Assembly: GCA_029856145.1 (NCBI GenBank)
Contig: JAHQWK010000008.1
Span: 96,001-160,000, forward strand
Length of the DNA: 64,000 bases
Direction: 5' to 3'
Origin: Promethearchaeia archaeon
Lineage (GTDB): Archaea > Asgardarchaeota > Lokiarchaeia > Sigyniarchaeales > SOKP01
In this document: positions 1-64,000 of the stretch, piece after piece
Layout: every line of letters begins with the position of its first letter
Position numbering within the stretch: the first letter of the stretch is position 1
The notes under the pieces: model-generated
Seen by the model: only the letters and a program-made list of their open reading frames with translations
Told to the model about the DNA's origin: nothing
The model's database searches: none
Position numbers and translations under genes: made by a program

Positions 1-45
1 TAACAGATAATTTAGAAAAGGGAATGTTTTTCGATTTAATATAAG

Positions 46-585
46 GTGTTAAACATAGAAGAGAAGCTAGCGTTCAAATTGTGCATATTTGGCACGGGAG
101 GTGTTGGTAAGACAACGCTAATAAGAAGATTTATGACAAAGATATTTGAGGAAGATATAAAGATGACAATCGGTGCAGATTTTAGCATTAAAAACGTAAA
201 ACTTGATGATAGAACTGTAACACTTCGGATATGGGATTTTGCGGGAGAAGAACGTTTCAGAGTGCTTTTACCTAGCTTTGCTAAAGGAGCAGACGGAGGT
301 ATTTTCATGTTTGACACAACTAGATATTCAAGTATACGAGATATTGATGATTGGCTCGCTATTTTTGAATATTTTATCTCTGAATCAAAAGCAACAATAC
401 CTATTATTATGGTTGGAGGAAAAATAGATCTTGTAGATAAGAAATCTATAGAAACCGAAGAAGCCATGGAATTATCGAATAAATATGGTTTATATGGCTA
501 TTTTGAGTGTTCTTCTAAGACAGGAGAAAATATAGAAGAAATTTTCAAATTTATTGCAAATAAGATGATTGAACGTTCAAAATAA
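46..585 (+). CDS. Rab-like small GTPase (Ras superfamily)
   Basis: G1 GTGGVGKT, G2 TIGADF, G3 WDFAGEERF, G4 GGKID, G5 ECSSKTG; no C-terminal prenylation cysteines; GTG start. Confidence 0.95.
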   Translation: MLNIEEKLAFKLCIFGTGGVGKTTLIRRFMTKIFEEDIKMTIGADFSIKNVKLDDRTVTLRIWDFAGEERFRVLLPSFAKGADGGIFMFDTTRYSSIRDIDDWLAIFEYFISESKATIPIIMVGGKIDLVDKKSIETEEAMELSNKYGLYGYFECSSKTGENIEEIFKFIANKMIERSK

Positions 586-656
586 GGTTATAACCATTTA
601 GTAAAAGGAATAAACTCAAAAATATCATTAATATAATAAGATATAATATAATTTTT

Positions 657-1187
657 TTATGTTCTTTTAATAACTTTTACCAATCCTTTTTTTCTGAGCT
701 CTTCCATCATTTTTTCTATTTCATCTGTACTTATCTGTGCTATCTCCGCAACTTGTTCAATAGTATTCATTCCATCGCATATTTTTAGTACTTTGAATTG
801 TTCTTTATTTAGCATTCCTAATTGTACGGCCATAGGTGAAATATCTTTTACAACGATAGGAATTCTAATTTCAGTTCCTTCTTGAATAGCTTCTGCTCCA
901 ATTTCTTCTGTGGTAGGAGACTCTCCAAAAAAGGATTTAACCCCTGTTACATCAAAACTATCATTTATATAGACATAAATCGTGTGTTCTTGTCCAGAAA
1001 GGTCATCAAGATCTTCTGGATCAGGAATTTGGTTGGAATGTTTGAATTCTTTGGTGTAGATACCCATTTTTAATCCGTCGATAATTTCTTTCTTATCGAC
1101 CCTTAAAGCAACCATATCCTCACATATATCGCACCATGCCCATGCTTCTATTAATGAGAAATATTTCTTTACTTTATTTTCTGGCAT
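657..1187 (-). CDS. Hypothetical protein with N-terminal CxxC/His putative metal site and C-terminal winged helix
   Basis: WCDIC plus two downstream His; C-terminal pattern VLKICDGMNTIEQVAEIAQISTDEIEKMMEELRKKGLV. Confidence 0.7.
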   Translation of the reverse strand: MPENKVKKYFSLIEAWAWCDICEDMVALRVDKKEIIDGLKMGIYTKEFKHSNQIPDPEDLDDLSGQEHTIYVYINDSFDVTGVKSFFGESPTTEEIGAEAIQEGTEIRIPIVVKDISPMAVQLGMLNKEQFKVLKICDGMNTIEQVAEIAQISTDEIEKMMEELRKKGLVKVIKRT

Positions 1188-1417
1188 CTCAGTTCTCTTT
1201 ATAAATTAGTTCTATGCAAATTAAGATGTTTATCAATTAAAAATTTAATTTACTTGTTTGTTCTATAATGAATAAATCAATTTAAATCAACCAGTAAATC
1301 AATTAAAAGAACATAATTTTTATCTAATCGGCGCAATTTTAAAACCAAAAATAATTAAAGTTATAATATATTCTATTATCTAAGTTTCGATTTTGATAAT
1401 GTACAGAGGATATATCA

Positions 1418-1594
1418 ATGACAACATACAAACGCAATGTTTGCTTTGGCTGTGGACGTCCTATAACACCGTATGAAGCAGCAGTTCATTTTCCATGTCC
1501 TTCCTGTGGAGACGTAACAATTTGGCGATGTGAGCGCTGCAGGGAAATGGGAAAAGAGTATCGTTGTTTGAAATGTGAATTTTCTGGGCCTTAA
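1418..1594 (+). CDS. Small Zn-ribbon protein (COG2888/HVO_2753-like), 58 aa, absent from the ORF track
   Basis: Hand translation MTTYKRNVCFGCGRPITPYEAAVHFPCPSCGDVTIWRCERCREMGKEYRCLKCEFSGP*; four CxxC motifs; GAGG upstream; conserved archaeal position before EF-1beta. Confidence 0.92.
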   Translation: MTTYKRNVCFGCGRPITPYEAAVHFPCPSCGDVTIWRCERCREMGKEYRCLKCEFSGP

Positions 1595-1619
1595 AATGAA
1601 TATTAAGGGTGAGTCTTTA

Positions 1620-1886
1620 ATGGGAGAATTTGTTGCACTAATTGATGTTGTTCCAGAGGATACTGATATAAATTTTGAAGGTTTTGTTGGGAAGCTGAAA
1701 GATGTATTGCCTGATACTTGTTTTATTGAACATTATGAGATATTACCTGTTGCATTTGGTTTGAAGAAAGCGAGAGTAAGAGTAAGATATCCAGAAGACT
1801 GGGGTGGAACAGATAAACTCGAAGAATTATTTAAGCAAGTTGATGGGATACAAGGTATTGAAGGTATTGCTTTCTCAAAAGCTTAA
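1620..1886 (+). CDS. ef1b: Archaeal translation elongation factor 1-beta
   Basis: PVAFGLK and GGTDKLEE motifs; start moved to the ATG at 1620, which follows a GGTGAG Shine-Dalgarno (the track start at 1575 overlaps the Zn-ribbon gene). Confidence 0.9.
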   Translation: MGEFVALIDVVPEDTDINFEGFVGKLKDVLPDTCFIEHYEILPVAFGLKKARVRVRYPEDWGGTDKLEELFKQVDGIQGIEGIAFSKA

Positions 1887-1920
1887 AAAATGAGCCATTA
1901 TACCTAATTTAAAATAAAAA

Positions 1921-2478
1921 TTATCTTGTTTTTAGAAATCTTTGTAGATCATCTACAAGATCCTTTTCTTCCTTTTCATCCACACCTTCCTTCTCAAGAT
2001 CTTCTCTTATTGAGGAAGAATATTTTATCCATTCTCGTTTATCCTTCATAATAAGTTCCTGAACCAAGGGAATTGACTCGAAATCCGGAAATTCTTCATA
2101 TTTTTTCTGAAAGTTTTTTACAATCGCATGAGCTTTTTCAATATTTTCTAATTCAATTAATTTATCATAATTTTCTAGTATTTTTGTAGCAGTATTCTTA
2201 ATTTCTGAAAGTTGGTATTTTTTTTGAAGTTTATCAGCAATAATATTAATAAATTTTTCTTGTTCCTTTACATACGATTGTAGATCTACTTGAACTGCTA
2301 ATTTAATTATTTTTTCTGCATAGTCAATTGCTTCAGAATAATTACCACTTAAATAGCTATTTTGTGCTAAGGATTTTAACTCTTCAATCTTAGAATTTAT
2401 TTCAAACCTGCGATCTATTTCAGAAATATCCACTTTCTTTTTTTCTGTTTTCTTTTCTTTTTTATCTTTTTTTTTCAT
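1921..2478 (-). CDS. Hypothetical helical (TPR-like) protein with Lys-rich N-terminus
   Basis: 185-aa ORF with AQNSYLSGNYSEAIDYAEKII helix-pair pattern. Confidence 0.55.
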   Translation of the reverse strand: MKKKDKKEKKTEKKKVDISEIDRRFEINSKIEELKSLAQNSYLSGNYSEAIDYAEKIIKLAVQVDLQSYVKEQEKFINIIADKLQKKYQLSEIKNTATKILENYDKLIELENIEKAHAIVKNFQKKYEEFPDFESIPLVQELIMKDKREWIKYSSSIREDLEKEGVDEKEEKDLVDDLQRFLKTR

Positions 2479-2528
2479 TTTACATACTCACTTTTTATCT
2501 CGAATTTTATTTTAAACTGCTTATTATT

Positions 2529-4394
2529 TCAAACTATTCTCTTAAATAATTTATCTAATTCCTTAAAAGAAAAAAATCTTAAGGTTGGTCTTCCATGAGC
2601 ACAATGATAAGAATCTTTGCATTTCCCTAATTCAACTAATAATTTCCTTATATCTTTTAAGGAGAGTTCATCTCCTCCTCTAATACTTTTATGGCATGAC
2701 AAATAATTGATTATTTCTTTTTTGACTTCTTTAAAACTTTTATCTTTTCCTATTTTCGATATGTCGCTGATAATTTCTTTTATGATATTTATTTTTGGTA
2801 CTTTCCCCATGATGGTGGGTATTTCTCTTAAAATGAACGTATTTCCTCCAAAGTGCTCGAAATTAAATCCTAATTTTTTAATTTCATGTAGATTAGCCTC
2901 TAAAAATATTTTCTCACTAGGAGATACATCAATTTTCAAAGCAGATATTAATTTCTGTTTACCCATTTTTGAAGTTTCATATGCTTTTAGAAACTTTTCT
3001 TTATTTATTCTTTCGCTAGCTGCGTGCTGGTCTAAAATAAATAATCCTTCATCATTATTTTCGTTGATCCCCTCTAAAACAATATATGTATTATTACTTA
3101 ATTGACCCGTATGAGAGATTAGTCGTAGTTTTGGAAAATTATTGGCAATTATATATTTTCTTCGTAAAAAAGTTTCAGGCGGAAGTAGCTGATTTGATTT
3201 GTTTTCAATTATTTGATCTTCTAAGCTTAATTGAACGCTTTCTTCGGGAATAAAAAGTTGTTCTTGGGCTTTTTCTTCATCTTCAAGTTCTCCTTCAGGA
3301 ATTTCTTTTATTAGTTTTATAAAATTTTTTGATAATTTCTCTTCTTTCGGTATAAAAACCTCTAATTCAGTAGATAAATATTTTGCCTCCTTGAATATGA
3401 ATTTATCTTCTACAAAACTCTGGATCACATTATATACTTTGTTATAAATAGTATCTTCTCTCTCAAATCTCACATGAAGTTTCTTTGGATGAACATTAAA
3501 ATCAATCACAGAAGGGTCAAGCTCAAGAAAAACAATGAAAAAAGGGTATTTACTTACCATTAATGTTCCTTCATACGCTTCACTAATAGCTCTAAATAAT
3601 ACATCACTAATGATATAGCGCCGATTTATAAATAAGCTTGAGTAAGCTCTGTTTTTTTTAGAAATTTGAGGATGTCCTAATAAACCCTTTATTTGGAATT
3701 TAGTCTCATCTTCTTTGAAATCAAATGGTTCCATAAATTTCGCAATCTTTTTTCCATATATATGAAATACCGTCGTTTTTAAATCATTCGAGGCGGGGCA
3801 ATTGATTATATCTAACTCATTATGACGATATATGAAATGGAGTTCTGGGTATGCTAAAGAATATCTCTGGACAATATCTGTAATATGACTCAATTCTGTT
3901 GCATCAGTCTTAAGAAATTTTTGCCTTGCTGGAAGGTTATAAAAAATATTTTTGACTTGAATTTTTGTCCCAATTGGACAAGAAATTTTTTTCTTCTCTA
4001 CAATTTTTCCTCCTTCAATACATAAGTGCACCCCTTTCTCTTCAGACTCAACTCTAGAGATAATTTCAACCATACTTACAGCTGCAATACTTGCTAGTGC
4101 TTCTCCTCTAAAGCCTAAAGTAGAAAGATCCTCTAAATCTTTGATACTTCTAATTTTACTACTTGTATGTCTTTCAAAAGCCTTTTCGATATCTTCAGAG
4201 GGAATCCCAATACCATTATCTATTACCTGGATTAAGGATTTTCCAGCTCTTTTCACAATAACTCTTATTTCTGATGCTTCTGCATCTATACTATTCTCAA
4301 TAAGCTCTTTTACAATATTAACAGGTCTGTCAACTACTTCTCCTGCCGCAATTTTCGATGCCTCAATAATTTTCTTAATTTTCCTTACTTTCAA
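2529..4394 (-). CDS. mutL: DNA mismatch repair endonuclease MutL
   Basis: IAAGEVV, KELIENSIDA, DNGIG, TLGFRGEAL ATPase motifs; endonuclease motifs DQHAASERI, SCH, CAHGRP. Confidence 0.97.
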   Translation of the reverse strand: MKVRKIKKIIEASKIAAGEVVDRPVNIVKELIENSIDAEASEIRVIVKRAGKSLIQVIDNGIGIPSEDIEKAFERHTSSKIRSIKDLEDLSTLGFRGEALASIAAVSMVEIISRVESEEKGVHLCIEGGKIVEKKKISCPIGTKIQVKNIFYNLPARQKFLKTDATELSHITDIVQRYSLAYPELHFIYRHNELDIINCPASNDLKTTVFHIYGKKIAKFMEPFDFKEDETKFQIKGLLGHPQISKKNRAYSSLFINRRYIISDVLFRAISEAYEGTLMVSKYPFFIVFLELDPSVIDFNVHPKKLHVRFEREDTIYNKVYNVIQSFVEDKFIFKEAKYLSTELEVFIPKEEKLSKNFIKLIKEIPEGELEDEEKAQEQLFIPEESVQLSLEDQIIENKSNQLLPPETFLRRKYIIANNFPKLRLISHTGQLSNNTYIVLEGINENNDEGLFILDQHAASERINKEKFLKAYETSKMGKQKLISALKIDVSPSEKIFLEANLHEIKKLGFNFEHFGGNTFILREIPTIMGKVPKINIIKEIISDISKIGKDKSFKEVKKEIINYLSCHKSIRGGDELSLKDIRKLLVELGKCKDSYHCAHGRPTLRFFSFKELDKLFKRIV

Positions 4395-4603
4395 AATTTT
4401 CTAACAATTTTCAGAATTTTTTTCAATGATAAGATAAGATTTTCAAGCTAATATATTTCTCATTACAATCAAATTTAAAATAGTACACTATTAAAGTTTA
4501 AATAAATTTAGATCTAAGAGTGTTTCTATTTTAACTATTAAATCGAAGATAAGTCTTTTAAATTTCTTTTAATACTTTATTATAATTCTATTGAGTGTAA
4601 ATT

Positions 4604-5533
4604 ATGAGTATTCAAAATACAATGAAACAAGAGGAAAAATCTTCAATTCATTTGTATTTTATATATTTATTCGTAATTATCACAATTACTCTCATTATTT
4701 TAAGAATATTTCTATATTTCTTTGAAATATCTGAATGGATACAAGACACTAAGGATCTTGATTTTAAAATTCTTATTGAGGGCATGGATAATGGTTTGAT
4801 TGATTTTTATAACCCAGTTGCTATTTCAGATTGGCCTCCTTATTATCTTTATTTTTGGTATTTTATATTTTATCCCATTTATATAATACCTTTCAATAGC
4901 ATAATAGGAGTTTATGTTTGGGATATTTTACGATTGGTATTAACAATTTTAATTATTAGAGAATCACCAAAAGTCTTTAAGAATAGAAAAGATTTACTTA
5001 TTTTTTATATATTGAGTATTATCGGCTATAACATAGACGCATATTATAACAATGTCAATTTTTTAATCTCATTCTTTCTATTTTATTCGTTTGTGTTTTT
5101 GGAAAAAGATAAAAAATGGATTTCTGGTATATTGTTCACACTTTCTACGTTTAAAATAACAGCATTACTATTTCTTCCCGTTTTACTTATTGCTAGAAAA
5201 ATAAAGTGGAAAGATCTTCTCTATTATTTGGTTCCTTTTTTAATTATATGTGTTCCCTATATAATTTTCCCTAATTATTTCTTGCAAATGTTCAGTAATT
5301 GGCTTCATAGTGACCAGGGAATTCAGGGGATATTGATTTTCGATTCAATAATGTGGAAGGCTTTACAGCCCTCACATTTAATGTTTATTGGCTTATTATT
5401 GATAATATTTTTAGAGAATATAAAAAATGAAGATCGAAAAAATTTATACCGGCTTATCCTTGTCTCAATAATAACATTATATTACGTTTATTTAACCACT
5501 ATAGTCTTTATTATTCCCATTGTTCTTGGCTAG
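4604..5533 (+). CDS. Polytopic membrane protein, probable GT-C fold (GT87/DUF2029-like) glycosyltransferase
   Basis: Many hydrophobic segments; PPYYLYFW, NNVN and GILFTLSTFK patterns. Confidence 0.55.
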   Translation: MSIQNTMKQEEKSSIHLYFIYLFVIITITLIILRIFLYFFEISEWIQDTKDLDFKILIEGMDNGLIDFYNPVAISDWPPYYLYFWYFIFYPIYIIPFNSIIGVYVWDILRLVLTILIIRESPKVFKNRKDLLIFYILSIIGYNIDAYYNNVNFLISFFLFYSFVFLEKDKKWISGILFTLSTFKITALLFLPVLLIARKIKWKDLLYYLVPFLIICVPYIIFPNYFLQMFSNWLHSDQGIQGILIFDSIMWKALQPSHLMFIGLLLIIFLENIKNEDRKNLYRLILVSIITLYYVYLTTIVFIIPIVLG

Positions 5534-8385
5534 CCGAGTTTTTCTATTTTATTTTTTAGTTCAAATAATTGTTCTTTTATTTTTTCTGGAATATCTGATT
5601 TTAAATCAATTTTATTAATGAAATTGAGTAAATCTGTAATTTTTTCTTTATTTCTAATAGGTTCAAATAAACTTGTCTGAACATACTTTTTCTTTTTAGG
5701 AATTTTAACGTTTTTAGTCTCAATATCCATTTCTAATACTTTAATTTCTCTCTTTCTTTTTCCAAGATCTTTTTCTGTTCTACTTAGATCTTCACTACAT
5801 TCGCTCAGTAGTTCTTTAACATTTTTTAACTCAGAGTTTAATTTTTCAAGCTCAACCTTTTTTCCATTAATAATTTTATCATGATACTTACTTAATGATG
5901 CTACTTCACCATTTTCTCTCACAGTTGTTCTAAAAGGGTCTTTTTCTTCTATTTGTTCAAGAATTTCAAATGCTCTTATTATCACATCATCAGGAATCCC
6001 TGCTAATTTCGCCACATGGATACCATAGGATTTATCTGTACTCCCTTGTTTTAATGTTCTGACAAAATTGATACTCCCATCCTCATTTTCAATAATATCT
6101 AAATGATAATTTTTAACGCCTGGTAGATTAATCTCTGTTAATTGATGATAGTGGGTGCTGAATAAAGTTTTGACTTTTAATTCATGCAATTTTTCAAGAG
6201 TAGCCATTGCAATACTCTGTCCATCACTAGTACTAGTCCCCCTCCCTAATTCGTCTATGATTATAAGACTTTTTGGTGTAGCATAATTTAGAATTTTAGC
6301 TGTTTCAGTCATTTCAATCATAAAAGTACTCAATTTTCTAGCAAGATCATCTGAAGCTCCTATTCGAGTGAAGATTTGATCAATTATTCCAATTGTGGCA
6401 GATTTAGCTGGAACAAAACATCCCATTTGCGCGATAATACATATTAATGCTACTTGTCTAAGATATGTGCTTTTACCTGCCATATTTGGACCAGTAATAA
6501 TTAATAATTGGTCGTTTTCATTATCTAAGTAACAATCATTAGGTATAAATTGTTCATCTATATTTATTTGCTCAACTACGGGATGTCTACCTGCTTTAAT
6601 TAGAATTTTATTATCCTTATTTATCTTAGGTCTACAATAATTATATCGTTCTGCAATTTCAGCAAAACATGCAAGAACATCAATGATTGCGATATTTTGT
6701 GCAGTTTCAAGGACATTTTTAGTTTCTTTTTCAACATTTTCTCGAATAGTATTGAAAATTTCATATTCTAAATCATTGATTTTTTCTTCTGCATTAACAA
6801 TTTTTTCTTCAAGTTCTTTTAATCTTTCAGTTGTATATCTTTTAGCATTTTTTAGGGTTGCTCTCTCAACATATTCTTCAGGGACATTTCGGATAATCTT
6901 AAGCGTTCTTAATGTAATTTCGATATAATAACCAAGGATATTATTAAATCCAACTTTTAATCCTGTTGTTAAGTTCCACTTATTTTTTTGCTCTTGTTCA
7001 TATGCAAGTACATATTTTTTACCGTTATGAATTATATCTCGAAGTTCATCAACATCATTGTTAAACCCATCCTTAATAATATTACCTTCCCTAATAGTAG
7101 TTGGGGGATTATCTTTAATTGATATATTTATTAAGTCTTTTATTTCACTGAAAGTTTTAATATTTTCAATAAAATTTGAAATTTCTGGAATATCTGCCTT
7201 TTCTAATAATTCTTTGATTATTGGAACTTTTTCTAAAGAGTTTTTAATATTTATTAAATCTCGAGCATTTGTGCGACCTGTATAATTAATCCTATTAATA
7301 AACCTTTCGAGATCACCTATTATTCCTAACTCTTCCCTTAAATCAGATCTTAAAAAGATATCGTCCTTAAACTTTTGAATTATATTTAGTCTCTGATTTA
7401 TTTCTTCAATATCAGTTAGAGGTTGGAGAATAAACTTCTTTAATAAACGAGCACCCATAGGTGTTCGCGTATGGTTAAAAATAGAATACAAGGTAGCATC
7501 TTTTCCTCTTTCCCATAAAGAATTAATTAGCTCTAAATTCCTTTGTGTAATATAGTCCAAGTGGAGTATGTTATTTTCTTGGATGACTTTTATTTTAAAA
7601 ATGTTTGGAATTACATCTCGTTGGGTGTCTTTTAAAAATGCTAAAAGCCCTCCAGCTGCTTGAACTGCCATTTTTTTATCTTCTAATCCATAACTTTTTA
7701 AATTTGAAATTTTAAAATGACGAGAAATTAATGTGTGAGCCTCCTCATATAAAAAGACATGTTCTTCATAGGATTTAATGATAGCTTTTGTTAAATCCGC
7801 TAATATGATAAAAAGTCTCTCATCTTTTTTCAGTTCAGGTGGAATAATTAATTCTACAGGATCATATTGAGAAAATAAACTTAGTAATTTTTCCTGTGGA
7901 TCTTGCTCTTTGTTTGAAAATTCAGTTGCTACAAAGTCTCCTGTAGATATATCTGCGAAAGCAACACCGAATCCACTTCTCTCTTTTACCATAGAGGCAA
8001 TATAATTATTCTCATTGGATTTTAACAAGTTTGGTTCTATAATTGTTCCTGGAGAAAGTATCCGAGTAACTCCTCGTTTGACAATTCTTCCCTTTACTGT
8101 TGCTGGATCTTCTAATTGATCAACTATAACTACAGTTTGATTAAGATTCATAAGATTATTGAAGTAATTATGACCAGCGTGATGTGGAATTCCCGCTAAA
8201 GGGACATCTCCCCTTTTTGTTAATGTTATACCTAAAAGTTTTGAAATTCTTTCAGCGTCATTAAAAAAGAATTCATAAAAGTCACCCATACGGTATGAAA
8301 TGAGGAAATCTGAAGGAAACCTTTTACGAATTGAGTACCAATGTTTTAACATAGGAGTTAGTTTCTTTACGTTTATTTCCTCCAT
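5530..8385 (-). CDS. mutS: DNA mismatch repair protein MutS (MutS1)
   Basis: TPM, YRMGDFYEFF mismatch motif, Walker A TGPNMAGKST, STFMIEM, IIDELGRGT, STHYH, SYGIHVAKLAG; C-terminal coiled-coil extension. Confidence 0.97.
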   Translation of the reverse strand: MEEINVKKLTPMLKHWYSIRKRFPSDFLISYRMGDFYEFFFNDAERISKLLGITLTKRGDVPLAGIPHHAGHNYFNNLMNLNQTVVIVDQLEDPATVKGRIVKRGVTRILSPGTIIEPNLLKSNENNYIASMVKERSGFGVAFADISTGDFVATEFSNKEQDPQEKLLSLFSQYDPVELIIPPELKKDERLFIILADLTKAIIKSYEEHVFLYEEAHTLISRHFKISNLKSYGLEDKKMAVQAAGGLLAFLKDTQRDVIPNIFKIKVIQENNILHLDYITQRNLELINSLWERGKDATLYSIFNHTRTPMGARLLKKFILQPLTDIEEINQRLNIIQKFKDDIFLRSDLREELGIIGDLERFINRINYTGRTNARDLINIKNSLEKVPIIKELLEKADIPEISNFIENIKTFSEIKDLINISIKDNPPTTIREGNIIKDGFNNDVDELRDIIHNGKKYVLAYEQEQKNKWNLTTGLKVGFNNILGYYIEITLRTLKIIRNVPEEYVERATLKNAKRYTTERLKELEEKIVNAEEKINDLEYEIFNTIRENVEKETKNVLETAQNIAIIDVLACFAEIAERYNYCRPKINKDNKILIKAGRHPVVEQINIDEQFIPNDCYLDNENDQLLIITGPNMAGKSTYLRQVALICIIAQMGCFVPAKSATIGIIDQIFTRIGASDDLARKLSTFMIEMTETAKILNYATPKSLIIIDELGRGTSTSDGQSIAMATLEKLHELKVKTLFSTHYHQLTEINLPGVKNYHLDIIENEDGSINFVRTLKQGSTDKSYGIHVAKLAGIPDDVIIRAFEILEQIEEKDPFRTTVRENGEVASLSKYHDKIINGKKVELEKLNSELKNVKELLSECSEDLSRTEKDLGKRKREIKVLEMDIETKNVKIPKKKKYVQTSLFEPIRNKEKITDLLNFINKIDLKSDIPEKIKEQLFELKNKIEKLG

Positions 8386-8661
8386 AATTCACTCATTTGA
8401 AAGTTAAGTAAGAATAATAATCAATATAATCTATTATAACAGTAAATTTATATTAACTGCATTTGTTAAAATTTTAATAACAATTATAATGAAGATATTT
8501 AGATTTTTTATTATTTTTAAGAGGCCTCCAAAATACTAAGAAATCTAAAAAAAAATACTTTAGATTATTAAGACTATAAGGATAAAAATGATAGTATATA
8601 ATTTAATTAAATTCAATAAATAACGATGAACTTTTGCAATATTTATAACTTTATAAATATA

Positions 8662-9507
8662 TTATAAATGCTTCTCAAGCCATACATACATATCTTGGTA
8701 TACTTGGGCTCTACCTTTTTCATTCCATAATTCATGGAGAAAGCCATCATATTCTCGGAATAACTTATCTTTACTTCTGATTTGTTCGAAAAATTGTTTT
8801 GCCTTTTCTTTATCAACAATTTTATCATCACCAGCTTGCATAAGGAATATTGGACATAGTAGTTTTGATGCATTTTCCATTGCCCATTTTGAAAAATCAT
8901 CAATGTCAATAGCTGATTTTGCAGACATTACTTCTATTTTTTGTTTATCAGCAATATATTGTCTTAGTATTTTTAAATCGCTTGTTAATTGATTTTGATC
9001 AATGATATAGTCCAATATCTTATTAGGTGATAATTTACTAATAGTTTTTGATATAGATTTTATAACTTTTTTACCCATTGATAATTTTAAGAACATTCCT
9101 AATAATGGTGATGAGACCAGTACTCCTGGTAATTTAGGATGGTTTATAGCAAAAATTAAACTAATTAAACCACCAAAAGAATGACCCATTATAAATATTT
9201 TTTTATCTTGTGCAATTTTTTGGATGAAATCCATAAAAAGAAGAGTGTCCTTTAGGATATGATCTATACTATCTATATGTCCAGGCATATCCCCCGCATT
9301 TCTCCAATGCCCCCTTAAATCAAATGCATAAATAGCATATCCGTTTTCTGTAAGATTCTCCGCAACATTTTTTAATCTATCAGAATGAGTTCCCCATCCA
9401 TGAATTCCTATAATATATGCCTTAATTTTTCCGGAATCAGGTAACCAACATTGATAGAATAATTTTTTCAATTCTCTTCCTTCATAATACCCCGTCTCAT
9501 TTTTCAT
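8662..9507 (-). CDS. Alpha/beta hydrolase, lysophospholipase/monoacylglycerol lipase family
   Basis: HGWGTH, FDLRGH, nucleophile GHSFGG, C-terminal D...HEL. Confidence 0.88.
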   Translation of the reverse strand: MKNETGYYEGRELKKLFYQCWLPDSGKIKAYIIGIHGWGTHSDRLKNVAENLTENGYAIYAFDLRGHWRNAGDMPGHIDSIDHILKDTLLFMDFIQKIAQDKKIFIMGHSFGGLISLIFAINHPKLPGVLVSSPLLGMFLKLSMGKKVIKSISKTISKLSPNKILDYIIDQNQLTSDLKILRQYIADKQKIEVMSAKSAIDIDDFSKWAMENASKLLCPIFLMQAGDDKIVDKEKAKQFFEQIRSKDKLFREYDGFLHELWNEKGRAQVYQDMYVWLEKHL

Positions 9508-9715
9508 AATATCATCACATAGACTTTAGAATAGCTAATTATTGAGTTAATGATAAATTATAATCTCTTTTTCTTATAAATATTATTTCTTTTAATGAAT
9601 TGATAATTTAATTAACAATTTTTTTTATACTCCTTCAAGAAATTTAAAAAAATTTTATATTATTCGGTAAACTTCATAATAAATAATATTTATCCAATTT
9701 TCTTAGGTTTTAAAA

Positions 9716-10303
9716 ATGAGTGAAACAGAAAATATCGAAATCATTATCCATGGCAGGGGAGGTCAAGGTGCGGTAACCGCTTGTGAGATTATTGCAGAAG
9801 CCGCCTATTTAAGTGGAAATTTTGTTGATGTACATGCATATCCTTCATTTGGAGCGGAAAGACGAGGTGCTCCCGTTCAAGCATATACTAAACTGTCTCG
9901 AACAGATACTATATGGGATAGAGCACAAATAGAAAGTCCAAATGTCTTAATAATATTTGATGAAACTGTTTTAAATCAAGAAATTGCTTCTTCTCTCAGA
10001 CATGGTGGAATTTTTATTATTAATTCTGAAAAAGATCCAGAATTTTTTGTTAGTAAATTTAATTTAAGCGGGGATATAAAAATTGTTGTAGCAGATATAA
10101 GTCAACTAGCGATAGAGAAAGATCTAACTATTGATGGAAACCCAGTAATTAACACTCCCATTCTCGGTTTACTTTCAAAAGCATTACCCGATCTACATTT
10201 AGATAATTTAAAGTCTGTTGTTCTTAAACGAATGGGAGAAAAATTGGGTAAAATTAATTATGAATTAATCGAACAAGGATATAATTTAGCAAAAATTAAA
10301 TGA
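9716..10303 (+). CDS. porG: Pyruvate/2-oxoisovalerate:ferredoxin oxidoreductase gamma subunit
   Basis: HGRGGQGAVT and PSFGAERRGAPV. Confidence 0.93.
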   Translation: MSETENIEIIIHGRGGQGAVTACEIIAEAAYLSGNFVDVHAYPSFGAERRGAPVQAYTKLSRTDTIWDRAQIESPNVLIIFDETVLNQEIASSLRHGGIFIINSEKDPEFFVSKFNLSGDIKIVVADISQLAIEKDLTIDGNPVINTPILGLLSKALPDLHLDNLKSVVLKRMGEKLGKINYELIEQGYNLAKIK

Positions 10304-10323
10304 TCTCGCTATTTAGAGTGTAA

Positions 10324-12603
10324 TTAATTCAGTGGTAATTTTACAATAAAAGTGCTACCCTTACTTCTACCTTCTGATTCTGCTCTAATAGTACCTTCAT
10401 GTAGATCTATTATTTCTTTAGAAATATATAATCCCAATCCAGTTCCTTGGATATCAATATATTCTAATCCGTCCCCATATCTTTCTATCTTACCAAATCG
10501 AGTAAATAGTTTGTCCATCTCTTCTTTAGTTAGACCAATTCCGGTGTCGCTTATTGATAATTCTACACAATTATCTTTTTGTAATGATTTTATTGTGATT
10601 TTTCCAGTAGGAGGTGTATTTTTTATTGCATTAGATAAGAGATTTACTATCACTTGTTCAATTCTTATCCTATCAATTTCTAAAAATAAATCATCCATAA
10701 GGTCAAGTTCTAAATTTAATTTTCGCATATTTATGAGATACATCAGTTCTCTTGTACAATCTCTTATTACTTGGCTGAAGTCAGTTGAATCTTTTTCTAA
10801 TTTAAATTTCTTATATTCTATTCTTGTAATATCAACCAAATTATCAACTAAGTATTTCAATCGTTTACCCCCCTTTTCAATCATTACAATTAGTTCTTTT
10901 GTTTCGTCTTTAAATTCTTCTATAAAAGAGTCTAAAAGAAGTTCAGCAGCCCCGCAAACAGAGACCAAAGGTGTTTTTAATTCATGTGAAACTCGAGAAA
11001 TTAAATCCTTTCTAATTTGATCTAATTCTTTTAATTTTATGATTTCTTCTTCAATAAGAAGGTCAGCCTGTTTTTGTTCAGTAATATCATTTATAACGGC
11101 TTGGATCAAAGCCTCATTACCTAATTTTACTAATGTTGTTTGATATCTTATCCAAATCAGACTACCATCTTTCCTATATAATTCTGTCTCTAATGGAGGT
11201 AAAATTTCACCTTTTAAAACTTTTTGAAATCTTTTGAGCATTAAAGGTACATATTTCGGATGAATTGCTGGAAGATTTTTGAATTCAATTCCAATTAATT
11301 CATCTTGACTATATCCAAGTAATCTTTCAATTGACGGATTACAATAATCGATTTTTCCTTGTTGATCAATTAAAGCAATTGAAAATGGCACAGATTCAAT
11401 CAGATTGCGATATCTTTCTTCAGATTCCTTTAATTTTCGTTCTAATTCGAATCTCTCAGTAATATCTGATATTAAACCCTGAATTATTTGGGACTTATCC
11501 TTGGGTCCTTCTATAATATGAGAATTTAATTGTACTACTATTTTTTCACCATTTTTCTTTTTTGCATAAACTAAATAATTCTTAACAAAACCTTTTTCTT
11601 CCAATTCTTTTAGATATATTCTCCGATCCGCAGGTTTTTGCCAAAAATCATGCACATCTCTATTTTCTAGATTTTCAGACGGATTATACCCTAATATCTC
11701 ACAAAATCTAGGATTATGATTCAGCAGCAAACCATCCCAGTTTAGTTGATAAAATCCCAAATCTAAATGATTGATCATATTACGATATTTTTCCTCAGAT
11801 TCCTTTAACCTTTTTTCTGTTAAAACCCGAACTGTAATATCGCGAACTACACCTTGAATCATTTGTTTTCCCCCTACGTCAACCAAACTCGATGAAACTT
11901 CAGCAAGGAAAATTTTACCATTTTTCTTTTTAAAACTTATTTCAAATCTTATATCTCCTTTTTGGGAAAGCTCTTCAAAAGCTTTCTTAGATGATTCCAG
12001 TTCGGTTGTTGGATGAAGTTCGGAAATTTTTAAATTTATTATTTCTGATCTTGTATATCCAAATTGTTCTAAAACTCTTTGATTAACATCTATGATTTGA
12101 CCTTCTAAATCATGAAGGAAAATCGCATCATTTGAATGTTGGAAGAGATTACTATATTTTTCTTCAGATTCTCTTAATTCTTGGGTTCTTAGATCCAAAA
12201 ATTCTTCTAATTCTTGTTTGAAACGTTCTTCCTCTTTTTTTCTCTTAGTTACGTCGCGAAATATCCCGTAAAAACCAATTTTATTGTCTTTAGAATCGTA
12301 TTTCAAATATACAGAGGTTTCACCGATAATCTTTTCTCCATTTTTATTTTTAAATTGATACTCAAAATCAGTCAATGGTTTACCTGTTTTATAAACAGTA
12401 TTAAAACCCTCAAATATATATTTTCTATTTTCTTCGTTAGTAATGTGTTTATAGTTTAATCCCAATAATTCTTCTTTTGAATATCCAGTAAGTTTACATA
12501 AAGATTCATTAAAATAGGTAAATATGCCATTTAAGTCAACTTCAAAATAACATTCTTTAATGCTCTCTATTATCTGTAAAAATTTATCTTTTGAAAATTC
12601 CAA
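10324..12603 (-). CDS. Cytoplasmic sensor histidine kinase with four PAS domains
   Basis: Four PAS repeats ending in RDVT/RDIT/SDIT/NDIT; H-box SHELKTPL, N-box NLLSNAIK, DTGIG, GTGLGL; no TM segment. Confidence 0.95.
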   Translation of the reverse strand: MEFSKDKFLQIIESIKECYFEVDLNGIFTYFNESLCKLTGYSKEELLGLNYKHITNEENRKYIFEGFNTVYKTGKPLTDFEYQFKNKNGEKIIGETSVYLKYDSKDNKIGFYGIFRDVTKRKKEEERFKQELEEFLDLRTQELRESEEKYSNLFQHSNDAIFLHDLEGQIIDVNQRVLEQFGYTRSEIINLKISELHPTTELESSKKAFEELSQKGDIRFEISFKKKNGKIFLAEVSSSLVDVGGKQMIQGVVRDITVRVLTEKRLKESEEKYRNMINHLDLGFYQLNWDGLLLNHNPRFCEILGYNPSENLENRDVHDFWQKPADRRIYLKELEEKGFVKNYLVYAKKKNGEKIVVQLNSHIIEGPKDKSQIIQGLISDITERFELERKLKESEERYRNLIESVPFSIALIDQQGKIDYCNPSIERLLGYSQDELIGIEFKNLPAIHPKYVPLMLKRFQKVLKGEILPPLETELYRKDGSLIWIRYQTTLVKLGNEALIQAVINDITEQKQADLLIEEEIIKLKELDQIRKDLISRVSHELKTPLVSVCGAAELLLDSFIEEFKDETKELIVMIEKGGKRLKYLVDNLVDITRIEYKKFKLEKDSTDFSQVIRDCTRELMYLINMRKLNLELDLMDDLFLEIDRIRIEQVIVNLLSNAIKNTPPTGKITIKSLQKDNCVELSISDTGIGLTKEEMDKLFTRFGKIERYGDGLEYIDIQGTGLGLYISKEIIDLHEGTIRAESEGRSKGSTFIVKLPLN

Positions 12604-12854
12604 TTTTTTCCTTAACCTGCTATTTGATTAATTGTTCTTAAAAAACTGCATAACTTTAGAAGATATGCAAAAATTCTCAAACTTTGTAACTTTTTACTAT
12701 AGGTCTAATGAAATATTAAGTATTTATTTTTTGTTTAAAAGCAAGTATTATTTTATTTTTAATACTCCTTAATTACCTTGATAATAATAATGCAATTCTT
12801 AACAAACTAAGTGAAATTTGACTCAATCTTTTATTTTTATAAATGGTAAGAATT

Positions 12855-12867
12855 AAAAACTTATATA
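12855..12867 (+). promoter_or_regulatory. Putative BRE/TATA promoter of porD-porA-porB
   Basis: AAAAAC-TTATATA about 50 nt upstream of the porD ATG; AT-rich background weakens the call. Confidence 0.4.
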
Positions 12868-12915
12868 CGTTTGATTCCATACAGAATCTGATTTATAACT
12901 ATTTTTGATGTATAG

Positions 12916-13215
12916 ATGACTGACTCAAAAAAAGATTATCAAAAAATATTAGGTTCAGTTCAAAAACCCGTAATTGGCGAAGCAGGTAAAACTGGAACTT
13001 GGAGTCCAAAAAAGCCAATTATTGATTTAGATAAATGTATTCCAGTTAAATCTGGAAAACCTAGTTGTTTTAATTGCTGGCTTTATTGTCCCGAGGCTGT
13101 AGTGACGAGAACAATTCCTCCTAAGATCGATTTAGTATATTGTAAAGGATGTGGAATTTGTATGGAAGAATGCCCAGTCAAAGCTATTACAATGGAGGAG
13201 GTGAAATCTGAGTGA
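12916..13215 (+). CDS. porD: 2-oxoacid:ferredoxin oxidoreductase delta subunit (2x[4Fe-4S])
   Basis: KTGTW..KKP, C...CFNCWLYCP and YCKGCGICMEECP. Confidence 0.93.
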   Translation: MTDSKKDYQKILGSVQKPVIGEAGKTGTWSPKKPIIDLDKCIPVKSGKPSCFNCWLYCPEAVVTRTIPPKIDLVYCKGCGICMEECPVKAITMEEVKSE

Positions 13216-14504
13216 CTGTAATTGAATCAAAGAAAACTAAAATTGATGAAAACATAATGATTTTAACTGGAAATCATGCAGCCGCACATGCTTTTCGGCA
13301 AGTGAAAGTAGGCGTTGTGTCAGCGTATCCAATTACACCACAAAGTCCTGTGGTTGAAAAAATTGCTGAATTTATTTCAGAAGGAAAATTAAAAGCCAGA
13401 TTCGTTAAAGTTGAATCTGAACATTCGGCATTAGCCGTGTGTTGTGCCGCGTCTGCAACCGGATCGAGGGTTGGCACTGCAACATCTGCTCACGGTTTAG
13501 AATATATGTATGAAATGTTACCATGGGCAGCAGGAAATAGGTTACCTATTATAATTAATCTCGCAACAAGATCGCTTGGGGCTCCTTGGTCAGTTTGGAC
13601 GGATCACTCCGATTTCATTACAATAAGAGATGTTGGCTGGATTCAGTTTATGTGTGAAAATAACCAGGAAATTTATGATACTAATCTTCAAGCATTTAAG
13701 ATTGCAGAAGATCCGCGTGTTTTTCTACCTGCAATAGTTGCTTATGATGGATATATACTAAGTCATACAATGATGCCAGTCAAATTAGAAAATCAAGAAA
13801 GAATTGACCAATTTTTACCATCTCTTAAGCACCATATTAATTTATCTGACATTTCACAAGTAAAAGGTATCGATCCAGTAACTACACCTCACATTGTTAA
13901 GCGAGCAGAAGGAACTGCTCCCGGTTATTATGAATATAGATATTCCCTTCAAAGATCTTTAGAAAATTCAATTGATATAGTTAAAGAGGTTCATGATGAG
14001 TTTGCCACCAAATTTGGGAGATCTTATGGGAACGGTATATATAAAAAAGTTCAAACTGAGGATGCTGATACAATTATCTATGCTATGGGATCAGTTGCCT
14101 CACAAGCTAGAGTTGCAATTAAAAAGCTAAGAGCAGAAGGTTTAAAGATTGGAATATTAAGCCTTAAACTATTTAGACCTTATCCATACGAAGAAATGAA
14201 GGAATTTTTCAAAGATAAAAAAAATATTATAGTTTTTGACAGAGATATTGGATATGGATACGAAGGTGTTCTATCTTATGAATTAAAAGCTGCGCTTTAT
14301 GGATTAAAAAATAGACCAAACCTCAAGGGCTTTATTGTTGGGTTAGGTGGTAGAGATGTAAAAACAGAACATATCATTACCGGTGTTCATAAAGCTTTAG
14401 ATGAATTTAAAAAAGGAATATCTACTAATAAAACCGATTTTTTAGGTTTAAGATTAGAGGAATTGAAAGATTATGATGAATCAACATACTTTAAAAGTGA
14501 GTGA
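13212..14504 (+). CDS. porA: 2-oxoacid:ferredoxin oxidoreductase alpha subunit
   Basis: AYPITPQ, VESEHSA, TATSAHGL, GLGGRD; start/stop overlap with porD. Confidence 0.95.
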   Translation: MTVIESKKTKIDENIMILTGNHAAAHAFRQVKVGVVSAYPITPQSPVVEKIAEFISEGKLKARFVKVESEHSALAVCCAASATGSRVGTATSAHGLEYMYEMLPWAAGNRLPIIINLATRSLGAPWSVWTDHSDFITIRDVGWIQFMCENNQEIYDTNLQAFKIAEDPRVFLPAIVAYDGYILSHTMMPVKLENQERIDQFLPSLKHHINLSDISQVKGIDPVTTPHIVKRAEGTAPGYYEYRYSLQRSLENSIDIVKEVHDEFATKFGRSYGNGIYKKVQTEDADTIIYAMGSVASQARVAIKKLRAEGLKIGILSLKLFRPYPYEEMKEFFKDKKNIIVFDRDIGYGYEGVLSYELKAALYGLKNRPNLKGFIVGLGGRDVKTEHIITGVHKALDEFKKGISTNKTDFLGLRLEELKDYDESTYFKSE

Positions 14505-15409
14505 AAAAAATGGTAAATGTGATGGATCTTCCTGAAGAGGAATTTATTTATCCAGGCACTCGTGCTTGTGCGGGATGTGGAATGGCGTTGATCTATAGAA
14601 TTGCTCTTAAAGCTTTGGGGGCTAAAACAATAGCAACGGTACCAGCATCATGTTTAACAGTACTACATGGAATGCAAGGATTCTGCTCAACAAAAATATC
14701 TGTTTATCATACACCTTTCGCAACAACTGGAGCTTCTGCATCTGGAATCTTAGCTTCATTAGAGGATAAAGGTTTAGCAGATGAAATTACTGTTCTTGCT
14801 TTTGCAGGAGATGGTGGAACAACAGATATAGGGATACAAGCTCTAAGTGGTGCCGTAGAAAGAGGAACTAACTTTATCTATGCATGTTATGATAATGAAG
14901 CATATATGAATACAGGAGTTCAGCGAAGTGGTTCAACCCCACTAGGCGTTCGAACGACTACTACTCCAGAGGGAAAGAAAGTTAATAAGAAAAATATGCC
15001 TAAGATATTAGAAGCACATGATATTCCATATGTCACTACTGCTAATGCTGCTTACCCTCTTGACTTATTTGAAAAATTCAAAAGAGCGAAAACTATAATC
15101 GGACCAAAATATTTCCATATATTATCACCTTGTCCTCCGGGATGGGGATATGAACCAAAAGATACAATTTTAATTGGTAGATTAGCAAACGAAACAGGAT
15201 TCTGGCCTCTTTATGAGGTTATTGACGGTAAATTTGAAGTATCAAGACCAAGTAAAAGATATTTAGACTCATCTAAAAGAAAACCAATTACAGAGTATCT
15301 GAAAATTCAAAAAAGATTTAAATCCATTGATAATGCAACAACAAAGATTTATGAAGAGTATATTGCCAATATGTGGAAAGAAATAAAAACTAGACTCGAA
15401 AATCAGTAA
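14501..15409 (+). CDS. porB: 2-oxoacid:ferredoxin oxidoreductase beta subunit (TPP-binding)
   Basis: ACAGCG, GDGG...DNEAYMNTG TPP motif, SPCPPGW. Confidence 0.95.
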   Translation: MKKMVNVMDLPEEEFIYPGTRACAGCGMALIYRIALKALGAKTIATVPASCLTVLHGMQGFCSTKISVYHTPFATTGASASGILASLEDKGLADEITVLAFAGDGGTTDIGIQALSGAVERGTNFIYACYDNEAYMNTGVQRSGSTPLGVRTTTTPEGKKVNKKNMPKILEAHDIPYVTTANAAYPLDLFEKFKRAKTIIGPKYFHILSPCPPGWGYEPKDTILIGRLANETGFWPLYEVIDGKFEVSRPSKRYLDSSKRKPITEYLKIQKRFKSIDNATTKIYEEYIANMWKEIKTRLENQ

Positions 15410-15523
15410 AGATTTAAATATTAAAGTATTGGTTGAAAATTGTTTATTTTTTTAGTTTTTATTAGTTTATCCTAAAGTTATAGTAAAAAATAAAAGCTAA
15501 ATTTAGTTAAGTTAAGTAGATAT

Positions 15524-16309
15524 TTGATGCTAAGAACATTCATATTTGATGAGTCTAAATCTCATTGGATCGACGAAGAACATCGTTTACTATCCCAAGA
15601 CATCTGTGCAATTTTAGATGAGGAAAATGATGTTATATATCTTTGGAATGGGCCAAAAAGCAAAAAAGCAAAATTTAGGAAAGGATTTAAACAATTAAAT
15701 CAATTAGTCTCCAGCTTTCCAGATTTAAATATCCAGTTTGTTATGACAAAGAAGAATTTTCCAATTCAGATTCAAAACAAAATTGATTCATTATTAGAAT
15801 CCATGAAATTAGGCAAGGGGAAAGTTTTAAAATTTAGTAGATTTACAACTATACGGATTTTCAGCATTTCCATAATGATTTCAGTGATTTTACCAATTTT
15901 TTCGTTTTTAAATTTAAGCACATCATTGTTTTGGCCAATGTTTAATGGGAATTATCAAGTGAATGACATAAACTATGCTGCTTGGATTAATAATTCAAAA
16001 ATATTCACTTTAATTACGCTAATATTTTTCTTTATCAATATTTTGATTGGGATAATTGAACATGAAAACCAAGTTATAATATTTTCAACAAACAGTATGA
16101 TTATTTCAATAGGATTGATTATGTACTTAAACCAAGGGATTTTTTTATTTTTATTTCAAGAAGGCTCAACACCAACTACTTATCTCATATTATCGAAAGA
16201 TATTCTCATCTTTTTGCTGTTGAATTCAATGGCTTTACTGATTTTTGAAATACCAAATATATATAAATTAATATCTTTTTTCAAAACATATCGAAAATTC
16301 ATTTTTTAG
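15524..16309 (+). CDS. Membrane protein with N-terminal gelsolin-like domain and about 4 TM helices
   Basis: LLSQDICAILDEENDVIYLWNGPKS fits the gelsolin core L.S.D..ILD....IY.W.G..S; residues ~110-250 hold four hydrophobic segments; start may be the ATG at 15527. Confidence 0.65.
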   Translation: MMLRTFIFDESKSHWIDEEHRLLSQDICAILDEENDVIYLWNGPKSKKAKFRKGFKQLNQLVSSFPDLNIQFVMTKKNFPIQIQNKIDSLLESMKLGKGKVLKFSRFTTIRIFSISIMISVILPIFSFLNLSTSLFWPMFNGNYQVNDINYAAWINNSKIFTLITLIFFFINILIGIIEHENQVIIFSTNSMIISIGLIMYLNQGIFLFLFQEGSTPTTYLILSKDILIFLLLNSMALLIFEIPNIYKLISFFKTYRKFIF

Positions 16310-16320
16310 CTGAAAAAAGT

Positions 16321-17196
16321 GTGCAAGTAGCAAACCTTCTTACTAAACTTGAAAAGGAAGATCTTAGAATACTTATGGCAATTGAAATTGGGATGAAAAG
16401 ATCAGAGTTTGTTACTATAAATAATATTAAATTCTATTCACGTTACAAGATGGAAGAGACTCTTTTCCGTCTAAAAAAAGTTCATAAACTTGATTTAATT
16501 ATTAGAGACGCTTCCAAACATGAAATTGCCTACACACTCAATTCTAAAGCATATGATTTACTTGCGTTGCATACTTTAGTCCAACAAAATATAATCAGTC
16601 AATTGGGACCTCCCATAGGTAAAGGTAAAGAATCAGATGTATATAGTTGCATGGATGATGATAAAAATATTTATGCGGCTAAATTTTATCGAATGGGGAG
16701 GACAAGCTTTAAAAGTATCAAACAATTAAGAGATATTATTGGAAATAGAGGACATCTCTCTTGGCTTTATGTAAATAGACTTGCTGCCAAAAAAGAATAT
16801 GAAGCTCTTGAAGAAATATATAAACTCAAACTAAATACTCCAAAGCCAATAGGATATAACAGACATATAATTATAATGTCATATTTGAGAGGAAAAGAAT
16901 TAGTTTACTATAAAAGTATTAAAAAACCTTTAAAAATTTTCAATAGAATTATAAAACAATATAAAGTAATATATAAAAAAGTAAACATGATACATGGGGA
17001 TTTAGGGGAATTTAACATTGTTTTGGATGAAAAAGGAAACATTTTAATAATTGATTGGCTACAGTGGGTTCCAACTGATCATCCCAATGCTAATTCACTT
17101 TTAGAAAGAGATGTTGAGAATATATGTAATTATTTCCGAAAAAAGTATAAAATTGAAAGTAATGTAGAAGAGATTCTTCAATCATTTCACAAATAG
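16321..17196 (+). CDS. rio2: RIO2-type atypical protein kinase
   Basis: N-terminal wHTH (DLRILMAIEIGM, YDLLAL), IGKGKESDVY, KFYRMGRTSF, IHGDLGEFNI, IDWLQ, HPNA. Confidence 0.95.
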   Translation: MQVANLLTKLEKEDLRILMAIEIGMKRSEFVTINNIKFYSRYKMEETLFRLKKVHKLDLIIRDASKHEIAYTLNSKAYDLLALHTLVQQNIISQLGPPIGKGKESDVYSCMDDDKNIYAAKFYRMGRTSFKSIKQLRDIIGNRGHLSWLYVNRLAAKKEYEALEEIYKLKLNTPKPIGYNRHIIIMSYLRGKELVYYKSIKKPLKIFNRIIKQYKVIYKKVNMIHGDLGEFNIVLDEKGNILIIDWLQWVPTDHPNANSLLERDVENICNYFRKKYKIESNVEEILQSFHK

Positions 17197-17210
17197 TAAA
17201 TTTAAAATCC

Positions 17211-17825
17211 TTATTCTTTCAATATTATCCCTTGAATCACAATATCCTCTAAATTTTCGTTGTTTATTATAAATAAATCTTTTATCTTAGTTTTTAATAT
17301 TTTTAACAATGATTCTAATTCTAATTTTTTCTTTAATATTGAAAATTTAAAATCAGCATTATTTTTACTAACCCTAAATGATTCATTAATTCCATCCTTA
17401 GTATGAGGTAAATTTTGGAAGGAAGTTAGTGCAAAAATTGAAAAGAATATATTCTCTCTAAAAGGTAAACAATCAATATCGGACAAAATTAAATTTGGAG
17501 TATAGTTACTGTAATTAAAATTAATAATTTTTGATTTGAATTCTAATAGCATTTTCCAAGAAATATCTACTCCTACATAATTTAATTTTATTGCTTCCTT
17601 ATATAATAAAGACTTTTTGATATATTCAAAAAATAATCCTGTACCACAGCCCAAGTCTAAAATAATTCTTCCATCTGCTCTGTAATTATTTAAAACAATT
17701 TCATATTTCTCTTCTTGTATCACTCGATATCTCTTATCGTAAAACTGAGAAGATGAATTGTATTTTTCGATTATCTTTTTCTTCTTATTGTGAATTCTAG
17801 AGTGCTCTTCCAAGATGATAACCAA
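17211..17825 (-). CDS. Class I SAM-dependent methyltransferase
   Basis: ILDLGCGTG, VGVDISWKML, LPFR. Confidence 0.85.
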   Translation of the reverse strand: MVIILEEHSRIHNKKKKIIEKYNSSSQFYDKRYRVIQEEKYEIVLNNYRADGRIILDLGCGTGLFFEYIKKSLLYKEAIKLNYVGVDISWKMLLEFKSKIINFNYSNYTPNLILSDIDCLPFRENIFFSIFALTSFQNLPHTKDGINESFRVSKNNADFKFSILKKKLELESLLKILKTKIKDLFIINNENLEDIVIQGIILKE

Positions 17826-17936
17826 ACGAATTTTATCTTGTTTTTTTAATGCCGTAAGGTTTTAATTCAAAAAATTCTATCTTTAAATTATCTTTTCAAT
17901 AAATATAATAATAATTTTTTGATATAAAAATTAAAA

Positions 17937-18200
17937 ATGTCAAGTAAAAATAATAATGAACAGAGATCGAAAAACCCTTTACAAATTTTGCAAAATAGCC
18001 AAGGTTCAACAATTTTGCTCAGATTAAAAGATGGAACTGAATATAAAGGGTTATTAAAGGAAATAGATGCTTACATGAACATGATTCTAGAGGATGCTAC
18101 GGAAATGATTGATAATTTACCCGTGGCTAAATACAACGAGATATTCATTCGGGGCAATAATCTTCTATTCATAAAACCGGATGCTTCTCAGCTTACATAG
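17937..18200 (+). CDS. Sm/LSm-family RNA-binding protein (SmAP)
   Basis: Sm1 LKDGTEYKGLLKEIDAYMNMILEDA, Sm2 IFIRGNN. Confidence 0.95.
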   Translation: MSSKNNNEQRSKNPLQILQNSQGSTILLRLKDGTEYKGLLKEIDAYMNMILEDATEMIDNLPVAKYNEIFIRGNNLLFIKPDASQLT

Positions 18201-18284
18201 GTATTATAATCACTTTTCATTAGTTTACCCTTACATTGAACCTTAGATTTCATAAAAAATCGAAATCATTATCTAGAATTAGTT

Positions 18285-19184
18285 TTATAACTCTAAGAGT
18301 TTTGGTATTATCTCATTATTTCTAATAATTGCATAAGACGCAGGATTTGGAGTATAATCTCCTCCATAATTCGCTGATGAGAATATTGATAATAATTTAT
18401 TATTAAAGAACCATCGATATCCCTCAGGAAAACATTCATGCGCTCTTATAAGATAAATTAGATTGTTATACTTCATAAAAACATCGAAAACATCGTTTCC
18501 AAAAAACTTAATGCCTACCCCTCTAAAACTATCGGAAAAACCTTGTAATCCCGACTTAGGGTCATTCCACATAATTTGATATATACTTTGAGCATTTGAG
18601 GTAAATACCACATTAAAATCCTTACATTTTTGACCTTGTAATTTCTTTAAAATTTCATTATCTTGTGGAATTCCTCCATGTAAGCATAAAATTATTTCAT
18701 TAATTAATGCACATATCGGGAGTGCGTTATAAACTTTTATTATTTCATTGAACTTACTTTGATCTTTGAATCTTAAAAGAAAATCTTGAAAAAAACCATA
18801 ATATTGATTCATTTCAAGAGTTTCATGATTTCCTCTTAATACGTAATACTTTAAAGGGAAAAGAATCTTTAAAGCAAAAATTATAAGTAGACATTCTAAT
18901 TGCTTAGATCCACGATCAACAATATCTCCTAAAAAAATTACTAACTTTGGGTTATCAATATTTATGATTTTGATTAATTCTATCAAGGTTTTTAAGTTTC
19001 CATGAATATCTCCTATTACATAAACTAATTCTGTTTTTTTATTAACTTTAAACTCTAAAAGTAGATTTTCTTCCTCAAATTTTTTTTTAACTGTCTTTAT
19101 TATTCTTGAAATATTATCAAACTTTAATTTAGAGATTTTTTGAGGATTTTTTATTAGATCAAGTAAAAATGAATTTTCAATCAA
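18285..19184 (-). CDS. Ser/Thr protein phosphatase, PPP family
   Basis: GDIHG, GDIVDRG, LRGNHE, HGG, WNDP, RAHE, FSSANY. Confidence 0.95.
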   Translation of the reverse strand: MIENSFLLDLIKNPQKISKLKFDNISRIIKTVKKKFEEENLLLEFKVNKKTELVYVIGDIHGNLKTLIELIKIINIDNPKLVIFLGDIVDRGSKQLECLLIIFALKILFPLKYYVLRGNHETLEMNQYYGFFQDFLLRFKDQSKFNEIIKVYNALPICALINEIILCLHGGIPQDNEILKKLQGQKCKDFNVVFTSNAQSIYQIMWNDPKSGLQGFSDSFRGVGIKFFGNDVFDVFMKYNNLIYLIRAHECFPEGYRWFFNNKLLSIFSSANYGGDYTPNPASYAIIRNNEIIPKLLEL

Positions 19185-19300
19185 ATTGAGACTTTATTTA
19201 AATGTTATATTTTAATTATTTTAAATTAGTTCTATTATTTTTAATATAGTTTCTAGCATTTTTATAAATAAAGAATTTTAAAATGAAAAGTTAAATTTTA

Positions 19301-21397
19301 ATGGATGAAATACTAGCTCAAAAGTTATTAAATTTTATTGGGAAGCAAATTGAGAGTTTTGAAAATGAAAAACTCCTTGGAAAAAATAAAAATCATAATC
19401 TTGGAATAGTTTATACCCCAAACCAAGTTGTAGATTATATAGTATCTAATATATTCAGAATTTATTTTCAAGAGTTTTTTAATTCTTTAGATGATTATCA
19501 AGTTAATTTCAATTTGAAAGAAACATTGAAAAAATTAATCAGAAATCAGGAAGTTAAAGAAAAATTAAGTAAAATCATTAAAAGTATAAGGGTTTTAGAT
19601 CCTTCATGTGGTTCTGGGAGATTTTTAATATCTGTTGCAGAAAAATTATATAAAATTTATCAAATAGTAGAACCTGAATTATCTAATTTCGATATTAAAA
19701 AAGTAATAATTCAGAAGAATCTTTATGGAATTGAAATTGAAAACTCTGCTATTTTTATTTCAAAGCTGAGATTAATTAAATGGCTTTTATCTACTAATGT
19801 AAACAACTTATTATTTCATAATATTAACTTTAAGGGTTTAAAACTCACAGATCTTGACCAAATCATCGAAAAACTAGATTTAAAATTTAACTTTTTCAAC
19901 TTAGACTTTCTTTTAGAATTTGACTCTGATAAATTCGATATTATAATTGGAAATCCTCCTTATGTAGAAAATAAAAAGATAAAGGATATAGAATTTAAAA
20001 AAAGATTGACTAAGAGATATAAAACAGCTTATCGTTTATTTGATCTTTCAATACTTTTTATTGAGAGATCTTTAGAATTATTAGAAAATAATGGATATCT
20101 CTCATTTATTTTACCTAATAAATTCTTATCGGCAGATTATGGTATCAAAGTCAGACTATTATTATTAAATGAATCCGAGATTAAAGAAATCATAAATATA
20201 TCATCTTTACCTATATTTCAAAACGCAGCTACATACCCTATTATTTTATCTCTGAAGAAAGCTAAACAAAGCAAGGAAAAAGAGGTAATTATTAAAATTT
20301 TTAATAATTTAAACGAGTTAACTGAAAATAATAGAATTAAGACTATAAAATTCCATCAAAATTTAATTAATAAATTTCCTTCAAAAGTAATTCCGATCTC
20401 AGGAAATATAGAATTAATCACATATTTATTTAGAAACTTTAAAACCTTTGCTGAAACCTTTCAAGATTTAAAAATTATATATCGACCTTATGGTTTTTTA
20501 AATTATAGCAAACATTTTGATAATATCAGCGATGAACCCCAGTCTGATAATGATTTGGTATTAATTGGAACAGGTAATATTGAAAAATATTTTATTAAAT
20601 TTAATAAAAGAATAAAAATTGCTGGTAAAGATATTAAAATTTCATATTTTAATTATCATACTATTTTTGAACATATTTGGAGCGATCTCAATAGCGAAAA
20701 ACTAATTTTCAGGGAAATCGCAAAAGACTTAACTTGTTGTTATGATCCCGGGGTATTTACAAATATAACAGGTCTTTATTTTATAAAAATTGCTTCATTC
20801 AAAACTGATCAATTATTCAGTCTTTTAACAATTTTAAATTCGAACTTATTGGATTTGGTGTTTAAAACATTATTTGGTACATTACATATGGCTGGAGGTT
20901 ATTTGCGATTTAATGGTAGTTTCATTAAAAGATTACCATTACCAAGAAAATTTCCTTTGTTTCTATCACAATTGGGAAAAATTCTTCACCTCCTTTCACA
21001 ATTAAAATATGATCTTGACTCAAAAGATCCTGAAATTATAAGAAATCCTGAAATCGAAAGATTCAATAACAAATACTATAATGAAATACAGACTTATCTT
21101 AAATTTTTTAAAAGATTGAGCAATTCTTTGGTGAACTTATTATTTTTAGATGATTTATATTTAGAGTCTAATTTAGATTATTATTTATTAAGAGATTTAT
21201 TCGATATAAAAATAGAACCACAAAAAGTTCCACACAAATTTTTAATTCCTCGATTCGATATTAATAATTATAAAATCTTTTCATTAAATGAATTAGATTC
21301 TATTTTAACTAAAATAAAAAAACTATATAGCCGATTACATAATAATGCAGGTTTATTAAATCAAATAGACGACCTAATGAAAAATAATTTCAGCTAA
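19301..21397 (+). CDS. Amino (probably N6-adenine) DNA methyltransferase, gamma class (Eco57I/TaqI-like) with C-terminal target-recognition region
   Basis: GIVYTP, VLDPSCGSGRFL (motif I), FDIIIGNPPYV (motif IV), GYLSFILPNKFL. Confidence 0.88.
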   Translation: MDEILAQKLLNFIGKQIESFENEKLLGKNKNHNLGIVYTPNQVVDYIVSNIFRIYFQEFFNSLDDYQVNFNLKETLKKLIRNQEVKEKLSKIIKSIRVLDPSCGSGRFLISVAEKLYKIYQIVEPELSNFDIKKVIIQKNLYGIEIENSAIFISKLRLIKWLLSTNVNNLLFHNINFKGLKLTDLDQIIEKLDLKFNFFNLDFLLEFDSDKFDIIIGNPPYVENKKIKDIEFKKRLTKRYKTAYRLFDLSILFIERSLELLENNGYLSFILPNKFLSADYGIKVRLLLLNESEIKEIINISSLPIFQNAATYPIILSLKKAKQSKEKEVIIKIFNNLNELTENNRIKTIKFHQNLINKFPSKVIPISGNIELITYLFRNFKTFAETFQDLKIIYRPYGFLNYSKHFDNISDEPQSDNDLVLIGTGNIEKYFIKFNKRIKIAGKDIKISYFNYHTIFEHIWSDLNSEKLIFREIAKDLTCCYDPGVFTNITGLYFIKIASFKTDQLFSLLTILNSNLLDLVFKTLFGTLHMAGGYLRFNGSFIKRLPLPRKFPLFLSQLGKILHLLSQLKYDLDSKDPEIIRNPEIERFNNKYYNEIQTYLKFFKRLSNSLVNLLFLDDLYLESNLDYYLLRDLFDIKIEPQKVPHKFLIPRFDINNYKIFSLNELDSILTKIKKLYSRLHNNAGLLNQIDDLMKNNFS

Positions 21398-21515
21398 AAG
21401 GCAATTTTAAAATAGTCATTCTTTAGGTACAATCGAATTAAAATTAAATTTTAACAAAGATTATATATTTAAAATATTAATTAGTAAAAATCAATTAAAA
21501 TTGTGAGTAAGAACT

Positions 21516-21830
21516 ATGGCTAAAAAAAAGAGTGCTCCAAGTGAAGATGAAGATCTTGAACTTCCAGGTGGAAAAGTAGATGAAGACGGAGACGAAATAC
21601 TAGATCTAACTGATTGGGAAGATGATTTAGAAGAAGATGTTGTTTATGAAATCCCTGGTGATGATGAAATGATCGCGGAGGAGACTGAGGATGAAGAACT
21701 TGGGATGGAAGTTGATGAAGTTGTCAAGATGTTACGAGATGTAAAATGTAATCCTTGTCCGGGTTTAAGAAGTAAACCAGATTGTAAAATTGCCCATGAT
21801 TATGGGTGCCCAAAACCAAAAAAGCCATAA
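21516..21830 (+). CDS. Small highly acidic protein with C-terminal four-Cys cluster
   Basis: D/E-rich residues ~10-67, then CNPC-x7-C-x7-C; GTGAG upstream; T-rich tract downstream. Confidence 0.75.
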   Translation: MAKKKSAPSEDEDLELPGGKVDEDGDEILDLTDWEDDLEEDVVYEIPGDDEMIAEETEDEELGMEVDEVVKMLRDVKCNPCPGLRSKPDCKIAHDYGCPKPKKP

Positions 21831-21902
21831 AAATTATAATTTTTATTTTTTTATTATTTAAACGCTTAATTCATTTTTGATTATATTTCTTAGTGGAATA
21901 CG

Positions 21903-22901
21903 TTGCTTTCAAATACACACAAACGCATCATATTAATAATTATTGATGTTCTATTTAGCTGGTACATCTGGGAAGTAAATATTTCGTTAGGAAATCCGTG
22001 TTACACAACTGCTTTTTCAAGATGTTTCATCTTATCAATTACCACCTTTTTAATCATATATACCCCCTTTGAGATTTATTTTTCGTTTCGTGATCTCTGG
22101 TTTGATCGTTGGCCAAAACTTTATCAAAAAGATTTAGAAGTATCTTCCGTAAAAATAAATGTTTCTAATGGACTTTTATCAGCAAATCTGGTAAAGAATA
22201 AGAATCAAGCAAAAAGTAAATTAAAAAATACTTTAGTTATAGTCTGTCATGGGTTTTCTGACACGAAAGAAACACTTGAGTATTTCTATTATCCGCTTGC
22301 TTATCAAGGTTATGTTGTTTTAGCTTATGATGCTAGAGGTACGGGAAAATCTAAAAAAGCAGGAAAAAGAAGTGACTTTTTAGAAAGAATTGAGGATTTT
22401 AAAAAAATAATTGTGTGGGTTAAAAATCAAGAAGAATTTTCAAATATGAAAATCTTTTGTGTTGGTTTTAGTATAGGTGCTATTACAGTTTTATCTGGAG
22501 GTTTTGCAAATAGAGATATTGAAAAAATTATTGCGATTTCTTCAATGTCTCATTACAAACAAAATATATCAAAATATAATCCTGTTGTTCTGTTGAGTTA
22601 TTTAATTAAAGGTGTGAAATTATTCCCTAATATCGAAGAAAATAACCGGTTATCTCCTTATCTATTAATGAAAAAAGTAAAAAAAGAACTAAAATTAGAA
22701 CAATGGAAAATTTTCACTAAAAATGTTATGTTAATACATTGTAAAAATGATCGAGTAATAAAATTCAAAAATCTACAAGAGAATAAAATGATCTTAGAAT
22801 CTCCAGAGAGAAATGTGCTAATATTAAAGAGAGGAGGACACTCACAAAAGAAAAATGAATGTGTCTTAGTTGGCGCTGCTCTCAATTTTTTAAATTCATA
22901 G
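21903..22901 (+). CDS. Membrane-anchored alpha/beta hydrolase
   Basis: Two N-terminal hydrophobic segments; CHGF, YDARGTGKS, GFSIGA nucleophile, D...GGH. Confidence 0.8.
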   Translation: MLSNTHKRIILIIIDVLFSWYIWEVNISLGNPCYTTAFSRCFILSITTFLIIYTPFEIYFSFRDLWFDRWPKLYQKDLEVSSVKINVSNGLLSANLVKNKNQAKSKLKNTLVIVCHGFSDTKETLEYFYYPLAYQGYVVLAYDARGTGKSKKAGKRSDFLERIEDFKKIIVWVKNQEEFSNMKIFCVGFSIGAITVLSGGFANRDIEKIIAISSMSHYKQNISKYNPVVLLSYLIKGVKLFPNIEENNRLSPYLLMKKVKKELKLEQWKIFTKNVMLIHCKNDRVIKFKNLQENKMILESPERNVLILKRGGHSQKKNECVLVGAALNFLNS

Positions 22902-22978
22902 TTGTGTAAACTTGGTTTTTTTTTAGTTATTAACAGTTATAAAACTTAATTATTTCTTTTATAGTTTCAAGGTTCATT

Positions 22979-24424
22979 TCAATCAATAATTTTTCCCCAA
23001 TCTGAGAATTTGATGATTTTTTTATAATTTTTAACCATTCTTGTAAATAAAACGCAACCTATACAAAACATGTTTGCAAAATCTTCTTTTGTTAAGTTTA
23101 GTAGTCTACTGTTCTTGTCCGAGAAACCTATACCACGGTCAACTTCAATTTGGCCATCATAACCAGATAAATTTACTACAAATTCTTGCTTATTTAGTAT
23201 TTTTTTATTAATAAATACTTCTCGTGCAATTCTAGCTAATCCTCCAATGGGGATAACTTTACCTTCTCTTTGAGCTAAGTAAATTCGTAAATCAAATGTA
23301 TGTTTCCCCCCCTGCCAATCTATTAATGAGAAATCAGCCATCTCCTGAATGGTGTATGGAAAAGGATCACGATTTTTCATAAACTTACCAAAAAATTCCT
23401 TTTTACTTTCTTCAACAAGATTTTTAATATTAAGAAGATCCTCATCTTTAGAAACAGGAATAACTCCAGCCCCTCCAGAGCCCCCACTAGGTTTAATAAT
23501 AAAAGATTTCTTATATTCCTTTATAAGATACTTTAACTTGTCAGCTAACTCATTTTCATTAAACGCTTTTGTGAATAAGAGATATTTTAAATTATATTTT
23601 TTGAGAAGATCTTTACTAAAATAGCTTGCTAAATATGTTAAAGATTTATCGTCAGTTATATTAAATATAGGATTCACTAAAATTGATTTTATTTCACGAA
23701 AATCTTTTTTAATTAATTTTGAGAAGTTTTCATTCTTGAAACGTCTTATAATGCCATCTCCTATTAAAACACTAACTTCTTCCTCTTCAAATTTTATCCA
23801 ATTATTAGAAAATGAAAGAGATTTTGACAATTGTCTATAATCAGCTATCAAAAAAACTATTTCGGCTTGAAAGTCTTTATCATAATTATCAGTATTAAAG
23901 ATTTTTACTGAATGCCCATTAGCTTTAAGTTTTTTTCTAAAGTATTCTATCATTATTACTTTTTCATGAATTAAACCATCATTAACAGTTATACCAATTA
24001 TTACAAACACTTTATTGAGACTGGCCTTATTTCGATTGATTGCTTGATTAATAGCTTCTAAATATCCATCATATAAAAGAGCTTGTTGTTTTTCAGTAAT
24101 AATTGAAAGCCCTCGGTGAGATCCCCCATTGGTTTCTAAAAGAAAAAATTTTTTTCCTTCATATTCATCAGATACCATGAAATCAATACTACCAGCATAA
24201 AATGAATCAGTACTACTCAAAACATTATCCTTACCTTTTTCCATCCTTTCTAAAGCACGATTTCTTACTTCATCAGTGAATGTATCTTCTTGTGAGGCTC
24301 TCAAGTCGGCAAAAGATATTAAATCTAATCCTAAGGATTTTCCTAAATTGATTAATTCTAAATCTGAATCTGAAATTTTTGAGGACATTAGTTTTAGAAA
24401 TTTAGTGAGAAGATCTTCATCCAT
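22979..24424 (-). CDS. ATP-grasp ligase, circularly permuted type
   Basis: N-terminal IDF...LLETN, DDK, IIKPSGGSGGAGV, IQE, FDLRIY...GGLAR...VVNLS. Confidence 0.72.
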   Translation of the reverse strand: MDEDLLTKFLKLMSSKISDSDLELINLGKSLGLDLISFADLRASQEDTFTDEVRNRALERMEKGKDNVLSSTDSFYAGSIDFMVSDEYEGKKFFLLETNGGSHRGLSIITEKQQALLYDGYLEAINQAINRNKASLNKVFVIIGITVNDGLIHEKVIMIEYFRKKLKANGHSVKIFNTDNYDKDFQAEIVFLIADYRQLSKSLSFSNNWIKFEEEEVSVLIGDGIIRRFKNENFSKLIKKDFREIKSILVNPIFNITDDKSLTYLASYFSKDLLKKYNLKYLLFTKAFNENELADKLKYLIKEYKKSFIIKPSGGSGGAGVIPVSKDEDLLNIKNLVEESKKEFFGKFMKNRDPFPYTIQEMADFSLIDWQGGKHTFDLRIYLAQREGKVIPIGGLARIAREVFINKKILNKQEFVVNLSGYDGQIEVDRGIGFSDKNSRLLNLTKEDFANMFCIGCVLFTRMVKNYKKIIKFSDWGKIID

Positions 24425-24520
24425 AAATTATTATAATTATACCACAGTTTAAAAAAATTAGGCTTAATGCAATTTTTTAAGAATTGAAAATAGAAACATA
24501 TCTGGTAAGAAAATAAAAAA

Positions 24521-25741
24521 TTAGAGATATAAGTATCCTTGATGATTCCCTTTAATGCTCAACCTAAGGGAGCCGATTAAAATCTTCTTTACCTTAAGTT
24601 GTTCCTTATAAGTTAAATTTGAATATAGCAAAATATAATTTTTTTCAATATTTACAGTGAAAAGAAGTCCTATCTCTATCAACTCAGATTTTTCAGTCAT
24701 TAAACCAATTATTACATAATGATAAGGAAGATTAACAAGATTGTAAATGTCAATATCCTTTTCGAAAATTTGCTCTTTTTCCTTGTCATATTCTGTTTTT
24801 ATAAACTTCATCTTGTCTAAAGGAATTGAAATTTTTCTAAATTCCTCGAATTTCTTTGAAAATTGACTTTGACGCAAAAATCTTCTTTCTTCTTTATCTT
24901 TTTCATAAAAATATTTATTTTTCTCTTTAATTGAATAAATTTTTCTATCTTTTCTAGAACTTGAGGAAGTTTTTTCTATAGTTTGGAGTTCCTCAATAGT
25001 TTCATCATGAAAAATAATTAAAATGTCTGGATCAACTGTTTGGATAAAAAAGTTTTTATAAAGAATCCCCGCTTCAGTTTTAATCCAACCATCTGTATCA
25101 ATTAAAATAAAATCAATGGACTTATTTTTTGCGATGTAATCATCTATTAATCTTTTACATGAAAGAGAAACTATGAATTTATAATCTCCTTTTGGAAAAG
25201 TAGCGCCAATAAAAACCATTTTTTCAGAATTAATCTTCTCACTTGAAACAAAATAATCCTCGATCGAACCAATGTTTATCGTAGTAGGGATATATATTAT
25301 TTGTTGACCTAGATCAGAATCAAGATAACCCCCCTTTAATCCCTCTTTTAGGAAATTGTTTGCTAAATATTTGATAAAAGTTGTTTTTCCACTGCTGATT
25401 CCTAAAACCATGATCTTTAATGGTACGCCTGGATTTTGTTTCAATGCCTTTATGATGGAATCTTTAATTTCACTCCAATCAGGAGAAATCGAATTTTCTT
25501 CAATATTTATAAGATTGTCTTCAGTTCTTGTATATATTTCTAATTTTGATTTTTCTACAGCATAAATTGGATAACTTTGGGCACTTGGTACTATTAAAAC
25601 ATCATTTAAATTTGAGCTCTCTGATGGTGATTTTTCAGGAATAAAAATCTTCCCGAAAACTTCAACCTTTCCTTCTACCAAGGTTATTCTTGCTGGACCT
25701 TTTACTAATAAAGTGTGTCCCTTACTTACATCTTTAATCAT
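24521..25741 (-). CDS. Clp1/Nol9(Grc3)-family polynucleotide 5'-kinase
   Basis: LVKGPA N-domain, SGKTT, DSDLGQ, IDTDGW, ERRFLR lid motif. Confidence 0.88.
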   Translation of the reverse strand: MIKDVSKGHTLLVKGPARITLVEGKVEVFGKIFIPEKSPSESSNLNDVLIVPSAQSYPIYAVEKSKLEIYTRTEDNLINIEENSISPDWSEIKDSIIKALKQNPGVPLKIMVLGISSGKTTFIKYLANNFLKEGLKGGYLDSDLGQQIIYIPTTINIGSIEDYFVSSEKINSEKMVFIGATFPKGDYKFIVSLSCKRLIDDYIAKNKSIDFILIDTDGWIKTEAGILYKNFFIQTVDPDILIIFHDETIEELQTIEKTSSSSRKDRKIYSIKEKNKYFYEKDKEERRFLRQSQFSKKFEEFRKISIPLDKMKFIKTEYDKEKEQIFEKDIDIYNLVNLPYHYVIIGLMTEKSELIEIGLLFTVNIEKNYILLYSNLTYKEQLKVKKILIGSLRLSIKGNHQGYLYL

Positions 25742-25959
25742 AAATAATTCATCCTATATATAAAGTAATTTGAATCTGTTATTCAATTATGATTTCCTTT
25801 AATTTTAGTAGTGTAAATTTTTGCATTTTTATAGAAATAAAGAATTGACATCCTATTAACATATTTAGTAAATTTTTTCTAATCATAATTTAAGTTTTTT
25901 ATAAAAATTTCAAATGTCCACTCTTGATATTTTTAGTAATTTATTTAAAAATAAATAAT

Positions 25960-26700
25960 TTAAGTACAAAATTCATTAATGAATTTTATGAGTTCTAATA
26001 CAATTTGTTTGTGATCTGGGCTATCTAAAATTGGGTGATCATTATTCTCTAACCAAATTTTCCTCTTTTTCTTAGATGCGATATTATCGTAAATATAATC
26101 TATGCTATTACTTTTAATTTCAGAATCCAATTTTCCTTGAAAAATTAATGCAGGGCACTTAATTTCACTTAAAGATTTCTTCATTTCTCTCATCAGTTTT
26201 TTTAGTTTTGTGGCAATATTTAATGGAATCTTATCATAACCGACCCATTTTCCATTTGTATCTTTTTTGAATTGTTCTGAATCAATAGTATGATATTTTA
26301 CAAAAATTTTGAACAATGGAACAAGATGAAATAAAAATCTTTGAACTCCGATCGGTGCACTAATAGTAAAAATACCATCTAAATTATAATTTGCCGCTAA
26401 TATTAATGTTAAAACACCACCCATAGAATGACCACCTACAATAACCTTATCACATTTATCTATTAATATAGATAATTCTCTATTTATAGCTGATTTCCAA
26501 TAATCAATACGAGTTTTTTTTAAATCCTTAGGTGTGGTCCCATATCCAGGAAGTAAAGGAATATTAATAGTATAACCTCCTTTCATATGCAAATCTTCTG
26601 CTAGAGGTTTTAAATCTGCACAGGTTCCACCGCCGCCGCCATGTATTAAAAGAATTCCAATATTGTTTCCTTCAAAATAAAATGGACCTGCACCAAGCAT
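25960..26700 (-). CDS. Carboxylesterase (alpha/beta hydrolase)
   Basis: LLIHG, LPGYGT, GHSMGG, D...H. Confidence 0.88.
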   Translation of the reverse strand: MLGAGPFYFEGNNIGILLIHGGGGGTCADLKPLAEDLHMKGGYTINIPLLPGYGTTPKDLKKTRIDYWKSAINRELSILIDKCDKVIVGGHSMGGVLTLILAANYNLDGIFTISAPIGVQRFLFHLVPLFKIFVKYHTIDSEQFKKDTNGKWVGYDKIPLNIATKLKKLMREMKKSLSEIKCPALIFQGKLDSEIKSNSIDYIYDNIASKKKRKIWLENNDHPILDSPDHKQIVLELIKFINEFCT

Positions 26701-26835
26701 TATACTTAGACTATTGTTATTCTTTTTATTTTAAATTTATCTAAATGATTAATAAATAATAAAAATCTCAATATATTCATATTTCTTAGAGGAATTTATT
26801 CAAAAATATTAAATTTAAAAAAGTATTATCGCTGA

Positions 26836-27363
26836 CTAACCTCTTGTTATTTTATAGCAAGGAATACACATTTCAGCGCCGTTATAAGTCATAAGTCTAC
26901 TATTCATAGTAAGTTCTCCACATATCTCACAAGGTACTGAAAGTTCAACTTGCGCTAATCCTGGAGGATTATATTCGATTTCATATATCTTAAATACATC
27001 TTCTGGCTTTGATTTTAACAGTAACTGAATCTTTTCATCTCGAGATAACTTTTTATTATTAAATTTCCCACTTTTTATTGCTAATCTTATGCCTTTTTCG
27101 GTCCTTCTATCATAAAAGAAGTAATTATTCTTACCATAATCTTTATGGACAAGATTCCCCTTCCCAAATGTTGTACCTAATATTGCTTGAAGAGCATCAA
27201 CACTGCAATTATCATTCTCAACAATAGCAACTAACTCCTCATTTGGTGAATAATCATATCCATGTTCCAAAACATATTTTGCTACTAAAACACCAATCGC
27301 TAAACCAGGACAAATATGTCCATGAAACCTTACAGCTTTTTCCATTAAGTCTTTAGCTTCCAT
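26836..27363 (-). CDS. FmdE-family protein with C-terminal zinc finger
   Basis: FHGHICPGLAIG, ENDNCSVDALQ, TFGKGNL, CEICGE...CIPC. Confidence 0.92.
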   Translation of the reverse strand: MEAKDLMEKAVRFHGHICPGLAIGVLVAKYVLEHGYDYSPNEELVAIVENDNCSVDALQAILGTTFGKGNLVHKDYGKNNYFFYDRRTEKGIRLAIKSGKFNNKKLSRDEKIQLLLKSKPEDVFKIYEIEYNPPGLAQVELSVPCEICGELTMNSRLMTYNGAEMCIPCYKITRG

Positions 27364-27454
27364 TTATATCCGTACGAATTTTTAATTTGATTAAATTTCA
27401 AATATATAATTTATTAGATGCTTTATATATATTTAATTTAGAATTACTTAATAA

Positions 27455-27967
27455 ATGCTTAGCCTCTTTAATATGAAATTTTTAGTTGATTCAATGCTGG
27501 GCAAATTAACCCGGTTCTTGCGTATTTTTGGATATGACACAATATACGCAAATGATCTAATAAATTTTTTTAATATAAATCCCGTTCCTGATGAACTGTT
27601 AATTGATTATGCGAGTAAGGATAACAGAATTATCATTACAAAAGACTTTCCTTTGTATATGCGTTATAAAGATAAAAGTATATTTCTTAAGGGTGAAGGT
27701 ATATATAATTACCTTCATCAGCTCAATAAGCAGTTTGGGATAAAGTTTGAATTTAGCTTTAAACAAGCTAGATGTTCAATATGTAATTCACAGTTAGAAA
27801 GAGTTACAAATAAGATTTCAATAAAAAGTGATGTTTTAAAAGAAACATATAATCACTTCAATGAATTCTATCAATGTTCAAACCTTCAATGTAAAAAAGT
27901 GTACTGGCAAGGCTCTCATATTGAAGATATTCAATATAAATTAGGTAAAACTCTAGAATTTGATTAA
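27455..27967 (+). CDS. Mut7-C RNase (PIN-fold) domain protein
   Basis: KFLVDSMLGKLTRFLRIFGYD, IITKD, RCSICN, C...CKKVYWQGSH; likely start at the ATG at 27473. Confidence 0.92.
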   Translation: MLSLFNMKFLVDSMLGKLTRFLRIFGYDTIYANDLINFFNINPVPDELLIDYASKDNRIIITKDFPLYMRYKDKSIFLKGEGIYNYLHQLNKQFGIKFEFSFKQARCSICNSQLERVTNKISIKSDVLKETYNHFNEFYQCSNLQCKKVYWQGSHIEDIQYKLGKTLEFD

Positions 27968-27972
27968 AATAT

Positions 27973-28200
27973 TTATTTTTTAAAATACTTTTCTTTGATT
28001 TCTAAGAATCTTTGTTTTGTCTTTTCAGCAAGTTCAGTATAATTCCCCTTCTTATACATTGCATAGGCTTGATTTAATAATTCAAGACATTTACGATATT
28101 CTATATTCTTGAAATGATTTTCAGAAAGAGACACTAAGTAGTCTCCTTTTTTTTTATAAAATTCGATAAATTGCTCCGATGTATCAATTTTCCTATCCAT
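27973..28200 (-). CDS. Small helical hypothetical protein
   Basis: 75-aa ORF filling the gap, TPR-like helix pattern. Confidence 0.55.
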   Translation of the reverse strand: MDRKIDTSEQFIEFYKKKGDYLVSLSENHFKNIEYRKCLELLNQAYAMYKKGNYTELAEKTKQRFLEIKEKYFKK

Positions 28201-28269
28201 TCTATTTTAACTATCCGAAATTTGAATTTAAATATATGATATCTTATATTGTTAATCATAATAAATTAA

Positions 28270-28698
28270 CTATTGAAGATAGTTAAAAAAATCAGCATAC
28301 CTTAAAACATGGCTTACCTCCAGAATTCTACCTGGCTCCTCTACTTTCTGCACTATTTTAATACAATCAGTTAACCTATTTGCCATCGGATTTTCTAACA
28401 AAACATGATATCCTTTTTCTAATGTTAATAAAGTATGCTCTGTGTGCATCTGGTCACGAGTAAAAATAAATGCAACATCAACGAACTTTTTCTTAGAAAG
28501 TAAATTCTCCCAACTTTCAAAATATCTTTCAGAAGGGATGTAATGTAATTTTGCAAAATTCTCACGTCTATTTTTTATAGGTTCTGCTACAGCAACAATT
28601 TTCAGTTTTTTTTTATTTTTTATAGCATAATTTCCATAGACATAAAATCTTCTTCTTCCAGTTCACAATAAAACTGCTGTAACTGGCAATCTCATCAT
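28270..28698 (-). pseudogene. Degraded Gfo/Idh/MocA-family oxidoreductase
   Basis: Hand translation MMRLPVTAVLL*TGRRR...KIVAVAEP...DQMH...GYHVLLENPMA...SHVLRY...Q*; in-frame TGA at 28663-28665 replaces a Rossmann Gly; EKP changed to ENP; truncated at ~142 codons. Confidence 0.85.
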
Positions 28699-28792
28699 AA
28701 AAACCAAAAGAATTAACTTAATAGATAGTAGAATTGAGTTTAAAAATATAATATATTTAATTTAATCGATTAAATTCTGATTTTATACTTTA

Positions 28793-29044
28793 TTAATCAA
28801 TCTCTCTCTTACTTTTAAGATTTTCAAGTTGTTCTCTATAAGTAAAAACAGTTTTGGCTATCTCTCCCAAATATTCAGCGGGATTCATAGTTTTTCCACA
28901 TTTGCTACATTTGAAGTCAAGCATTCCATCGATTGAAATTAGTGTTCCATTTTCACAATGAGCACATTGTTCAAATGACCATCTGTCTATAATTTTTATA
29001 ATATCTTCGATGAATTTTTCTTGGTTTAGTTTAGGCATGATCAT
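28793..29044 (-). CDS. Small Zn-ribbon protein
   Basis: CAHC and CSKC pair; GGAG/GTGA upstream. Confidence 0.7.
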   Translation of the reverse strand: MIMPKLNQEKFIEDIIKIIDRWSFEQCAHCENGTLISIDGMLDFKCSKCGKTMNPAEYLGEIAKTVFTYREQLENLKSKREID

Positions 29045-29119
29045 TCACTTATTATTACACTCCAAATTATTAGTATTTTTAATTTTTTATTTTGGATTTT
29101 CATGATTGTAAATATCCCT

Positions 29120-30235
29120 TTAAGATTTTAAAACCCTGGGAATGAATCCTTCAAGCAGTAAAATGTCAAGTAAAACATTCGCAATCATAGCCTCTATAAC
29201 TGGGATCACTCTAGGTACTATACATGGGTCGTGTCGTCCTGAAAATTCAATTTCTACATTTTTCTTCGTTTCAATATTAACAGTTTTCTGAAGAATACCT
29301 ATAGAAGCAGTTGGTTTAACTGCAACAGTAAATTCAATTGGCATGCCTGTTGAAATTCCCCCGATAATTCCGCCAGCATCATTCTTAGTGGTTTGGACTT
29401 TCCCGTCCTTTATAATCCACGGGTCATTATGTTCAGAACCTTTCATTTTAGCCGCTTTAAAGCCAGCACCAAACTCTATCGCTTTTATCGCAGGAATCGC
29501 AAAAATCGCCTTACTAATGTTTGACTCAATACTATTGAATATAGGACCTCCCTTCCCCACGGGAAAATTTATAACTATACATTTTATAGTTCCGCCGATA
29601 GAATCTCTTTGTTTTTTAACCGTTTCGATTAATAACTCCATTGATTTTGATTTTTCCTGGTCAATTGCTCCAATAAGAGATTTTTCTCTTAACTCAAATG
29701 ATTTTTTAATCTCTTTTAGAGAATATTCTCTTTTATCAATAATGTTTCCAATACTTTTAGTATAAGCAAAAATCATGATTTCATATTTTTTTAAAATTTG
29801 TTTAGCGATAGCCCCTGCCATTACAAACCCTGCTGTAATTCTCCCAGAAAAACGGCCTGATCCACGTGGATCAGAGAATCCACGATATTTTCTTAATGCA
29901 GTATAATCAATATGTGATGGACGTAAAAAATTTCGATATTTTTCATATACTGATGAATCGATGTCTTTATTTTCAATTATTAAACAGAGAGGGGCTCCTG
30001 TTGTTTTATTTTCGAAAACACCTGACAACACTTTAACTTGTTCTTCTTCAAGACGAGGAGTTGTTAAATGTGATTGGCCTGGTTTTCTTCTATCAATTTC
30101 CCTTTGGATAAATTTTAAATCAAACTCTAATCCAGCGGGTACTCCATCTATTATAATTCCTACTAATTCTCCATGACTTTCTCCAAATGAAGTTATTCTA
30201 AAGATAGAACCAAATGAATTATCCAAATTTTTCAC
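29120..30235 (-). CDS. aroC: Chorismate synthase
   Basis: FGESHG, RPSHID, GRFSGR, GGISTG, KPTASI, GRHDPC. Confidence 0.97.
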   Translation of the reverse strand: MKNLDNSFGSIFRITSFGESHGELVGIIIDGVPAGLEFDLKFIQREIDRRKPGQSHLTTPRLEEEQVKVLSGVFENKTTGAPLCLIIENKDIDSSVYEKYRNFLRPSHIDYTALRKYRGFSDPRGSGRFSGRITAGFVMAGAIAKQILKKYEIMIFAYTKSIGNIIDKREYSLKEIKKSFELREKSLIGAIDQEKSKSMELLIETVKKQRDSIGGTIKCIVINFPVGKGGPIFNSIESNISKAIFAIPAIKAIEFGAGFKAAKMKGSEHNDPWIIKDGKVQTTKNDAGGIIGGISTGMPIEFTVAVKPTASIGILQKTVNIETKKNVEIEFSGRHDPCIVPRVIPVIEAMIANVLLDILLLEGFIPRVLKS

Positions 30236-30316
30236 GTCTATTGTGGATTAATAATACAATAGTCTTTCTTGATTATTTAATTAATATTATATCTATTACT
30301 TTCTATTTATTACTTA

Positions 30317-31633
30317 ATGAATTTTAAAATTAATCCAATAACTAACAGTTTAAATGGTGAGATCACAGCACCCGGATCTAAAAGCTATTCACATAGAGCC
30401 TTTATTGCCGCTAGTCTAGCTGAGGGTATTTCAATAATTAAAAAGCCCTTAACGAGTGGAGATGTCGCGTTTACCGTAAATATCTTAAAATCATTAGGAG
30501 TAAGAATTCTAAGAAGAAGCGATAATACATATATTATCAAGCGTGATAAAGATGCGTACAAACCCCTCAAAAAACCTTTTGATTGTGGAAATTCAGGTAC
30601 AACTCTAAGGATCTTCAGTGCTTTAAGTTTAATAATCGAAGGAGGACTTACACTGAAAGGAGATTTTTTAAGTCTTCAAAGACCAATAATACCTCTACTA
30701 AATTCATTACAACAATTAGGTGCGGATTTCAATTTATCAAAAAAGAAACTTAAAATTAAACGAATTAGTGAAGGATGTAATAAAGTTAAGATTCAAGGAG
30801 ATTTGAGTTCCCAGTTTTTAACTGCATTGCTCATATTATGTCCTCAATTAAAATGCAAAAAGCAAGATTATATCGAAATCGAACTTACATCTCCATTAGT
30901 CTCTAAACCTTTTGTAGAAATCACATTAGACGTATTAGATGTGTTCGGAATAAATATTCAAGCTAATTTCGAAACTAGAAAATTTTACATCACGAATGAA
31001 CAAAATTATCGTTCCCAGTCTTACGATATACCCGGAGATTTCTCTTCTGCAGCAAATATTATTGCTGCAGCAGTCTTGTCCAAAAAGCCATCATCAGTGA
31101 TTATTAATAATCTTACTTTTAAAAATAAACAAGGAGACAAAAAAATAGTTGAGATTCTAGAAAAAATGGGAGCAAATATCAAAATTAATAAAGATAATCA
31201 TCAGGTTATCATAAATGGGGAATTAACAGACAATCAATTAAAAGGAATTGAACTTGATTGCACTGACGTTCCAGATTTGTTTCCAATATTATCTGTTATT
31301 GGTGCTTTTGCCAAGGGAAAAACCATTCTTCATAATGCATCTAATCTACGATTAAAAGAAACTGATAGAATAACTACCATGGCTAGAGAATTAAAGAAGA
31401 TGGGAGTTAAAGTTATTGAAGAAGATGATAAATTGACAATATTTCATTGTGATAAACTTAACGGAACTACAATAAATCATAATAATGATCACAGAATTGC
31501 AATGGCATGCACTATAGCAGCTTTATATGCAGATTCTAGTTCATATATACAAAGTAGCGAAATTGTAAAAGATTCATATCCTTCTTTTTTTGAAGATTTG
31601 AAAGAATTAGGCGTCCAATTAGAAGCAGTTTGA
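30317..31633 (+). CDS. aroA: EPSP synthase
   Basis: PGSKSYSHR, CGNSGTTLR, SSQF, PGDFSSA, RLKETDR, DHRIAM. Confidence 0.97.
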   Translation: MNFKINPITNSLNGEITAPGSKSYSHRAFIAASLAEGISIIKKPLTSGDVAFTVNILKSLGVRILRRSDNTYIIKRDKDAYKPLKKPFDCGNSGTTLRIFSALSLIIEGGLTLKGDFLSLQRPIIPLLNSLQQLGADFNLSKKKLKIKRISEGCNKVKIQGDLSSQFLTALLILCPQLKCKKQDYIEIELTSPLVSKPFVEITLDVLDVFGINIQANFETRKFYITNEQNYRSQSYDIPGDFSSAANIIAAAVLSKKPSSVIINNLTFKNKQGDKKIVEILEKMGANIKINKDNHQVIINGELTDNQLKGIELDCTDVPDLFPILSVIGAFAKGKTILHNASNLRLKETDRITTMARELKKMGVKVIEEDDKLTIFHCDKLNGTTINHNNDHRIAMACTIAALYADSSSYIQSSEIVKDSYPSFFEDLKELGVQLEAV

Positions 31634-31644
31634 GCGTTTATAAC

Positions 31645-32055
31645 TTATCTAAACGACTTTTGACGTCGAGCCCTAGCTTTTTTGCCTCCAAATTTTTTTG
31701 GCTCTGTCCTTCTAGAATCACCAGATAATAGAGAATCATCATATTCTCTAAGGGTTTTCTCAATTGTTTTTGTACCAATAAACTTATTAATAGATTTAGC
31801 TATTGCTATCCGAACTGCATCTGTTTGACCCATGATCCCACCACCCTTAACCTTGACATTGATATCACATTTTTCAAGCTTAGGATGATTAATAATTTCT
31901 AGGACTTCTTGAATTCTCAATCTTGCAATTTCAGGTTCATATAATTGTAAAAGAACATTATTTATCTTTACTTGGCCTTTTGCGGGATGTTTTAAAATAG
32001 CCCTTGCTATAGCAGATTTCCTTTTTCCTGATGCTTGAATCATTTTCATTGACAT
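31645..32055 (-). CDS. rps9: 30S ribosomal protein uS9
   Basis: GKRKSAIARA, GGGIMGQ, DSRRTEPKKFGG, QKSFR. Confidence 0.97.
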   Translation of the reverse strand: MSMKMIQASGKRKSAIARAILKHPAKGQVKINNVLLQLYEPEIARLRIQEVLEIINHPKLEKCDINVKVKGGGIMGQTDAVRIAIAKSINKFIGTKTIEKTLREYDDSLLSGDSRRTEPKKFGGKKARARRQKSFR

Positions 32056-32058
32056 TTC

Positions 32059-32532
32059 TTACACCTCAATTTCATTTTTCTTCCAACCTATTCGTTGACA
32101 TAGATCTTCTAAGGTAATATACCTGTTATAATAAGAAAGCCGAGTTTTATCTACGTTATTAACTTCATTAGGGACTAATGTTTGATACTTTTTTTTAAAC
32201 CGTTCTGGGATATCTGAAATATAAAGATGAACTCTCTTAATAGCTTCTTTTCCTCTAAGCTTCTTTCTTGGTAACATTTGTTTTATTACTCTTCTCATAA
32301 AAGTATCTGGTCTCCTTTCATGAAATGGTCCTCTACGTGGATTAGTAGCAGTAGATATTTTCAATTTTGCTAAATATTTTTCATGAATATCTTCTTTTCT
32401 TCCACTAATGATCGCATCCTTCGTATTAATAATTACTATATACTCTCCTAAAAGAGCTTTTTTAGCAATTATTGAACAGAATCTACCTAATATTTTGTTT
32501 GTTGCATCATATAGTTGATATTCGATTGACAT
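32059..32532 (-). CDS. rpl13: 50S ribosomal protein uL13
   Basis: DA...LGR, NPRRGPFH..RP, MLP; position between L18e and S9. Confidence 0.96.
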   Translation of the reverse strand: MSIEYQLYDATNKILGRFCSIIAKKALLGEYIVIINTKDAIISGRKEDIHEKYLAKLKISTATNPRRGPFHERRPDTFMRRVIKQMLPRKKLRGKEAIKRVHLYISDIPERFKKKYQTLVPNEVNNVDKTRLSYYNRYITLEDLCQRIGWKKNEIEV

Positions 32533-32565
32533 ATACGTTTCACGTTTAAATTATTATTTGATATT

Positions 32566-32922
32566 TTAATGTAGGATTTTTACTCCACTTCCTTTAGGAT
32601 TTTGCTCTACTAATTCTTCAATTGAAATTAATTTACTTCCTGATGATTCAATTTTTTTTTTAGCTGTTTTTGAATATTCTAAGCATGCGATTGTGAGAGT
32701 GTGATCCAATTCTCCCATCCCTAATATTTTTCCAGGAACAACAATTTTATCGCTTTTTTTCGTATTCTTATTTATATGATATAAATTTGCTTTAACTCTA
32801 TTCCTTCTGGGACCACTTAAGCTTTTTGAGACAGTTTTCCATATTTTTATCTGTGTTTTCCATAAATCTCTAATTAATTTTCTTACGTAATAATTCGACG
32901 GTCCGGTTATTTTATGAGACAT
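32566..32922 (-). CDS. rpl18e: 50S ribosomal protein eL18
   Basis: IW..V...L..PRR, VVPGKILG, NPKGSGV. Confidence 0.96.
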   Translation of the reverse strand: MSHKITGPSNYYVRKLIRDLWKTQIKIWKTVSKSLSGPRRNRVKANLYHINKNTKKSDKIVVPGKILGMGELDHTLTIACLEYSKTAKKKIESSGSKLISIEELVEQNPKGSGVKILH

Positions 32923-32992
32923 GTAAAAAAACGCTCTAATTCATTAATTCTGATATCTTAAATTTTTAATATTTTAATAATTTTTTGATAAT

Positions 32993-33826
32993 TCACGATT
33001 CTATCTCTACTTCTCCAAGTTTTTCAACAAATTCATCGATTTTTTCTAAGAAAATCTCAAAGGTTTTCTTCAAAATAACATCAAACGCAAGAACTCCATC
33101 ACTCTCGATTAAAAAAATATAACTTTTTTCTTTCCACGATACTTTTATCGCTTCCTCTGGACAATCATTCTGACAAGAGTTACAAAGTGTGCAAGTTTTC
33201 CAATAGTCTTCTAATAATATTGGTGTTTTTTTATTGGAAAAGTCATATAATCCTTCTGGACACATTCTTGAAACAATACACTTATCTGGGCATTTTGCAC
33301 ATTTAGAATCATCAAAATCTATTTGAGGATAAAACCTATAGAAAATATTTGAGACTGTTTGAAATTTGACATGTTCTTTTCCTATTCCTAATACAGCATA
33401 AGCTTCAATTATCACTTTATCATTTTTATCAATTTTTACTAATGGAATATTTGGTTCTACGGGTACTATTTTAGGGTCATTTGAATTTAAATCCCTAGAA
33501 TAAATTTCCATAGGTGTATTTGTTGTATTAGTAACCTCACATGTTAAAGATACCTGGCAAAGAGGGCATCCAAATCCTCCGCACTCACACTCTCTTGGTA
33601 GTTTATACGTTTCTAGGTCAGTAGTTAAAGGAATTAAGCCTAAACGATGACTGATTATCTCATCATAGAGAGGCGAATCATTCTTCAGTATGATAACCTC
33701 ATCTACTGCCATTACAGGTATTTCAGAAATTATAATTCTTCGAATAGCGTTTGCCATCTCAATAGATATATTCTCAACAACAAACTTTAAATTACGCTTT
33801 GTTCTTTCAAGAATTTCGAGGCTCAT
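32993..33826 (-). CDS. rpoD: RNA polymerase subunit D (Rpo3) with ferredoxin-like Fe-S domain
   Basis: ANAIRR, NDSPLYDEIISHRLGLIPL, GKEHVKF, CTLCNSCQNDCP, IESDG. Confidence 0.97.
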   Translation of the reverse strand: MSLEILERTKRNLKFVVENISIEMANAIRRIIISEIPVMAVDEVIILKNDSPLYDEIISHRLGLIPLTTDLETYKLPRECECGGFGCPLCQVSLTCEVTNTTNTPMEIYSRDLNSNDPKIVPVEPNIPLVKIDKNDKVIIEAYAVLGIGKEHVKFQTVSNIFYRFYPQIDFDDSKCAKCPDKCIVSRMCPEGLYDFSNKKTPILLEDYWKTCTLCNSCQNDCPEEAIKVSWKEKSYIFLIESDGVLAFDVILKKTFEIFLEKIDEFVEKLGEVEIES

Positions 33827-33931
33827 AATGATACAAAATATTAATCTTCTATATAAAATTCGAATAAATTAAAAAATCTATCATTTTAGATAAATTTTAT
33901 TATTCTAAAGAAAAAATAAGAATATTGATAA

Positions 33932-35260
33932 TTAGTAAAACTTCAAATATTCATATGCTTTATTTTTAGGCTGAAAACAATATTTTATTTCTTGGAAATC
34001 TTTTCGAAATTCTGCTACTTCATTTTTTACTTTTTTAGGGTCTTTCTTCTCAATAATCAATTTCTTAAAAAAATCTGCAATATCAACCATTTCACTTTTA
34101 CCCATTCCTAGCCTTGTAACTTCAGAAGTTCCCATTCTCAAACCACCTGGATTTTGATAATGTCTACCATGAGTAAGATCATATGGTAAAAGATTACGAT
34201 TAAGTATTATATTAGCCTCTTCTAATAATTTCTCAATGTCTCCACCTAAACCAATAGTTTTCTCAAATTCAGTTATATCAACCACAATCTGATGAGATTC
34301 AGTAAACCCTTTATGTTCCATCAATACTTTTAAACCTTGGTCAGATAAAGCTTGACCAAGAGCTTTTGCATTTTCAATAACATTTTTATGATAATTTTTC
34401 CCAAATTCTAGCATTTCTGCTAAAGCAACAGCCAAACCGGCAACATGATGAAGATGATGATTAGATAGTAAGGCTGGAAAAGCGCAAGCTCTCAGTTTAT
34501 CAATTAAGTCTTCTCTATTTGATACTAATGTGCCATGTTGAGGTCCGGGAAGTGTCTTATGTGTACTCATTGTCATGGCATCTGCTCCTTCTCTTAGTGG
34601 GTCTTGAAAATATCCTGAACCAATCAAACCAGCAACGTGTGCTGCGTCATAACCAACATATGCTCCAACTTCTTTCGCAACATCACCAAGCTCTTTAACA
34701 GGATGAGGGAATAAAAATACAGAACCACCAAATAAGACCAGTTCAGGTTCAAATTCTCTGATAATTTTTGCTGAAGCATCAATATCAAGATTCATTTCAT
34801 CATTATCAAATGCTAAATATTCAACATTTATTCCTCTTGTCGTTCCAGCAGTACCAAAAATCTCTCTCCCGCTTTTTGCAAATCTTGGACCATGGGAAAT
34901 GTGACCTCCCCGAACAATAGACATACAACACATTTTACCATTATTATCTGAAGTAAATGCATTATACATAACTAAATTCGCTACAACTCCAGATACAGGT
35001 CTCACGTCGGCATGAATACAATCATAATATTGCTTAGTAAGTTCCATACAAATATCTTCAATTTGGTCAATGTAAGTGCATCCAGCATAAACCCTCTGGC
35101 CACTCCATCCTTCTGCATAGCGATGTGAGAAATCAGAAGCACATGCCTCATCAACAGCGGGACTAGTGATATTTTCAGAAGCAATTAGAGGAATGGATTT
35201 TTGGAACCATTCATGATGTGCTAATAAAAGATTTCGGATTTCACTTAGTTTTTTTTTCAC
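33932..35260 (-). CDS. glyA: Serine hydroxymethyltransferase, archaeal type
   Basis: LIASEN, RYAEG, GGHISH, YDAAHVAGL, STHKTLPGP, GLRMGT. Confidence 0.97.
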   Translation of the reverse strand: MKKKLSEIRNLLLAHHEWFQKSIPLIASENITSPAVDEACASDFSHRYAEGWSGQRVYAGCTYIDQIEDICMELTKQYYDCIHADVRPVSGVVANLVMYNAFTSDNNGKMCCMSIVRGGHISHGPRFAKSGREIFGTAGTTRGINVEYLAFDNDEMNLDIDASAKIIREFEPELVLFGGSVFLFPHPVKELGDVAKEVGAYVGYDAAHVAGLIGSGYFQDPLREGADAMTMSTHKTLPGPQHGTLVSNREDLIDKLRACAFPALLSNHHLHHVAGLAVALAEMLEFGKNYHKNVIENAKALGQALSDQGLKVLMEHKGFTESHQIVVDITEFEKTIGLGGDIEKLLEEANIILNRNLLPYDLTHGRHYQNPGGLRMGTSEVTRLGMGKSEMVDIADFFKKLIIEKKDPKKVKNEVAEFRKDFQEIKYCFQPKNKAYEYLKFY

Positions 35261-35436
35261 CTTTAATCAATCCTTTCCATTAATTTTAAATGTTATTTAA
35301 ATAATAACTTTACAATTTTTTTAAACCTTTTTCAGATCTCTCAATAATTAGTTAAAATTTACTAAAAAAACAAGAAATATGAAAGAAATTTACTTAAAGG
35401 AGTTAAATGTGAAAATTATATAAAATCTATTAGTAT

Positions 35437-36354
35437 TTAATCTTTAGATCTTTCAAGAATTAATCTGGCTTCAAATAAATTTAATTTTTTACCAGCTTTT
35501 TGCTTTTCTAAAGCTGTTTCTAGTTGCTGTTTTTTCATTTTTTCAATCATTTCATTCTTTTTTCTTCTTTCATTAAATTTTGCTGTTGGCTTTTTTCCTG
35601 GAATGTAAGGTTTTTTACCTTTGTACATCTTTTTACTTTGATTCATTGATTTCAAATATTGCTCATGAAAACGATCAGCTGTCTTTTTATTCTCAATTAA
35701 ATCCTCTTCGAGTTTTCTTTTATCTTCTTTTAGTTTGTCTACATTCTGGAACTTCTGTAGCATTTTAGAATGATTTTCTTGGGATTTATCTGACCATTTG
35801 CTTAATTGTTCATAGATTTTATTAAGATTGATCTTTACTATTTCAATTTTTCTCTCGATTTTGAAAAGGTCGTTATTTTTCTGCTCTGATAAATACTCTT
35901 GTTTCATAGCTGCTAATTCTCTTATTTTATCAACTATAGTATTTTCTTCATTTATATCGAGTTTTTCGGTTTCAATTATTCTCTCTAAATTTTCTATTTT
36001 ACGTTCTATTTGTTTCATCGAGAGAGGTTGTTTGTTATCCTTTGTATCTTTTCCTAATTTTTGTATATTTCTCTTTTCTTCAAATAAATTATCTAATAAA
36101 GTTTTATATTCAATTTTTTTTTCTTTTAATTGTTTAACTTTATTATTCCAGTAATCTCTTTTCTTTTTGTATTTCTCCTTAGCAATTTTTAACGAATTAG
36201 CAATTTCTATTTCAATTTCTTGGAGATCATTGATAAACTTTTTTGTCTTTTGATTTAAACCGTCTCTTTTTTGCCGTGAATCTTCAATCTGGAACTGAAG
36301 ATCTCTAAAAGATGTTCGGGACGTTTGGGTGTTCCGGTTTCTTTCTTTACTCAT
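35437..36354 (-). CDS. Archaeal coiled-coil protein (COG1340-like)
   Basis: Continuous K/E/Q heptad pattern, C-terminal GKKLNL. Confidence 0.75.
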   Translation of the reverse strand: MSKERNRNTQTSRTSFRDLQFQIEDSRQKRDGLNQKTKKFINDLQEIEIEIANSLKIAKEKYKKKRDYWNNKVKQLKEKKIEYKTLLDNLFEEKRNIQKLGKDTKDNKQPLSMKQIERKIENLERIIETEKLDINEENTIVDKIRELAAMKQEYLSEQKNNDLFKIERKIEIVKINLNKIYEQLSKWSDKSQENHSKMLQKFQNVDKLKEDKRKLEEDLIENKKTADRFHEQYLKSMNQSKKMYKGKKPYIPGKKPTAKFNERRKKNEMIEKMKKQQLETALEKQKAGKKLNLFEARLILERSKD

Positions 36355-36496
36355 AAATTAATTCATTAAAGAGTATTTATAAAAAGATTTTTATAAGTTT
36401 AATATTATTGAGAGTTGTATATTTTTTATATATTTTCGTAAATAAATTAATAATAAAAGAAAGCTTTCTTATCAAGAATTAAAGATTTAAATACTC

Positions 36497-37390
36497 TTGA
36501 AATGGAAAAAGATAGAACTTAATATGAGCTCTGAAGTAATTAAAGAAAATGATTTAATCTTTTTGATTCTTGATCAAAAAAGAAGATGGCTAGTTCAAGT
36601 GAGATCTGGGGGCACTTTTCATACGCATAGAGGAATAATTGAGTTTAACGAAATTATTGGTAAAAATTTTGGTTCTGTTGTATTTTCCAAACCGTTTGAA
36701 ACTCAAGGTTATAAGTTCTTTGTATTAAAACCATTACCATCTGATTATATTCTTCATATGTCTCGGAAAACTCAAATTATATATCCTGAAGATACTGGAT
36801 TAATTTTAGTATATTCCGGAATTGGTCCTGGGAGTGTGATTGTTGAAGCAGGATGTGGTTCTGGAGCTCTCACATGTATATTAGGTAATTTTGTCAGTCC
36901 AAATGGACATATTTACTCATATGATATTAATGAAAAATCAATTAAAAGAGCAAAATTAAATGTAAAAAAAGCGGAATTAGAGGATGTTGTCACAATTCAA
37001 TATGGAGATATTCTAAACGATGATCTTCAACATAAAAATGTAGATGTTGTTGTCTTAGATATGGCTACTCCCTGGAATGCTATTGAGAAAATTAAAAACT
37101 ACTTAAAATATAGTGGAACAGTTGTATCTTTTTCTCCAACAATAGAGCAGGTTAAAAAAACAGTCTCGGCGATGAAAAGTCAAAACTTTATTGAAGTAAA
37201 CACATATGAATTAATAAAAAGAAAAATCCAAGTAAAGGAAAATGCTACACGACCAGAAGTAAGAATGATTGGCCATACGGGATATTTAACATTTGGGCGA
37301 AAAATTGAAGATATAAAAAATCCATATAGAGAACAAAAACCAAAAGCAAAAGAAGTAATAAATATGAATGGAATGCCGTTAAGAGGATGA
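36497..37390 (+). CDS. trmI: tRNA (adenine-57/58-N1)-methyltransferase
   Basis: FHTHRG, RKTQIIYPED, EAGCGSGALT, LDMATPW, FSPTIEQV, HTGYL; likely start at the ATG at 36524. Confidence 0.95.
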   Translation: MKWKKIELNMSSEVIKENDLIFLILDQKRRWLVQVRSGGTFHTHRGIIEFNEIIGKNFGSVVFSKPFETQGYKFFVLKPLPSDYILHMSRKTQIIYPEDTGLILVYSGIGPGSVIVEAGCGSGALTCILGNFVSPNGHIYSYDINEKSIKRAKLNVKKAELEDVVTIQYGDILNDDLQHKNVDVVVLDMATPWNAIEKIKNYLKYSGTVVSFSPTIEQVKKTVSAMKSQNFIEVNTYELIKRKIQVKENATRPEVRMIGHTGYLTFGRKIEDIKNPYREQKPKAKEVINMNGMPLRG

Positions 37391-37397
37391 TTTTTTT

Positions 37398-37730
37398 ATG
37401 GAAATTGACTATAAAGATTTTTTAAAATTAGATATACGAGTTGGACTAGTTAAAAGTTGTGAAAAAATTCCAAAATCAAACAATCTCTATAAATTAATGG
37501 TGGATTGTGGAGAGAAAGACTTAAGACAAATTATTACTGGAATTGTTCATTATTATACCCCAGAAGAATTGATTAATGAGAAGATTGTTGTTTTAACAAA
37601 CCTAAAACCACGAAAAATTATGGGTATCGAAAGTCAGGGGATGTTACTTGCGGCTGATCTTAACAATGAACCATTCTTATTAAAAATAGACGAGAAAAAG
37701 CCGATTCCCCCGGGAGCCAAAATAAAATAG
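37398..37730 (+). CDS. Stand-alone tRNA-binding OB-fold protein (MetRS C-terminal/Trbp111/CsaA-like)
   Basis: DFLKLDIRVG, RQIITGI, NLKPRKIMGIESQGMLLAA. Confidence 0.92.
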   Translation: MEIDYKDFLKLDIRVGLVKSCEKIPKSNNLYKLMVDCGEKDLRQIITGIVHYYTPEELINEKIVVLTNLKPRKIMGIESQGMLLAADLNNEPFLLKIDEKKPIPPGAKIK

Positions 37731-38153
37731 TTAAAATCCTTTTAATTGAGACCCAGTTTTAAACTCTTTCTTTTTCTTAAATCGTTCTGTTTTAAAAAAA
37801 TGCTTCTTCTTTTCTGGTAATATTTCTATATATTTTCTTAATATATTTTCAACATAATCCTTTGTAGGCTTACTACTTGTAATTTTATTCGGTTGAGATA
37901 AATATTCTAATATTTCTTTATTTTTTGCATTGTAGGATAAGCCTAAATTCTTTAATGGAATATGTATAGAATGTAAAAACCATCCAGATGTTTTCTTATC
38001 ATGAGCCATTACTTTTAAGATATTAACATTTTCTTTTTTTATTTTAACATCAATTAACTTTTTACCAGGACGGATGATTATTGATACATATTCTGGAATC
38101 TGATTTCGCTGATTGTGTATCTTTTTATAAAAATTTTCAAGTCTTTTACTCAT
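37731..38153 (-). CDS. Hypothetical basic protein
   Basis: 140-aa Lys-rich ORF whose stop abuts the neighbouring stop codon. Confidence 0.6.
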   Translation of the reverse strand: MSKRLENFYKKIHNQRNQIPEYVSIIIRPGKKLIDVKIKKENVNILKVMAHDKKTSGWFLHSIHIPLKNLGLSYNAKNKEILEYLSQPNKITSSKPTKDYVENILRKYIEILPEKKKHFFKTERFKKKKEFKTGSQLKGF

Positions 38154-38284
38154 AATTAATTCAATAAGTTAACATTGCATTGTTGAAAACTATATCATAT
38201 TAAAAAGAATAAATTAAAATTCATAATTAAATTTATTATTTAAAAGATTTAGCCTATATTCTTTAATAATTAAAGGAAGGCAAA

Positions 38285-39328
38285 ATGAGCTCATTAGAAA
38301 CTCCCCTACAAGAAAAATTTGTATTAAAGAAAAAGCTCTGTATCTTAGGAGGAACTGAAAATTATAAGGATGAGTTTCAAAAAAAGTTGAGTTCTAATAG
38401 TCTACCAATCGAAAATAAACGAAATATTGGTGTAAACATAAGTAAGGTTGATTTTTTCTTTAAAAAAAATGAAAAATTTGAATTTCTTTTATGGAATATT
38501 GATTGTAGACAACCAAGGTCCTATTTACGAACAATTTTTTATAATGGGGCTGAAGCTATTATAATATTTATTTCAGAAACAAAAGTGGATCAAATTCTAC
38601 TCTACTTTAAAGAAATTCAAGCTCGGATTTCATCAATAACCATTGTATTTTGTATAATCCTTGAACAACACACTAGAGATGACATAATTAATAAATATTT
38701 TAAGAATGATGAATTTAATTCAATGATTAAATCAAATAACGTCCAGATTAATGAAATTTTTGAGGATTCAGAAATTCTAAATCAAATTTGTTTAATTTCA
38801 TTGAAGAGAACTAAATATAAAGAATTAGAAAATACTTATTTCATAGACTTTATTCCTTTACCTCTCCTTTTTGAGAATGATGAGATTACGGATGAATGTA
38901 GTGATTATTATGAACCTGAGACTCGTAATATAAATATCAACATAACCATAAATACAGAACAATTGATTAAGTATATTTTGAAATTAAAGCTGAATGTAAA
39001 TTTTGAATCTGAGAATTGGATTAAAGTTAAAAATAAAAAACTCGGTATATTTTCAATTTATCTTAAAAATGGTAATGTGTATTATTATCCTAAAGTTTGT
39101 GAGAGATGTAAGGATCATACATGCCTGAAACTCAAAAAATCTCCATTTTTTATTTGCATTGAATTAGGAGAATCAGAAGGGTGGACTAATATTAATGGAT
39201 TTGACCAACCTGAACTCCTTATCTTAACAAAAATTTTTGCCTTGATAGAAGGTAACGAAAATAATTTACCAAGATCAGTATTAAAGCAAATTAAAAGTAT
39301 TAACATATGTGAGAAAGGTAGAAAATAA
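38285..39328 (+). CDS. Degenerate Rab-like (pseudo-)GTPase domain with C-terminal Cys-rich domain
   Basis: KLCILG, NIGVNI, FLLWNID, FYNGAEAIIIF follow the Rab strand order but GKT, DxxG and NKxD are lost; CERC..C...C near the C-terminus. Confidence 0.65.
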   Translation: MSSLETPLQEKFVLKKKLCILGGTENYKDEFQKKLSSNSLPIENKRNIGVNISKVDFFFKKNEKFEFLLWNIDCRQPRSYLRTIFYNGAEAIIIFISETKVDQILLYFKEIQARISSITIVFCIILEQHTRDDIINKYFKNDEFNSMIKSNNVQINEIFEDSEILNQICLISLKRTKYKELENTYFIDFIPLPLLFENDEITDECSDYYEPETRNININITINTEQLIKYILKLKLNVNFESENWIKVKNKKLGIFSIYLKNGNVYYYPKVCERCKDHTCLKLKKSPFFICIELGESEGWTNINGFDQPELLILTKIFALIEGNENNLPRSVLKQIKSINICEKGRK

Positions 39329-39331
39329 AAA

Positions 39332-39754
39332 ATGACAGCAGTATTAAAAACTTTTGAGTTAAAAACAAAAGCTTATTGTGATATTATCAATATAACTGAA
39401 CAAGTTCAACAATGCATAAACAAAAGTGGTATAAACGATGGAATCATAAATGTCCATGTAGCTGGGTCCACAGGTGCAATTTCAACTGTAGAGTATGAAC
39501 CAGGACTTGTAAAGCATGACATCAAGCAGCTGCTAGAAAAATTAATACCGTATGACGAAGATTATGCTCATCATAAAACTTGGCATGATTATAATGGAGC
39601 TGGACATTTAAGGAGTTTTCTAATTAAAACCTCCCAAGTTTTTCCATTTAAAAATCAAAAATTGATTTTAGGAACTTGGCAGCAAATTATTTTTATTGAA
39701 TGTGATGAACGAGCCAGATCCAGAAAAATATACTGTACGATTGTTGGCGACTAA
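39332..39754 (+). CDS. yjbQ: YjbQ/UPF0047 family protein
   Basis: DIINIT, GSTGAI, EYEPGL, NGAGHLRS, LGTWQQI. Confidence 0.93.
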   Translation: MTAVLKTFELKTKAYCDIINITEQVQQCINKSGINDGIINVHVAGSTGAISTVEYEPGLVKHDIKQLLEKLIPYDEDYAHHKTWHDYNGAGHLRSFLIKTSQVFPFKNQKLILGTWQQIIFIECDERARSRKIYCTIVGD

Positions 39755-39790
39755 GAATTTCAGAGTATTTTAAAAAAAATAAAAAGTTTA

Positions 39791-40030
39791 TTATTTTGGC
39801 TTAGCGTTTTTTATTAAATTATCCAATTCTGTTATTATTATTTGGTATTTATCTCGAATCCGAATTTTCTCGAATTTATTTGTAAGACCCATGACTGATT
39901 GATCAAACTGATTTACTTTTTGAGTAAATACAGGGATTTTCTTAAGTGTTTTATATGTGTTTTCTTTTAGACTAATCTGATATTCTAAATTTTGTAAAAA
40001 TTTATTTTCTATTTCTATCAAATACATCAT
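39791..40030 (-). CDS. Short hypothetical ORF, possibly a gene remnant
   Basis: 79-aa ORF, AGGA upstream, no recognisable motif. Confidence 0.3.
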   Translation of the reverse strand: MMYLIEIENKFLQNLEYQISLKENTYKTLKKIPVFTQKVNQFDQSVMGLTNKFEKIRIRDKYQIIITELDNLIKNAKPK

Positions 40031-40239
40031 CCTATTTCATAAATTATATTATTGAGTAAAATCAGTCCATCTGCTTTAAAAAATATAAATGTCATATAAA
40101 TATCATCGAAATTACTCTAAAATCACTATTCTTTTAGTGGTTTCTCTTAATAAATTGAAATTATAAACATAGGAATAATATTTAGATGAGATCTCGATAT
40201 TATATCGATCAATATACATTTTAGCGCAAAAATTCTAAC

Positions 40240-40551
40240 TTAAAAACTCTGTTTTACTAGGTTATACAAGAGGATGCCCAGCAATTCTCTTTGTTCTCTG
40301 ACAGTTCTAGCAATTCCGTTCAGGTTTATTATCATTGCTCCAAGACAAAGTATTCCCCCTGAAAACACGATAACCCATCCTAATGAAGGTTCACGGAGAG
40401 GAAAGTTATCCCATGCAAGTAAAAATCCAACAATTCCTATTATATACCAAAAAAGCATGAAAGAAAAATAACATTTAATCTTTCTATTACTGTATATATT
40501 TAACCTTCTAATTAGGATTTTAAATTTTATGATAAATTTTGAATTGGTCAT
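40240..40551 (-). CDS. Small two-TM membrane protein
   Basis: Two hydrophobic segments (FMLFWYIIGIVGFLLAW; LGWVIVFSGGILCLGAMII). Confidence 0.5.
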   Translation of the reverse strand: MTNSKFIIKFKILIRRLNIYSNRKIKCYFSFMLFWYIIGIVGFLLAWDNFPLREPSLGWVIVFSGGILCLGAMIINLNGIARTVREQRELLGILLYNLVKQSF

Positions 40552-40670
40552 ATCTCTGAATTTAAATTATAAGGTATCAATTTAAACAAAAAAAAACCAA
40601 AGAGTTTTTTTTTTAAAAAGTTATAGTTAATTAGATTTTATAAAAAAAATATAATAAAAGACAAAAAATC

Positions 40671-41993
40671 ATGAATTTAAATGCAAATGAATTTATGAAA
40701 AAAATTCAACTTTTAATGTCTCAGGGGCAAGTTGAAGAGGCAATTGATTTACTTGAAGACTCTATAAAGTCCAACCCTAAGTTTGTTGAGAGATGGATGT
40801 TGCTTGCATCGATTTTTCGAGCTGTGGGGCGAATTGATAAGTCAATCGAGATTTGTAAAAAAGCCTCAGAGATTATACCTGACAATTCAATAATCTGGAA
40901 TAATCTTGGGCATCTATATATTGAGAAAAATCTTTATGAGGAAGCGATTGACCCAATTAAAAAAGCATTATCCATTGACTCTAAAAATGCGAGTGCGTGG
41001 TTTTCTCTTGGTCGAGTATATGTGTCGAAAGAGGATTATACCCAAGGTATTGAAGCTTTTGAAAAAGCGGTAAAAATCGCACCAAATCGAGTTGAATTAT
41101 GGAATGCTCTGGGATCAGCATTAGATGATAATAATCAGTATAAAGAATCAATCAGAGCCTATAAGAAAGCGTTAGAACTTCAACCGGATTCATTTAATAC
41201 TATGGTTGGTTTAGGTATGGTCTATGCAAATGCTGGAGATTTTAAGGACGCAATAAAGACTTATGAAAAATGTTTAAAAGTTGAACCTGATAACGAAGTG
41301 TTATGGTTTCAACTTGGTAAGGCACTTTCAGGTGCGGGGAAATTAGATGACGCAGTTAGGGCAATCAAGGAGGGATTAGCTCTCAATCCTAGTATTGTTC
41401 AAGCATGGATGGATCTCCACGATGTATATGAAAAGAAAGGAGAACAAGAGCTTGCAATTGAAGCCATGAGAAAAGCTATGGTAACGGGAAAAGTGGATAT
41501 TGCATTCGCAGGTAGTGAAGAAGAAGCAATATCCAAAATTGGTGAATGGGGTCAAGAGCAAAAAAACAAGGAAACTGAGCTTGATTCAATGGTAGAAAGA
41601 CGATTATTCCCTTCTTGGTCATTTAAGGTCCCACCAGATTTTGAAGAGCGTCCAGACGGAAACAGAACTCAGTTGATTTCGCCTGATGGAGAAAGATGCA
41701 TTACAACAAGTGCATTAACTTTTGGAGAACAAGCACTCCCTGAAATTATTGCTGATATTGGCAGACAATATGAACAAGCGGGATTTAAAAAAAGATTTGA
41801 TATAAAATACAAGGATTACACCGGTTTTGTCTTTGAAAATGACCAGTACGCTCATATGGGTACTTTTGTAATACAAAGGGCAATGGCTGCACCTTCAGGA
41901 GTCCTTATGTTGACATTCTCTGTCGCCGACACAAAAGAAAATAAAGATTGGGCTTTGCTTGTAATTAATACAGTGAAGTATTACAAAAACTAA
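40671..41993 (+). CDS. TPR repeat protein (about 8 repeats) with C-terminal alpha/beta domain
   Basis: Repeating W..LG..Y......EA...Y.KA....P pattern over residues ~5-270. Confidence 0.92.
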   Translation: MNLNANEFMKKIQLLMSQGQVEEAIDLLEDSIKSNPKFVERWMLLASIFRAVGRIDKSIEICKKASEIIPDNSIIWNNLGHLYIEKNLYEEAIDPIKKALSIDSKNASAWFSLGRVYVSKEDYTQGIEAFEKAVKIAPNRVELWNALGSALDDNNQYKESIRAYKKALELQPDSFNTMVGLGMVYANAGDFKDAIKTYEKCLKVEPDNEVLWFQLGKALSGAGKLDDAVRAIKEGLALNPSIVQAWMDLHDVYEKKGEQELAIEAMRKAMVTGKVDIAFAGSEEEAISKIGEWGQEQKNKETELDSMVERRLFPSWSFKVPPDFEERPDGNRTQLISPDGERCITTSALTFGEQALPEIIADIGRQYEQAGFKKRFDIKYKDYTGFVFENDQYAHMGTFVIQRAMAAPSGVLMLTFSVADTKENKDWALLVINTVKYYKN

Positions 41994-42053
41994 TGAGGTT
42001 TCAAGACTCAAAGTAAGACAGAACAATGAATTAAAAGTTTATAATCATATTTC

Positions 42054-44810
42054 ATGTTTAGTATGGAAGAAAATATCTTAAAATGTAAAAATTGTGGTTC
42101 TACGGATATTTTACAAACTATTGAAGGATTTGTGTGTAGAAGCTGTGGAATACTCTGGAATGATGATATGGAATATAGCAAACTTACTAAACCGAAAGAG
42201 TTTAAAGTTAACGATTATCTAAGTTTAAAGTTAGAGGGTAATAGTACCAATATCTATGTTAAAGGAAGATTATTCCAACAGTGCAAATTTCTCTTATTGA
42301 ATATACCTATTGATGAGATAACATCGTTTGATGCTGTTGAATCGATCGATGAAGCAGCAGATAAGTTGGATCGCTCATTAGAAAACCCTTCAAGTAATTT
42401 TATGATCCCTCCTGAAACGGAATTCTGGGGTCACTGTTCAAATCTACAAGTCTGGTATGAAAATAATTACGATACACGTTTAATCCATAGTAATTTGGCA
42501 TTTCCTTTATTGAAAAGACTAGTGGAAGCCGGGGATGTGAATGCTAAGAAAGTCTCTAAAGAGGAGATTGTTAACCGATATATCGAAGGAAATGAAACAG
42601 TTCAAACCTATTTAATGGAGCAAGGCTATTTAACCAATCTAGAAAGTGAAGAACTCAAATTATTAGCCATGGAATTATTCGGAAAAGAGAATTATACTGG
42701 TTTGGCTCTCTTTAACATAAACACTATTCAACATATTAGGTTTAGAAAAGATGAAGTAATAGACTTAATTTTTGATTCGAATTATGAATTTAAAAGTTGG
42801 ATAAATAAATTCTTAAAAGAAAGACTTAATGCTGGATTATTCATTCATAGATTATTATTATCTTTATTTACTACTAGCCTGAATAAAACCGATGAGTTTA
42901 CAAAGAACTTATATAAAAATGGTTTTAAGAAATGTTTTCTCCAAGCTGATAATAGAACAAAGTTAGAGTTAGCCTATAGGGCAGAATTACAGATCTTTGA
43001 TAATAAAGAGAGAGAACACCTTCTTAATTTTATAGATTTTGAGGTAATAAATGAATATCAACCAGAAGAAGCACTCCATATATTAAGTCATTTTGTATAT
43101 TATGAGTCGACTAAAGCTAGAAAAGTCCTTCACGAAAAGATAAAAAAGTATTTTGAAAATAAAAATAAGGCTATGATACGACATATAATTGAATGTAAAT
43201 ATATACAATACTTAGAGCCTCGTGAATTAGATTTTTTAATAGAAAATTTTGATTACACAATTATAACTGAACAGGAAGTAAGAAAACCTTTTGAAGATGA
43301 AGCGTATAAGCAATTAGGAATCTTAGGTAATTTTGGATATTCTAAGGCAAATCAGATTCTTAAGGAAGAATTTTTGAAAAGATTTAAAGAGGATCAGCTT
43401 AAGGGAGTTGATTTCTTAAGGGGATATCTAAGTCATTTAAAAAGAACTGAGTTAGAAGATTTTTTAAAAGATTTAGATTATACCACAATCCTCAATCAAG
43501 ATTTTTCACATACTTTCAATATATTAAGCACATTAGAGGAAATGGGGATTCAGAAAGCAAGAAGAATATACAAGCAATTATATGGATCCCGTCCACTAGT
43601 TAAACTTTTTTCCTCTATGGATACCAGCAAACAGGAGAGCATTTATGAAAAAAAGTTAGAATTAATACGAAGTATTTTACCTCCCTTAGAATACACTTTT
43701 CTACAAGAGCTTCAGTTACTAATTGACGAGAAAATTCAAATTTTTATAGATCCAAGAATTAGTAATTCTCCTTCCATTGTAATTAAGCAAAAGAAAATTT
43801 CACAAATAAGGATGGAGAGACAAAATATAGAAGTAATACCGAAATCTATTAGAAATTTAAAATCTTTGAAAATTTTAAATCTCAATTACAATCGATTGAA
43901 AGCCCTACCTGAAGAAATTGGTGAAATAACCTTTCTTGAGGATCTTTTGCTAATGGACAATTCAATCACAGGATTACCCGAGACAATGGGAAAGTTAGTT
44001 CATTTACGGTATTTAGATTTGACGAGGAATAAACTAGATTCCCTACCTCGTTCGATTACAAAGCTTAAAAAATTAGAATATTTAAATTTAAATTTCAACA
44101 ACTTTCGAAACATGCCTAAAATTATTGGGAAATTAGAATCTCTAAAGTATCTTTTTTTTGATTATAATCAATTACATAATTTGCCTAACATTTTTCATAA
44201 ATTAGGAAATTTAAAACGAATTGACCTGCAAGGGAATAGATTAAAGACAATACCTGGGGCATTACTAAAATTAAATTCTATTAAGAAGATATCTTTATCC
44301 AAGGAGTTTTTAGATATGAAGACCATTAATCTGCTTGAGTCAATAAAAAAGGAGTATTCTAAATTTGTGAAAGAAGCGGATAGAAAACCTTCAATCTGGA
44401 GTATGCTATGGGAGGAACCCATGGTAAAACCCTTAAATATTTTGTTTGATAAATACATTCTTCGATTTTTTTATGAATGGGGGGGATTTACCAACATTTT
44501 TTGGTCTTACAATGATGAAACTATCACTAAATATGGATATCCTGCTAGACTATACAGTTTACCTTTATCTTCTGATATAATAGATAAATTTAGGTCTCTT
44601 TCTATGAAGTGGCAAAAAATAAATAGATTTTTCATGTATAAAGAAAAATATAATATTGGCTCAAATCTTGAAGTCGAAGCAATGGAGAAGGAACTAGAGG
44701 TATTAAAAAATGAGACTAAAGATACATTTTTAAAGGCGATAAAGCAATTAGGGCCTAATTTTCAGGTTAAGTTCCAAATGGAAGGATATGGACTTCCATA
44801 TGAGAGATAA
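42054..44810 (+). CDS. Multidomain leucine-rich repeat protein with N-terminal TFIIB-type Zn ribbon
   Basis: CKNCG...CRSCG; about 7 LRRs of the L..L.L..N.L..LP..I..L type at residues ~585-750. Confidence 0.9.
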   Translation: MFSMEENILKCKNCGSTDILQTIEGFVCRSCGILWNDDMEYSKLTKPKEFKVNDYLSLKLEGNSTNIYVKGRLFQQCKFLLLNIPIDEITSFDAVESIDEAADKLDRSLENPSSNFMIPPETEFWGHCSNLQVWYENNYDTRLIHSNLAFPLLKRLVEAGDVNAKKVSKEEIVNRYIEGNETVQTYLMEQGYLTNLESEELKLLAMELFGKENYTGLALFNINTIQHIRFRKDEVIDLIFDSNYEFKSWINKFLKERLNAGLFIHRLLLSLFTTSLNKTDEFTKNLYKNGFKKCFLQADNRTKLELAYRAELQIFDNKEREHLLNFIDFEVINEYQPEEALHILSHFVYYESTKARKVLHEKIKKYFENKNKAMIRHIIECKYIQYLEPRELDFLIENFDYTIITEQEVRKPFEDEAYKQLGILGNFGYSKANQILKEEFLKRFKEDQLKGVDFLRGYLSHLKRTELEDFLKDLDYTTILNQDFSHTFNILSTLEEMGIQKARRIYKQLYGSRPLVKLFSSMDTSKQESIYEKKLELIRSILPPLEYTFLQELQLLIDEKIQIFIDPRISNSPSIVIKQKKISQIRMERQNIEVIPKSIRNLKSLKILNLNYNRLKALPEEIGEITFLEDLLLMDNSITGLPETMGKLVHLRYLDLTRNKLDSLPRSITKLKKLEYLNLNFNNFRNMPKIIGKLESLKYLFFDYNQLHNLPNIFHKLGNLKRIDLQGNRLKTIPGALLKLNSIKKISLSKEFLDMKTINLLESIKKEYSKFVKEADRKPSIWSMLWEEPMVKPLNILFDKYILRFFYEWGGFTNIFWSYNDETITKYGYPARLYSLPLSSDIIDKFRSLSMKWQKINRFFMYKEKYNIGSNLEVEAMEKELEVLKNETKDTFLKAIKQLGPNFQVKFQMEGYGLPYER

Positions 44811-45040
44811 AGAGCTTACACGGTTAGCATCTTGAATAACAAATAAATAGGTATTATAAATTAAGATCGCTTTTCATTCAAAAAAAAATAAGTGGATGAA
44901 ATTATAGAAATTACATTAAAATTGAAATAGAAATTGGATTTTGATGAGTGACGGTAAGCAAATAAATAAAGTAGATTTTTACATAAGTTAAAAAATATGG
45001 AATTTATTAATTTTATAATTAGAAAACTTAAGGATTAACA

Positions 45041-45964
45041 ATGGAAGGCTTATTAAAAATTATCGTGAGCGGGCTTGACAATGCAGGTAAGACATCAATC
45101 TTAACAGCTTTAGATAAAAAGTATGATTTTGCGAAAGATATCCTTCAGCTCAAGCCAACTATTAGAGTTGAGTATCATAAGATGAATTTCTTGCGCAGCA
45201 ATTGTGTGATATGGGACATGGGTGGCCAAGAAACATATCGTGAGATTTACATTAATTACCAAGATGTTTATTTTGATGCTACTGATTTACTTATCTATGT
45301 AATTGATATTCAAGATCCAGAACGATTTGATAATTCACTTGAATATTTAAATGCGATTTTAACCTTTTTCTCAGAAAGTGAAATGGACGTTCCAATAATC
45401 ATAACTTTTCATAAATATGATCCTGAATTAAAGGCTGATGAAGAGATCCTCGCAAATATTGAAAAATTAAGGGAAAAAATATTAAATGAATATCCTGATA
45501 TAAATATATTATTTCAGCAGTCGTCCATTTATGATATTATTTCTATTGTCCAGCTAGTTTCATATGGTCTTTCTGTGTTTGATAAAAAGTTTTTTGAACT
45601 TTCAGAATTATTGGAATATTATTTGGAAATTTTTAATAGTCAAGCTCTAATCGTATTTGATCGTAATGGGATCATTATTTCTGAATATTACAATGATATT
45701 GAACCAGAAGTCTATGTTGAGTTGTTAGATTCAATTAAAGAACATATCTTCTTACTTAAGCGGATGGAAGAGGAAAAAATTGAAGGAAATTTTGATTTTA
45801 CCTCAACTGAAGGTATACTCTTTTCCTATTTACTCAGAAAGAAAATAAAGAATGAAATGTTTTTCGTGTCAGCAGTACTTAGAGAACAGCAAAAAGAGAA
45901 TTTCTTTGAAAAATTCCCTGCTTTTCTTGATGATTTAGTTAAGATTTTAGAGCAAATAATATAA
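45041..45964 (+). CDS. Arf/Rag-like small GTPase with probable C-terminal roadblock/longin domain
   Basis: GLDNAGKT, PT, WDMGGQ, HKYD, SSIYD; C-terminal ALIVFDRNGIIISE hairpin pattern. Confidence 0.9.
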   Translation: MEGLLKIIVSGLDNAGKTSILTALDKKYDFAKDILQLKPTIRVEYHKMNFLRSNCVIWDMGGQETYREIYINYQDVYFDATDLLIYVIDIQDPERFDNSLEYLNAILTFFSESEMDVPIIITFHKYDPELKADEEILANIEKLREKILNEYPDINILFQQSSIYDIISIVQLVSYGLSVFDKKFFELSELLEYYLEIFNSQALIVFDRNGIIISEYYNDIEPEVYVELLDSIKEHIFLLKRMEEEKIEGNFDFTSTEGILFSYLLRKKIKNEMFFVSAVLREQQKENFFEKFPAFLDDLVKILEQII

Positions 45965-45990
45965 ACTAAATTAAAGGGAAAAGAATAATA

Positions 45991-47091
45991 TTAATCTATA
46001 TTTAGAAGACTTCGAGCTTTATCTATTAGTTTTTCTTTTTTCTTTTTATGGCTTTTTATGAATTTTAATACTTTCTCAACACATTCTTGTTTATGATCAC
46101 CACACATCAATTCACCTTTAACACACATTTCAAAGTCCTTGGCTAATTTTTCATCATCTTCTTCAAAGTGATACATGAGTATCTTATAAATCATGCATTT
46201 CTGAGGTTCACCACCTAATTCCTTCTGTTCCTTAAGATTTTTTCTGCCACCAGTAAGCGCTCCTTTAACCTTCTTTTCAATTGATTCTAGCGATTCATTA
46301 AACGTGAAGTAACTGTTTGGATGCCTTTTAGCCATTTTTTCGGAACCATCAATTCCCGCTAATAGATAATGATAAGTAGCGCCTGGCAAGAAAAATTTCT
46401 TATAATTTCTTCTGGTTAAATCCCTAGTAAGACGAATATGAGGATCTTGATCTATTCCTACAGGTACAAGAGTCGGTTGAGGCCCTTCTCTTACTTGTGG
46501 AAGTATGATATCTCCTACTTGAACCAATGAGGAAATGTAAAGACCAAATGTTCGCTCACCATAAATTGCTTTTAACATATTCTGTGTGACTAACCTACTA
46601 ACCTTAAAACAAATATCTTTGACTTTTGGCTCTAGTGATTGTCTCCAAATATATGCTTTTTCTGGAGATGGGTCCAAACCGAGTGCTAATATATCTGCAA
46701 GATTATCTACCGCCGTTATTTCTGCTTCCTCCCATGGTATTCCATTGTCTTCCCAACTTTCAATATCTGCAATTCCATAATACGCTTTTCCTCCCATTTT
46801 CTGAAATTCTACGATCTCTAAGGCTGTAGTTGATGTTCCTAAATGAAATGGTCCAGAAGGTTTAATTCCGCTCATTACTGCCCATGGTTGACCTTTTTCT
46901 ATAGCCTTGAAAATAAGGCCTAAATCGCGATGTCCAAAAATGATTTTTCTTCTAATAAATCGATTCTCTATCATTTTTTGTCTAAGAGATTCTGATATTT
47001 CCTCGATCCCAAACTTTTTAATTAATCTAGTATAATCTTCTTCTTCGATTGCTGAGCCTCCCCAAGGATCTATTTTAAAATCGTCGACCAT
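45991..47091 (-). CDS. trpS: Tryptophanyl-tRNA synthetase, archaeal type
   Basis: IDPW, HRDL, PSGPFHLG, PVGIDQDPH, KMAK, ALTGG. Confidence 0.95.
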   Translation of the reverse strand: MVDDFKIDPWGGSAIEEEDYTRLIKKFGIEEISESLRQKMIENRFIRRKIIFGHRDLGLIFKAIEKGQPWAVMSGIKPSGPFHLGTSTTALEIVEFQKMGGKAYYGIADIESWEDNGIPWEEAEITAVDNLADILALGLDPSPEKAYIWRQSLEPKVKDICFKVSRLVTQNMLKAIYGERTFGLYISSLVQVGDIILPQVREGPQPTLVPVGIDQDPHIRLTRDLTRRNYKKFFLPGATYHYLLAGIDGSEKMAKRHPNSYFTFNESLESIEKKVKGALTGGRKNLKEQKELGGEPQKCMIYKILMYHFEEDDEKLAKDFEMCVKGELMCGDHKQECVEKVLKFIKSHKKKKEKLIDKARSLLNID

Positions 47092-47305
47092 GCTTTATTT
47101 CACTCTTTTCATATTTGTTGATATTAAAAATATATACAGAATAATAAATTTTGATACATTTGAATTAAGTTCCAAAAAGTCTATAAAAATTGATGTTAAA
47201 AAATTTTCAATGAAAGTTTTATAAAATGAAATTTTTCTAAACTTTTATATAGTTCTCAAAATAAAATATATTGATCGAACTTAAACTTCGTAATTATATT
47301 AAGGT

Positions 47306-47773
47306 TTGTTCTTAATGAAGAAAGAGAAAGCCCTGGACGAAATCGACCGGAATATACTCAGAATTTTGCAGGGAAATGCTAGAACATCCTATAGAGAGAT
47401 CCAAGATAAATTGGGCATTTCAATAGGAACTATTCACAATCGAATTTCGAAGTTAAAAAAGAATAGTGTGATTGAGGGATATACTTTACGCTTAAACAAT
47501 GAGAAATTGGGTTATAAATTAGCTTTCCTCATAAGAATCAATTGTGATGGTAAATTTACTGAGGAAATCTTAAATGACCTTACGCAAATTCCTGAAGTAT
47601 GTTCCATCTTTCATACAACTGGAGAACAGTCAGCAGCATTAATTTGTCGTTTCAAAGAAAGTGATGATGTCCATGAATTCATTCGAAATCTAAATCAAAA
47701 AGAATATATTACACGAACGAATTCAAATATGATTCTTAAAGAGTACAAAAACACTTCTTTCGTAGAAATTTAA
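47306..47773 (+). CDS. Lrp/AsnC transcriptional regulator
   Basis: LDEIDRNILRILQGNAR HTH plus RAM domain (TTGE); likely start at the ATG at 47315. Confidence 0.93.
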   Translation: MFLMKKEKALDEIDRNILRILQGNARTSYREIQDKLGISIGTIHNRISKLKKNSVIEGYTLRLNNEKLGYKLAFLIRINCDGKFTEEILNDLTQIPEVCSIFHTTGEQSAALICRFKESDDVHEFIRNLNQKEYITRTNSNMILKEYKNTSFVEI

Positions 47774-47886
47774 ATTTTTTAATTAAAGTAATTTTATTTT
47801 TAATATTTCCATAAACTTTTTTTAATTTTGTGATTTAGAGATCTATATAAATAAAGTTTTAAAATTACATTAAAGAAGTGAAATAG

Positions 47887-49464
47887 ATGAGCAATGTTCC
47901 AATAATCATTTTAAAGGAAGGAACAGAGGAAGTTCGTGAGAGAGAAGCGCGAAAACAGAATATTACAGCAATGGTCGCGATCGCTGAGACTGTACGTTCC
48001 ACACTAGGCCCTAAAGGAATGTCAAAAATGCTTGTTGATTCAATGGGCGATGTTACTATTACTAATGATGGCGCAGAGATTCTTAAGAACCTTGATATCG
48101 AAAATATAGCAGCGAATATGATGGTTAATGTAGCAAAATCCATTGATGATGATATCGGTGATGGAACTACATCAGCAGTAATTTTTTCTGCTGCTTTATT
48201 AAATAATGCTTTAGAATTGATTGAACAAGATATTCATCCAAAACCTATTACTCATGGATATAAACTAGCAGCTGATAAAGCGCTTGCTATAATTAAAGAA
48301 ATTGCGGTAAAAATTACGAGTGATAATGATGAGGTTCTTAAAGACGCCGCTAAAACTGCAATGAATGCCAAAGAAATTGCTCCGTTAAAAGATTTTTTTT
48401 CAGATTTAGCATTAAGAGCAATGAAACAAATTACAGATGATGATGGAAAAACATTTAACAAAGTAAGCAATGTAAAAATCGTAAAAGCTCCAGGAAAATC
48501 CCTTAAAGAAACAGAATTAATTAATGGAGTCTACACTCAAAAAGACAAAGTAAATTCTATGATGCCAGATACTATAAAAGATGCAAAGATCGCTGTTATT
48601 AGAAGAAAATTAGATGTAAAAAAGACAGAATTTGATGCCCAAATTCGGATCTCTAGTCCCTCTGAAATCCAAAAATTCCTCGACCAAGAAGATAAAATAC
48701 TCACAGATTACTTAAAAATATTTAAGGACTTAGGAGTTAATTTGATTGTAAATAGTAGTGACGTTTCCGATAAATTTGGTGCCTTTTTAGCAAGGGAAGG
48801 AATTGCAGCTATTAAAAATGTTGGTGAGAGTGATTATAAATCGATTTTAAAAGCTGTTGGCGCTAAACTTGTTGATGATTTATCATCCCTCTCAGAGGAC
48901 GATTTAGGGTTTGCCGAAAAAGTACATTTTGAAAAATTAGGTGATGATGAATATACATTATTCTCAGGGTGTAAAAATCCTAAATCAGTTTCTATCTTAC
49001 TCAAAGGTGGGCTTGATAAGATTCTTAGTACCGCGGAAGTCTCTTTACACGATGTATTATCAGTTATTGCTAAAATAATAGATACAAAAGCAGTTGTAGC
49101 AGGAGGAGGAGCAATTTACATTGAACTTGCCAAAAGGATTAGAGCATATGCAAATGAAATTAGTGGAAAAGAGCAGCTAGCTGTAAATGCATTTGCCTTA
49201 GCTCTTGAAGAGATCCCAAAGACGTTAATAAGGAATGCCGGATTAGAAGAAATCGAAAAATTAACTGAATTAAGAGCAGCTCATAAAACTGATGATGACA
49301 AATGGGTGGGAATTGATACCATTACAAATACTATCGGAGATAATTTTGAAAAGGGAATCGTTGAGCCTGCAGAACTAATCAATCATATCATAAAATCTGG
49401 GAGCGAATTAGCTAACTTAATCTTGAGAGTAGACAGAATTATTAGTGCTAAAGGTAGCAGATAA
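47887..49464 (+). CDS. ths: Group II chaperonin (thermosome) subunit
   Basis: STLGPKGM.KM, ITNDGA.IL, GDGTTS, VAGGGA, GIVEP, ILRVD. Confidence 0.96.
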   Translation: MSNVPIIILKEGTEEVREREARKQNITAMVAIAETVRSTLGPKGMSKMLVDSMGDVTITNDGAEILKNLDIENIAANMMVNVAKSIDDDIGDGTTSAVIFSAALLNNALELIEQDIHPKPITHGYKLAADKALAIIKEIAVKITSDNDEVLKDAAKTAMNAKEIAPLKDFFSDLALRAMKQITDDDGKTFNKVSNVKIVKAPGKSLKETELINGVYTQKDKVNSMMPDTIKDAKIAVIRRKLDVKKTEFDAQIRISSPSEIQKFLDQEDKILTDYLKIFKDLGVNLIVNSSDVSDKFGAFLAREGIAAIKNVGESDYKSILKAVGAKLVDDLSSLSEDDLGFAEKVHFEKLGDDEYTLFSGCKNPKSVSILLKGGLDKILSTAEVSLHDVLSVIAKIIDTKAVVAGGGAIYIELAKRIRAYANEISGKEQLAVNAFALALEEIPKTLIRNAGLEEIEKLTELRAAHKTDDDKWVGIDTITNTIGDNFEKGIVEPAELINHIIKSGSELANLILRVDRIISAKGSR

Positions 49465-49490
49465 TATGTTTTATAATAGTTAAATAGAAT

Positions 49491-49512
49491 TATTTTTTAT
49501 TTTCTTTTTTTT
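49491..49512 (+). terminator. Putative oligo-T terminator after the thermosome gene
   Basis: TATTTTTTATTTTCTTTTTTTT about 30 nt after the stop codon. Confidence 0.45.
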
Positions 49513-49615
49513 ATATTCAATCTTTTAATTTTAGGATATACCATAAGAAATCATCTTAGAAAACTAAAAAAATCAAAAAAGAAAAATTAAAAGTATAATT
49601 GCTATTTGAAATAAT

Positions 49616-51487
49616 ATGGAAATTATTGATAAAAAAAATTTGGAAAAAATAAAGGCTCTCAATAATCAATTTGTTTTAAAGGTTGTTGATGAGTTTATTT
49701 CTCTTTGTAAGCCTTTAAAAGTCACTGTTATAACAGACTCTCAAGAAGATATTGATTATGTAAGAAACAGAGCTATTGAGCTTAGTGAAGAAACAAAACT
49801 GAGTTTAAAAGGGCATACTGTACATTATGATGGGTTCTTCACAATGAGTAATCATGATCAAGCTAGAGATAAAGGAAATACTCAGGTTTTGGTACCTAAA
49901 GATGAAGAAGGTTCATATCCTTGGATAAATACGATGGAAAGAGAAAAGGGATTAAAAGAAGTCTTGGATATCATGGATGGATGTATGAAAGGCCATGAAT
50001 GTGTAATAAGGTTTTTTTGCTTAGGCCCAAAAAACTCCAAATTTTCAATTCTTGCACTTCAATTAACAGATTCTTTTTACGTTGCCCATTCAGAAGATCT
50101 TCTTTATAGAGCAGGCTATGAAGAATTCAGAAAACTCAACGGATCCGATGATTTCTTCTATTTTATACATTCTTCTGGAGAATTAACTGGTAAGCCACCA
50201 GTTACAAAAAATCTCGATAAAAGGAGAATCTATATAGACTTAAAAGAAGGACGTGTACTCTCAGTAAATAATCAATATGCAGGAAATTCACTTGGATTAA
50301 AAAAACTTGCTTTAAGATTAGCAATTTATAAAGCTAATAATGAAGATTGGTTAACAGAGCACTATTTTATAATGGGGGTTCATCCAAAAGGAAAAAATCG
50401 AACTTCATTCTTCTGTGGTGCATTTCCTTCTGCATGTGGCAAAACCAGTACCGCAATGTTACCAGGGCAAACTATAGTTGGAGATGATATAGCTTATCTT
50501 CGAGTTTGGGAGGATGGTTATGCTCATTCGGTAAACATTGAGAGAGGAATTTTTGGAATTATCAAAGATGTAAATGCTAAAAACGATCCTGTTATATTTG
50601 ATGCACTGACAACTCCTAGAGAAACTATTTTTTCTAATGTGCTAGTTAAAGATGGAAAACCTTATTGGATTGGAGATGGAAGTACAATCCCAGATGGAGG
50701 ACATAATTATTCAGGTAATTGGAATAAAGGAAAAAAAGATAAGAATGGGAGAGATATACCTCTCGCACATCCAAATGCTCGCTATACAATTCGTATTGAA
50801 GAATTGAATAATGCTGATCCTAATCTCCATAAACCAGATGGAGTACCAGTACATGGTATTTTTTATGGAGGGCGCGATAGTGATACAATGCCCCCAGTAA
50901 TTGAAAGTCTTGATTGGGAGCATGGAGTTTTCTTGGGTGCCTCAATTGAATCAGAAACTACTTCTGCTACGTTAGGTGAGGAGGGAGTAAGAATGAAGCA
51001 GCCTATGGCCAATCTAGACTTTATGGTTGTTAGTTTGGGAAAATATATCAAAAATCACCAAGTCTTTGGCAACAGGTTAGAACATTGTCCAAAAGTATTT
51101 GCTACTAATTATTTTCTTAAAAACAAAGAAGGAAAATATTTAAACGGTATTTTAGATAAATTATGTTGGGTAATCTGGGCAGAGGGTCGAGTTCATAATG
51201 ACTTTAATGCTATAAAAACGCCCATTGGCAATATACCCAAATATTTAGATTTAAAAACACTGTTTAAACAATATCTTGATAAAGATTATAAAGAAGAGGA
51301 TTACATTAAACAATTTTCTATAAGACCTAAAAAAATATTAGAAAAATTAGATCGTATTGAAGCTATGTATAAAAAAGAAAAGGACGTCCCAGAATTTTTC
51401 TGGAATATCTTTAATAATCAAAAAAATCTTTTAATAAATTTAAAAAATAAGTCTGATTCTGAAGAAATCTCTCCCTTATTATTTTAA
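49616..51487 (+). CDS. pckG: Phosphoenolpyruvate carboxykinase (GTP)
   Basis: DQAR, YAGNSLGLKK, WLTEH, GAFPSACGKT, VGDDIA, HPNARY, YGGRD. Confidence 0.96.
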   Translation: MEIIDKKNLEKIKALNNQFVLKVVDEFISLCKPLKVTVITDSQEDIDYVRNRAIELSEETKLSLKGHTVHYDGFFTMSNHDQARDKGNTQVLVPKDEEGSYPWINTMEREKGLKEVLDIMDGCMKGHECVIRFFCLGPKNSKFSILALQLTDSFYVAHSEDLLYRAGYEEFRKLNGSDDFFYFIHSSGELTGKPPVTKNLDKRRIYIDLKEGRVLSVNNQYAGNSLGLKKLALRLAIYKANNEDWLTEHYFIMGVHPKGKNRTSFFCGAFPSACGKTSTAMLPGQTIVGDDIAYLRVWEDGYAHSVNIERGIFGIIKDVNAKNDPVIFDALTTPRETIFSNVLVKDGKPYWIGDGSTIPDGGHNYSGNWNKGKKDKNGRDIPLAHPNARYTIRIEELNNADPNLHKPDGVPVHGIFYGGRDSDTMPPVIESLDWEHGVFLGASIESETTSATLGEEGVRMKQPMANLDFMVVSLGKYIKNHQVFGNRLEHCPKVFATNYFLKNKEGKYLNGILDKLCWVIWAEGRVHNDFNAIKTPIGNIPKYLDLKTLFKQYLDKDYKEEDYIKQFSIRPKKILEKLDRIEAMYKKEKDVPEFFWNIFNNQKNLLINLKNKSDSEEISPLLF

Positions 51488-51512
51488 AAAGCATTTAACT
51501 TAAAAAAAGCAA

Positions 51513-52193
51513 TTAAACTAAATATTTTAACCCAGATCTCACTTTATAACTTTTTTTTATCCTATCAAGTTCAATAAATCGTTTAATTTCCAAATTATTT
51601 AAGAAATCTCGCATTTGTATTTTATCTTTTTTCAATTCTTCGGCTAAACCTTCAATATCAGTTTCATAAGTACGTAGTGTTTGAAGTAATGATGAATATT
51701 CTTCAAAAACATGGTTGACTAAATAAGTAATAGATTCTTTTATGTTTAAACTAGTTTTTGTGCTTGTTGGAAACATTTTGTTATCTTCGGGTAAATAATT
51801 TTGTGAGCGAATTACTTCTGGAGGTCGAGCACCTTCAATATCCTGTTTATTTGCTAAAAAGATTATTGGAGTATTTGGAGGTAATATTTTTCTTATTGAA
51901 TTTAATATCATAATTGCACTATCATCTTTTTCAGGAGAAGCAGCATCAAAGAGAAAAATGACTCCATCTGAGCCACTCGTACAAATACTTCTCATAACTG
52001 AAAATCTTAAAAGCCCTGGTGTTCCAAACAAAAATACATCGAACCCGTTTAGTTTTACACTCCCTAAATCCATCGCAACGGTGTAAAACTTCTCATCTTT
52101 ACCTTTTGCTTCCACATTCATTGCATTATCATCTAGAGCCTTTATATAACTTGATTTTCCCGATTGTAGTGGCCCAGAAACTAAAATTTTTAT
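51513..52193 (-). CDS. MglA-like small GTPase with C-terminal winged helix; N-terminus extends beyond the track ORF, start codon non-canonical
   Basis: Frame upstream of the ATG at 52121 reads IKILVSGPLQSGKSSYIKAL (G1); TVAMDLG, LFGTPG, NKQD, TSTK follow; GGTGA at 52205-52201 precedes tandem ATA codons. Confidence 0.85.
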   Translation of the reverse strand: MKILVSGPLQSGKSSYIKALDDNAMNVEAKGKDEKFYTVAMDLGSVKLNGFDVFLFGTPGLLRFSVMRSICTSGSDGVIFLFDAASPEKDDSAIMILNSIRKILPPNTPIIFLANKQDIEGARPPEVIRSQNYLPEDNKMFPTSTKTSLNIKESITYLVNHVFEEYSSLLQTLRTYETDIEGLAEELKKDKIQMRDFLNNLEIKRFIELDRIKKSYKVRSGLKYLV

Positions 52194-52943
52194 TATTATT
52201 TCACCAAACTTTTAATAATGCAATTGAAACTTGATTTTACTTTACTTATTTTTATATTTAAAAGGATAATATACTTGGATAATATATTTTATTTTTTATT
52301 AAATAGTTAATTTGTGGTAAAATATTAAAATCTTAACTTTCATTTCAAGTTTTTGAAGACCTTTACTATAATAATTTATACATAAATTGAATTGGATTTT
52401 ATAAATCCTTTAAAAAAAGAGAATATGAATTTTCATACAGGTTTACCTTTTATTTTTTCTTCTTTGTTAACTAAATTTTATTACATCTTTTAATATCAGA
52501 ATTTTTGTTAAAAAAACTCTATGAAAATACTATAAATCGCATATTTCTTACAAAATAAAAATAGAATTTTGAATGATTTTCCCAATTTAAGAATTTTATT
52601 TTTTTAATCATATTATTCCAAAAATAACTCTCTCTCATGATATTTTGAATTAATATTCAATATCGACAACTTAAAAAGTAAAAAATTCCTAAATTAATAC
52701 TTTTTTCTTACTAATTTTTCGAAATGACAAATGAAAATGTCGGAGATTTTAAAAAAAGTTACTAAAATCCGAAATGGTAAAGAATCTTTAAATATTAAGA
52801 TCGATCTAAATTCTAATATTGAAAAATATTATTGTAATCCTTAAAAATATAATAAATATATTATTAAAAATATCAATATTTATAAAAGTAGATAATTAGC
52901 ATTTAAAATAGATTATATTAATCAGATTATGGTTTAAGAAATT

Positions 52944-53450
52944 ATGCAAACGGTGGATTTTGAATTTCGAAATGAGCTTATCAAGGAAGATTTCTCATTA
53001 AATTATTGTTATCAGTGTGGAACTTGTTCCAGCGCATGTCCTGTAGCTTTTATAACTAATGGTGAATATAATCCCCGAAAAATTATAGAACAATCACTTT
53101 TAGGACTTAAAGACTTATTAATAAAAGATCAAAAACCTAATGTGTGGTTATGCTGTACATGCCAGATGTGTGTTGAAGAGTGTCCCCAAAACGTTTTTTT
53201 AACAGAAATTTTTGAGAAGATTAAAAACAGAATTGTAGTTTTAGGGGAGCCTTATCCTGAAACTTATAAAGTACAAGCAAAGAGTGTATTAGAAAATGGT
53301 TTAGCGATACCACTTACACAACCAATTATTCGTAGAAGAGATCAATTAGGACTTCCAAAGATAGAGTCTGCGAATATTGAAGAGATAACCAAATTATTAA
53401 ATGCTACAAATTTTGAAAAAAAAATAAATTTAATGGGGGAAAACAAATAA
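52944..53450 (+). CDS. hdrC: Heterodisulfide reductase subunit C-like
   Basis: CYQCGTCSSACP, YNPRKII, WLCCTCQMCVEECPQ. Confidence 0.95.
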   Translation: MQTVDFEFRNELIKEDFSLNYCYQCGTCSSACPVAFITNGEYNPRKIIEQSLLGLKDLLIKDQKPNVWLCCTCQMCVEECPQNVFLTEIFEKIKNRIVVLGEPYPETYKVQAKSVLENGLAIPLTQPIIRRRDQLGLPKIESANIEEITKLLNATNFEKKINLMGENK

Positions 53451-53451
53451 A

Positions 53452-54321
53452 ATGTCATATAACTACTTTTTAGGATGTGTAATTCCTGGAAGACTCCCGT
53501 TTATAGAAGCTTCTGCTCGAAAAGCATTTGAAGAAATTGGCATTAAGGTTGGAGATCAAGCTAAATGTTCGTGCTGTCCGGATCCAACTGGAACAGCTCA
53601 ATTAGATCATGAATCTTTCTTGGCTTTAGGAGCAAGAAACTTATGTCTTTTTGAAGAAAATAATAGTAATATATTAAGTCTTTGTTCTGGCTGTACAGAA
53701 ACTCTTAAAACAGTTAAACATATTTTAGATAATGATAATGATAAGAAAAAAGAAATTAATTCGAAATTAAGTGCAATAGGAAAAAATTATAAAGGAAATG
53801 CTGAAATTAAACATTTTGCTGAAGTATTATACGAAAATATTGACAAAATTAAGGAAAAAGTTAAAAAACCTTTAAAAGATCTAAAAGTTGCAGGTCATCC
53901 CGGTTGCCATTATCTAAGACCATCTGAAATAATAAATTGGGATGATCCACTCAATCCTAAAACATTAGATGAATTAATAGAAGCAATTGGAGCAGATCCC
54001 GTTGATTATAGTTTGAAAAATGATTGTTGTGGTAATCCAGTTGAAAAGTCTGATAAAGATATATCTTTAAGTATGTTAGAAAATAAACTCCAAAGCATGA
54101 GAGAAGCAGGAGCAGACTGTATTGTTTGTGTCTGTCCAGCATGCTATCAGCAATTTGATTTCAATCAGAGAGAAGTAAATAAAAAGAAAAATACTGAATA
54201 TAATTTTCCTGTTTTTTACATAACCGAGTTAATTGATTTAGCACTAGGAATGGATACGGAAGGACTTGGATTAAATTTCCATAGAATTAAAGTTAATGAA
54301 ATTTTAGAAAAAATTACTTAA
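53452..54321 (+). CDS. hdrB: Heterodisulfide reductase subunit B-like
   Basis: Two CCG domains: FLGC..CCPDP..CSGC and HPGCH..CCG..CPAC..QFD. Confidence 0.95.
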   Translation: MSYNYFLGCVIPGRLPFIEASARKAFEEIGIKVGDQAKCSCCPDPTGTAQLDHESFLALGARNLCLFEENNSNILSLCSGCTETLKTVKHILDNDNDKKKEINSKLSAIGKNYKGNAEIKHFAEVLYENIDKIKEKVKKPLKDLKVAGHPGCHYLRPSEIINWDDPLNPKTLDELIEAIGADPVDYSLKNDCCGNPVEKSDKDISLSMLENKLQSMREAGADCIVCVCPACYQQFDFNQREVNKKKNTEYNFPVFYITELIDLALGMDTEGLGLNFHRIKVNEILEKIT

Positions 54322-54341
54322 AAGGTAGGAAGTGTTCTAAT

Positions 54342-55637
54342 TTGGGTGAAAATTTAAAAAGAGTAATGGTTATTGGAGGAGGGATTGCAGGTATTCAAGC
54401 ATCTTTAGATTTAGCTGAAAGAAATATAAAAGTTGATCTAATTGAAAAAAATGCCTGTATTGGTGGAAGGATGGCTCAACTGGATAAAACGTTTCCTACT
54501 AATGATTGTTCTATTTGTATTTTAGCTCCTAAACTTGCAGAATGTTTTCGACATCCAAATATTACATTGCATATACTTTCAGAAGTTAAAAACTTATCAG
54601 GCCAACCAGGGAATTTTAAAGTGAAAATACTCAAGAAAGCAAGATATATTAAAGAAGATGAATGTATAAATTGTGGACTTTGTATAGAAAAATGTCCAAT
54701 GAGGGTGGATGACGAATTTGATATGAGATTAAGAAAACGTAGAGCAATTTATATCGATTATGTTCAAGGAGTCCCCTCAATTATGACTATAGATAGAGAG
54801 AACTGCTTATTTTTTACAAAAAACGCTTGTAGAATTTGTGAAAAAGTATGTGAAAAAGAAGCAATTGATTTCGACCAAATTGATGAAGAAATTGAATTAA
54901 ACGTAGGATCAATTATTGTAGCAACTGGTTATGATATCTTTAATCCTAAATCTATTGAAACTTTAGGATATGGACGATACCCTAATGTTATTACTGCTTT
55001 AGAATTTGAACGTTTAATTTGTGCCTCTGGACCTTTAGGTGGACATTTAACGAGACCCTCAGATAAAAATGATCCTAAAAAACTTGCATTTATTAATTGT
55101 GTAGGTTCAAGGGATATAAAAAACAATCCATATTGTTCATCTTGCTGCTGTATGTATACCACTAAAGAAGCTATGATTGCTTTTGAGCATGATAATGAAA
55201 TAGAGACTTCAATATTTTATATTGATCTTAGAGCCGCTGGTAAAGGATTTCGAGAATATATTCAAAGAGGAGTAAATAATTATGCTATTAAATACATTAA
55301 AGGAAAAGTGGCAAAGATATTAGAAGATGATCAAAGAAATCCTCTCATTATTTATGAAGATATTAGTACTTCGCAAGTTAAACAACTTAAATTTGATTTA
55401 GTTATTTTAGCTACGACTATGGTACCTAAAAAAGATGCAAATGAATTAGCAAAAACTTTAGGAGTTAAATTAGATAACTTTAACTTTTTTAAGGGAGAAA
55501 GTTTCCATCCACAGAAATCATCGAAAGAAGGGATATTTCTTTGCGGTGCTTGTAGAGAACCAATGGATATTCCAAATTCAGTAATAGATGCAAGTGGAGC
55601 AGCCGCTAAAGCTGCAGAAATACTAATGAGGGGATAA
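54342..55637 (+). CDS. hdrA: HdrA-like flavoprotein, module 1 (FAD plus inserted 2x[4Fe-4S])
   Basis: GGGIAG, LDKTFPTNDCSIC, CINCGLC..CP, CRICEKVC, CVGSRD, YCSSCCCMY; TTG start. Confidence 0.93.
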   Translation: MGENLKRVMVIGGGIAGIQASLDLAERNIKVDLIEKNACIGGRMAQLDKTFPTNDCSICILAPKLAECFRHPNITLHILSEVKNLSGQPGNFKVKILKKARYIKEDECINCGLCIEKCPMRVDDEFDMRLRKRRAIYIDYVQGVPSIMTIDRENCLFFTKNACRICEKVCEKEAIDFDQIDEEIELNVGSIIVATGYDIFNPKSIETLGYGRYPNVITALEFERLICASGPLGGHLTRPSDKNDPKKLAFINCVGSRDIKNNPYCSSCCCMYTTKEAMIAFEHDNEIETSIFYIDLRAAGKGFREYIQRGVNNYAIKYIKGKVAKILEDDQRNPLIIYEDISTSQVKQLKFDLVILATTMVPKKDANELAKTLGVKLDNFNFFKGESFHPQKSSKEGIFLCGACREPMDIPNSVIDASGAAAKAAEILMRG

Positions 55638-55642
55638 AAAAA

Positions 55643-57310
55643 ATGTCGGATGATGATATTAGAATTGGAGTTTTTATTTGTCATTGTGGTACTAATATAG
55701 GTGGTGTTTTAGATATTTCTGAGTTAATAGAATATGCCAAAACTTTACCAAATGTAGAGTATAGTGCTGCTAACCTTTATACATGTTCTGAAGTTGGACT
55801 AAATGAGATCAGAGAAAATATAAAGGAACAAAACTTAAATCGTGTTATAGTTGCATCTTGTTCTCCACGAACTCATGAACCATTATTTAGATCAACTTGT
55901 CAAGAGGCAGGTTTAAATCCTTATTTATTTGAAATGGTAAATATTCGAGATCAAGATTCTTGGGTTCACATGAAAGAACCAGAAAAGGGTACCGAAAAAG
56001 CTAAAGATCTTATTAGAATGGGCGTTTATAAAGCGGCTTTGTTAGAATCTTTAGAGAAAATGCAAGTTAGTGTAATACCTTCTGCTATAGTAATTGGTGG
56101 AGGTATTGCAGGAATGAATGCTGCATTAACTTTAGCAAATCAAAATTTTGAAGTAAGTTTAATTGAGAAGGATTCTGAATTAGGAGGATTGATCAGACGC
56201 CTAAATAAAGTATATCCAACTAATGAAGATGCTTCAAATTTATTAGAAATAAGAAACTTAGTAGAAAATCACAAGAAAATAAATATACATAAGTCTGCTA
56301 TAATTGAAAAAATTGAAGGGTTTGTAGGAAACTATAAAGTAATTATTCTCCAAAATAAAAAGACAATCGAAATTGAGGCAGGTGCTATTATTGTTGCTAC
56401 TGGGGCTATAGCTTTATCACCAGAAGGCTATTATGATTATAATGGAAAAACTATAATAAGTCAATTAGAATTAGAAGAAATATTAAAAGAGAGTGAATTC
56501 AGTGCGAATAACATTACCATGATTCAATGTGTGGGCTGTAGGAATGAAGAAAGAAAATATTGTTCGAATATATGTTGTATGACTGCTCTAAAAAATGCAA
56601 TCTTAATAAAAGAACAAAATCCGGCGGCTAATATCACTATAATTTTTAGAGATATACAAACACAGGGTGTCACTTATGAAGAATACTATAGAAAAGCAAG
56701 AGAAATAGGAATATTGTTTATAAAATATTTACCCGAAAAACCTCCAATTATTAAGAAAGATCACATAGAGGTTTATAATGAATTTATGAACCAAGTTATT
56801 GGGGTTCCCTATGATCTTGTTGTATTATCAATGCCTCTTATTGCTAATGAAGATTCAGAGCAGTTAGCTAAAATGTTAAAAGTTCCATTAGAAGAGAATA
56901 ATTTCTTTTTAGAAGCTCATGTGAAATTAAGACCTGTTGATTTTGCTACAGATGGCGTATTTGTATGTGGTTCAGCTCATTGGCCCGCAGATATTTCAGA
57001 ATCTATATCACAATCAAATGCAGCAGTTTCTAGAGCAAGTACAATAATTTCTAAAGATATGTTGGAAGTAGAAGGTTCTACAGCTGAAGTGGATACTGAT
57101 TTATGTGTAGGTTGTGAAGCGTGTATTAAAATTTGTCCCTATAGTGCGATATCTAAAGATGAAGAGACAGATATCGTAGTAGTTAATAAAGTAGTTTGCA
57201 AAGGGTGTGGAGTCTGCGGTGCTAGTTGTCCGCAAAATGCAATTACTATTCACCACTTTACAAGTGATCAACTTATTGCTGAAATTGTAACTTATGGAGG
57301 TGGAGAATAA
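55643..57310 (+). CDS. hdrA: HdrA-like flavoprotein, module 2 (N-terminal Cys domain, FAD, C-terminal 2x[4Fe-4S])
   Basis: IGVFICHCG, ASCSPRTHE, GGGIAG, YCSNICC, EAHVKLRP, CVGCEAC..CP, CKGCGVC..CP. Confidence 0.93.
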   Translation: MSDDDIRIGVFICHCGTNIGGVLDISELIEYAKTLPNVEYSAANLYTCSEVGLNEIRENIKEQNLNRVIVASCSPRTHEPLFRSTCQEAGLNPYLFEMVNIRDQDSWVHMKEPEKGTEKAKDLIRMGVYKAALLESLEKMQVSVIPSAIVIGGGIAGMNAALTLANQNFEVSLIEKDSELGGLIRRLNKVYPTNEDASNLLEIRNLVENHKKINIHKSAIIEKIEGFVGNYKVIILQNKKTIEIEAGAIIVATGAIALSPEGYYDYNGKTIISQLELEEILKESEFSANNITMIQCVGCRNEERKYCSNICCMTALKNAILIKEQNPAANITIIFRDIQTQGVTYEEYYRKAREIGILFIKYLPEKPPIIKKDHIEVYNEFMNQVIGVPYDLVVLSMPLIANEDSEQLAKMLKVPLEENNFFLEAHVKLRPVDFATDGVFVCGSAHWPADISESISQSNAAVSRASTIISKDMLEVEGSTAEVDTDLCVGCEACIKICPYSAISKDEETDIVVVNKVVCKGCGVCGASCPQNAITIHHFTSDQLIAEIVTYGGGE

Positions 57311-58081
57311 ATGGTATTTGAACCTAAAATTTTGGGATTTTTATGTAATTGGTGCTCTTATGCAGGAGCGGACTTAGCAGGTGTGAGTCGAATCCAATAT
57401 CCAACAAATGTTAGAGTTATACGCGTTATGTGCTCTGGAAGGGTTGATCCTGTGTTTATAGCTGAAGCATTTATAAATGGCATTGATGGAGTACTTGTTT
57501 TAGGATGTCATTTAGGAGATTGCCATTATATAAGTGGTAATTATGAAGCAGAATTAAAAATGAAAATGGTAAGTAAATCATTATCCATGATAAATTTTTC
57601 TGATCGAGTACGTCTTGATTGGGTTTCTGCTGCAGAAGGAAATAGATTCGCTCAAATAGTTACTGATTTTACTGAACATATTCGTACATTGGGTCCATCT
57701 CCCGTTAAAAATAAAAAGATTAAAAAACGAATAATTGATAATCTAAATGCTGTTAAATTTGCCATAAGTGATTCCAGATTAAGAGCTTTAGTTTCTAGGC
57801 AAAGAGAATTAACAACAGAAGGGAATGTATATGGTGAAATAATACCAACAGAAGAATTTGAGGAAATTCTTAATAATGCTATTAAAAATGAAATTATTCG
57901 TCATGAAATTTTAGAAAAAATAAAGAATAAAGGTAAATCTGTTCTTGATATCGCAAAGGAAATTGAGGTTGAACCACATAAAGTTTTACAGCATATTGTA
58001 ACTTTAAGAGCTCGAGGTTTAGTTGATGTTGATCAAATAAATGAAGAAATTCCCACATTTATATCGATTAAAGAGGCTTAA
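57311..58081 (+). CDS. mvhD: MvhD [2Fe-2S] subunit fused to a C-terminal winged helix
   Basis: FLCNWCSY, RVMCSGR, GCHLGDCHY, WVSAAEG; C-terminal SVLDIAKEIEVEPHKVLQHIVTLRARGLV. Confidence 0.92.
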   Translation: MVFEPKILGFLCNWCSYAGADLAGVSRIQYPTNVRVIRVMCSGRVDPVFIAEAFINGIDGVLVLGCHLGDCHYISGNYEAELKMKMVSKSLSMINFSDRVRLDWVSAAEGNRFAQIVTDFTEHIRTLGPSPVKNKKIKKRIIDNLNAVKFAISDSRLRALVSRQRELTTEGNVYGEIIPTEEFEEILNNAIKNEIIRHEILEKIKNKGKSVLDIAKEIEVEPHKVLQHIVTLRARGLVDVDQINEEIPTFISIKEA

Positions 58082-58083
58082 AG

Positions 58084-61000
58084 ATGGAAAAAATTGGGTC
58101 TGTTTTAGTAGTAGGAGGAGGAATAGCAGGAATCCAAGCATCAATGGATTTAGCAGATTCAGGGTTTAAAGTCTATTTAGCTGAATCATCAATGAGTATT
58201 GGAGGCGTTATGTCTCAATTAGACAAAACGTTTCCTACTAACGATTGTTCTATTTGTATACTCGCGCCTAAGTTAGTAACTGCTGGGCGTCATGAAAATA
58301 TTACACTTTTAATTAATACGACTTTAGAAAAAATTGATGGAAATCCAGGTAATTTTACTGTTGAGCTACAACAAAAAACATTATTATTAGATCAAGAAAA
58401 ATGCACTGGTTGTGGTGTATGTGCTCAAGAATGTCCTGTAGAAGCGATGGACTTCTTTAATGAAGGGTTATCGATTAGATCAGCAATATCTGTAAAATTT
58501 CCGCAAGCAGTTCCATTGGTTTTTTCAATAAACCAAGAAATATGTATAGGATGTGGATTTTGTAAAGGAGTTTGTAAAGCTAAAGCAATAGATTACACTC
58601 TTGAGGATAAATTTACTACTTTGAATGTTGGAGCTATTGTTTTAGCACTTGGGTTTGATGAATATGATCCTAGTCTTACTCAACAATATGGATATAGTAA
58701 ATATTTGAATGTGGTCACTAGTATTGAATTTGAGCGGATATTAAGCGCAAGTGGCCCACATTCAGGACTTATCCTTAGACCATCTGATGGAATAATTCCA
58801 AGAAAAATAGCATTCCTACAGTGTGTAGGATCAAGAGATAAGAAACATGGCGTAGAATATTGTTCTTCAGTTTGTTGTATGTATACAGCTAAAGAGGCGG
58901 TAATTGCCAAAGAACATATGGAAATCATTGAACCTACGATTTTTTCAATGGATGTGAGAGCTGTTGGAAAAGATTTCGATAAATATATTGAACGCGCTCA
59001 AGATGAATATGGCATAAGATATATTAGAAGTAGAATATCAGATATTACAGAAATACTCGGGACTAAAGACCTAATCCTTCATTTCGAAAATGAGGAAGGA
59101 AAAGTAGTTAGTGAGGTTTTTAATTTAGTTGTTTTAGCTGTAGGGGCTTTACCAAATCATAGCACAAAAGAATTAGCAAAAAAATTAAACATTGAATTGA
59201 ATAATTATGATTTCTGTAAGACAAAACCTTTTTCCCCAGTAGAAACATCTAGAGAAGGAATTTATGTATGTGGCATGATTTCAGAACCTAAAGATATTCC
59301 AGAAACAGTTGTAGAGGCAAGTGCTGCAGCAGGTGCTGTAAATATTCTTTTATCTGATGTGAGAAACACATTAATTACTAAAAAAGAATTACCAAAAGAA
59401 ATTGATACAAGTGGAGAACCCCCTCGCATCGGCGTTTTTATATGTCATTGTGGGATTAATATCGGAGGTGTTGTAAATGTTCCTGAAGTTGTTGATTATG
59501 CAATTCAATTACCGGATGTAATTTATGCAGAAAGGAATTTATATACGTGCTCGGCGGATACCCAAACTAATATTAAAGAACAAATTAAGGAGCATAATTT
59601 AAATCGAGTAATAGTTGCTTCATGTACCCCAAGAACCCATGAACCTTTATTTCAAGCAACCATTAGAGAGGCAGGCTTGAATAAGTATCTCTTTGATTTA
59701 GCAAATATTCGAGATCAATGTTCATGGGTACATATGCATAAACCAGAAGAGGCAACAGAGAAAGCCAAGGACTTAGTAAGGATGGCTGTTGCTAAAGCTC
59801 GAAAATTAGTCCCTCTTCAAGAACAACAAGTAGAAGTAATTCACAAGGGAATGGTAATTGGAGGAGGAGTTGCAGGGATGACAGCAGCCTTAAATCTTGC
59901 AAATCAAGGATTTGAAGTTTTTCTCGTGGAGAAAAGTGATAAATTAGGGGGATTTTCTACTAATATTTATCAAACTATAGAAAATTATAATGTTCAAGAA
60001 TTTCTAAAAGATTTAATAAAAAAAGTTAATGATAATAAGTTCATTAATGTATTTCTTAACGCTAGAATTAGTTCAATAGGAGGATATGTTTGTAACTTTA
60101 CAACCAAAATTACCTATGGTGAAGATAAACAAAAGAAAGAATTCCAGCACGGTATTATTATAGTGGCTACTGGTGCTCATGAATATCAACCTAAAAATAA
60201 TGAATTTCTTTTTGGGAAAGATAAAAGAATTATTTTACAATCAGAACTCGAAAAAATTCTTTTTACTGAAGAAGAGAAAATTAACAATCTAAATTCATTA
60301 GTAATGATACAATGCGTTGGCTCACGAAATGAGGAACATCCTTATTGTAGTAGAATGTGTTGCAGTGAAGCTATTAAAAATGCTTTAAAGGCAAAAGAAA
60401 TTAATCCAAATCTTAATATCACTGTTTTATATAGGGATATAAGAACCTATGGTTTTAAAGAAAAATATTATGATTTAGCAAGAGAAAAAGGAGTTATTTT
60501 TCTTAGGTTTAAAGATGATAAACCTCCAGAAATTAAGCTAGAAAATGGTAAATTAAGCATTTATATAGATAAACCGGATATTGGAAATATCAAGATAAAT
60601 TCAGATCTAGTTGCTCTAAGCGCCGGTATAGTTACCGATGGCCAAGCAAACGAAAATTTGGCAAAAATGCTGAAGGTCCCTACTAATGACGATAATTTTT
60701 TCTTAGAGGCTCATGTAAAGCTCCGACCATCAGATTTCGCAACTGATGGTATCTTTTTATGTGGTACTGCTCGTGGAACTGCAACAATTAGCGAAAGTGT
60801 AGCACAGGCAATGTCAGCTGCCTCTAGAGCCACTACAATTTTATCTAAAGATATTTTAATTACTGAAGGTGTTATTTCAAAAGTTGACCCTGCCCTATGC
60901 ATTGGTTGTAATAGATGTGCTGACGTCTGTAATTACGGTGCTGTTGGGGTAAAATTTGAAGAAGGTTTAATGATATCTGAAGTTAATCCGTTACTTTGTA

Positions 61001-61545
61001 AAGGATGTGGAGATTGTGCTGCTGAGTGTCCAGCAGAAGCTATAACAATGAGTCATTTTGGTCGAATTCAAATAGAACCAATGATAACTGAAGCTGCTAA
61101 AACTACAGTTGCAAATGGTCAACCTAGAATTGTTGCCTTTCTCTGCAACTGGTGTAGTTATGCCGGGGCCGATTTAGCTGGAGTAAGTCGATACCAATAT
61201 CCTCCAAATATAAGAACTATAAGAGTTATGTGTTCTGGTGGTATTCCAAAGAGTTTTATATTACAAGCATTTTTAGAAGGGGCTGATGGTGTTTTTATTG
61301 GAGGATGCCATCTTGGAGATTGTCATTATATAGCGGGAAATCAAGATACTTTAAGAAGAACCGATGAAATTGAAAAAGTAATAGAATCCCTTGGAATTAA
61401 TCCAGAAAGATTCATGCGAAAATGGGTTTCTGCAAGTGAAGGAAAAATATTTGCTGACACCATTACAGAATTTACCGAAAAGTTAAAAAAATTAGGCCCA
61501 ATTGAAAATGATTATAAAAAAAAAGAAATAATCATAACAGAATAA
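58084..61545 (+). CDS. hdrA: Fused double-HdrA/MvhD polyprotein
   Basis: Two GGGxAG FAD modules, internal IGVFICHCG, two ferredoxin pairs, C-terminal FLCNWCSY...GCHLGDCHY. Confidence 0.95.
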   Translation: MEKIGSVLVVGGGIAGIQASMDLADSGFKVYLAESSMSIGGVMSQLDKTFPTNDCSICILAPKLVTAGRHENITLLINTTLEKIDGNPGNFTVELQQKTLLLDQEKCTGCGVCAQECPVEAMDFFNEGLSIRSAISVKFPQAVPLVFSINQEICIGCGFCKGVCKAKAIDYTLEDKFTTLNVGAIVLALGFDEYDPSLTQQYGYSKYLNVVTSIEFERILSASGPHSGLILRPSDGIIPRKIAFLQCVGSRDKKHGVEYCSSVCCMYTAKEAVIAKEHMEIIEPTIFSMDVRAVGKDFDKYIERAQDEYGIRYIRSRISDITEILGTKDLILHFENEEGKVVSEVFNLVVLAVGALPNHSTKELAKKLNIELNNYDFCKTKPFSPVETSREGIYVCGMISEPKDIPETVVEASAAAGAVNILLSDVRNTLITKKELPKEIDTSGEPPRIGVFICHCGINIGGVVNVPEVVDYAIQLPDVIYAERNLYTCSADTQTNIKEQIKEHNLNRVIVASCTPRTHEPLFQATIREAGLNKYLFDLANIRDQCSWVHMHKPEEATEKAKDLVRMAVAKARKLVPLQEQQVEVIHKGMVIGGGVAGMTAALNLANQGFEVFLVEKSDKLGGFSTNIYQTIENYNVQEFLKDLIKKVNDNKFINVFLNARISSIGGYVCNFTTKITYGEDKQKKEFQHGIIIVATGAHEYQPKNNEFLFGKDKRIILQSELEKILFTEEEKINNLNSLVMIQCVGSRNEEHPYCSRMCCSEAIKNALKAKEINPNLNITVLYRDIRTYGFKEKYYDLAREKGVIFLRFKDDKPPEIKLENGKLSIYIDKPDIGNIKINSDLVALSAGIVTDGQANENLAKMLKVPTNDDNFFLEAHVKLRPSDFATDGIFLCGTARGTATISESVAQAMSAASRATTILSKDILITEGVISKVDPALCIGCNRCADVCNYGAVGVKFEEGLMISEVNPLLCKGCGDCAAECPAEAITMSHFGRIQIEPMITEAAKTTVANGQPRIVAFLCNWCSYAGADLAGVSRYQYPPNIRTIRVMCSGGIPKSFILQAFLEGADGVFIGGCHLGDCHYIAGNQDTLRRTDEIEKVIESLGINPERFMRKWVSASEGKIFADTITEFTEKLKKLGPIENDYKKKEIIITE

Positions 61546-61582
61546 GAATTTTATCAAGTTCATAAAATTAGGAGTTTTTAAT

Positions 61583-62281
61583 ATGATAATAACTAAACAA
61601 AAAGATATTGAAGAAATATACGATATGATAAAACCATACTCGAAAATCCTTGTTGCTGGGTGTGATGGTTGCTGTCAACCTCCACGTTCAATAAATGAAG
61701 CAAAAGTTCTAGCCCAAATGCTCGAATTAAAAGCAAGGAGTGAAGGAAAAGAATTAAAATGGAGGGCTATAACGGTTTTAAGACAATGTGATGACAGAAT
61801 TGCCGCTACAACAATTAGACCCTTTATTGAAGAATATGATGCAATTGTTTCATTAGCATGTGGTTTAGGTGTAGGAATGCTGAATAAAATCTTTCCTACA
61901 ATTCTCACTTTCCCGGCACAAAATAGTATGTTTGGAGGTGCAGAGATTAATGGAGAAAATTATTTTGCTGAATACTGCGAAACTTGTGGGGATTGTCTAC
62001 TGGGAGTTACAGGTGGGATTTGTCCTATGGCGGGGTGTGCTAAAAACCTCAGTAACGGTCCTTGTGGAGGACAAGTCGAAGGTAAATGTGAAGTAGGAGG
62101 GTATATACATGATTGTGCGTGGGTAAAAATGTGGGAACGCCTGAAGCAATTTAACAGATTAGATCTATTCACAATCTATAGACCACCTCGTAATTATCAG
62201 TTATGGTCAAGTCCAAGATTTTTACATATTTATGAACCCATTTCAAATGAGGAAGAACAGAAAAAGGAGGAGAAAGTATAA
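61583..62281 (+). CDS. metV: MetV (Cys-rich partner of methylene-THF reductase)
   Basis: MIITKQK, GCDGC, RQCD, ACGLG, CETCGDC...CP..CAK.L.NGPCGG...CEV...CAW. Confidence 0.92.
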   Translation: MIITKQKDIEEIYDMIKPYSKILVAGCDGCCQPPRSINEAKVLAQMLELKARSEGKELKWRAITVLRQCDDRIAATTIRPFIEEYDAIVSLACGLGVGMLNKIFPTILTFPAQNSMFGGAEINGENYFAEYCETCGDCLLGVTGGICPMAGCAKNLSNGPCGGQVEGKCEVGGYIHDCAWVKMWERLKQFNRLDLFTIYRPPRNYQLWSSPRFLHIYEPISNEEEQKKEEKV

Positions 62282-62282
62282 G

Positions 62283-63215
62283 ATGCCAAACAGACCTGCT
62301 TTCAGTAATTTAGTAAAAACAATCAGAGAAGGTAAATTTGTGTTCACGGGCGAATTAGAACCTGAGAAAGATTTTGATTTAAAGCATGTTCTGCATTCTG
62401 CAGAAGAAATGAAAAAAACTGGAAAAATAATTGCAGCTAACGTTACTGATGGCCCCCAAGGAGATGCTTATACCTGCTCCATGGTGCCTTGTTACTTAGT
62501 TCAAGAAAAAGTTGGATTAGAAGCGATTTGGCAGATGACCGTGAGGGATCGAAATCGAATTGCGTTATTTGGCGATATCTTAGGTGGAGCTATACTTGGC
62601 CTTAAAAATTTACTTGCATTAACAGGAGATCATTCTGCCCTTGGAGATCATCAAAATGCTAGAGCTGTATATGATTTAGATTCCACTCAATTGATAGAAC
62701 TAATTTCAAAAATGGTTGATGAAGGAACTGATTTAGAAGGTAATGAAATACAGGGGGGAAAACCCCAGTTAAATGTTGGCTGTGCAGCAAATCCAAATTC
62801 AAATCCAAGAGAACCAGAAATCCTAAAAGTTGGTAGAAAGGTAGAAGTAGGAGCAGATTTTATTCAAACCCAAACATCATTTGATGTAGATGATGCTAAG
62901 GAATTCCTAAAAGAATTAGAAAGATTCAATATCCCTGTTTTGCTTGGCTTATTTCCGATAAAAAATTATGGTATTGCATGGTATTTTAATGAATATATTC
63001 CCGGTGTTTCAGTTCCTAAGGATTTTCTTGATGCCTTAAAAGCAACTAAAAAAATAAAAGATAAAAAAGAAAAATATGCTGCGATCGATAAAATTAATCT
63101 AGAGTTTTACGAACCATTTATCAAAGAAATTAAGAAAACTACGAAAGCTGCAGGAATTCATTGCATGGCAGTACATTATGAAAGATTATTTGGACCACTC
63201 CTTAAGGACTTCTGA
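62283..63215 (+). CDS. metF: Methylenetetrahydrofolate reductase, MetFV type
   Basis: TGELEP, NVTD, RDRNRIAL, LTGDH, YDLDS, GADFIQTQ, GIHCM; start set to the ATG at 62283 directly after the metV stop, with GGAGG upstream. Confidence 0.93.
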   Translation: MPNRPAFSNLVKTIREGKFVFTGELEPEKDFDLKHVLHSAEEMKKTGKIIAANVTDGPQGDAYTCSMVPCYLVQEKVGLEAIWQMTVRDRNRIALFGDILGGAILGLKNLLALTGDHSALGDHQNARAVYDLDSTQLIELISKMVDEGTDLEGNEIQGGKPQLNVGCAANPNSNPREPEILKVGRKVEVGADFIQTQTSFDVDDAKEFLKELERFNIPVLLGLFPIKNYGIAWYFNEYIPGVSVPKDFLDALKATKKIKDKKEKYAAIDKINLEFYEPFIKEIKKTTKAAGIHCMAVHYERLFGPLLKDF

Positions 63216-63292
63216 AAATGGGTGCATTTAATAAAAGAAATATAATTTTTTAAATTTTAAATTAAAATAAAAAAGAAACGAAGGAATTAATA

Positions 63293-63760
63293 ATGAAAAA
63301 TTTGGATGATAAGGATAAGAGAATTCTGGAAATGCTTCTTGAGGATTCTAGAAGACCATACCACGAAATTGCAGCAGATGTAAATGTAAACTTATCTGAA
63401 TCTACTGTAAGAAAAAGAGTTATCAAGCTTCAAGAAGAAGGAGTAATTGAAAACTTTACTATAAAGATCTGTCGTGAAGATGAGAGATGTATTATTGCAT
63501 TTATTACATTAATTCCAAAAACTCAGGCTGAGACAAAAGAATTGTTGAGAGAAGCACAAATTCTTCCTCAATGTGAGGAAGTTTATTTTCTCGCGGGAGA
63601 ATGTGGTGTTTTAGTAAAAGTTAATGTACCAGAAATAATTGAATTAGATGCGTTAATAGAGTCATTTCGTGGTCGTGCTGATGTAAAAAGCGTTGAGAGA
63701 GTATGCGTTGTTTTAAGACCAATAAAAACAGTCTTACAATCTAAAGATAGAGTTTTATAA
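63293..63760 (+). CDS. Lrp/AsnC transcriptional regulator
   Basis: LDDKDKRILEMLLEDSR, LSESTVRKRV..L...GVI..FT, LAGE. Confidence 0.93.
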   Translation: MKNLDDKDKRILEMLLEDSRRPYHEIAADVNVNLSESTVRKRVIKLQEEGVIENFTIKICREDERCIIAFITLIPKTQAETKELLREAQILPQCEEVYFLAGECGVLVKVNVPEIIELDALIESFRGRADVKSVERVCVVLRPIKTVLQSKDRVL

Positions 63761-63788
63761 AGATAAAATAATTAAGGTCTAAAGTAAT

Positions 63789-64000
63789 TTAATTGAACCA
63801 GTTTACAGTTGAAACTAATTTGTGTTTGTAGTACTTTCCTAGAATTAATCTTAGAATCTCTTCAAAACAATCTAGAACCCCCTCTCCGCTGATTGCAATA
63901 GTAAATCTTGTCTCCACTTTTTGATACATATCAAGCTTTATTTCTCTTAGGAAAACTCTGGAATTAAATTTTTCTGGTAAATCTTGTTTATTAAATGCAA
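63789..64000 (-). CDS. Partial small GTPase (3' end; continues beyond the window), absent from the ORF track
   Basis: Hand translation ...AFNKQDLPEK...TIAISGEGVLDCFEEIL...WFN*; G4 NKQD and G5-like A..GEGV. Confidence 0.8.
   Translation of the reverse strand, partial: AFNKQDLPEKFNSRVFLREIKLDMYQKVETRFTIAISGEGVLDCFEEILRLILGKYYKHKLVSTVNWFN

Follow-up and report, generated by a model that had tools for sequence, protein, structure and literature searches.

A gelsolin-homology domain joined to a four-helix membrane bundle in Lokiarchaeia: a candidate actin-membrane tether

Using a combination of methods (sequence profiles, profile-profile comparison, structure prediction, phylogeny and comparison of gene neighbourhoods), we analysed a gene of the window, i.e. 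the whole stretch of 64,000 nucleotides studied here, and found that it encodes a protein of 260 residues, designated TM-gel, whose gelsolin-homology (GH) domain is very probably anchored in the membrane by a four-helix bundle. We propose, with a probability of about 0.5, that TM-gel is a candidate actin-membrane tether specified by an accessory gene, with a GH domain that sequence and structural models place in the cytoplasm.

The TM-gel gene and its gelsolin-homology domain

The gene corresponds to an open reading frame listed at 15524..16309 on the plus strand, which opens with a TTG at 15524 directly followed by an ATG at 15527. Because the homologues are almost all 260 amino acids long and begin with MLRT, we take the ATG at 15527 as the start codon; the TM-gel coding sequence, as defined by the reading frame, its translation and the homologue lengths, thus spans 15527..16309 (260 codons from 15527 to 16306, and a stop codon ending at 16309). 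A word-indexed search returned 207 clusters of homologues at 90% identity, all from Asgard metagenome-assembled genomes (MAGs), all named "hypothetical" and devoid of a Pfam domain, nearly all of which are 260 amino acids long and cover 100% of the query. An exhaustive HMMER scan of 1.84 billion representatives yielded 72 clusters at 50% identity. Even with the distant homologues (20-30% identity, 270-320 amino acids), the alignment extends from near residue 4 to near residue 250, which shows that both halves of the protein are inherited together. TM-gel is a genuine conserved gene with a two-part layout.

The motif in which the initial annotation had recognised a gelsolin core occurs at residues 21-47 (...LLSQDICAILDEENDVIYLWNGPKSKK) and, as that annotation described, is followed by a basic stretch (7 K/R in residues 94-110) and by four hydrophobic segments, which AF2 models as four long helices. 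The GH domain itself covers residues 1-95 (15527..15811, plus strand), as delimited with AF2, Foldseek, VIA, profiles and hhalign. Since it is too divergent for the curated PF00626 model, its membership rests on profile and fold evidence. Neither the full protein nor its residues 1-108 gave a Pfam match even at E 10; the single protein falls below the Pfam gathering score for PF00626, and a phmmer search of the PDB with the single sequence returned only a weak match to ProGel (E 0.52). A profile built from 27 TM-gel sequences retrieved Thor ProGel from the PDB at 0.0017, with 25 of its 27 matches belonging to the gelsolin family. With 100 sequences, the profile matched villin (1.3e-10), gelsolin (4.3e-10), CapG (1.9e-6) and ProGel (3.7e-6), and the top 30 matches were all members of the gelsolin superfamily. 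When 42 diverse TM-gel members were scanned singly against Pfam, PF00626 appeared below threshold in 18 of them (best value 1.3e-4), and no other family was matched by more than two members. The first 95 columns of the TM-gel alignment, compared by hhalign with the first domain (D1) of 21 Pfam-positive Loki 2DGel proteins from the same order as the window, gave a probability of 95.8% and an E-value of 6.9e-9 over 70 columns. The suggested check against PF00626 gave nothing with the single protein; the family profile and hhalign showed significant similarity to known gelsolin repeats. The family profile also retrieves a Pfam-positive gelsolin from the genome of the window, as well as ProGel-type single-domain gelsolins of 83-138 amino acids from other classes of the phylum, the latter matches spanning only profile positions 25-78.

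It has been shown that a D...W-x-G signature separates gelsolin from cofilin, which has WP (PMC7444086). This signature is present in TM-gel, with D25 and G42 invariant among 100 sequences, in which W40, D31 and Y38 are conserved at 88%, 86% and 93%, respectively. Sec23/24 and ADF-H/cofilin were absent from the profile matches at E<=1, a result compatible with a distant relationship, and from the listed Foldseek and VIA matches. That the gene might be a chance reading frame or an annotation artefact in A+T-rich DNA, bearing a coincidental gelsolin motif, could be argued from the shortness of the motif first noticed and from the lack of a Pfam match to the single sequence. This explanation is refuted by the homologue clusters, the hhalign result and the profile matches: hundreds of full-length homologues conserve the length and both domains, the gene occupies a conserved position, the profile E-values reach 1e-10 and the fold is predicted with confidence, which leaves it with a negligible probability.

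The AF2 model of TM-gel reached a pLDDT of 78 with 27 sequences and of 88 with 100 sequences, the blocks of ten residues of the N-domain ranging from 69 to 87 in the latter. Both models display the order b-b-b-b-helix-b-helix (strands 2-8, 13-16, 26-31 and 36-41, long helix 47-62, strand 70-73 and helix 80-95), i.e. a mixed beta sheet lying between a long and a shorter helix, as in the gelsolin fold. The AlphaFold and Foldseek test proposed for this domain gave ProGel (7c2f) as the best match of both models (E of about 9e-5, TM 0.66-0.70; for the pLDDT-88 model, 7c2f_B with E 8.7e-5 and TM 0.70), and every listed match of either model was a gelsolin domain. VIA, which is independent of Foldseek, aligned the GH domain with ProGel over 84 of 88 residues, with a Z of 9.9 and an rmsd of 2.5 A. 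Sequence profile, profile-profile comparison and predicted fold thus agree with the gelsolin-type N-domain first proposed, and residues 1-95 are, on this combined sequence and model evidence, a gelsolin-homology domain.

The type-2 Ca2+ site of gelsolin domains comprises an Asp located before strand 3, a Glu of the long helix lying seven residues past the glycine of W-x-G, and a further acidic position close to the E-G-x-E-P of the C-terminus. In TM-gel, the hhalign alignment with 2DGel D1 indicates that the Asp is kept (D25), that the position of the helix Glu is occupied by a lysine (K49) and that the C-terminal acidic stretch reads K-K-N-F-P. The type-2 site thus appears to be degraded (Glu to Lys), as in ProGel, and a Ca2+ control of TM-gel is probably not to be expected. 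ProGel has been described as devoid of Ca2+ sites (PMC7444086).

A maximum-likelihood tree was computed from 53 GH domains; its 96 columns are too few to resolve the inner forks. In this tree, the TM-gel GH domains and one soluble protein of 92 amino acids stand behind a long branch (support 100/99), on the far side of which lie the Thor-type ProGel, the D1 and D2 domains of 2DGel and the 163- and 197-residue gelsolins of the window's own genome. Such a topology would be compatible with a single fusion event. The 92-residue protein (L046:6391-6666, minus strand) comes from a closed 6.04-Mb genome (G138) of the same order. It is 30% identical to the TM-gel GH domain over 90 residues, carries the family-specific W-I-x-x-E and F-P motifs, matches PF00626 at E 0.0074, has no membrane part and groups with the TM-gel GH domains. 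It may be of the soluble type from which TM-gel arose, or else a TM-gel that later lost its bundle.

The membrane bundle and its orientation

The GH domain is followed by a flexible basic linker (residues 96-105, 15812..15841, plus strand), identified by hydropathy, charge counts and AF2. Because the pLDDT falls below 50 at residues 94-99, we regard the GH domain as flexibly tethered. Hydropathy (Kyte-Doolittle >=1.6 over 19 amino acids) delineates four segments (106-136, 156-180, 183-210 and 219-246), and AF2 predicts four helices (106-135, 147-178, 181-201 and 223-259) with pLDDT values of 93-97 in blocks of ten residues. On the plus strand, these data and sequence conservation define transmembrane helix 1 (residues 106-135, 15842..15931), outer loop 1 (136-146, 15932..15964) with its short beta strand 142-146, helix 2 (147-178, 15965..16060), helix 3 (181-201, 16067..16129; AF2 and conservation), outer loop 3 (202-222, 16130..16192) with a strand at 218-222, and helix 4 along with a short basic cytoplasmic end (223-260, 16193..16306). 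The strands of loops 1 and 3 are modelled side by side, as a pair, with high confidence.

Residues 106-259 are modelled as a generic four-helix membrane bundle. Searching for a known family of the membrane part with VIA-align (48,161 chains) returned only designed or generic four-helix bundles with Z values of 10-14, no higher than the background expected of any helical bundle, and the ESM Atlas gave, for residues 100-260, a single Promethearchaeota cluster without a name at 0.85, probably that of TM-gel itself. Within the membrane part, conservation is highest in outer loop 3 (L207, F208, F210 and I221), W136 occurs in 86% of the 100 diverse members, G196 and Y200 in more than 90%, the range for W136, G196, Y200, F208, F210 and I221 being 86-96%, and all these positions, L207 included, cluster at the outer face. 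No charged or amide residue of the bundle is invariant across the 100 members, the best being D225 (acidic in 86%) and R105, at the cytoplasmic edge. This pattern of conservation argues against an enzyme or a transporter and, in our view, suggests a specific role for the outer loops, and thereby a bundle that does not merely serve as an anchor.

Both termini are predicted to lie inside the cell, which makes the GH domain cytoplasmic. In keeping with the cytoplasmic location anticipated for the gelsolin domain, the numbers of K+R obey the positive-inside rule: the inside (linker, loop 2 and C-terminus) versus outside (loops 1 and 3) values are 8.7 versus 1.8 in close members and 14.7 versus 1.7 in diverse members. 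Furthermore, residues 1-95 contain no hydrophobic segment able to act as a signal sequence.

The orthologues of the sister family (281-286 amino acids; L036:6517-7365, L037:6427-7284 and L038:6800-7642, all on the minus strand) possess a strongly conserved cytoplasmic tail (...E-x-M-R-L-x-S-K/R-P-T-I-L-R-D-K-x-P-V-E-L-K-E-I-E), which is absent from the TM-gel of the window and might, judging from its conservation, be a short linear binding motif. A WH2-like actin motif was considered for this tail and found no support in Pfam, WH2 not being among the 25 most-matched families at E<=1; we keep it as no more than a lead.

Gene neighbourhood, distribution and loss of TM-gel

TM-gel is preceded on the plus strand by an A+T-rich intergenic region of 117 nt (15410..15526), which from its sequence presumably contains the promoter, and, directly upstream, by a three-gene set for a 2-oxoacid:ferredoxin oxidoreductase (12916-15409, plus strand) encoding the ferredoxin-type delta, POR_N/PFOR_II alpha and TPP-binding beta subunits. 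It is followed by the rio2 kinase gene (16321..17196, plus strand; PF01163 at 2.5e-49, Rio2_N at 2.5e-18), which lies 11 nt downstream of the TM-gel stop codon, exactly as first reported. The conserved housekeeping block extends beyond rio2 (17211-19184) and ends there with genes for a class I SAM methyltransferase on the minus strand, an LSM/Sm protein on the plus strand and a calcineurin-like phosphoesterase on the minus strand, and a 698-residue protein of the Eco57I/N6 DNA methylase type comes next (19301-21397, plus strand; PF07669 at 8.7e-34). No cytoskeletal gene was found among the neighbours of TM-gel, which are housekeeping genes (por, rio2).

In the f1 family, the order porD-porA-porB, TM-gel, rio2, methyltransferase, LSM and phosphatase is conserved in the five genera sampled, the por set being syntenic with TM-gel and rio2 across all five. 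In the f3 family, three genomes, including a closed one of 6.04 Mb, have TM-gel between a TFIIB (TFB) gene and an Eco57I-type methylase gene, while a fourth has it beside the methyltransferase and LSM genes. This f3 methylase is a homologue of the protein encoded at 19301-21397 in the window, and it adjoins TM-gel in a sister family, so that both genes stayed in one region despite rearrangement. The co-transcription of TM-gel with rio2, which the initial annotation had considered probable, is plausible in f1 because of the 11-nt gap and because the deletion alleles described below still have, ahead of rio2, the equivalent of the upstream intergenic region. The pairing with rio2 is, however, not conserved, in view of the location of the f3 gene between TFB and the methylase.

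Among the 400 genomes of the phylum that were scanned, full-length TM-gel occurs only in the order of the window, in 129 of 153 genomes (111 of 134 in f1, 1 of 1 in f2, 13 of 14 in f3 and 4 of 4 in f4), some of which harbour two or three paralogues. The survey across Asgard genomes that had been recommended thus shows the combination of a GH domain and four helices to be kept throughout one order, and all checked matches outside this order are soluble proteins with only the GH core. The NCBI labels of the homologous MAG proteins (Thor-, Odin-, Hod- and Hermod-) conflict with this GTDB-based distribution; given identities of 65-80%, we regard this naming as loose.

When every candidate was scored, five genomes that are 99-100% complete proved to have no full-length TM-gel, two of them in the same genus; at least some of the absences are therefore genuine. 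In three of these five, porB and rio2 are 104-240 bp apart, the distance being 104-137 bp in G183 and G168. In G204, from the same genus, a stub persists between porB and rio2 (L087:2371-2507, minus strand), which consists of the first ~21 and the last ~10 TM-gel codons, interrupted by in-frame stops; this junction of the two ends points to an internal deletion. TM-gel has been cleanly deleted several times and, because close relatives have deleted it, we consider it to be accessory rather than essential.

As a separate observation, a genome of another family of the phylum (G058) carries a partial GH domain fused in frame to an EamA protein (L077:649-1782, minus strand). What is fused is the latter half of a GH domain of the TM-gel type, with its linker, and an EamA transporter (PF00892, 2.5e-33); stops are present in the upstream frame and a second EamA gene adjoins it. 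It is probably the relic of a rearrangement or the product of a mis-binned contig.

Proposed function and comparison with known systems

The main actin of the genome (E 3.2e-132) is encoded 52 kb from TM-gel, on the same contig (C7:58279-59391), and the same genome encodes three further actin-family proteins and three soluble gelsolins. Gelsolin G1 and ProGel contact actin mainly through the long helix. In TM-gel, no element of the GH domain is less conserved than this helix (residues 47-62; mean top-residue frequency of 0.32 in the diverse alignment), whose exposed face is strongly basic (7 K/R in residues 44-55). Among the residues specific to the family, W14 and E16 are the best conserved; they belong to strand 2, where we know of no actin contact in a gelsolin domain. 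In its crystal structure with actin, ProGel adopts a cofilin-like orientation, which is compatible with binding to the sides of filaments (PMC7444086), and it binds G-actin very weakly in solution (Kd of about 337 uM). By analogy, actin binding by the GH domain of TM-gel is a prediction only, to which we give an even chance.

In the tether that we propose, a single ProGel-type GH domain would stand in the cytoplasm on a flexible basic linker of about 10 residues, itself permanently attached to a four-helix bundle, and would retain Lokiactin, either as monomers or by the sides of its filaments, on the inside of the membrane in the absence of Ca2+ control. Because ProGel binds actin weakly, many membrane-confined copies would be needed, and confinement to the plane of the membrane, possibly along with oligomerisation of the bundle, could turn the weak binding into a useful tether. 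This reading is tempered by the weak conservation of the long helix, by the lack of a cytoskeletal neighbour and by the deletion of the gene in near-complete relatives. An extended form of it, in which TM-gel would be a transmembrane actin linker with the GH domain holding Lokiactin and the outer loops contacting the envelope or the surroundings, is offered tentatively, as a possibility somewhat on the unlikely side. If true, no integral membrane protein would have been known in the gelsolin superfamily before TM-gel, which would provide Lokiarchaeia with a direct link from the outside to the actin skeleton for building or steering protrusions.

The same features of the GH domain can be read in another way, namely that it is genuine and does not bind actin, operating instead as a protein- or lipid-interaction module that recruits another cytoplasmic partner to a membrane complex, as in Sec23/24, or that docks the basic face of its helix on acidic lipids. 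Such a module would accommodate the poorly conserved and strongly basic long helix, the position of the conserved W14 and E16 away from it and the housekeeping neighbours, and there is a precedent in Sec23a, a gelsolin fold for which actin binding has not been demonstrated (PMC7444086). However, all sequence and structure matches of the domain are actin-regulating gelsolins, neither Sec23/24 nor cofilin figures among the profile matches at E<=1 or the listed Foldseek matches, and ProGel, the nearest solved relative, was crystallised bound to actin; we consider this explanation unlikely.

Alternatively, the four-helix module could be the functional core of the protein (a small channel, a sensor or an adhesion element working through the conserved outer loops), with the GH domain as a mere regulatory or scaffolding appendage. 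The conservation of outer loop 3, the best in the membrane part, the high frequency of the six outer positions and the confidently paired strands of loops 1 and 3 would fit such a core, whereas the lack of an invariant charged or amide residue inside the bundle, its resemblance to generic and designed bundles only, and the absence of a recurring Pfam family or of an Atlas cluster other than what is probably its own do not. Moreover, distant pairs of TM-gel proteins are slightly more similar in the GH domain (26.5% identity) than in the membrane part (21.7%), and we regard this second alternative as quite improbable. We retain the actin-membrane tether as our working proposal.

Cultured Asgard archaea form dynamic actin-filled protrusions (PMC9834061, PMC13716822). 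In the literature that we searched, no protein is named as fastening Lokiactin to the membrane; profilins, ProGel, 1DGelX and 2DGel, which are the actin regulators known from Asgard archaea, are handled as soluble proteins, and the co-immunoprecipitation performed with Lokiactin is, according to its authors, biased against membrane proteins. The Asgard literature (PMC7444086 and others) covers ProGel, 1DGelX, 2DGel and disordered extensions; full-text searches and the main texts of Akil 2020, Akil 2022, the L. ossiferum motility paper and preprint and two structure-based Asgard surveys yielded no transmembrane gelsolin.

The Thorarchaeota ProGel (PDB 7C2F; Akil et al. 2020, PMC7444086) resembles TM-gel in its single gelsolin/cofilin-type domain of about 90 residues, in the D...W-x-G signature and in Ca2+ sites, of which ProGel has none while TM-gel has apparently lost that of type 2. 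Unlike TM-gel, with its 260 residues and four-helix membrane bundle, ProGel is a free, soluble, stand-alone domain of about 90 amino acids; the TM-gel domains stand on a separate branch (100/99) and the sequence identity is only about 20%. The Asgard 1DGelX proteins (Akil et al. 2020; B35_GelX, L. ossiferum preprint 10.1101/2025.11.30.690169), which we compared by their description, also consist of a GH domain followed by a non-gelsolin C-terminal part. In 1DGelX, however, domain X is described as disordered or as a coiled coil, and purification and assays were carried out on a soluble protein, whereas the corresponding part of TM-gel is a hydrophobic bundle; the published counts of Loki "1DGelX" may include the TM-gel family, as may the nine GH proteins of L. 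ossiferum.

The repeats of the eukaryotic gelsolin, villin and CapG proteins (PF00626) are homologous to the TM-gel domain (profile E-values down to 1.3e-10) and share its fold, but these proteins are soluble, composed of three to six domains and regulated by Ca2+, whereas the type-2 Glu is a Lys (K49) in TM-gel. Eukaryotic gelsolins are known to associate with membranes by binding PIP2 rather than by transmembrane helices, and we know of no eukaryotic gelsolin domain fused to such helices. TM-gel is a new architecture of a known gelsolin domain family. This small, order-wide and mostly single-copy protein, which would keep a gelsolin domain bound for good to the inner side of the membrane, is a concrete and testable candidate. 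If it binds actin, then the attachment of actin to the membrane by a dedicated integral protein arose in archaea; if it does not, the gelsolin fold was recruited for another membrane-proximal job, as can be compared with Sec23/24.

Follow-up and report, generated by a model that had tools for sequence, protein, structure and literature searches.

Gene content of the cluster

The locus lies in a 64,000-nt stretch of DNA (the window) and consists of eight tightly packed ORFs, all on the + strand between positions 52944 and 63215 (Table 1). Pfam and NCBIfam profile matches give the order hdrC, hdrB, two half-HdrA genes, an mvhD with a winged-helix tail, a 1153-aa fusion, metV, and metF; the gaps from hdrC to metV are, in order, 1, 20, 5, 0, 2, and 37 nt. 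The original prediction read these eight co-oriented genes as hdrCBA-mvhD-metVF. Coordinates, strand, and gene types agree with our ORF calls, but HdrA is encoded by three genes rather than one, mvhD carries an extra C-terminal domain, and a second MvhD lies within the fusion; gene content was under-described, HdrA pseudo-dimer sets and MvhD each being present twice and both sets being complete. A ninth conserved gene had also been missed: an Lrp/AsnC-family regulator adjoins metF in all 23 family loci, in all three architectures found there, and probably regulates the operon.

The metF ORF opens at 62232, and its first ATG would give a 50-nt overlap with metV; relatives support a start at Met18 (nt 62283), which leaves the two genes 1 nt apart. 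The 822-nt region 5′ of hdrC is probably the promoter region; a scan of it found no enrichment over shuffled sequences, the scan being of bacterial type and uninformative for an archaeal host.

As predicted, profile searches find neither mvhA/G nor mcr in the cluster. McrA was not found in the genome either, and the sole [NiFe] large subunit found there is on another contig (C13), beside another hdrBC pair. The glyA and 2-oxoacid:ferredoxin oxidoreductase genes that the original prediction mentioned from elsewhere in the window are present, and at distances of 18–40 kb they are not linked to the cluster.

Table 1. Features of the Hdr–MetVF locus and of the window
Feature	Position	Strand	Description
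Intergenic region 5′ of hdrC	52122-52943	none	822 nt; 18.6% G+C; no ORF of at least 80 aa
hdrC	52944-53450	+	168-aa ferredoxin-like subunit; TIGR03290 HdrC, 98 bits (below equivalog cut-off); Fer4 families
hdrB	53452-54321	+	289 aa, two CCG domains; PF02754 in two stretches; TIGR03288, 307 bits (cut-off 345)
hdrA, "i" half	54342-55637	+	431 aa, TTG start; aligns to HdrA residues 144-568 (PDB 5ODC)
hdrA, "n" half	55643-57310	+	555 aa; aligns to 5ODC chain A residues 3-241 and 314-646
mvhD	57311-58081	+	256 aa, with C-terminal helical linker and winged-helix domain; PF02662 FlpD, residues 7-128
hdrA-hdrA-mvhD fusion	58084-61545	+	1153 aa; NF040770 HdrA2, 1162 bits; FlpD at residues 1016-1138
metV	61583-62281	+	232 aa, MetVF-type Fe-S/zinc-ribbon-like small subunit; PF12225 (DUF5981), 99 bits
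metF	62283-63215	+	310 aa, MTHFR-fold flavoprotein, archaeal clade, "type A"; PF02219, 107 bits
Lrp/AsnC-family regulator	63293-63760	+	HTH_AsnC-type and AsnC_trans_reg domains; 77 nt after metF
glyA	33932-35260	-	in window
2-oxoacid:ferredoxin oxidoreductase, POR type	13212-15409		in window

Subunit architecture

Cofactor motifs are preserved in the small Hdr subunits: HdrC retains two intact CxxCxxCxxxC motifs, and both CX(n)CCX(n)CxxC motifs of HdrB are intact. The two hdrA genes encode complementary halves. The "i" half is a thioredoxin-reductase-like FAD domain with an inserted ferredoxin domain and retains the TNDCSIC motif (Cys194/Cys197); the "n" half has the N-terminal and C-terminal ferredoxin domains without the inserted one, and its alignment with 5ODC chain A shows ...PTNEDASN... 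where Cys197 would lie. The fusion repeats this division, with an "i"-type module (approximately residues 1-435), an "n"-type module (approximately 436-1010), and MvhD (1013-1150), so that each of the two sets has two thioredoxin-reductase-like flavin modules, one with the N-terminal cluster domain but without Cys197 and the other the reverse. The same complementarity marks heterodimeric HdrA among tandem and fused HdrA and in Moorella HdrA (PMC9012536). All four flavin modules retain the E356/K409 signature used to recognize bifurcating HdrA (PMC9430772). None carries a large insertion relative to HdrA, the NAD(P)H-binding GltD-like insertion being absent, and the profile search of the cluster proteins gave no match to a GltD/NfnB-type family. 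At 46–53% identity to the split trio before it, the fusion is an old paralogue of those three genes.

The AlphaFold model of the 256-aa MvhD protein has a pLDDT of 84.6. Its MvhD part matches MvhD chains in Foldseek at TM 0.82–0.86; about 60 residues of its tail match ArsR and Zalpha winged helices at an rmsd of 1.3–1.7 Å. The E-values of these tail matches are weak, and residues 196-240 give weak HTH_5/ArsR profile matches. The same six-gene Hdr module recurs elsewhere in the genome with FrhB-like and NAD-binding subunits in place of MetVF. New details are the duplication of the HdrA set, the winged-helix fusion of MvhD, and the reuse of the six-gene module with FrhB.

PF12225 and PF02219 on neighboring genes place the last two subunits in the MetVF type. 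MetV has 12 cysteines invariant across 26 orthologues; a sequence search found no solved MetV structure. In a quick tree the archaeal MetF sequences form one clade (SH-aLRT 100), in which MetF of this locus has as clade-mates Syntrophoarchaeum, Alkanophaga, Bathyarchaeia, Hadarchaeales, and other Asgard sequences. This clade is separate from the bacterial MetVF representatives, which were judged bacterial by their gene neighborhoods and come from outside the named acetogens. With MetV next to it, MetF here belongs to the ANME-1/"uncultured archaeal" type of MetF clade, for which H4MPT use has been proposed (Chadwick et al. 2022, PMC9012536); our tree represents that clade by Alkanophaga and Syntrophoarchaeum rather than by a sequence named ANME-1.

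Complex prediction lends weak support to a contact between MetV and the fused MvhD domain: the score is 0.44 (best control 0.01), with runs sharing at least 97% of contacts and a partner pLDDT of at least 64. In calibration the mark applied let through 58 of 80 solved complexes and 2 of 110 mismatched pairs; at scores of 0.60 or less these were only 7 of the 80 solved complexes, and both mismatches.

Conservation and the C1 pathway of the host

Hdr genes directly adjoin metVF in 23 of 23 family loci fetched, in three gene orders; the arrangement is therefore not due to chance, and the linkage holds in relatives as the original prediction demanded. Other Hdr–MetVF gene orders occur in Heimdallarchaeota, Helarchaeota, Bathyarchaeia, and Syntrophoarchaeum, and such repeated independent arrangements argue for functional coupling. 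A simpler Loki form in the same organism family (hdrA::hdrA::mvhD-hdrC-hdrB-metV-metF-lrp) shares the type A metVF and the lrp gene; in the locus described here hdrCB comes first, followed by the extra split HdrA pair and the MvhD winged-helix gene and then by the fusion, and the Hdr proteins of the two forms are only 32–50% identical.

The genome encodes FwdB, Ftr (two copies), Mch, Mtd, CdhC, and RFAP synthase. No Mer scores above a curated cut-off (best 159–162 bits against the TIGR03555 equivalog cut-off of 348.7); across the family genomes true Mer was detected in 0 of 68, and Mch and MetF were each detected in 67 of 68. FolD is encoded, and with GlyA it makes some folate-like chemistry possible; Fhs and FolC were not found in the genome or the genus. 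Of the C1 genes that the original prediction named for a genome search, folD and CODH/ACS (as CdhC) are present and fhs and mer were not detected. Its "bacterial-type folate methyl branch" is not supported: MetF is of the archaeal clade, and the genome carries methanopterin-branch genes.

Hdr coupling is not required to fill the Mer gap, since another genus of the family (g2) has Mch, no true Mer, and only a standalone type-B metVF without Hdr. Nor is MetVF simply an alternative to Mer, because true Mer and MetVF are both present, often side by side, in many other Asgard families.

Proposed function and alternatives

Our analysis favors, as the probable reading, an Hdr-type MetVF methylene-tetrahydropterin reductase of a Lokiarchaeia (Promethearchaeota) archaeon, acting most likely between methylene- and methyl-H4MPT and filling the Mer gap. 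The archaeal-clade MetF, the methanopterin branch, and the failure to find Fhs, FolC, or Mer make methylene-H4MPT the likelier substrate; with the methanopterin branch and CODH/ACS present and true Mer not found, the complex most likely takes the Mer step. The cluster, with its unusually large Hdr flavoprotein module, would encode an archaeal form of an enzyme type already known in acetogens. The original description holds in so far as this is a Moorella-like cluster in an archaeon that joins MetVF to Hdr, with linkage kept in relatives and no hydrogenase or methanogenesis genes.

That enzyme type, MetFV-HdrCBA-MvhD, is the "fourth type" of methylene-THF reductase and is represented by Moorella thermoacetica and Sporomusa ovata (Mock et al. 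2014, as cited in PMC9430772; Kremp et al. 2022); in S. ovata, MetVF binds HdrCBA and MvhD in pull-downs (PMC9430772). Shared with these systems are the six gene types in one co-oriented cluster without a hydrogenase and a two-flavin-module HdrA in which one module lacks the N-terminal domain and the other lacks Cys197. The present cluster differs in its archaeal host with an H4MPT branch and no Mer found, its archaeal-clade MetF, its two complete HdrA pseudo-dimer sets, and its two MvhD, one with a winged-helix tail. Moorella HdrA has the GltD-like NAD(P)H-binding insertion (NADH as donor), which is lacking here; the inserted ferredoxin domain, present in one module here, is missing from Sporomusa HdrA and from the C-terminal HdrA-like part of Moorella HdrA.

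Among archaea, ANME-1 and Candidatus Syntrophoarchaeum share the MetF clade; MetF has been proposed there to replace Mer on H4MPT and perhaps to plug into HdrA paralogues, with tandem or fused HdrA showing the same complementarity, and Syntrophoarchaeum has a metFV-hdrA-mvhD cluster (PMC9012536). MetF of ANME-1, however, is not clustered with Hdr, and the Syntrophoarchaeum order is metVF-hdrAi-hdrAn-hdrAn-mvhD, with hdrCB not detected in the 10-kb flanks fetched, whereas here hdrCB and the fused HdrA-HdrA-MvhD lie upstream of metVF. Compared with ANME HdrA3/4, the fusion has its modules reversed, the Cys197-bearing one first. HdrABC-MvhAGD of Methanothermococcus thermolithotrophicus (PDB 5ODC) and HdrA2B2C2 of Methanosarcina acetivorans have the same HdrA/B/C and MvhD folds and cofactor motifs, with HdrA about 45–50% similar per module. 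They differ from the cluster in that MvhA/G is missing here, that the split of HdrA into complementary halves makes the symmetric dimer asymmetric, and that the third substrate is probably a C1-pterin rather than H2 or F420H2.

In the proposed mechanism the C1-pterin would react at the flavin site of MetF, with MetV as the Fe-S wire of MetF, the two proteins occupying the place of the hydrogenase MvhAG in the methanogen Mvh–Hdr complex. An MvhD domain would bridge MetVF to the C-terminal ferredoxin domain of a pseudo-dimer of HdrA, composed of one half with the N-terminal cluster domain but without Cys197 and one half with Cys197 and the ferredoxin-binding inserted domain. One electron path would pass from HdrC to HdrB, with its two non-cubane cluster sites, and on to a putative thiol/disulfide; with no Mcr found in the organism, CoM-S-S-CoB is unlikely to be that disulfide. 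The electron partners would be ferredoxin and a thiol/disulfide, and growth conditions may set the direction, either reductive (an acetogenic electron sink) or oxidative. With a potential of about -320 mV, methylene-H4MPT is ill suited as the high-potential acceptor in bifurcation. We infer the physical MetVF–Hdr–MvhD complex, its C1 carrier, and its electron partners from gene content and homology; the complex may bifurcate or confurcate electrons. The searchable literature yielded no biochemistry or transcript reports on archaeal members.

The cluster could instead encode an H4F-specific, Moorella-like methylene-THF reductase in a bacterial-type folate branch, serving acetogenesis or the oxidation or reduction of C1 units from serine, glycine, or histidine. 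The MTHFR and DUF5981 families of MetF and MetV are characterized only with H4F, FolD and GlyA are encoded, and a partial H4F branch (fhs, folD, metF) is described for cultivated Promethearchaeaceae (PMC12222021). We nevertheless consider this rather unlikely, if a serious competitor: the failure to find Fhs and FolC, the full H4MPT branch with RFAP synthase, and the position of MetF apart from bacterial representatives all weigh against it, and if a methylene-H4MPT reductase were missing the H4MPT branch would be unconnected to CODH/ACS.

That Hdr and MetVF are mere neighbors, with MetVF alone acting as a ferredoxin-dependent heterodimer as in Clostridium ljungdahlii and Hdr serving some other redox reaction, seems very improbable. 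A standalone metVF pair does lie 9 kb downstream in the same genome, and such pairs are the sole copy in genus g2 and most other Asgard families; the six-gene Hdr module also occurs with its FrhB-like and NAD-binding partners. Against this stand the 23 of 23 linked family loci, the re-creation of the linkage, with four or more gene orders, in several lineages of archaea, the 0–37-nt gaps, and the pull-down evidence for bacterial homologues (PMC9430772). Slimmer still is the chance that divergent Mer-like F420-dependent luciferase-family proteins on contig C13 carry out the Mer step and leave Hdr–MetVF another role. For two such proteins the top NCBIfam model is Mer, matched along almost the whole length at about 160 bits, but they score far under both curated Mer cut-offs (349 and 276 bits), and no C1 gene adjoins them. 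Their orthologues are patchy, having been found in only 10 of 25 family genomes, where Mch is near-universal, and together with true Mer in family f21.

Composition of the Hdr-metVF cluster

ORF listing with Pfam and NCBIfam searches confirmed the eight co-oriented ORFs predicted between nucleotides 52944 and 63215 of the window. The gene families of the predicted hdrCBA-mvhD-metVF content are all represented, but the single hdrA proved to be three genes, and there are two MvhD sequences rather than one. Intergenic gaps are 1, 20, 5, 0, 2, and 37 nt; the metF ORF as opened overlaps metV by 50 nt, and alignment of relatives places its start at Met18 (nt 62283), one base past the metV stop. Upstream of hdrC lies an 822-nt intergenic stretch with 18.6% G+C. 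A sigma-70 promoter and terminator scan, whose model is bacterial and ill-suited to an archaeon, gave nothing above shuffled sequences, and Rfam and tRNA scans of the whole window returned no matches.

Genes discussed in the text (G000, the window's genome; C7, the window's contig; C2, C13, C25, and C30, other contigs of G000; L003, L058, L059, and L060, fetched loci; other G numbers, other Asgard genomes)
Feature	Position	Strand	Remarks
HdrC	First gene of cluster		Two CxxCxxCxxxC motifs; Pfam/NCBIfam
HdrB	Second gene		Two CCG domains, both cysteine motifs intact; Pfam/NCBIfam and motif check
HdrA-like, 431 aa (hdrAi)	Third gene		Pfam/NCBIfam
HdrA-like, 555 aa (hdrAn)	Fourth gene		Pfam/NCBIfam
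MvhD/FlpD, 256 aa	Window 57311-58081		Pfam/NCBIfam
Two HdrA-like parts plus C-terminal FlpD domain, 1153 aa (hdrAAD)	Sixth gene		Pfam/NCBIfam
MetV (DUF5981)	Seventh gene		Pfam/NCBIfam
MetF (MTHFR)	Eighth gene		Pfam/NCBIfam
Lrp/AsnC regulator	77 nt after metF
Type-B metV-metF, standalone	L003:9506-11126 = G000:C7:167506-169126		7.5 kb past window end, ~9 kb downstream
Paralogous Hdr cluster (L058)	G000:C7:61000-75000	-	21-35 kb before window start, same contig
Three further fused HdrA-HdrA genes (L059, L060)	G000:C30:8000-31000		1013-1033 aa
MvhD/FlpD matches with two in-frame TGA each	C30:10222-10587; C2:106073-106441; C25:80195-80563; C2:22501-22866
Three F420-type luciferase-like oxidoreductases	L003:4879-5814; G000:C13:57640-59853	- (L003)	Profile match
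mer near metVF	G007:C1:19779-21918; G038:C1:2555083-2557944; G012:C1:901578-906315
LRR, TPR, Arf/Ras-like, and actin genes	Window 42054-44810, 40671-41993; L003:1789-2391; L058:274-1419		Actin: Pfam Actin E 1.5e-132

The HdrA-like proteins were aligned to a solved HdrA (PDB 5ODC chain A). The 431-aa protein corresponds to residues 144-568, the thioredoxin-reductase-like FAD domain with the inserted ferredoxin domain; the TNDCSIC motif (Cys194, Cys197) is intact, and the N-terminal and C-terminal domains are missing ("i" module). The 555-aa protein aligns to residues 3-241 and 314-646 and has no cysteine at the Cys197 position ("n" module). Both module types are repeated in the 1153-aa fusion, in the same order as the split genes and with MvhD at the end. 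All four flavin modules have the Glu356/Lys409 pair that marks a bifurcating flavin (PMC9430772), and an NAD(P)H-binding insertion of the GltD/NfnB type was found in none of the HdrA modules. Chadwick et al. (PMC9012536) reported the same module complementarity in tandem or fused HdrA of ANME and in Moorella HdrA, and read the complementary halves as an obligate asymmetric heterodimer.

By sequence comparison, the split trio (hdrAi, hdrAn, and mvhD) and the fusion are old paralogs. A recent tandem duplication was rejected, since the two are only 46-53% identical and both are retained in relatives; a frameshift or intron artifact behind the split hdrA was likewise rejected, as the genes are divided at the same points in many genomes and in the paralogous cluster.

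The separate MvhD was modeled with AlphaFold (alignment of 15 sequences; pLDDT 84.6) as an MvhD fold followed by a helical linker and a C-terminal winged helix. Foldseek matched the model to MvhD chains at TM 0.82-0.86, and the tail superposed on ArsR/SmtB and Zalpha winged helices at 1.3-1.7 Å over ~60 residues with weak E-values; profile searches of the tail gave only sub-threshold HTH matches. The tail is retained in Lokiarchaeia relatives, in the paralogous cluster, and in one Bathyarchaeia MAG homolog.

Conservation of the locus and phylogeny of MetF

The closest relatives of the cluster are in MAGs labeled Promethearchaeota or Promethearchaeia (for example, Loki_b32), with MetF identities of 93-95%, which confirms an Asgard archaeon of Lokiarchaeia type as the source. 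In the 300-genome sample of the phylum used for the MetF, Mer, and Mch surveys, a MetF match came from 67 of the 68 members of the window's family, generally as two copies: the Hdr-linked type A of the window (64-94% identical to the window's MetF) and a standalone paralog, type B (~50%). Conservation of the Hdr-metVF linkage in relatives is borne out by other lineages and by all 23 type-A loci fetched in the family, which have Hdr genes directly 5' of metV and lrp 3'; these counts are not independent of the public named loci, which are mostly the same species representatives.

Type-A loci of the family occur in the order of the window (hdrC-hdrB-hdrAi-hdrAn-mvhD-hdrAAD-metVF; some members of one genus, g4, have no hdrCB in the stretch immediately 5' of hdrAi), as hdrC-hdrB-hdrAAD-metVF, and as hdrAAD-hdrC-hdrB-metVF. 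The Hdr proteins of the last arrangement are merely 32-50% identical to those of the window, and it is also found inside the window's genus, members of which have two very different Hdr sets at the same locus. Elsewhere, metVF-hdrAAD-hdrC-hdrB occurs in one Heimdallarchaeota MAG and one metagenome contig, and hdrAAD-metVF in Helarchaeota; Candidatus Syntrophoarchaeum has metVF-hdrAi-hdrAn-hdrAn-mvhD, a metFV-hdrA-mvhD cluster already in print (Chadwick et al., PMC9012536). Bathyarchaeia show several arrangements, in one of which all six Hdr genes, 37-61% identical to those of the window (HdrA genes 57-61%), are divergent from metVF.

The type-B pair of the genome, a copy common to other Asgard lineages, is 50% (MetF) and 40% (MetV) identical to the window's pair. 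Genus g2 of the family has Mch and standalone type-B metVF only, and a true Mer was not found there; Hdr coupling is therefore not required everywhere.

Some public labels are doubtful (L104, DATLAV010000056.1; L093, JBHLKC010000450.1; L066; L067). A contig labeled Patescibacteria bears a Bathyarchaeota-type metF-metV pair, and contigs labeled Hodarchaeota, Thorarchaeota, and Odinarchaeota carry Loki-type clusters 82-95% identical to that of the window; mis-binning or mislabeling is likely.

The folate methyl branch had been predicted to be of bacterial type. A quick maximum-likelihood tree of 67 sequences, whose bacterial side consists of representatives unnamed by species and includes no named acetogen, argues against this: the archaeal MetF sequences all fall in a single clade (SH-aLRT 100), apart from the more distant bacterial-neighborhood representatives, whose genes adjoin trigger factor, ClpP, and single-chain PFOR. 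Type A is sister to a Bathyarchaeota group (SH-aLRT 100) with reversed metF-metV order and without Hdr genes in the vicinity; type B clusters with sequences of the sister family and of other Asgard archaea. Forcing types A and B together was 47 log-likelihood units worse (p-AU 0.025; 30-row subset, LG+G4), which is moderate evidence only, the groups having been chosen after inspection of the tree and the model being a simpler one. For these reasons, exchange between Bathyarchaeia and Lokiarchaeia appears likely, if not settled.

C1 metabolism and the Mer step

The genome (3.55 Mb, 32 contigs, 97% complete) encodes FwdB, Ftr (two copies), Mch, Mtd, and CdhC, as well as RFAP synthase, which catalyzes the committed step toward methanopterin. 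Of the genes proposed as a check on the predicted folate methyl branch (fhs, folD, acs/cdh, and mer), folD and CdhC were identified, GlyA is also present, and Fhs and a true Mer were not found; neither was McrA in this genome, nor FolC in any of nine genomes of the genus. The best matches to Mer, the F420-dependent methylene-H4MPT reductase, reach 159-162 bits against a curated cut-off of 348.7. In the phylum sample, the search for a true Mer found none in the 68 family genomes or in 7 of its sister family, whereas Mch was present in 67 of the 68; as the genomes searched are incomplete, absence here means "not found." Other Asgard families have a true Mer (350-500 bits). Its gene often lies 0.3-4 kb from metVF, as in G007, G012, G023, G038, G025, and G294, a proximity that points to a functional connection of Mer with MetVF.

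Another candidate for the missing step is a Mer-like protein. Two of the three F420-type luciferase-like proteins of the genome have Mer as best match, below threshold. Only 10 of 25 family genomes yielded the Mer-like paralog, however, and it occurs together with a true Mer in another Asgard family (f21); it is therefore no general substitute. The Hdr-coupled MetVF is a concrete, testable candidate for the Mer step, which in the window's family is without a recognizable gene.

Lokiarchaeia, which are related to the eukaryotic host lineage, abound in sediments, and a Wood-Ljungdahl pathway underlies the hydrogen-dependent or homoacetogenic way of life proposed for them; the operon hints where energy may be conserved or spent. 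The idea of an archaeal MetF replacing Mer has been published (PMC9012536), the Hdr-type ("fourth type") methylene-THF reductase is known from Moorella and Sporomusa (PMC9430772), and a 2018 survey listed only one archaeal homolog of the Hdr-MetVF complex (PMC6085437). Openly accessible papers naming both Lokiarchaeia and MetF, judged in part by title and abstract, gave no description of an Hdr-metVF operon in Lokiarchaeia. The kind of enzyme is unsurprising; its Hdr module is unusually elaborate. The operon variants (split, fused, with and without hdrCB) form a natural series that bears on the electron partners of the Hdr-type reductase, unclear in acetogens since 2014.

Proposed electron flow and apparent reuse of the Hdr unit

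From what is observed (the proteins and their conservation, the cofactor motifs, and the gap in the pathway), we infer an assembly based on the solved Mvh-Hdr structure and on Sporomusa pull-downs (PMC9430772). [quoted passage not shown] One path would then lead to ferredoxin by way of the N-terminal cluster, completed by Cys197 from the partner module, and of the ferredoxin domain inserted in the "i" module; the other would lead through HdrC and HdrB to a putative thiol/disulfide.

The potentials (methylene/methyl-H4MPT, about -320 mV; ferredoxin, about -500 mV; heterodisulfide, about -140 mV) would allow electrons from methyl-H4MPT oxidation to be bifurcated between ferredoxin and a disulfide; in the opposite direction, ferredoxin and a dithiol could be confurcated onto methylene-H4MPT. 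Methylene-H4F has a potential of -200 mV (PMC9430772). The H4MPT pterin is a poor high-potential acceptor, so a Moorella-style scheme is not directly transferable.

A PDB sequence search found neither a MetV structure nor a solved MetFV-Hdr complex. When MetV and the MvhD domain of the fusion were modeled as a complex, the pair scored 0.44 (best of three controls, 0.01), with at least 97% of contacts in agreement between runs and partner pLDDT of at least 64. Of the 80 solved complexes used for calibration, 58 attained the mark, as did 2 of 110 mismatches; with scores of 0.60 or lower, only 7 of those complexes and both of these mismatches did so. The prediction gives weak support and raises the odds slightly.

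The six-gene Hdr unit seems to be redeployed in the paralogous cluster together with an F420/NAD(P)H-type module. There the order is hdrC-hdrB-frhB-like-hdrAi-hdrAn-mvhD (with winged helix)-hdrAA-mvhD, with 55-62% identity to the window's proteins, and the 3' part encodes two ferredoxin-like proteins, an NAD_binding_1/DHODB Fe-S protein, and a second FrhB-like protein. Two of the three HdrA-HdrA genes on C30 are each followed by a separate mvhD, and HdrD-like (CCG plus Fer4) and FrhB-like genes adjoin; the genome has at least five HdrA-HdrA fusions. This recurrence with FrhB- or NAD-type partners, together with the C30 fusions, speaks for a modular platform. We think it unlikely that the six-gene unit is a conserved four-flavin "double Hdr" machine that Lokiarchaeia and Bathyarchaeia combine with different substrate modules (MetVF in the window, FrhB-like plus NAD-binding subunits in the paralogous cluster), which with MetVF would perform tandem bifurcation or confurcation of methylene/methyl-H4MPT with ferredoxin and a thiol/disulfide; if true, it would be an energy-coupling site in the archaeal Wood-Ljungdahl pathway undescribed for any archaeon.

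Pairs of in-frame TGA codons occur in 4 of 11 MvhD/FlpD matches of the genome; these are probably selenocysteine-containing VhuD-like proteins, which have been reported for Asgard selenoproteomes. The surroundings of the cluster also encode Asgard "eukaryote-like" proteins: an LRR protein, a TPR protein, a small Arf/Ras-like GTPase, and an actin homolog.
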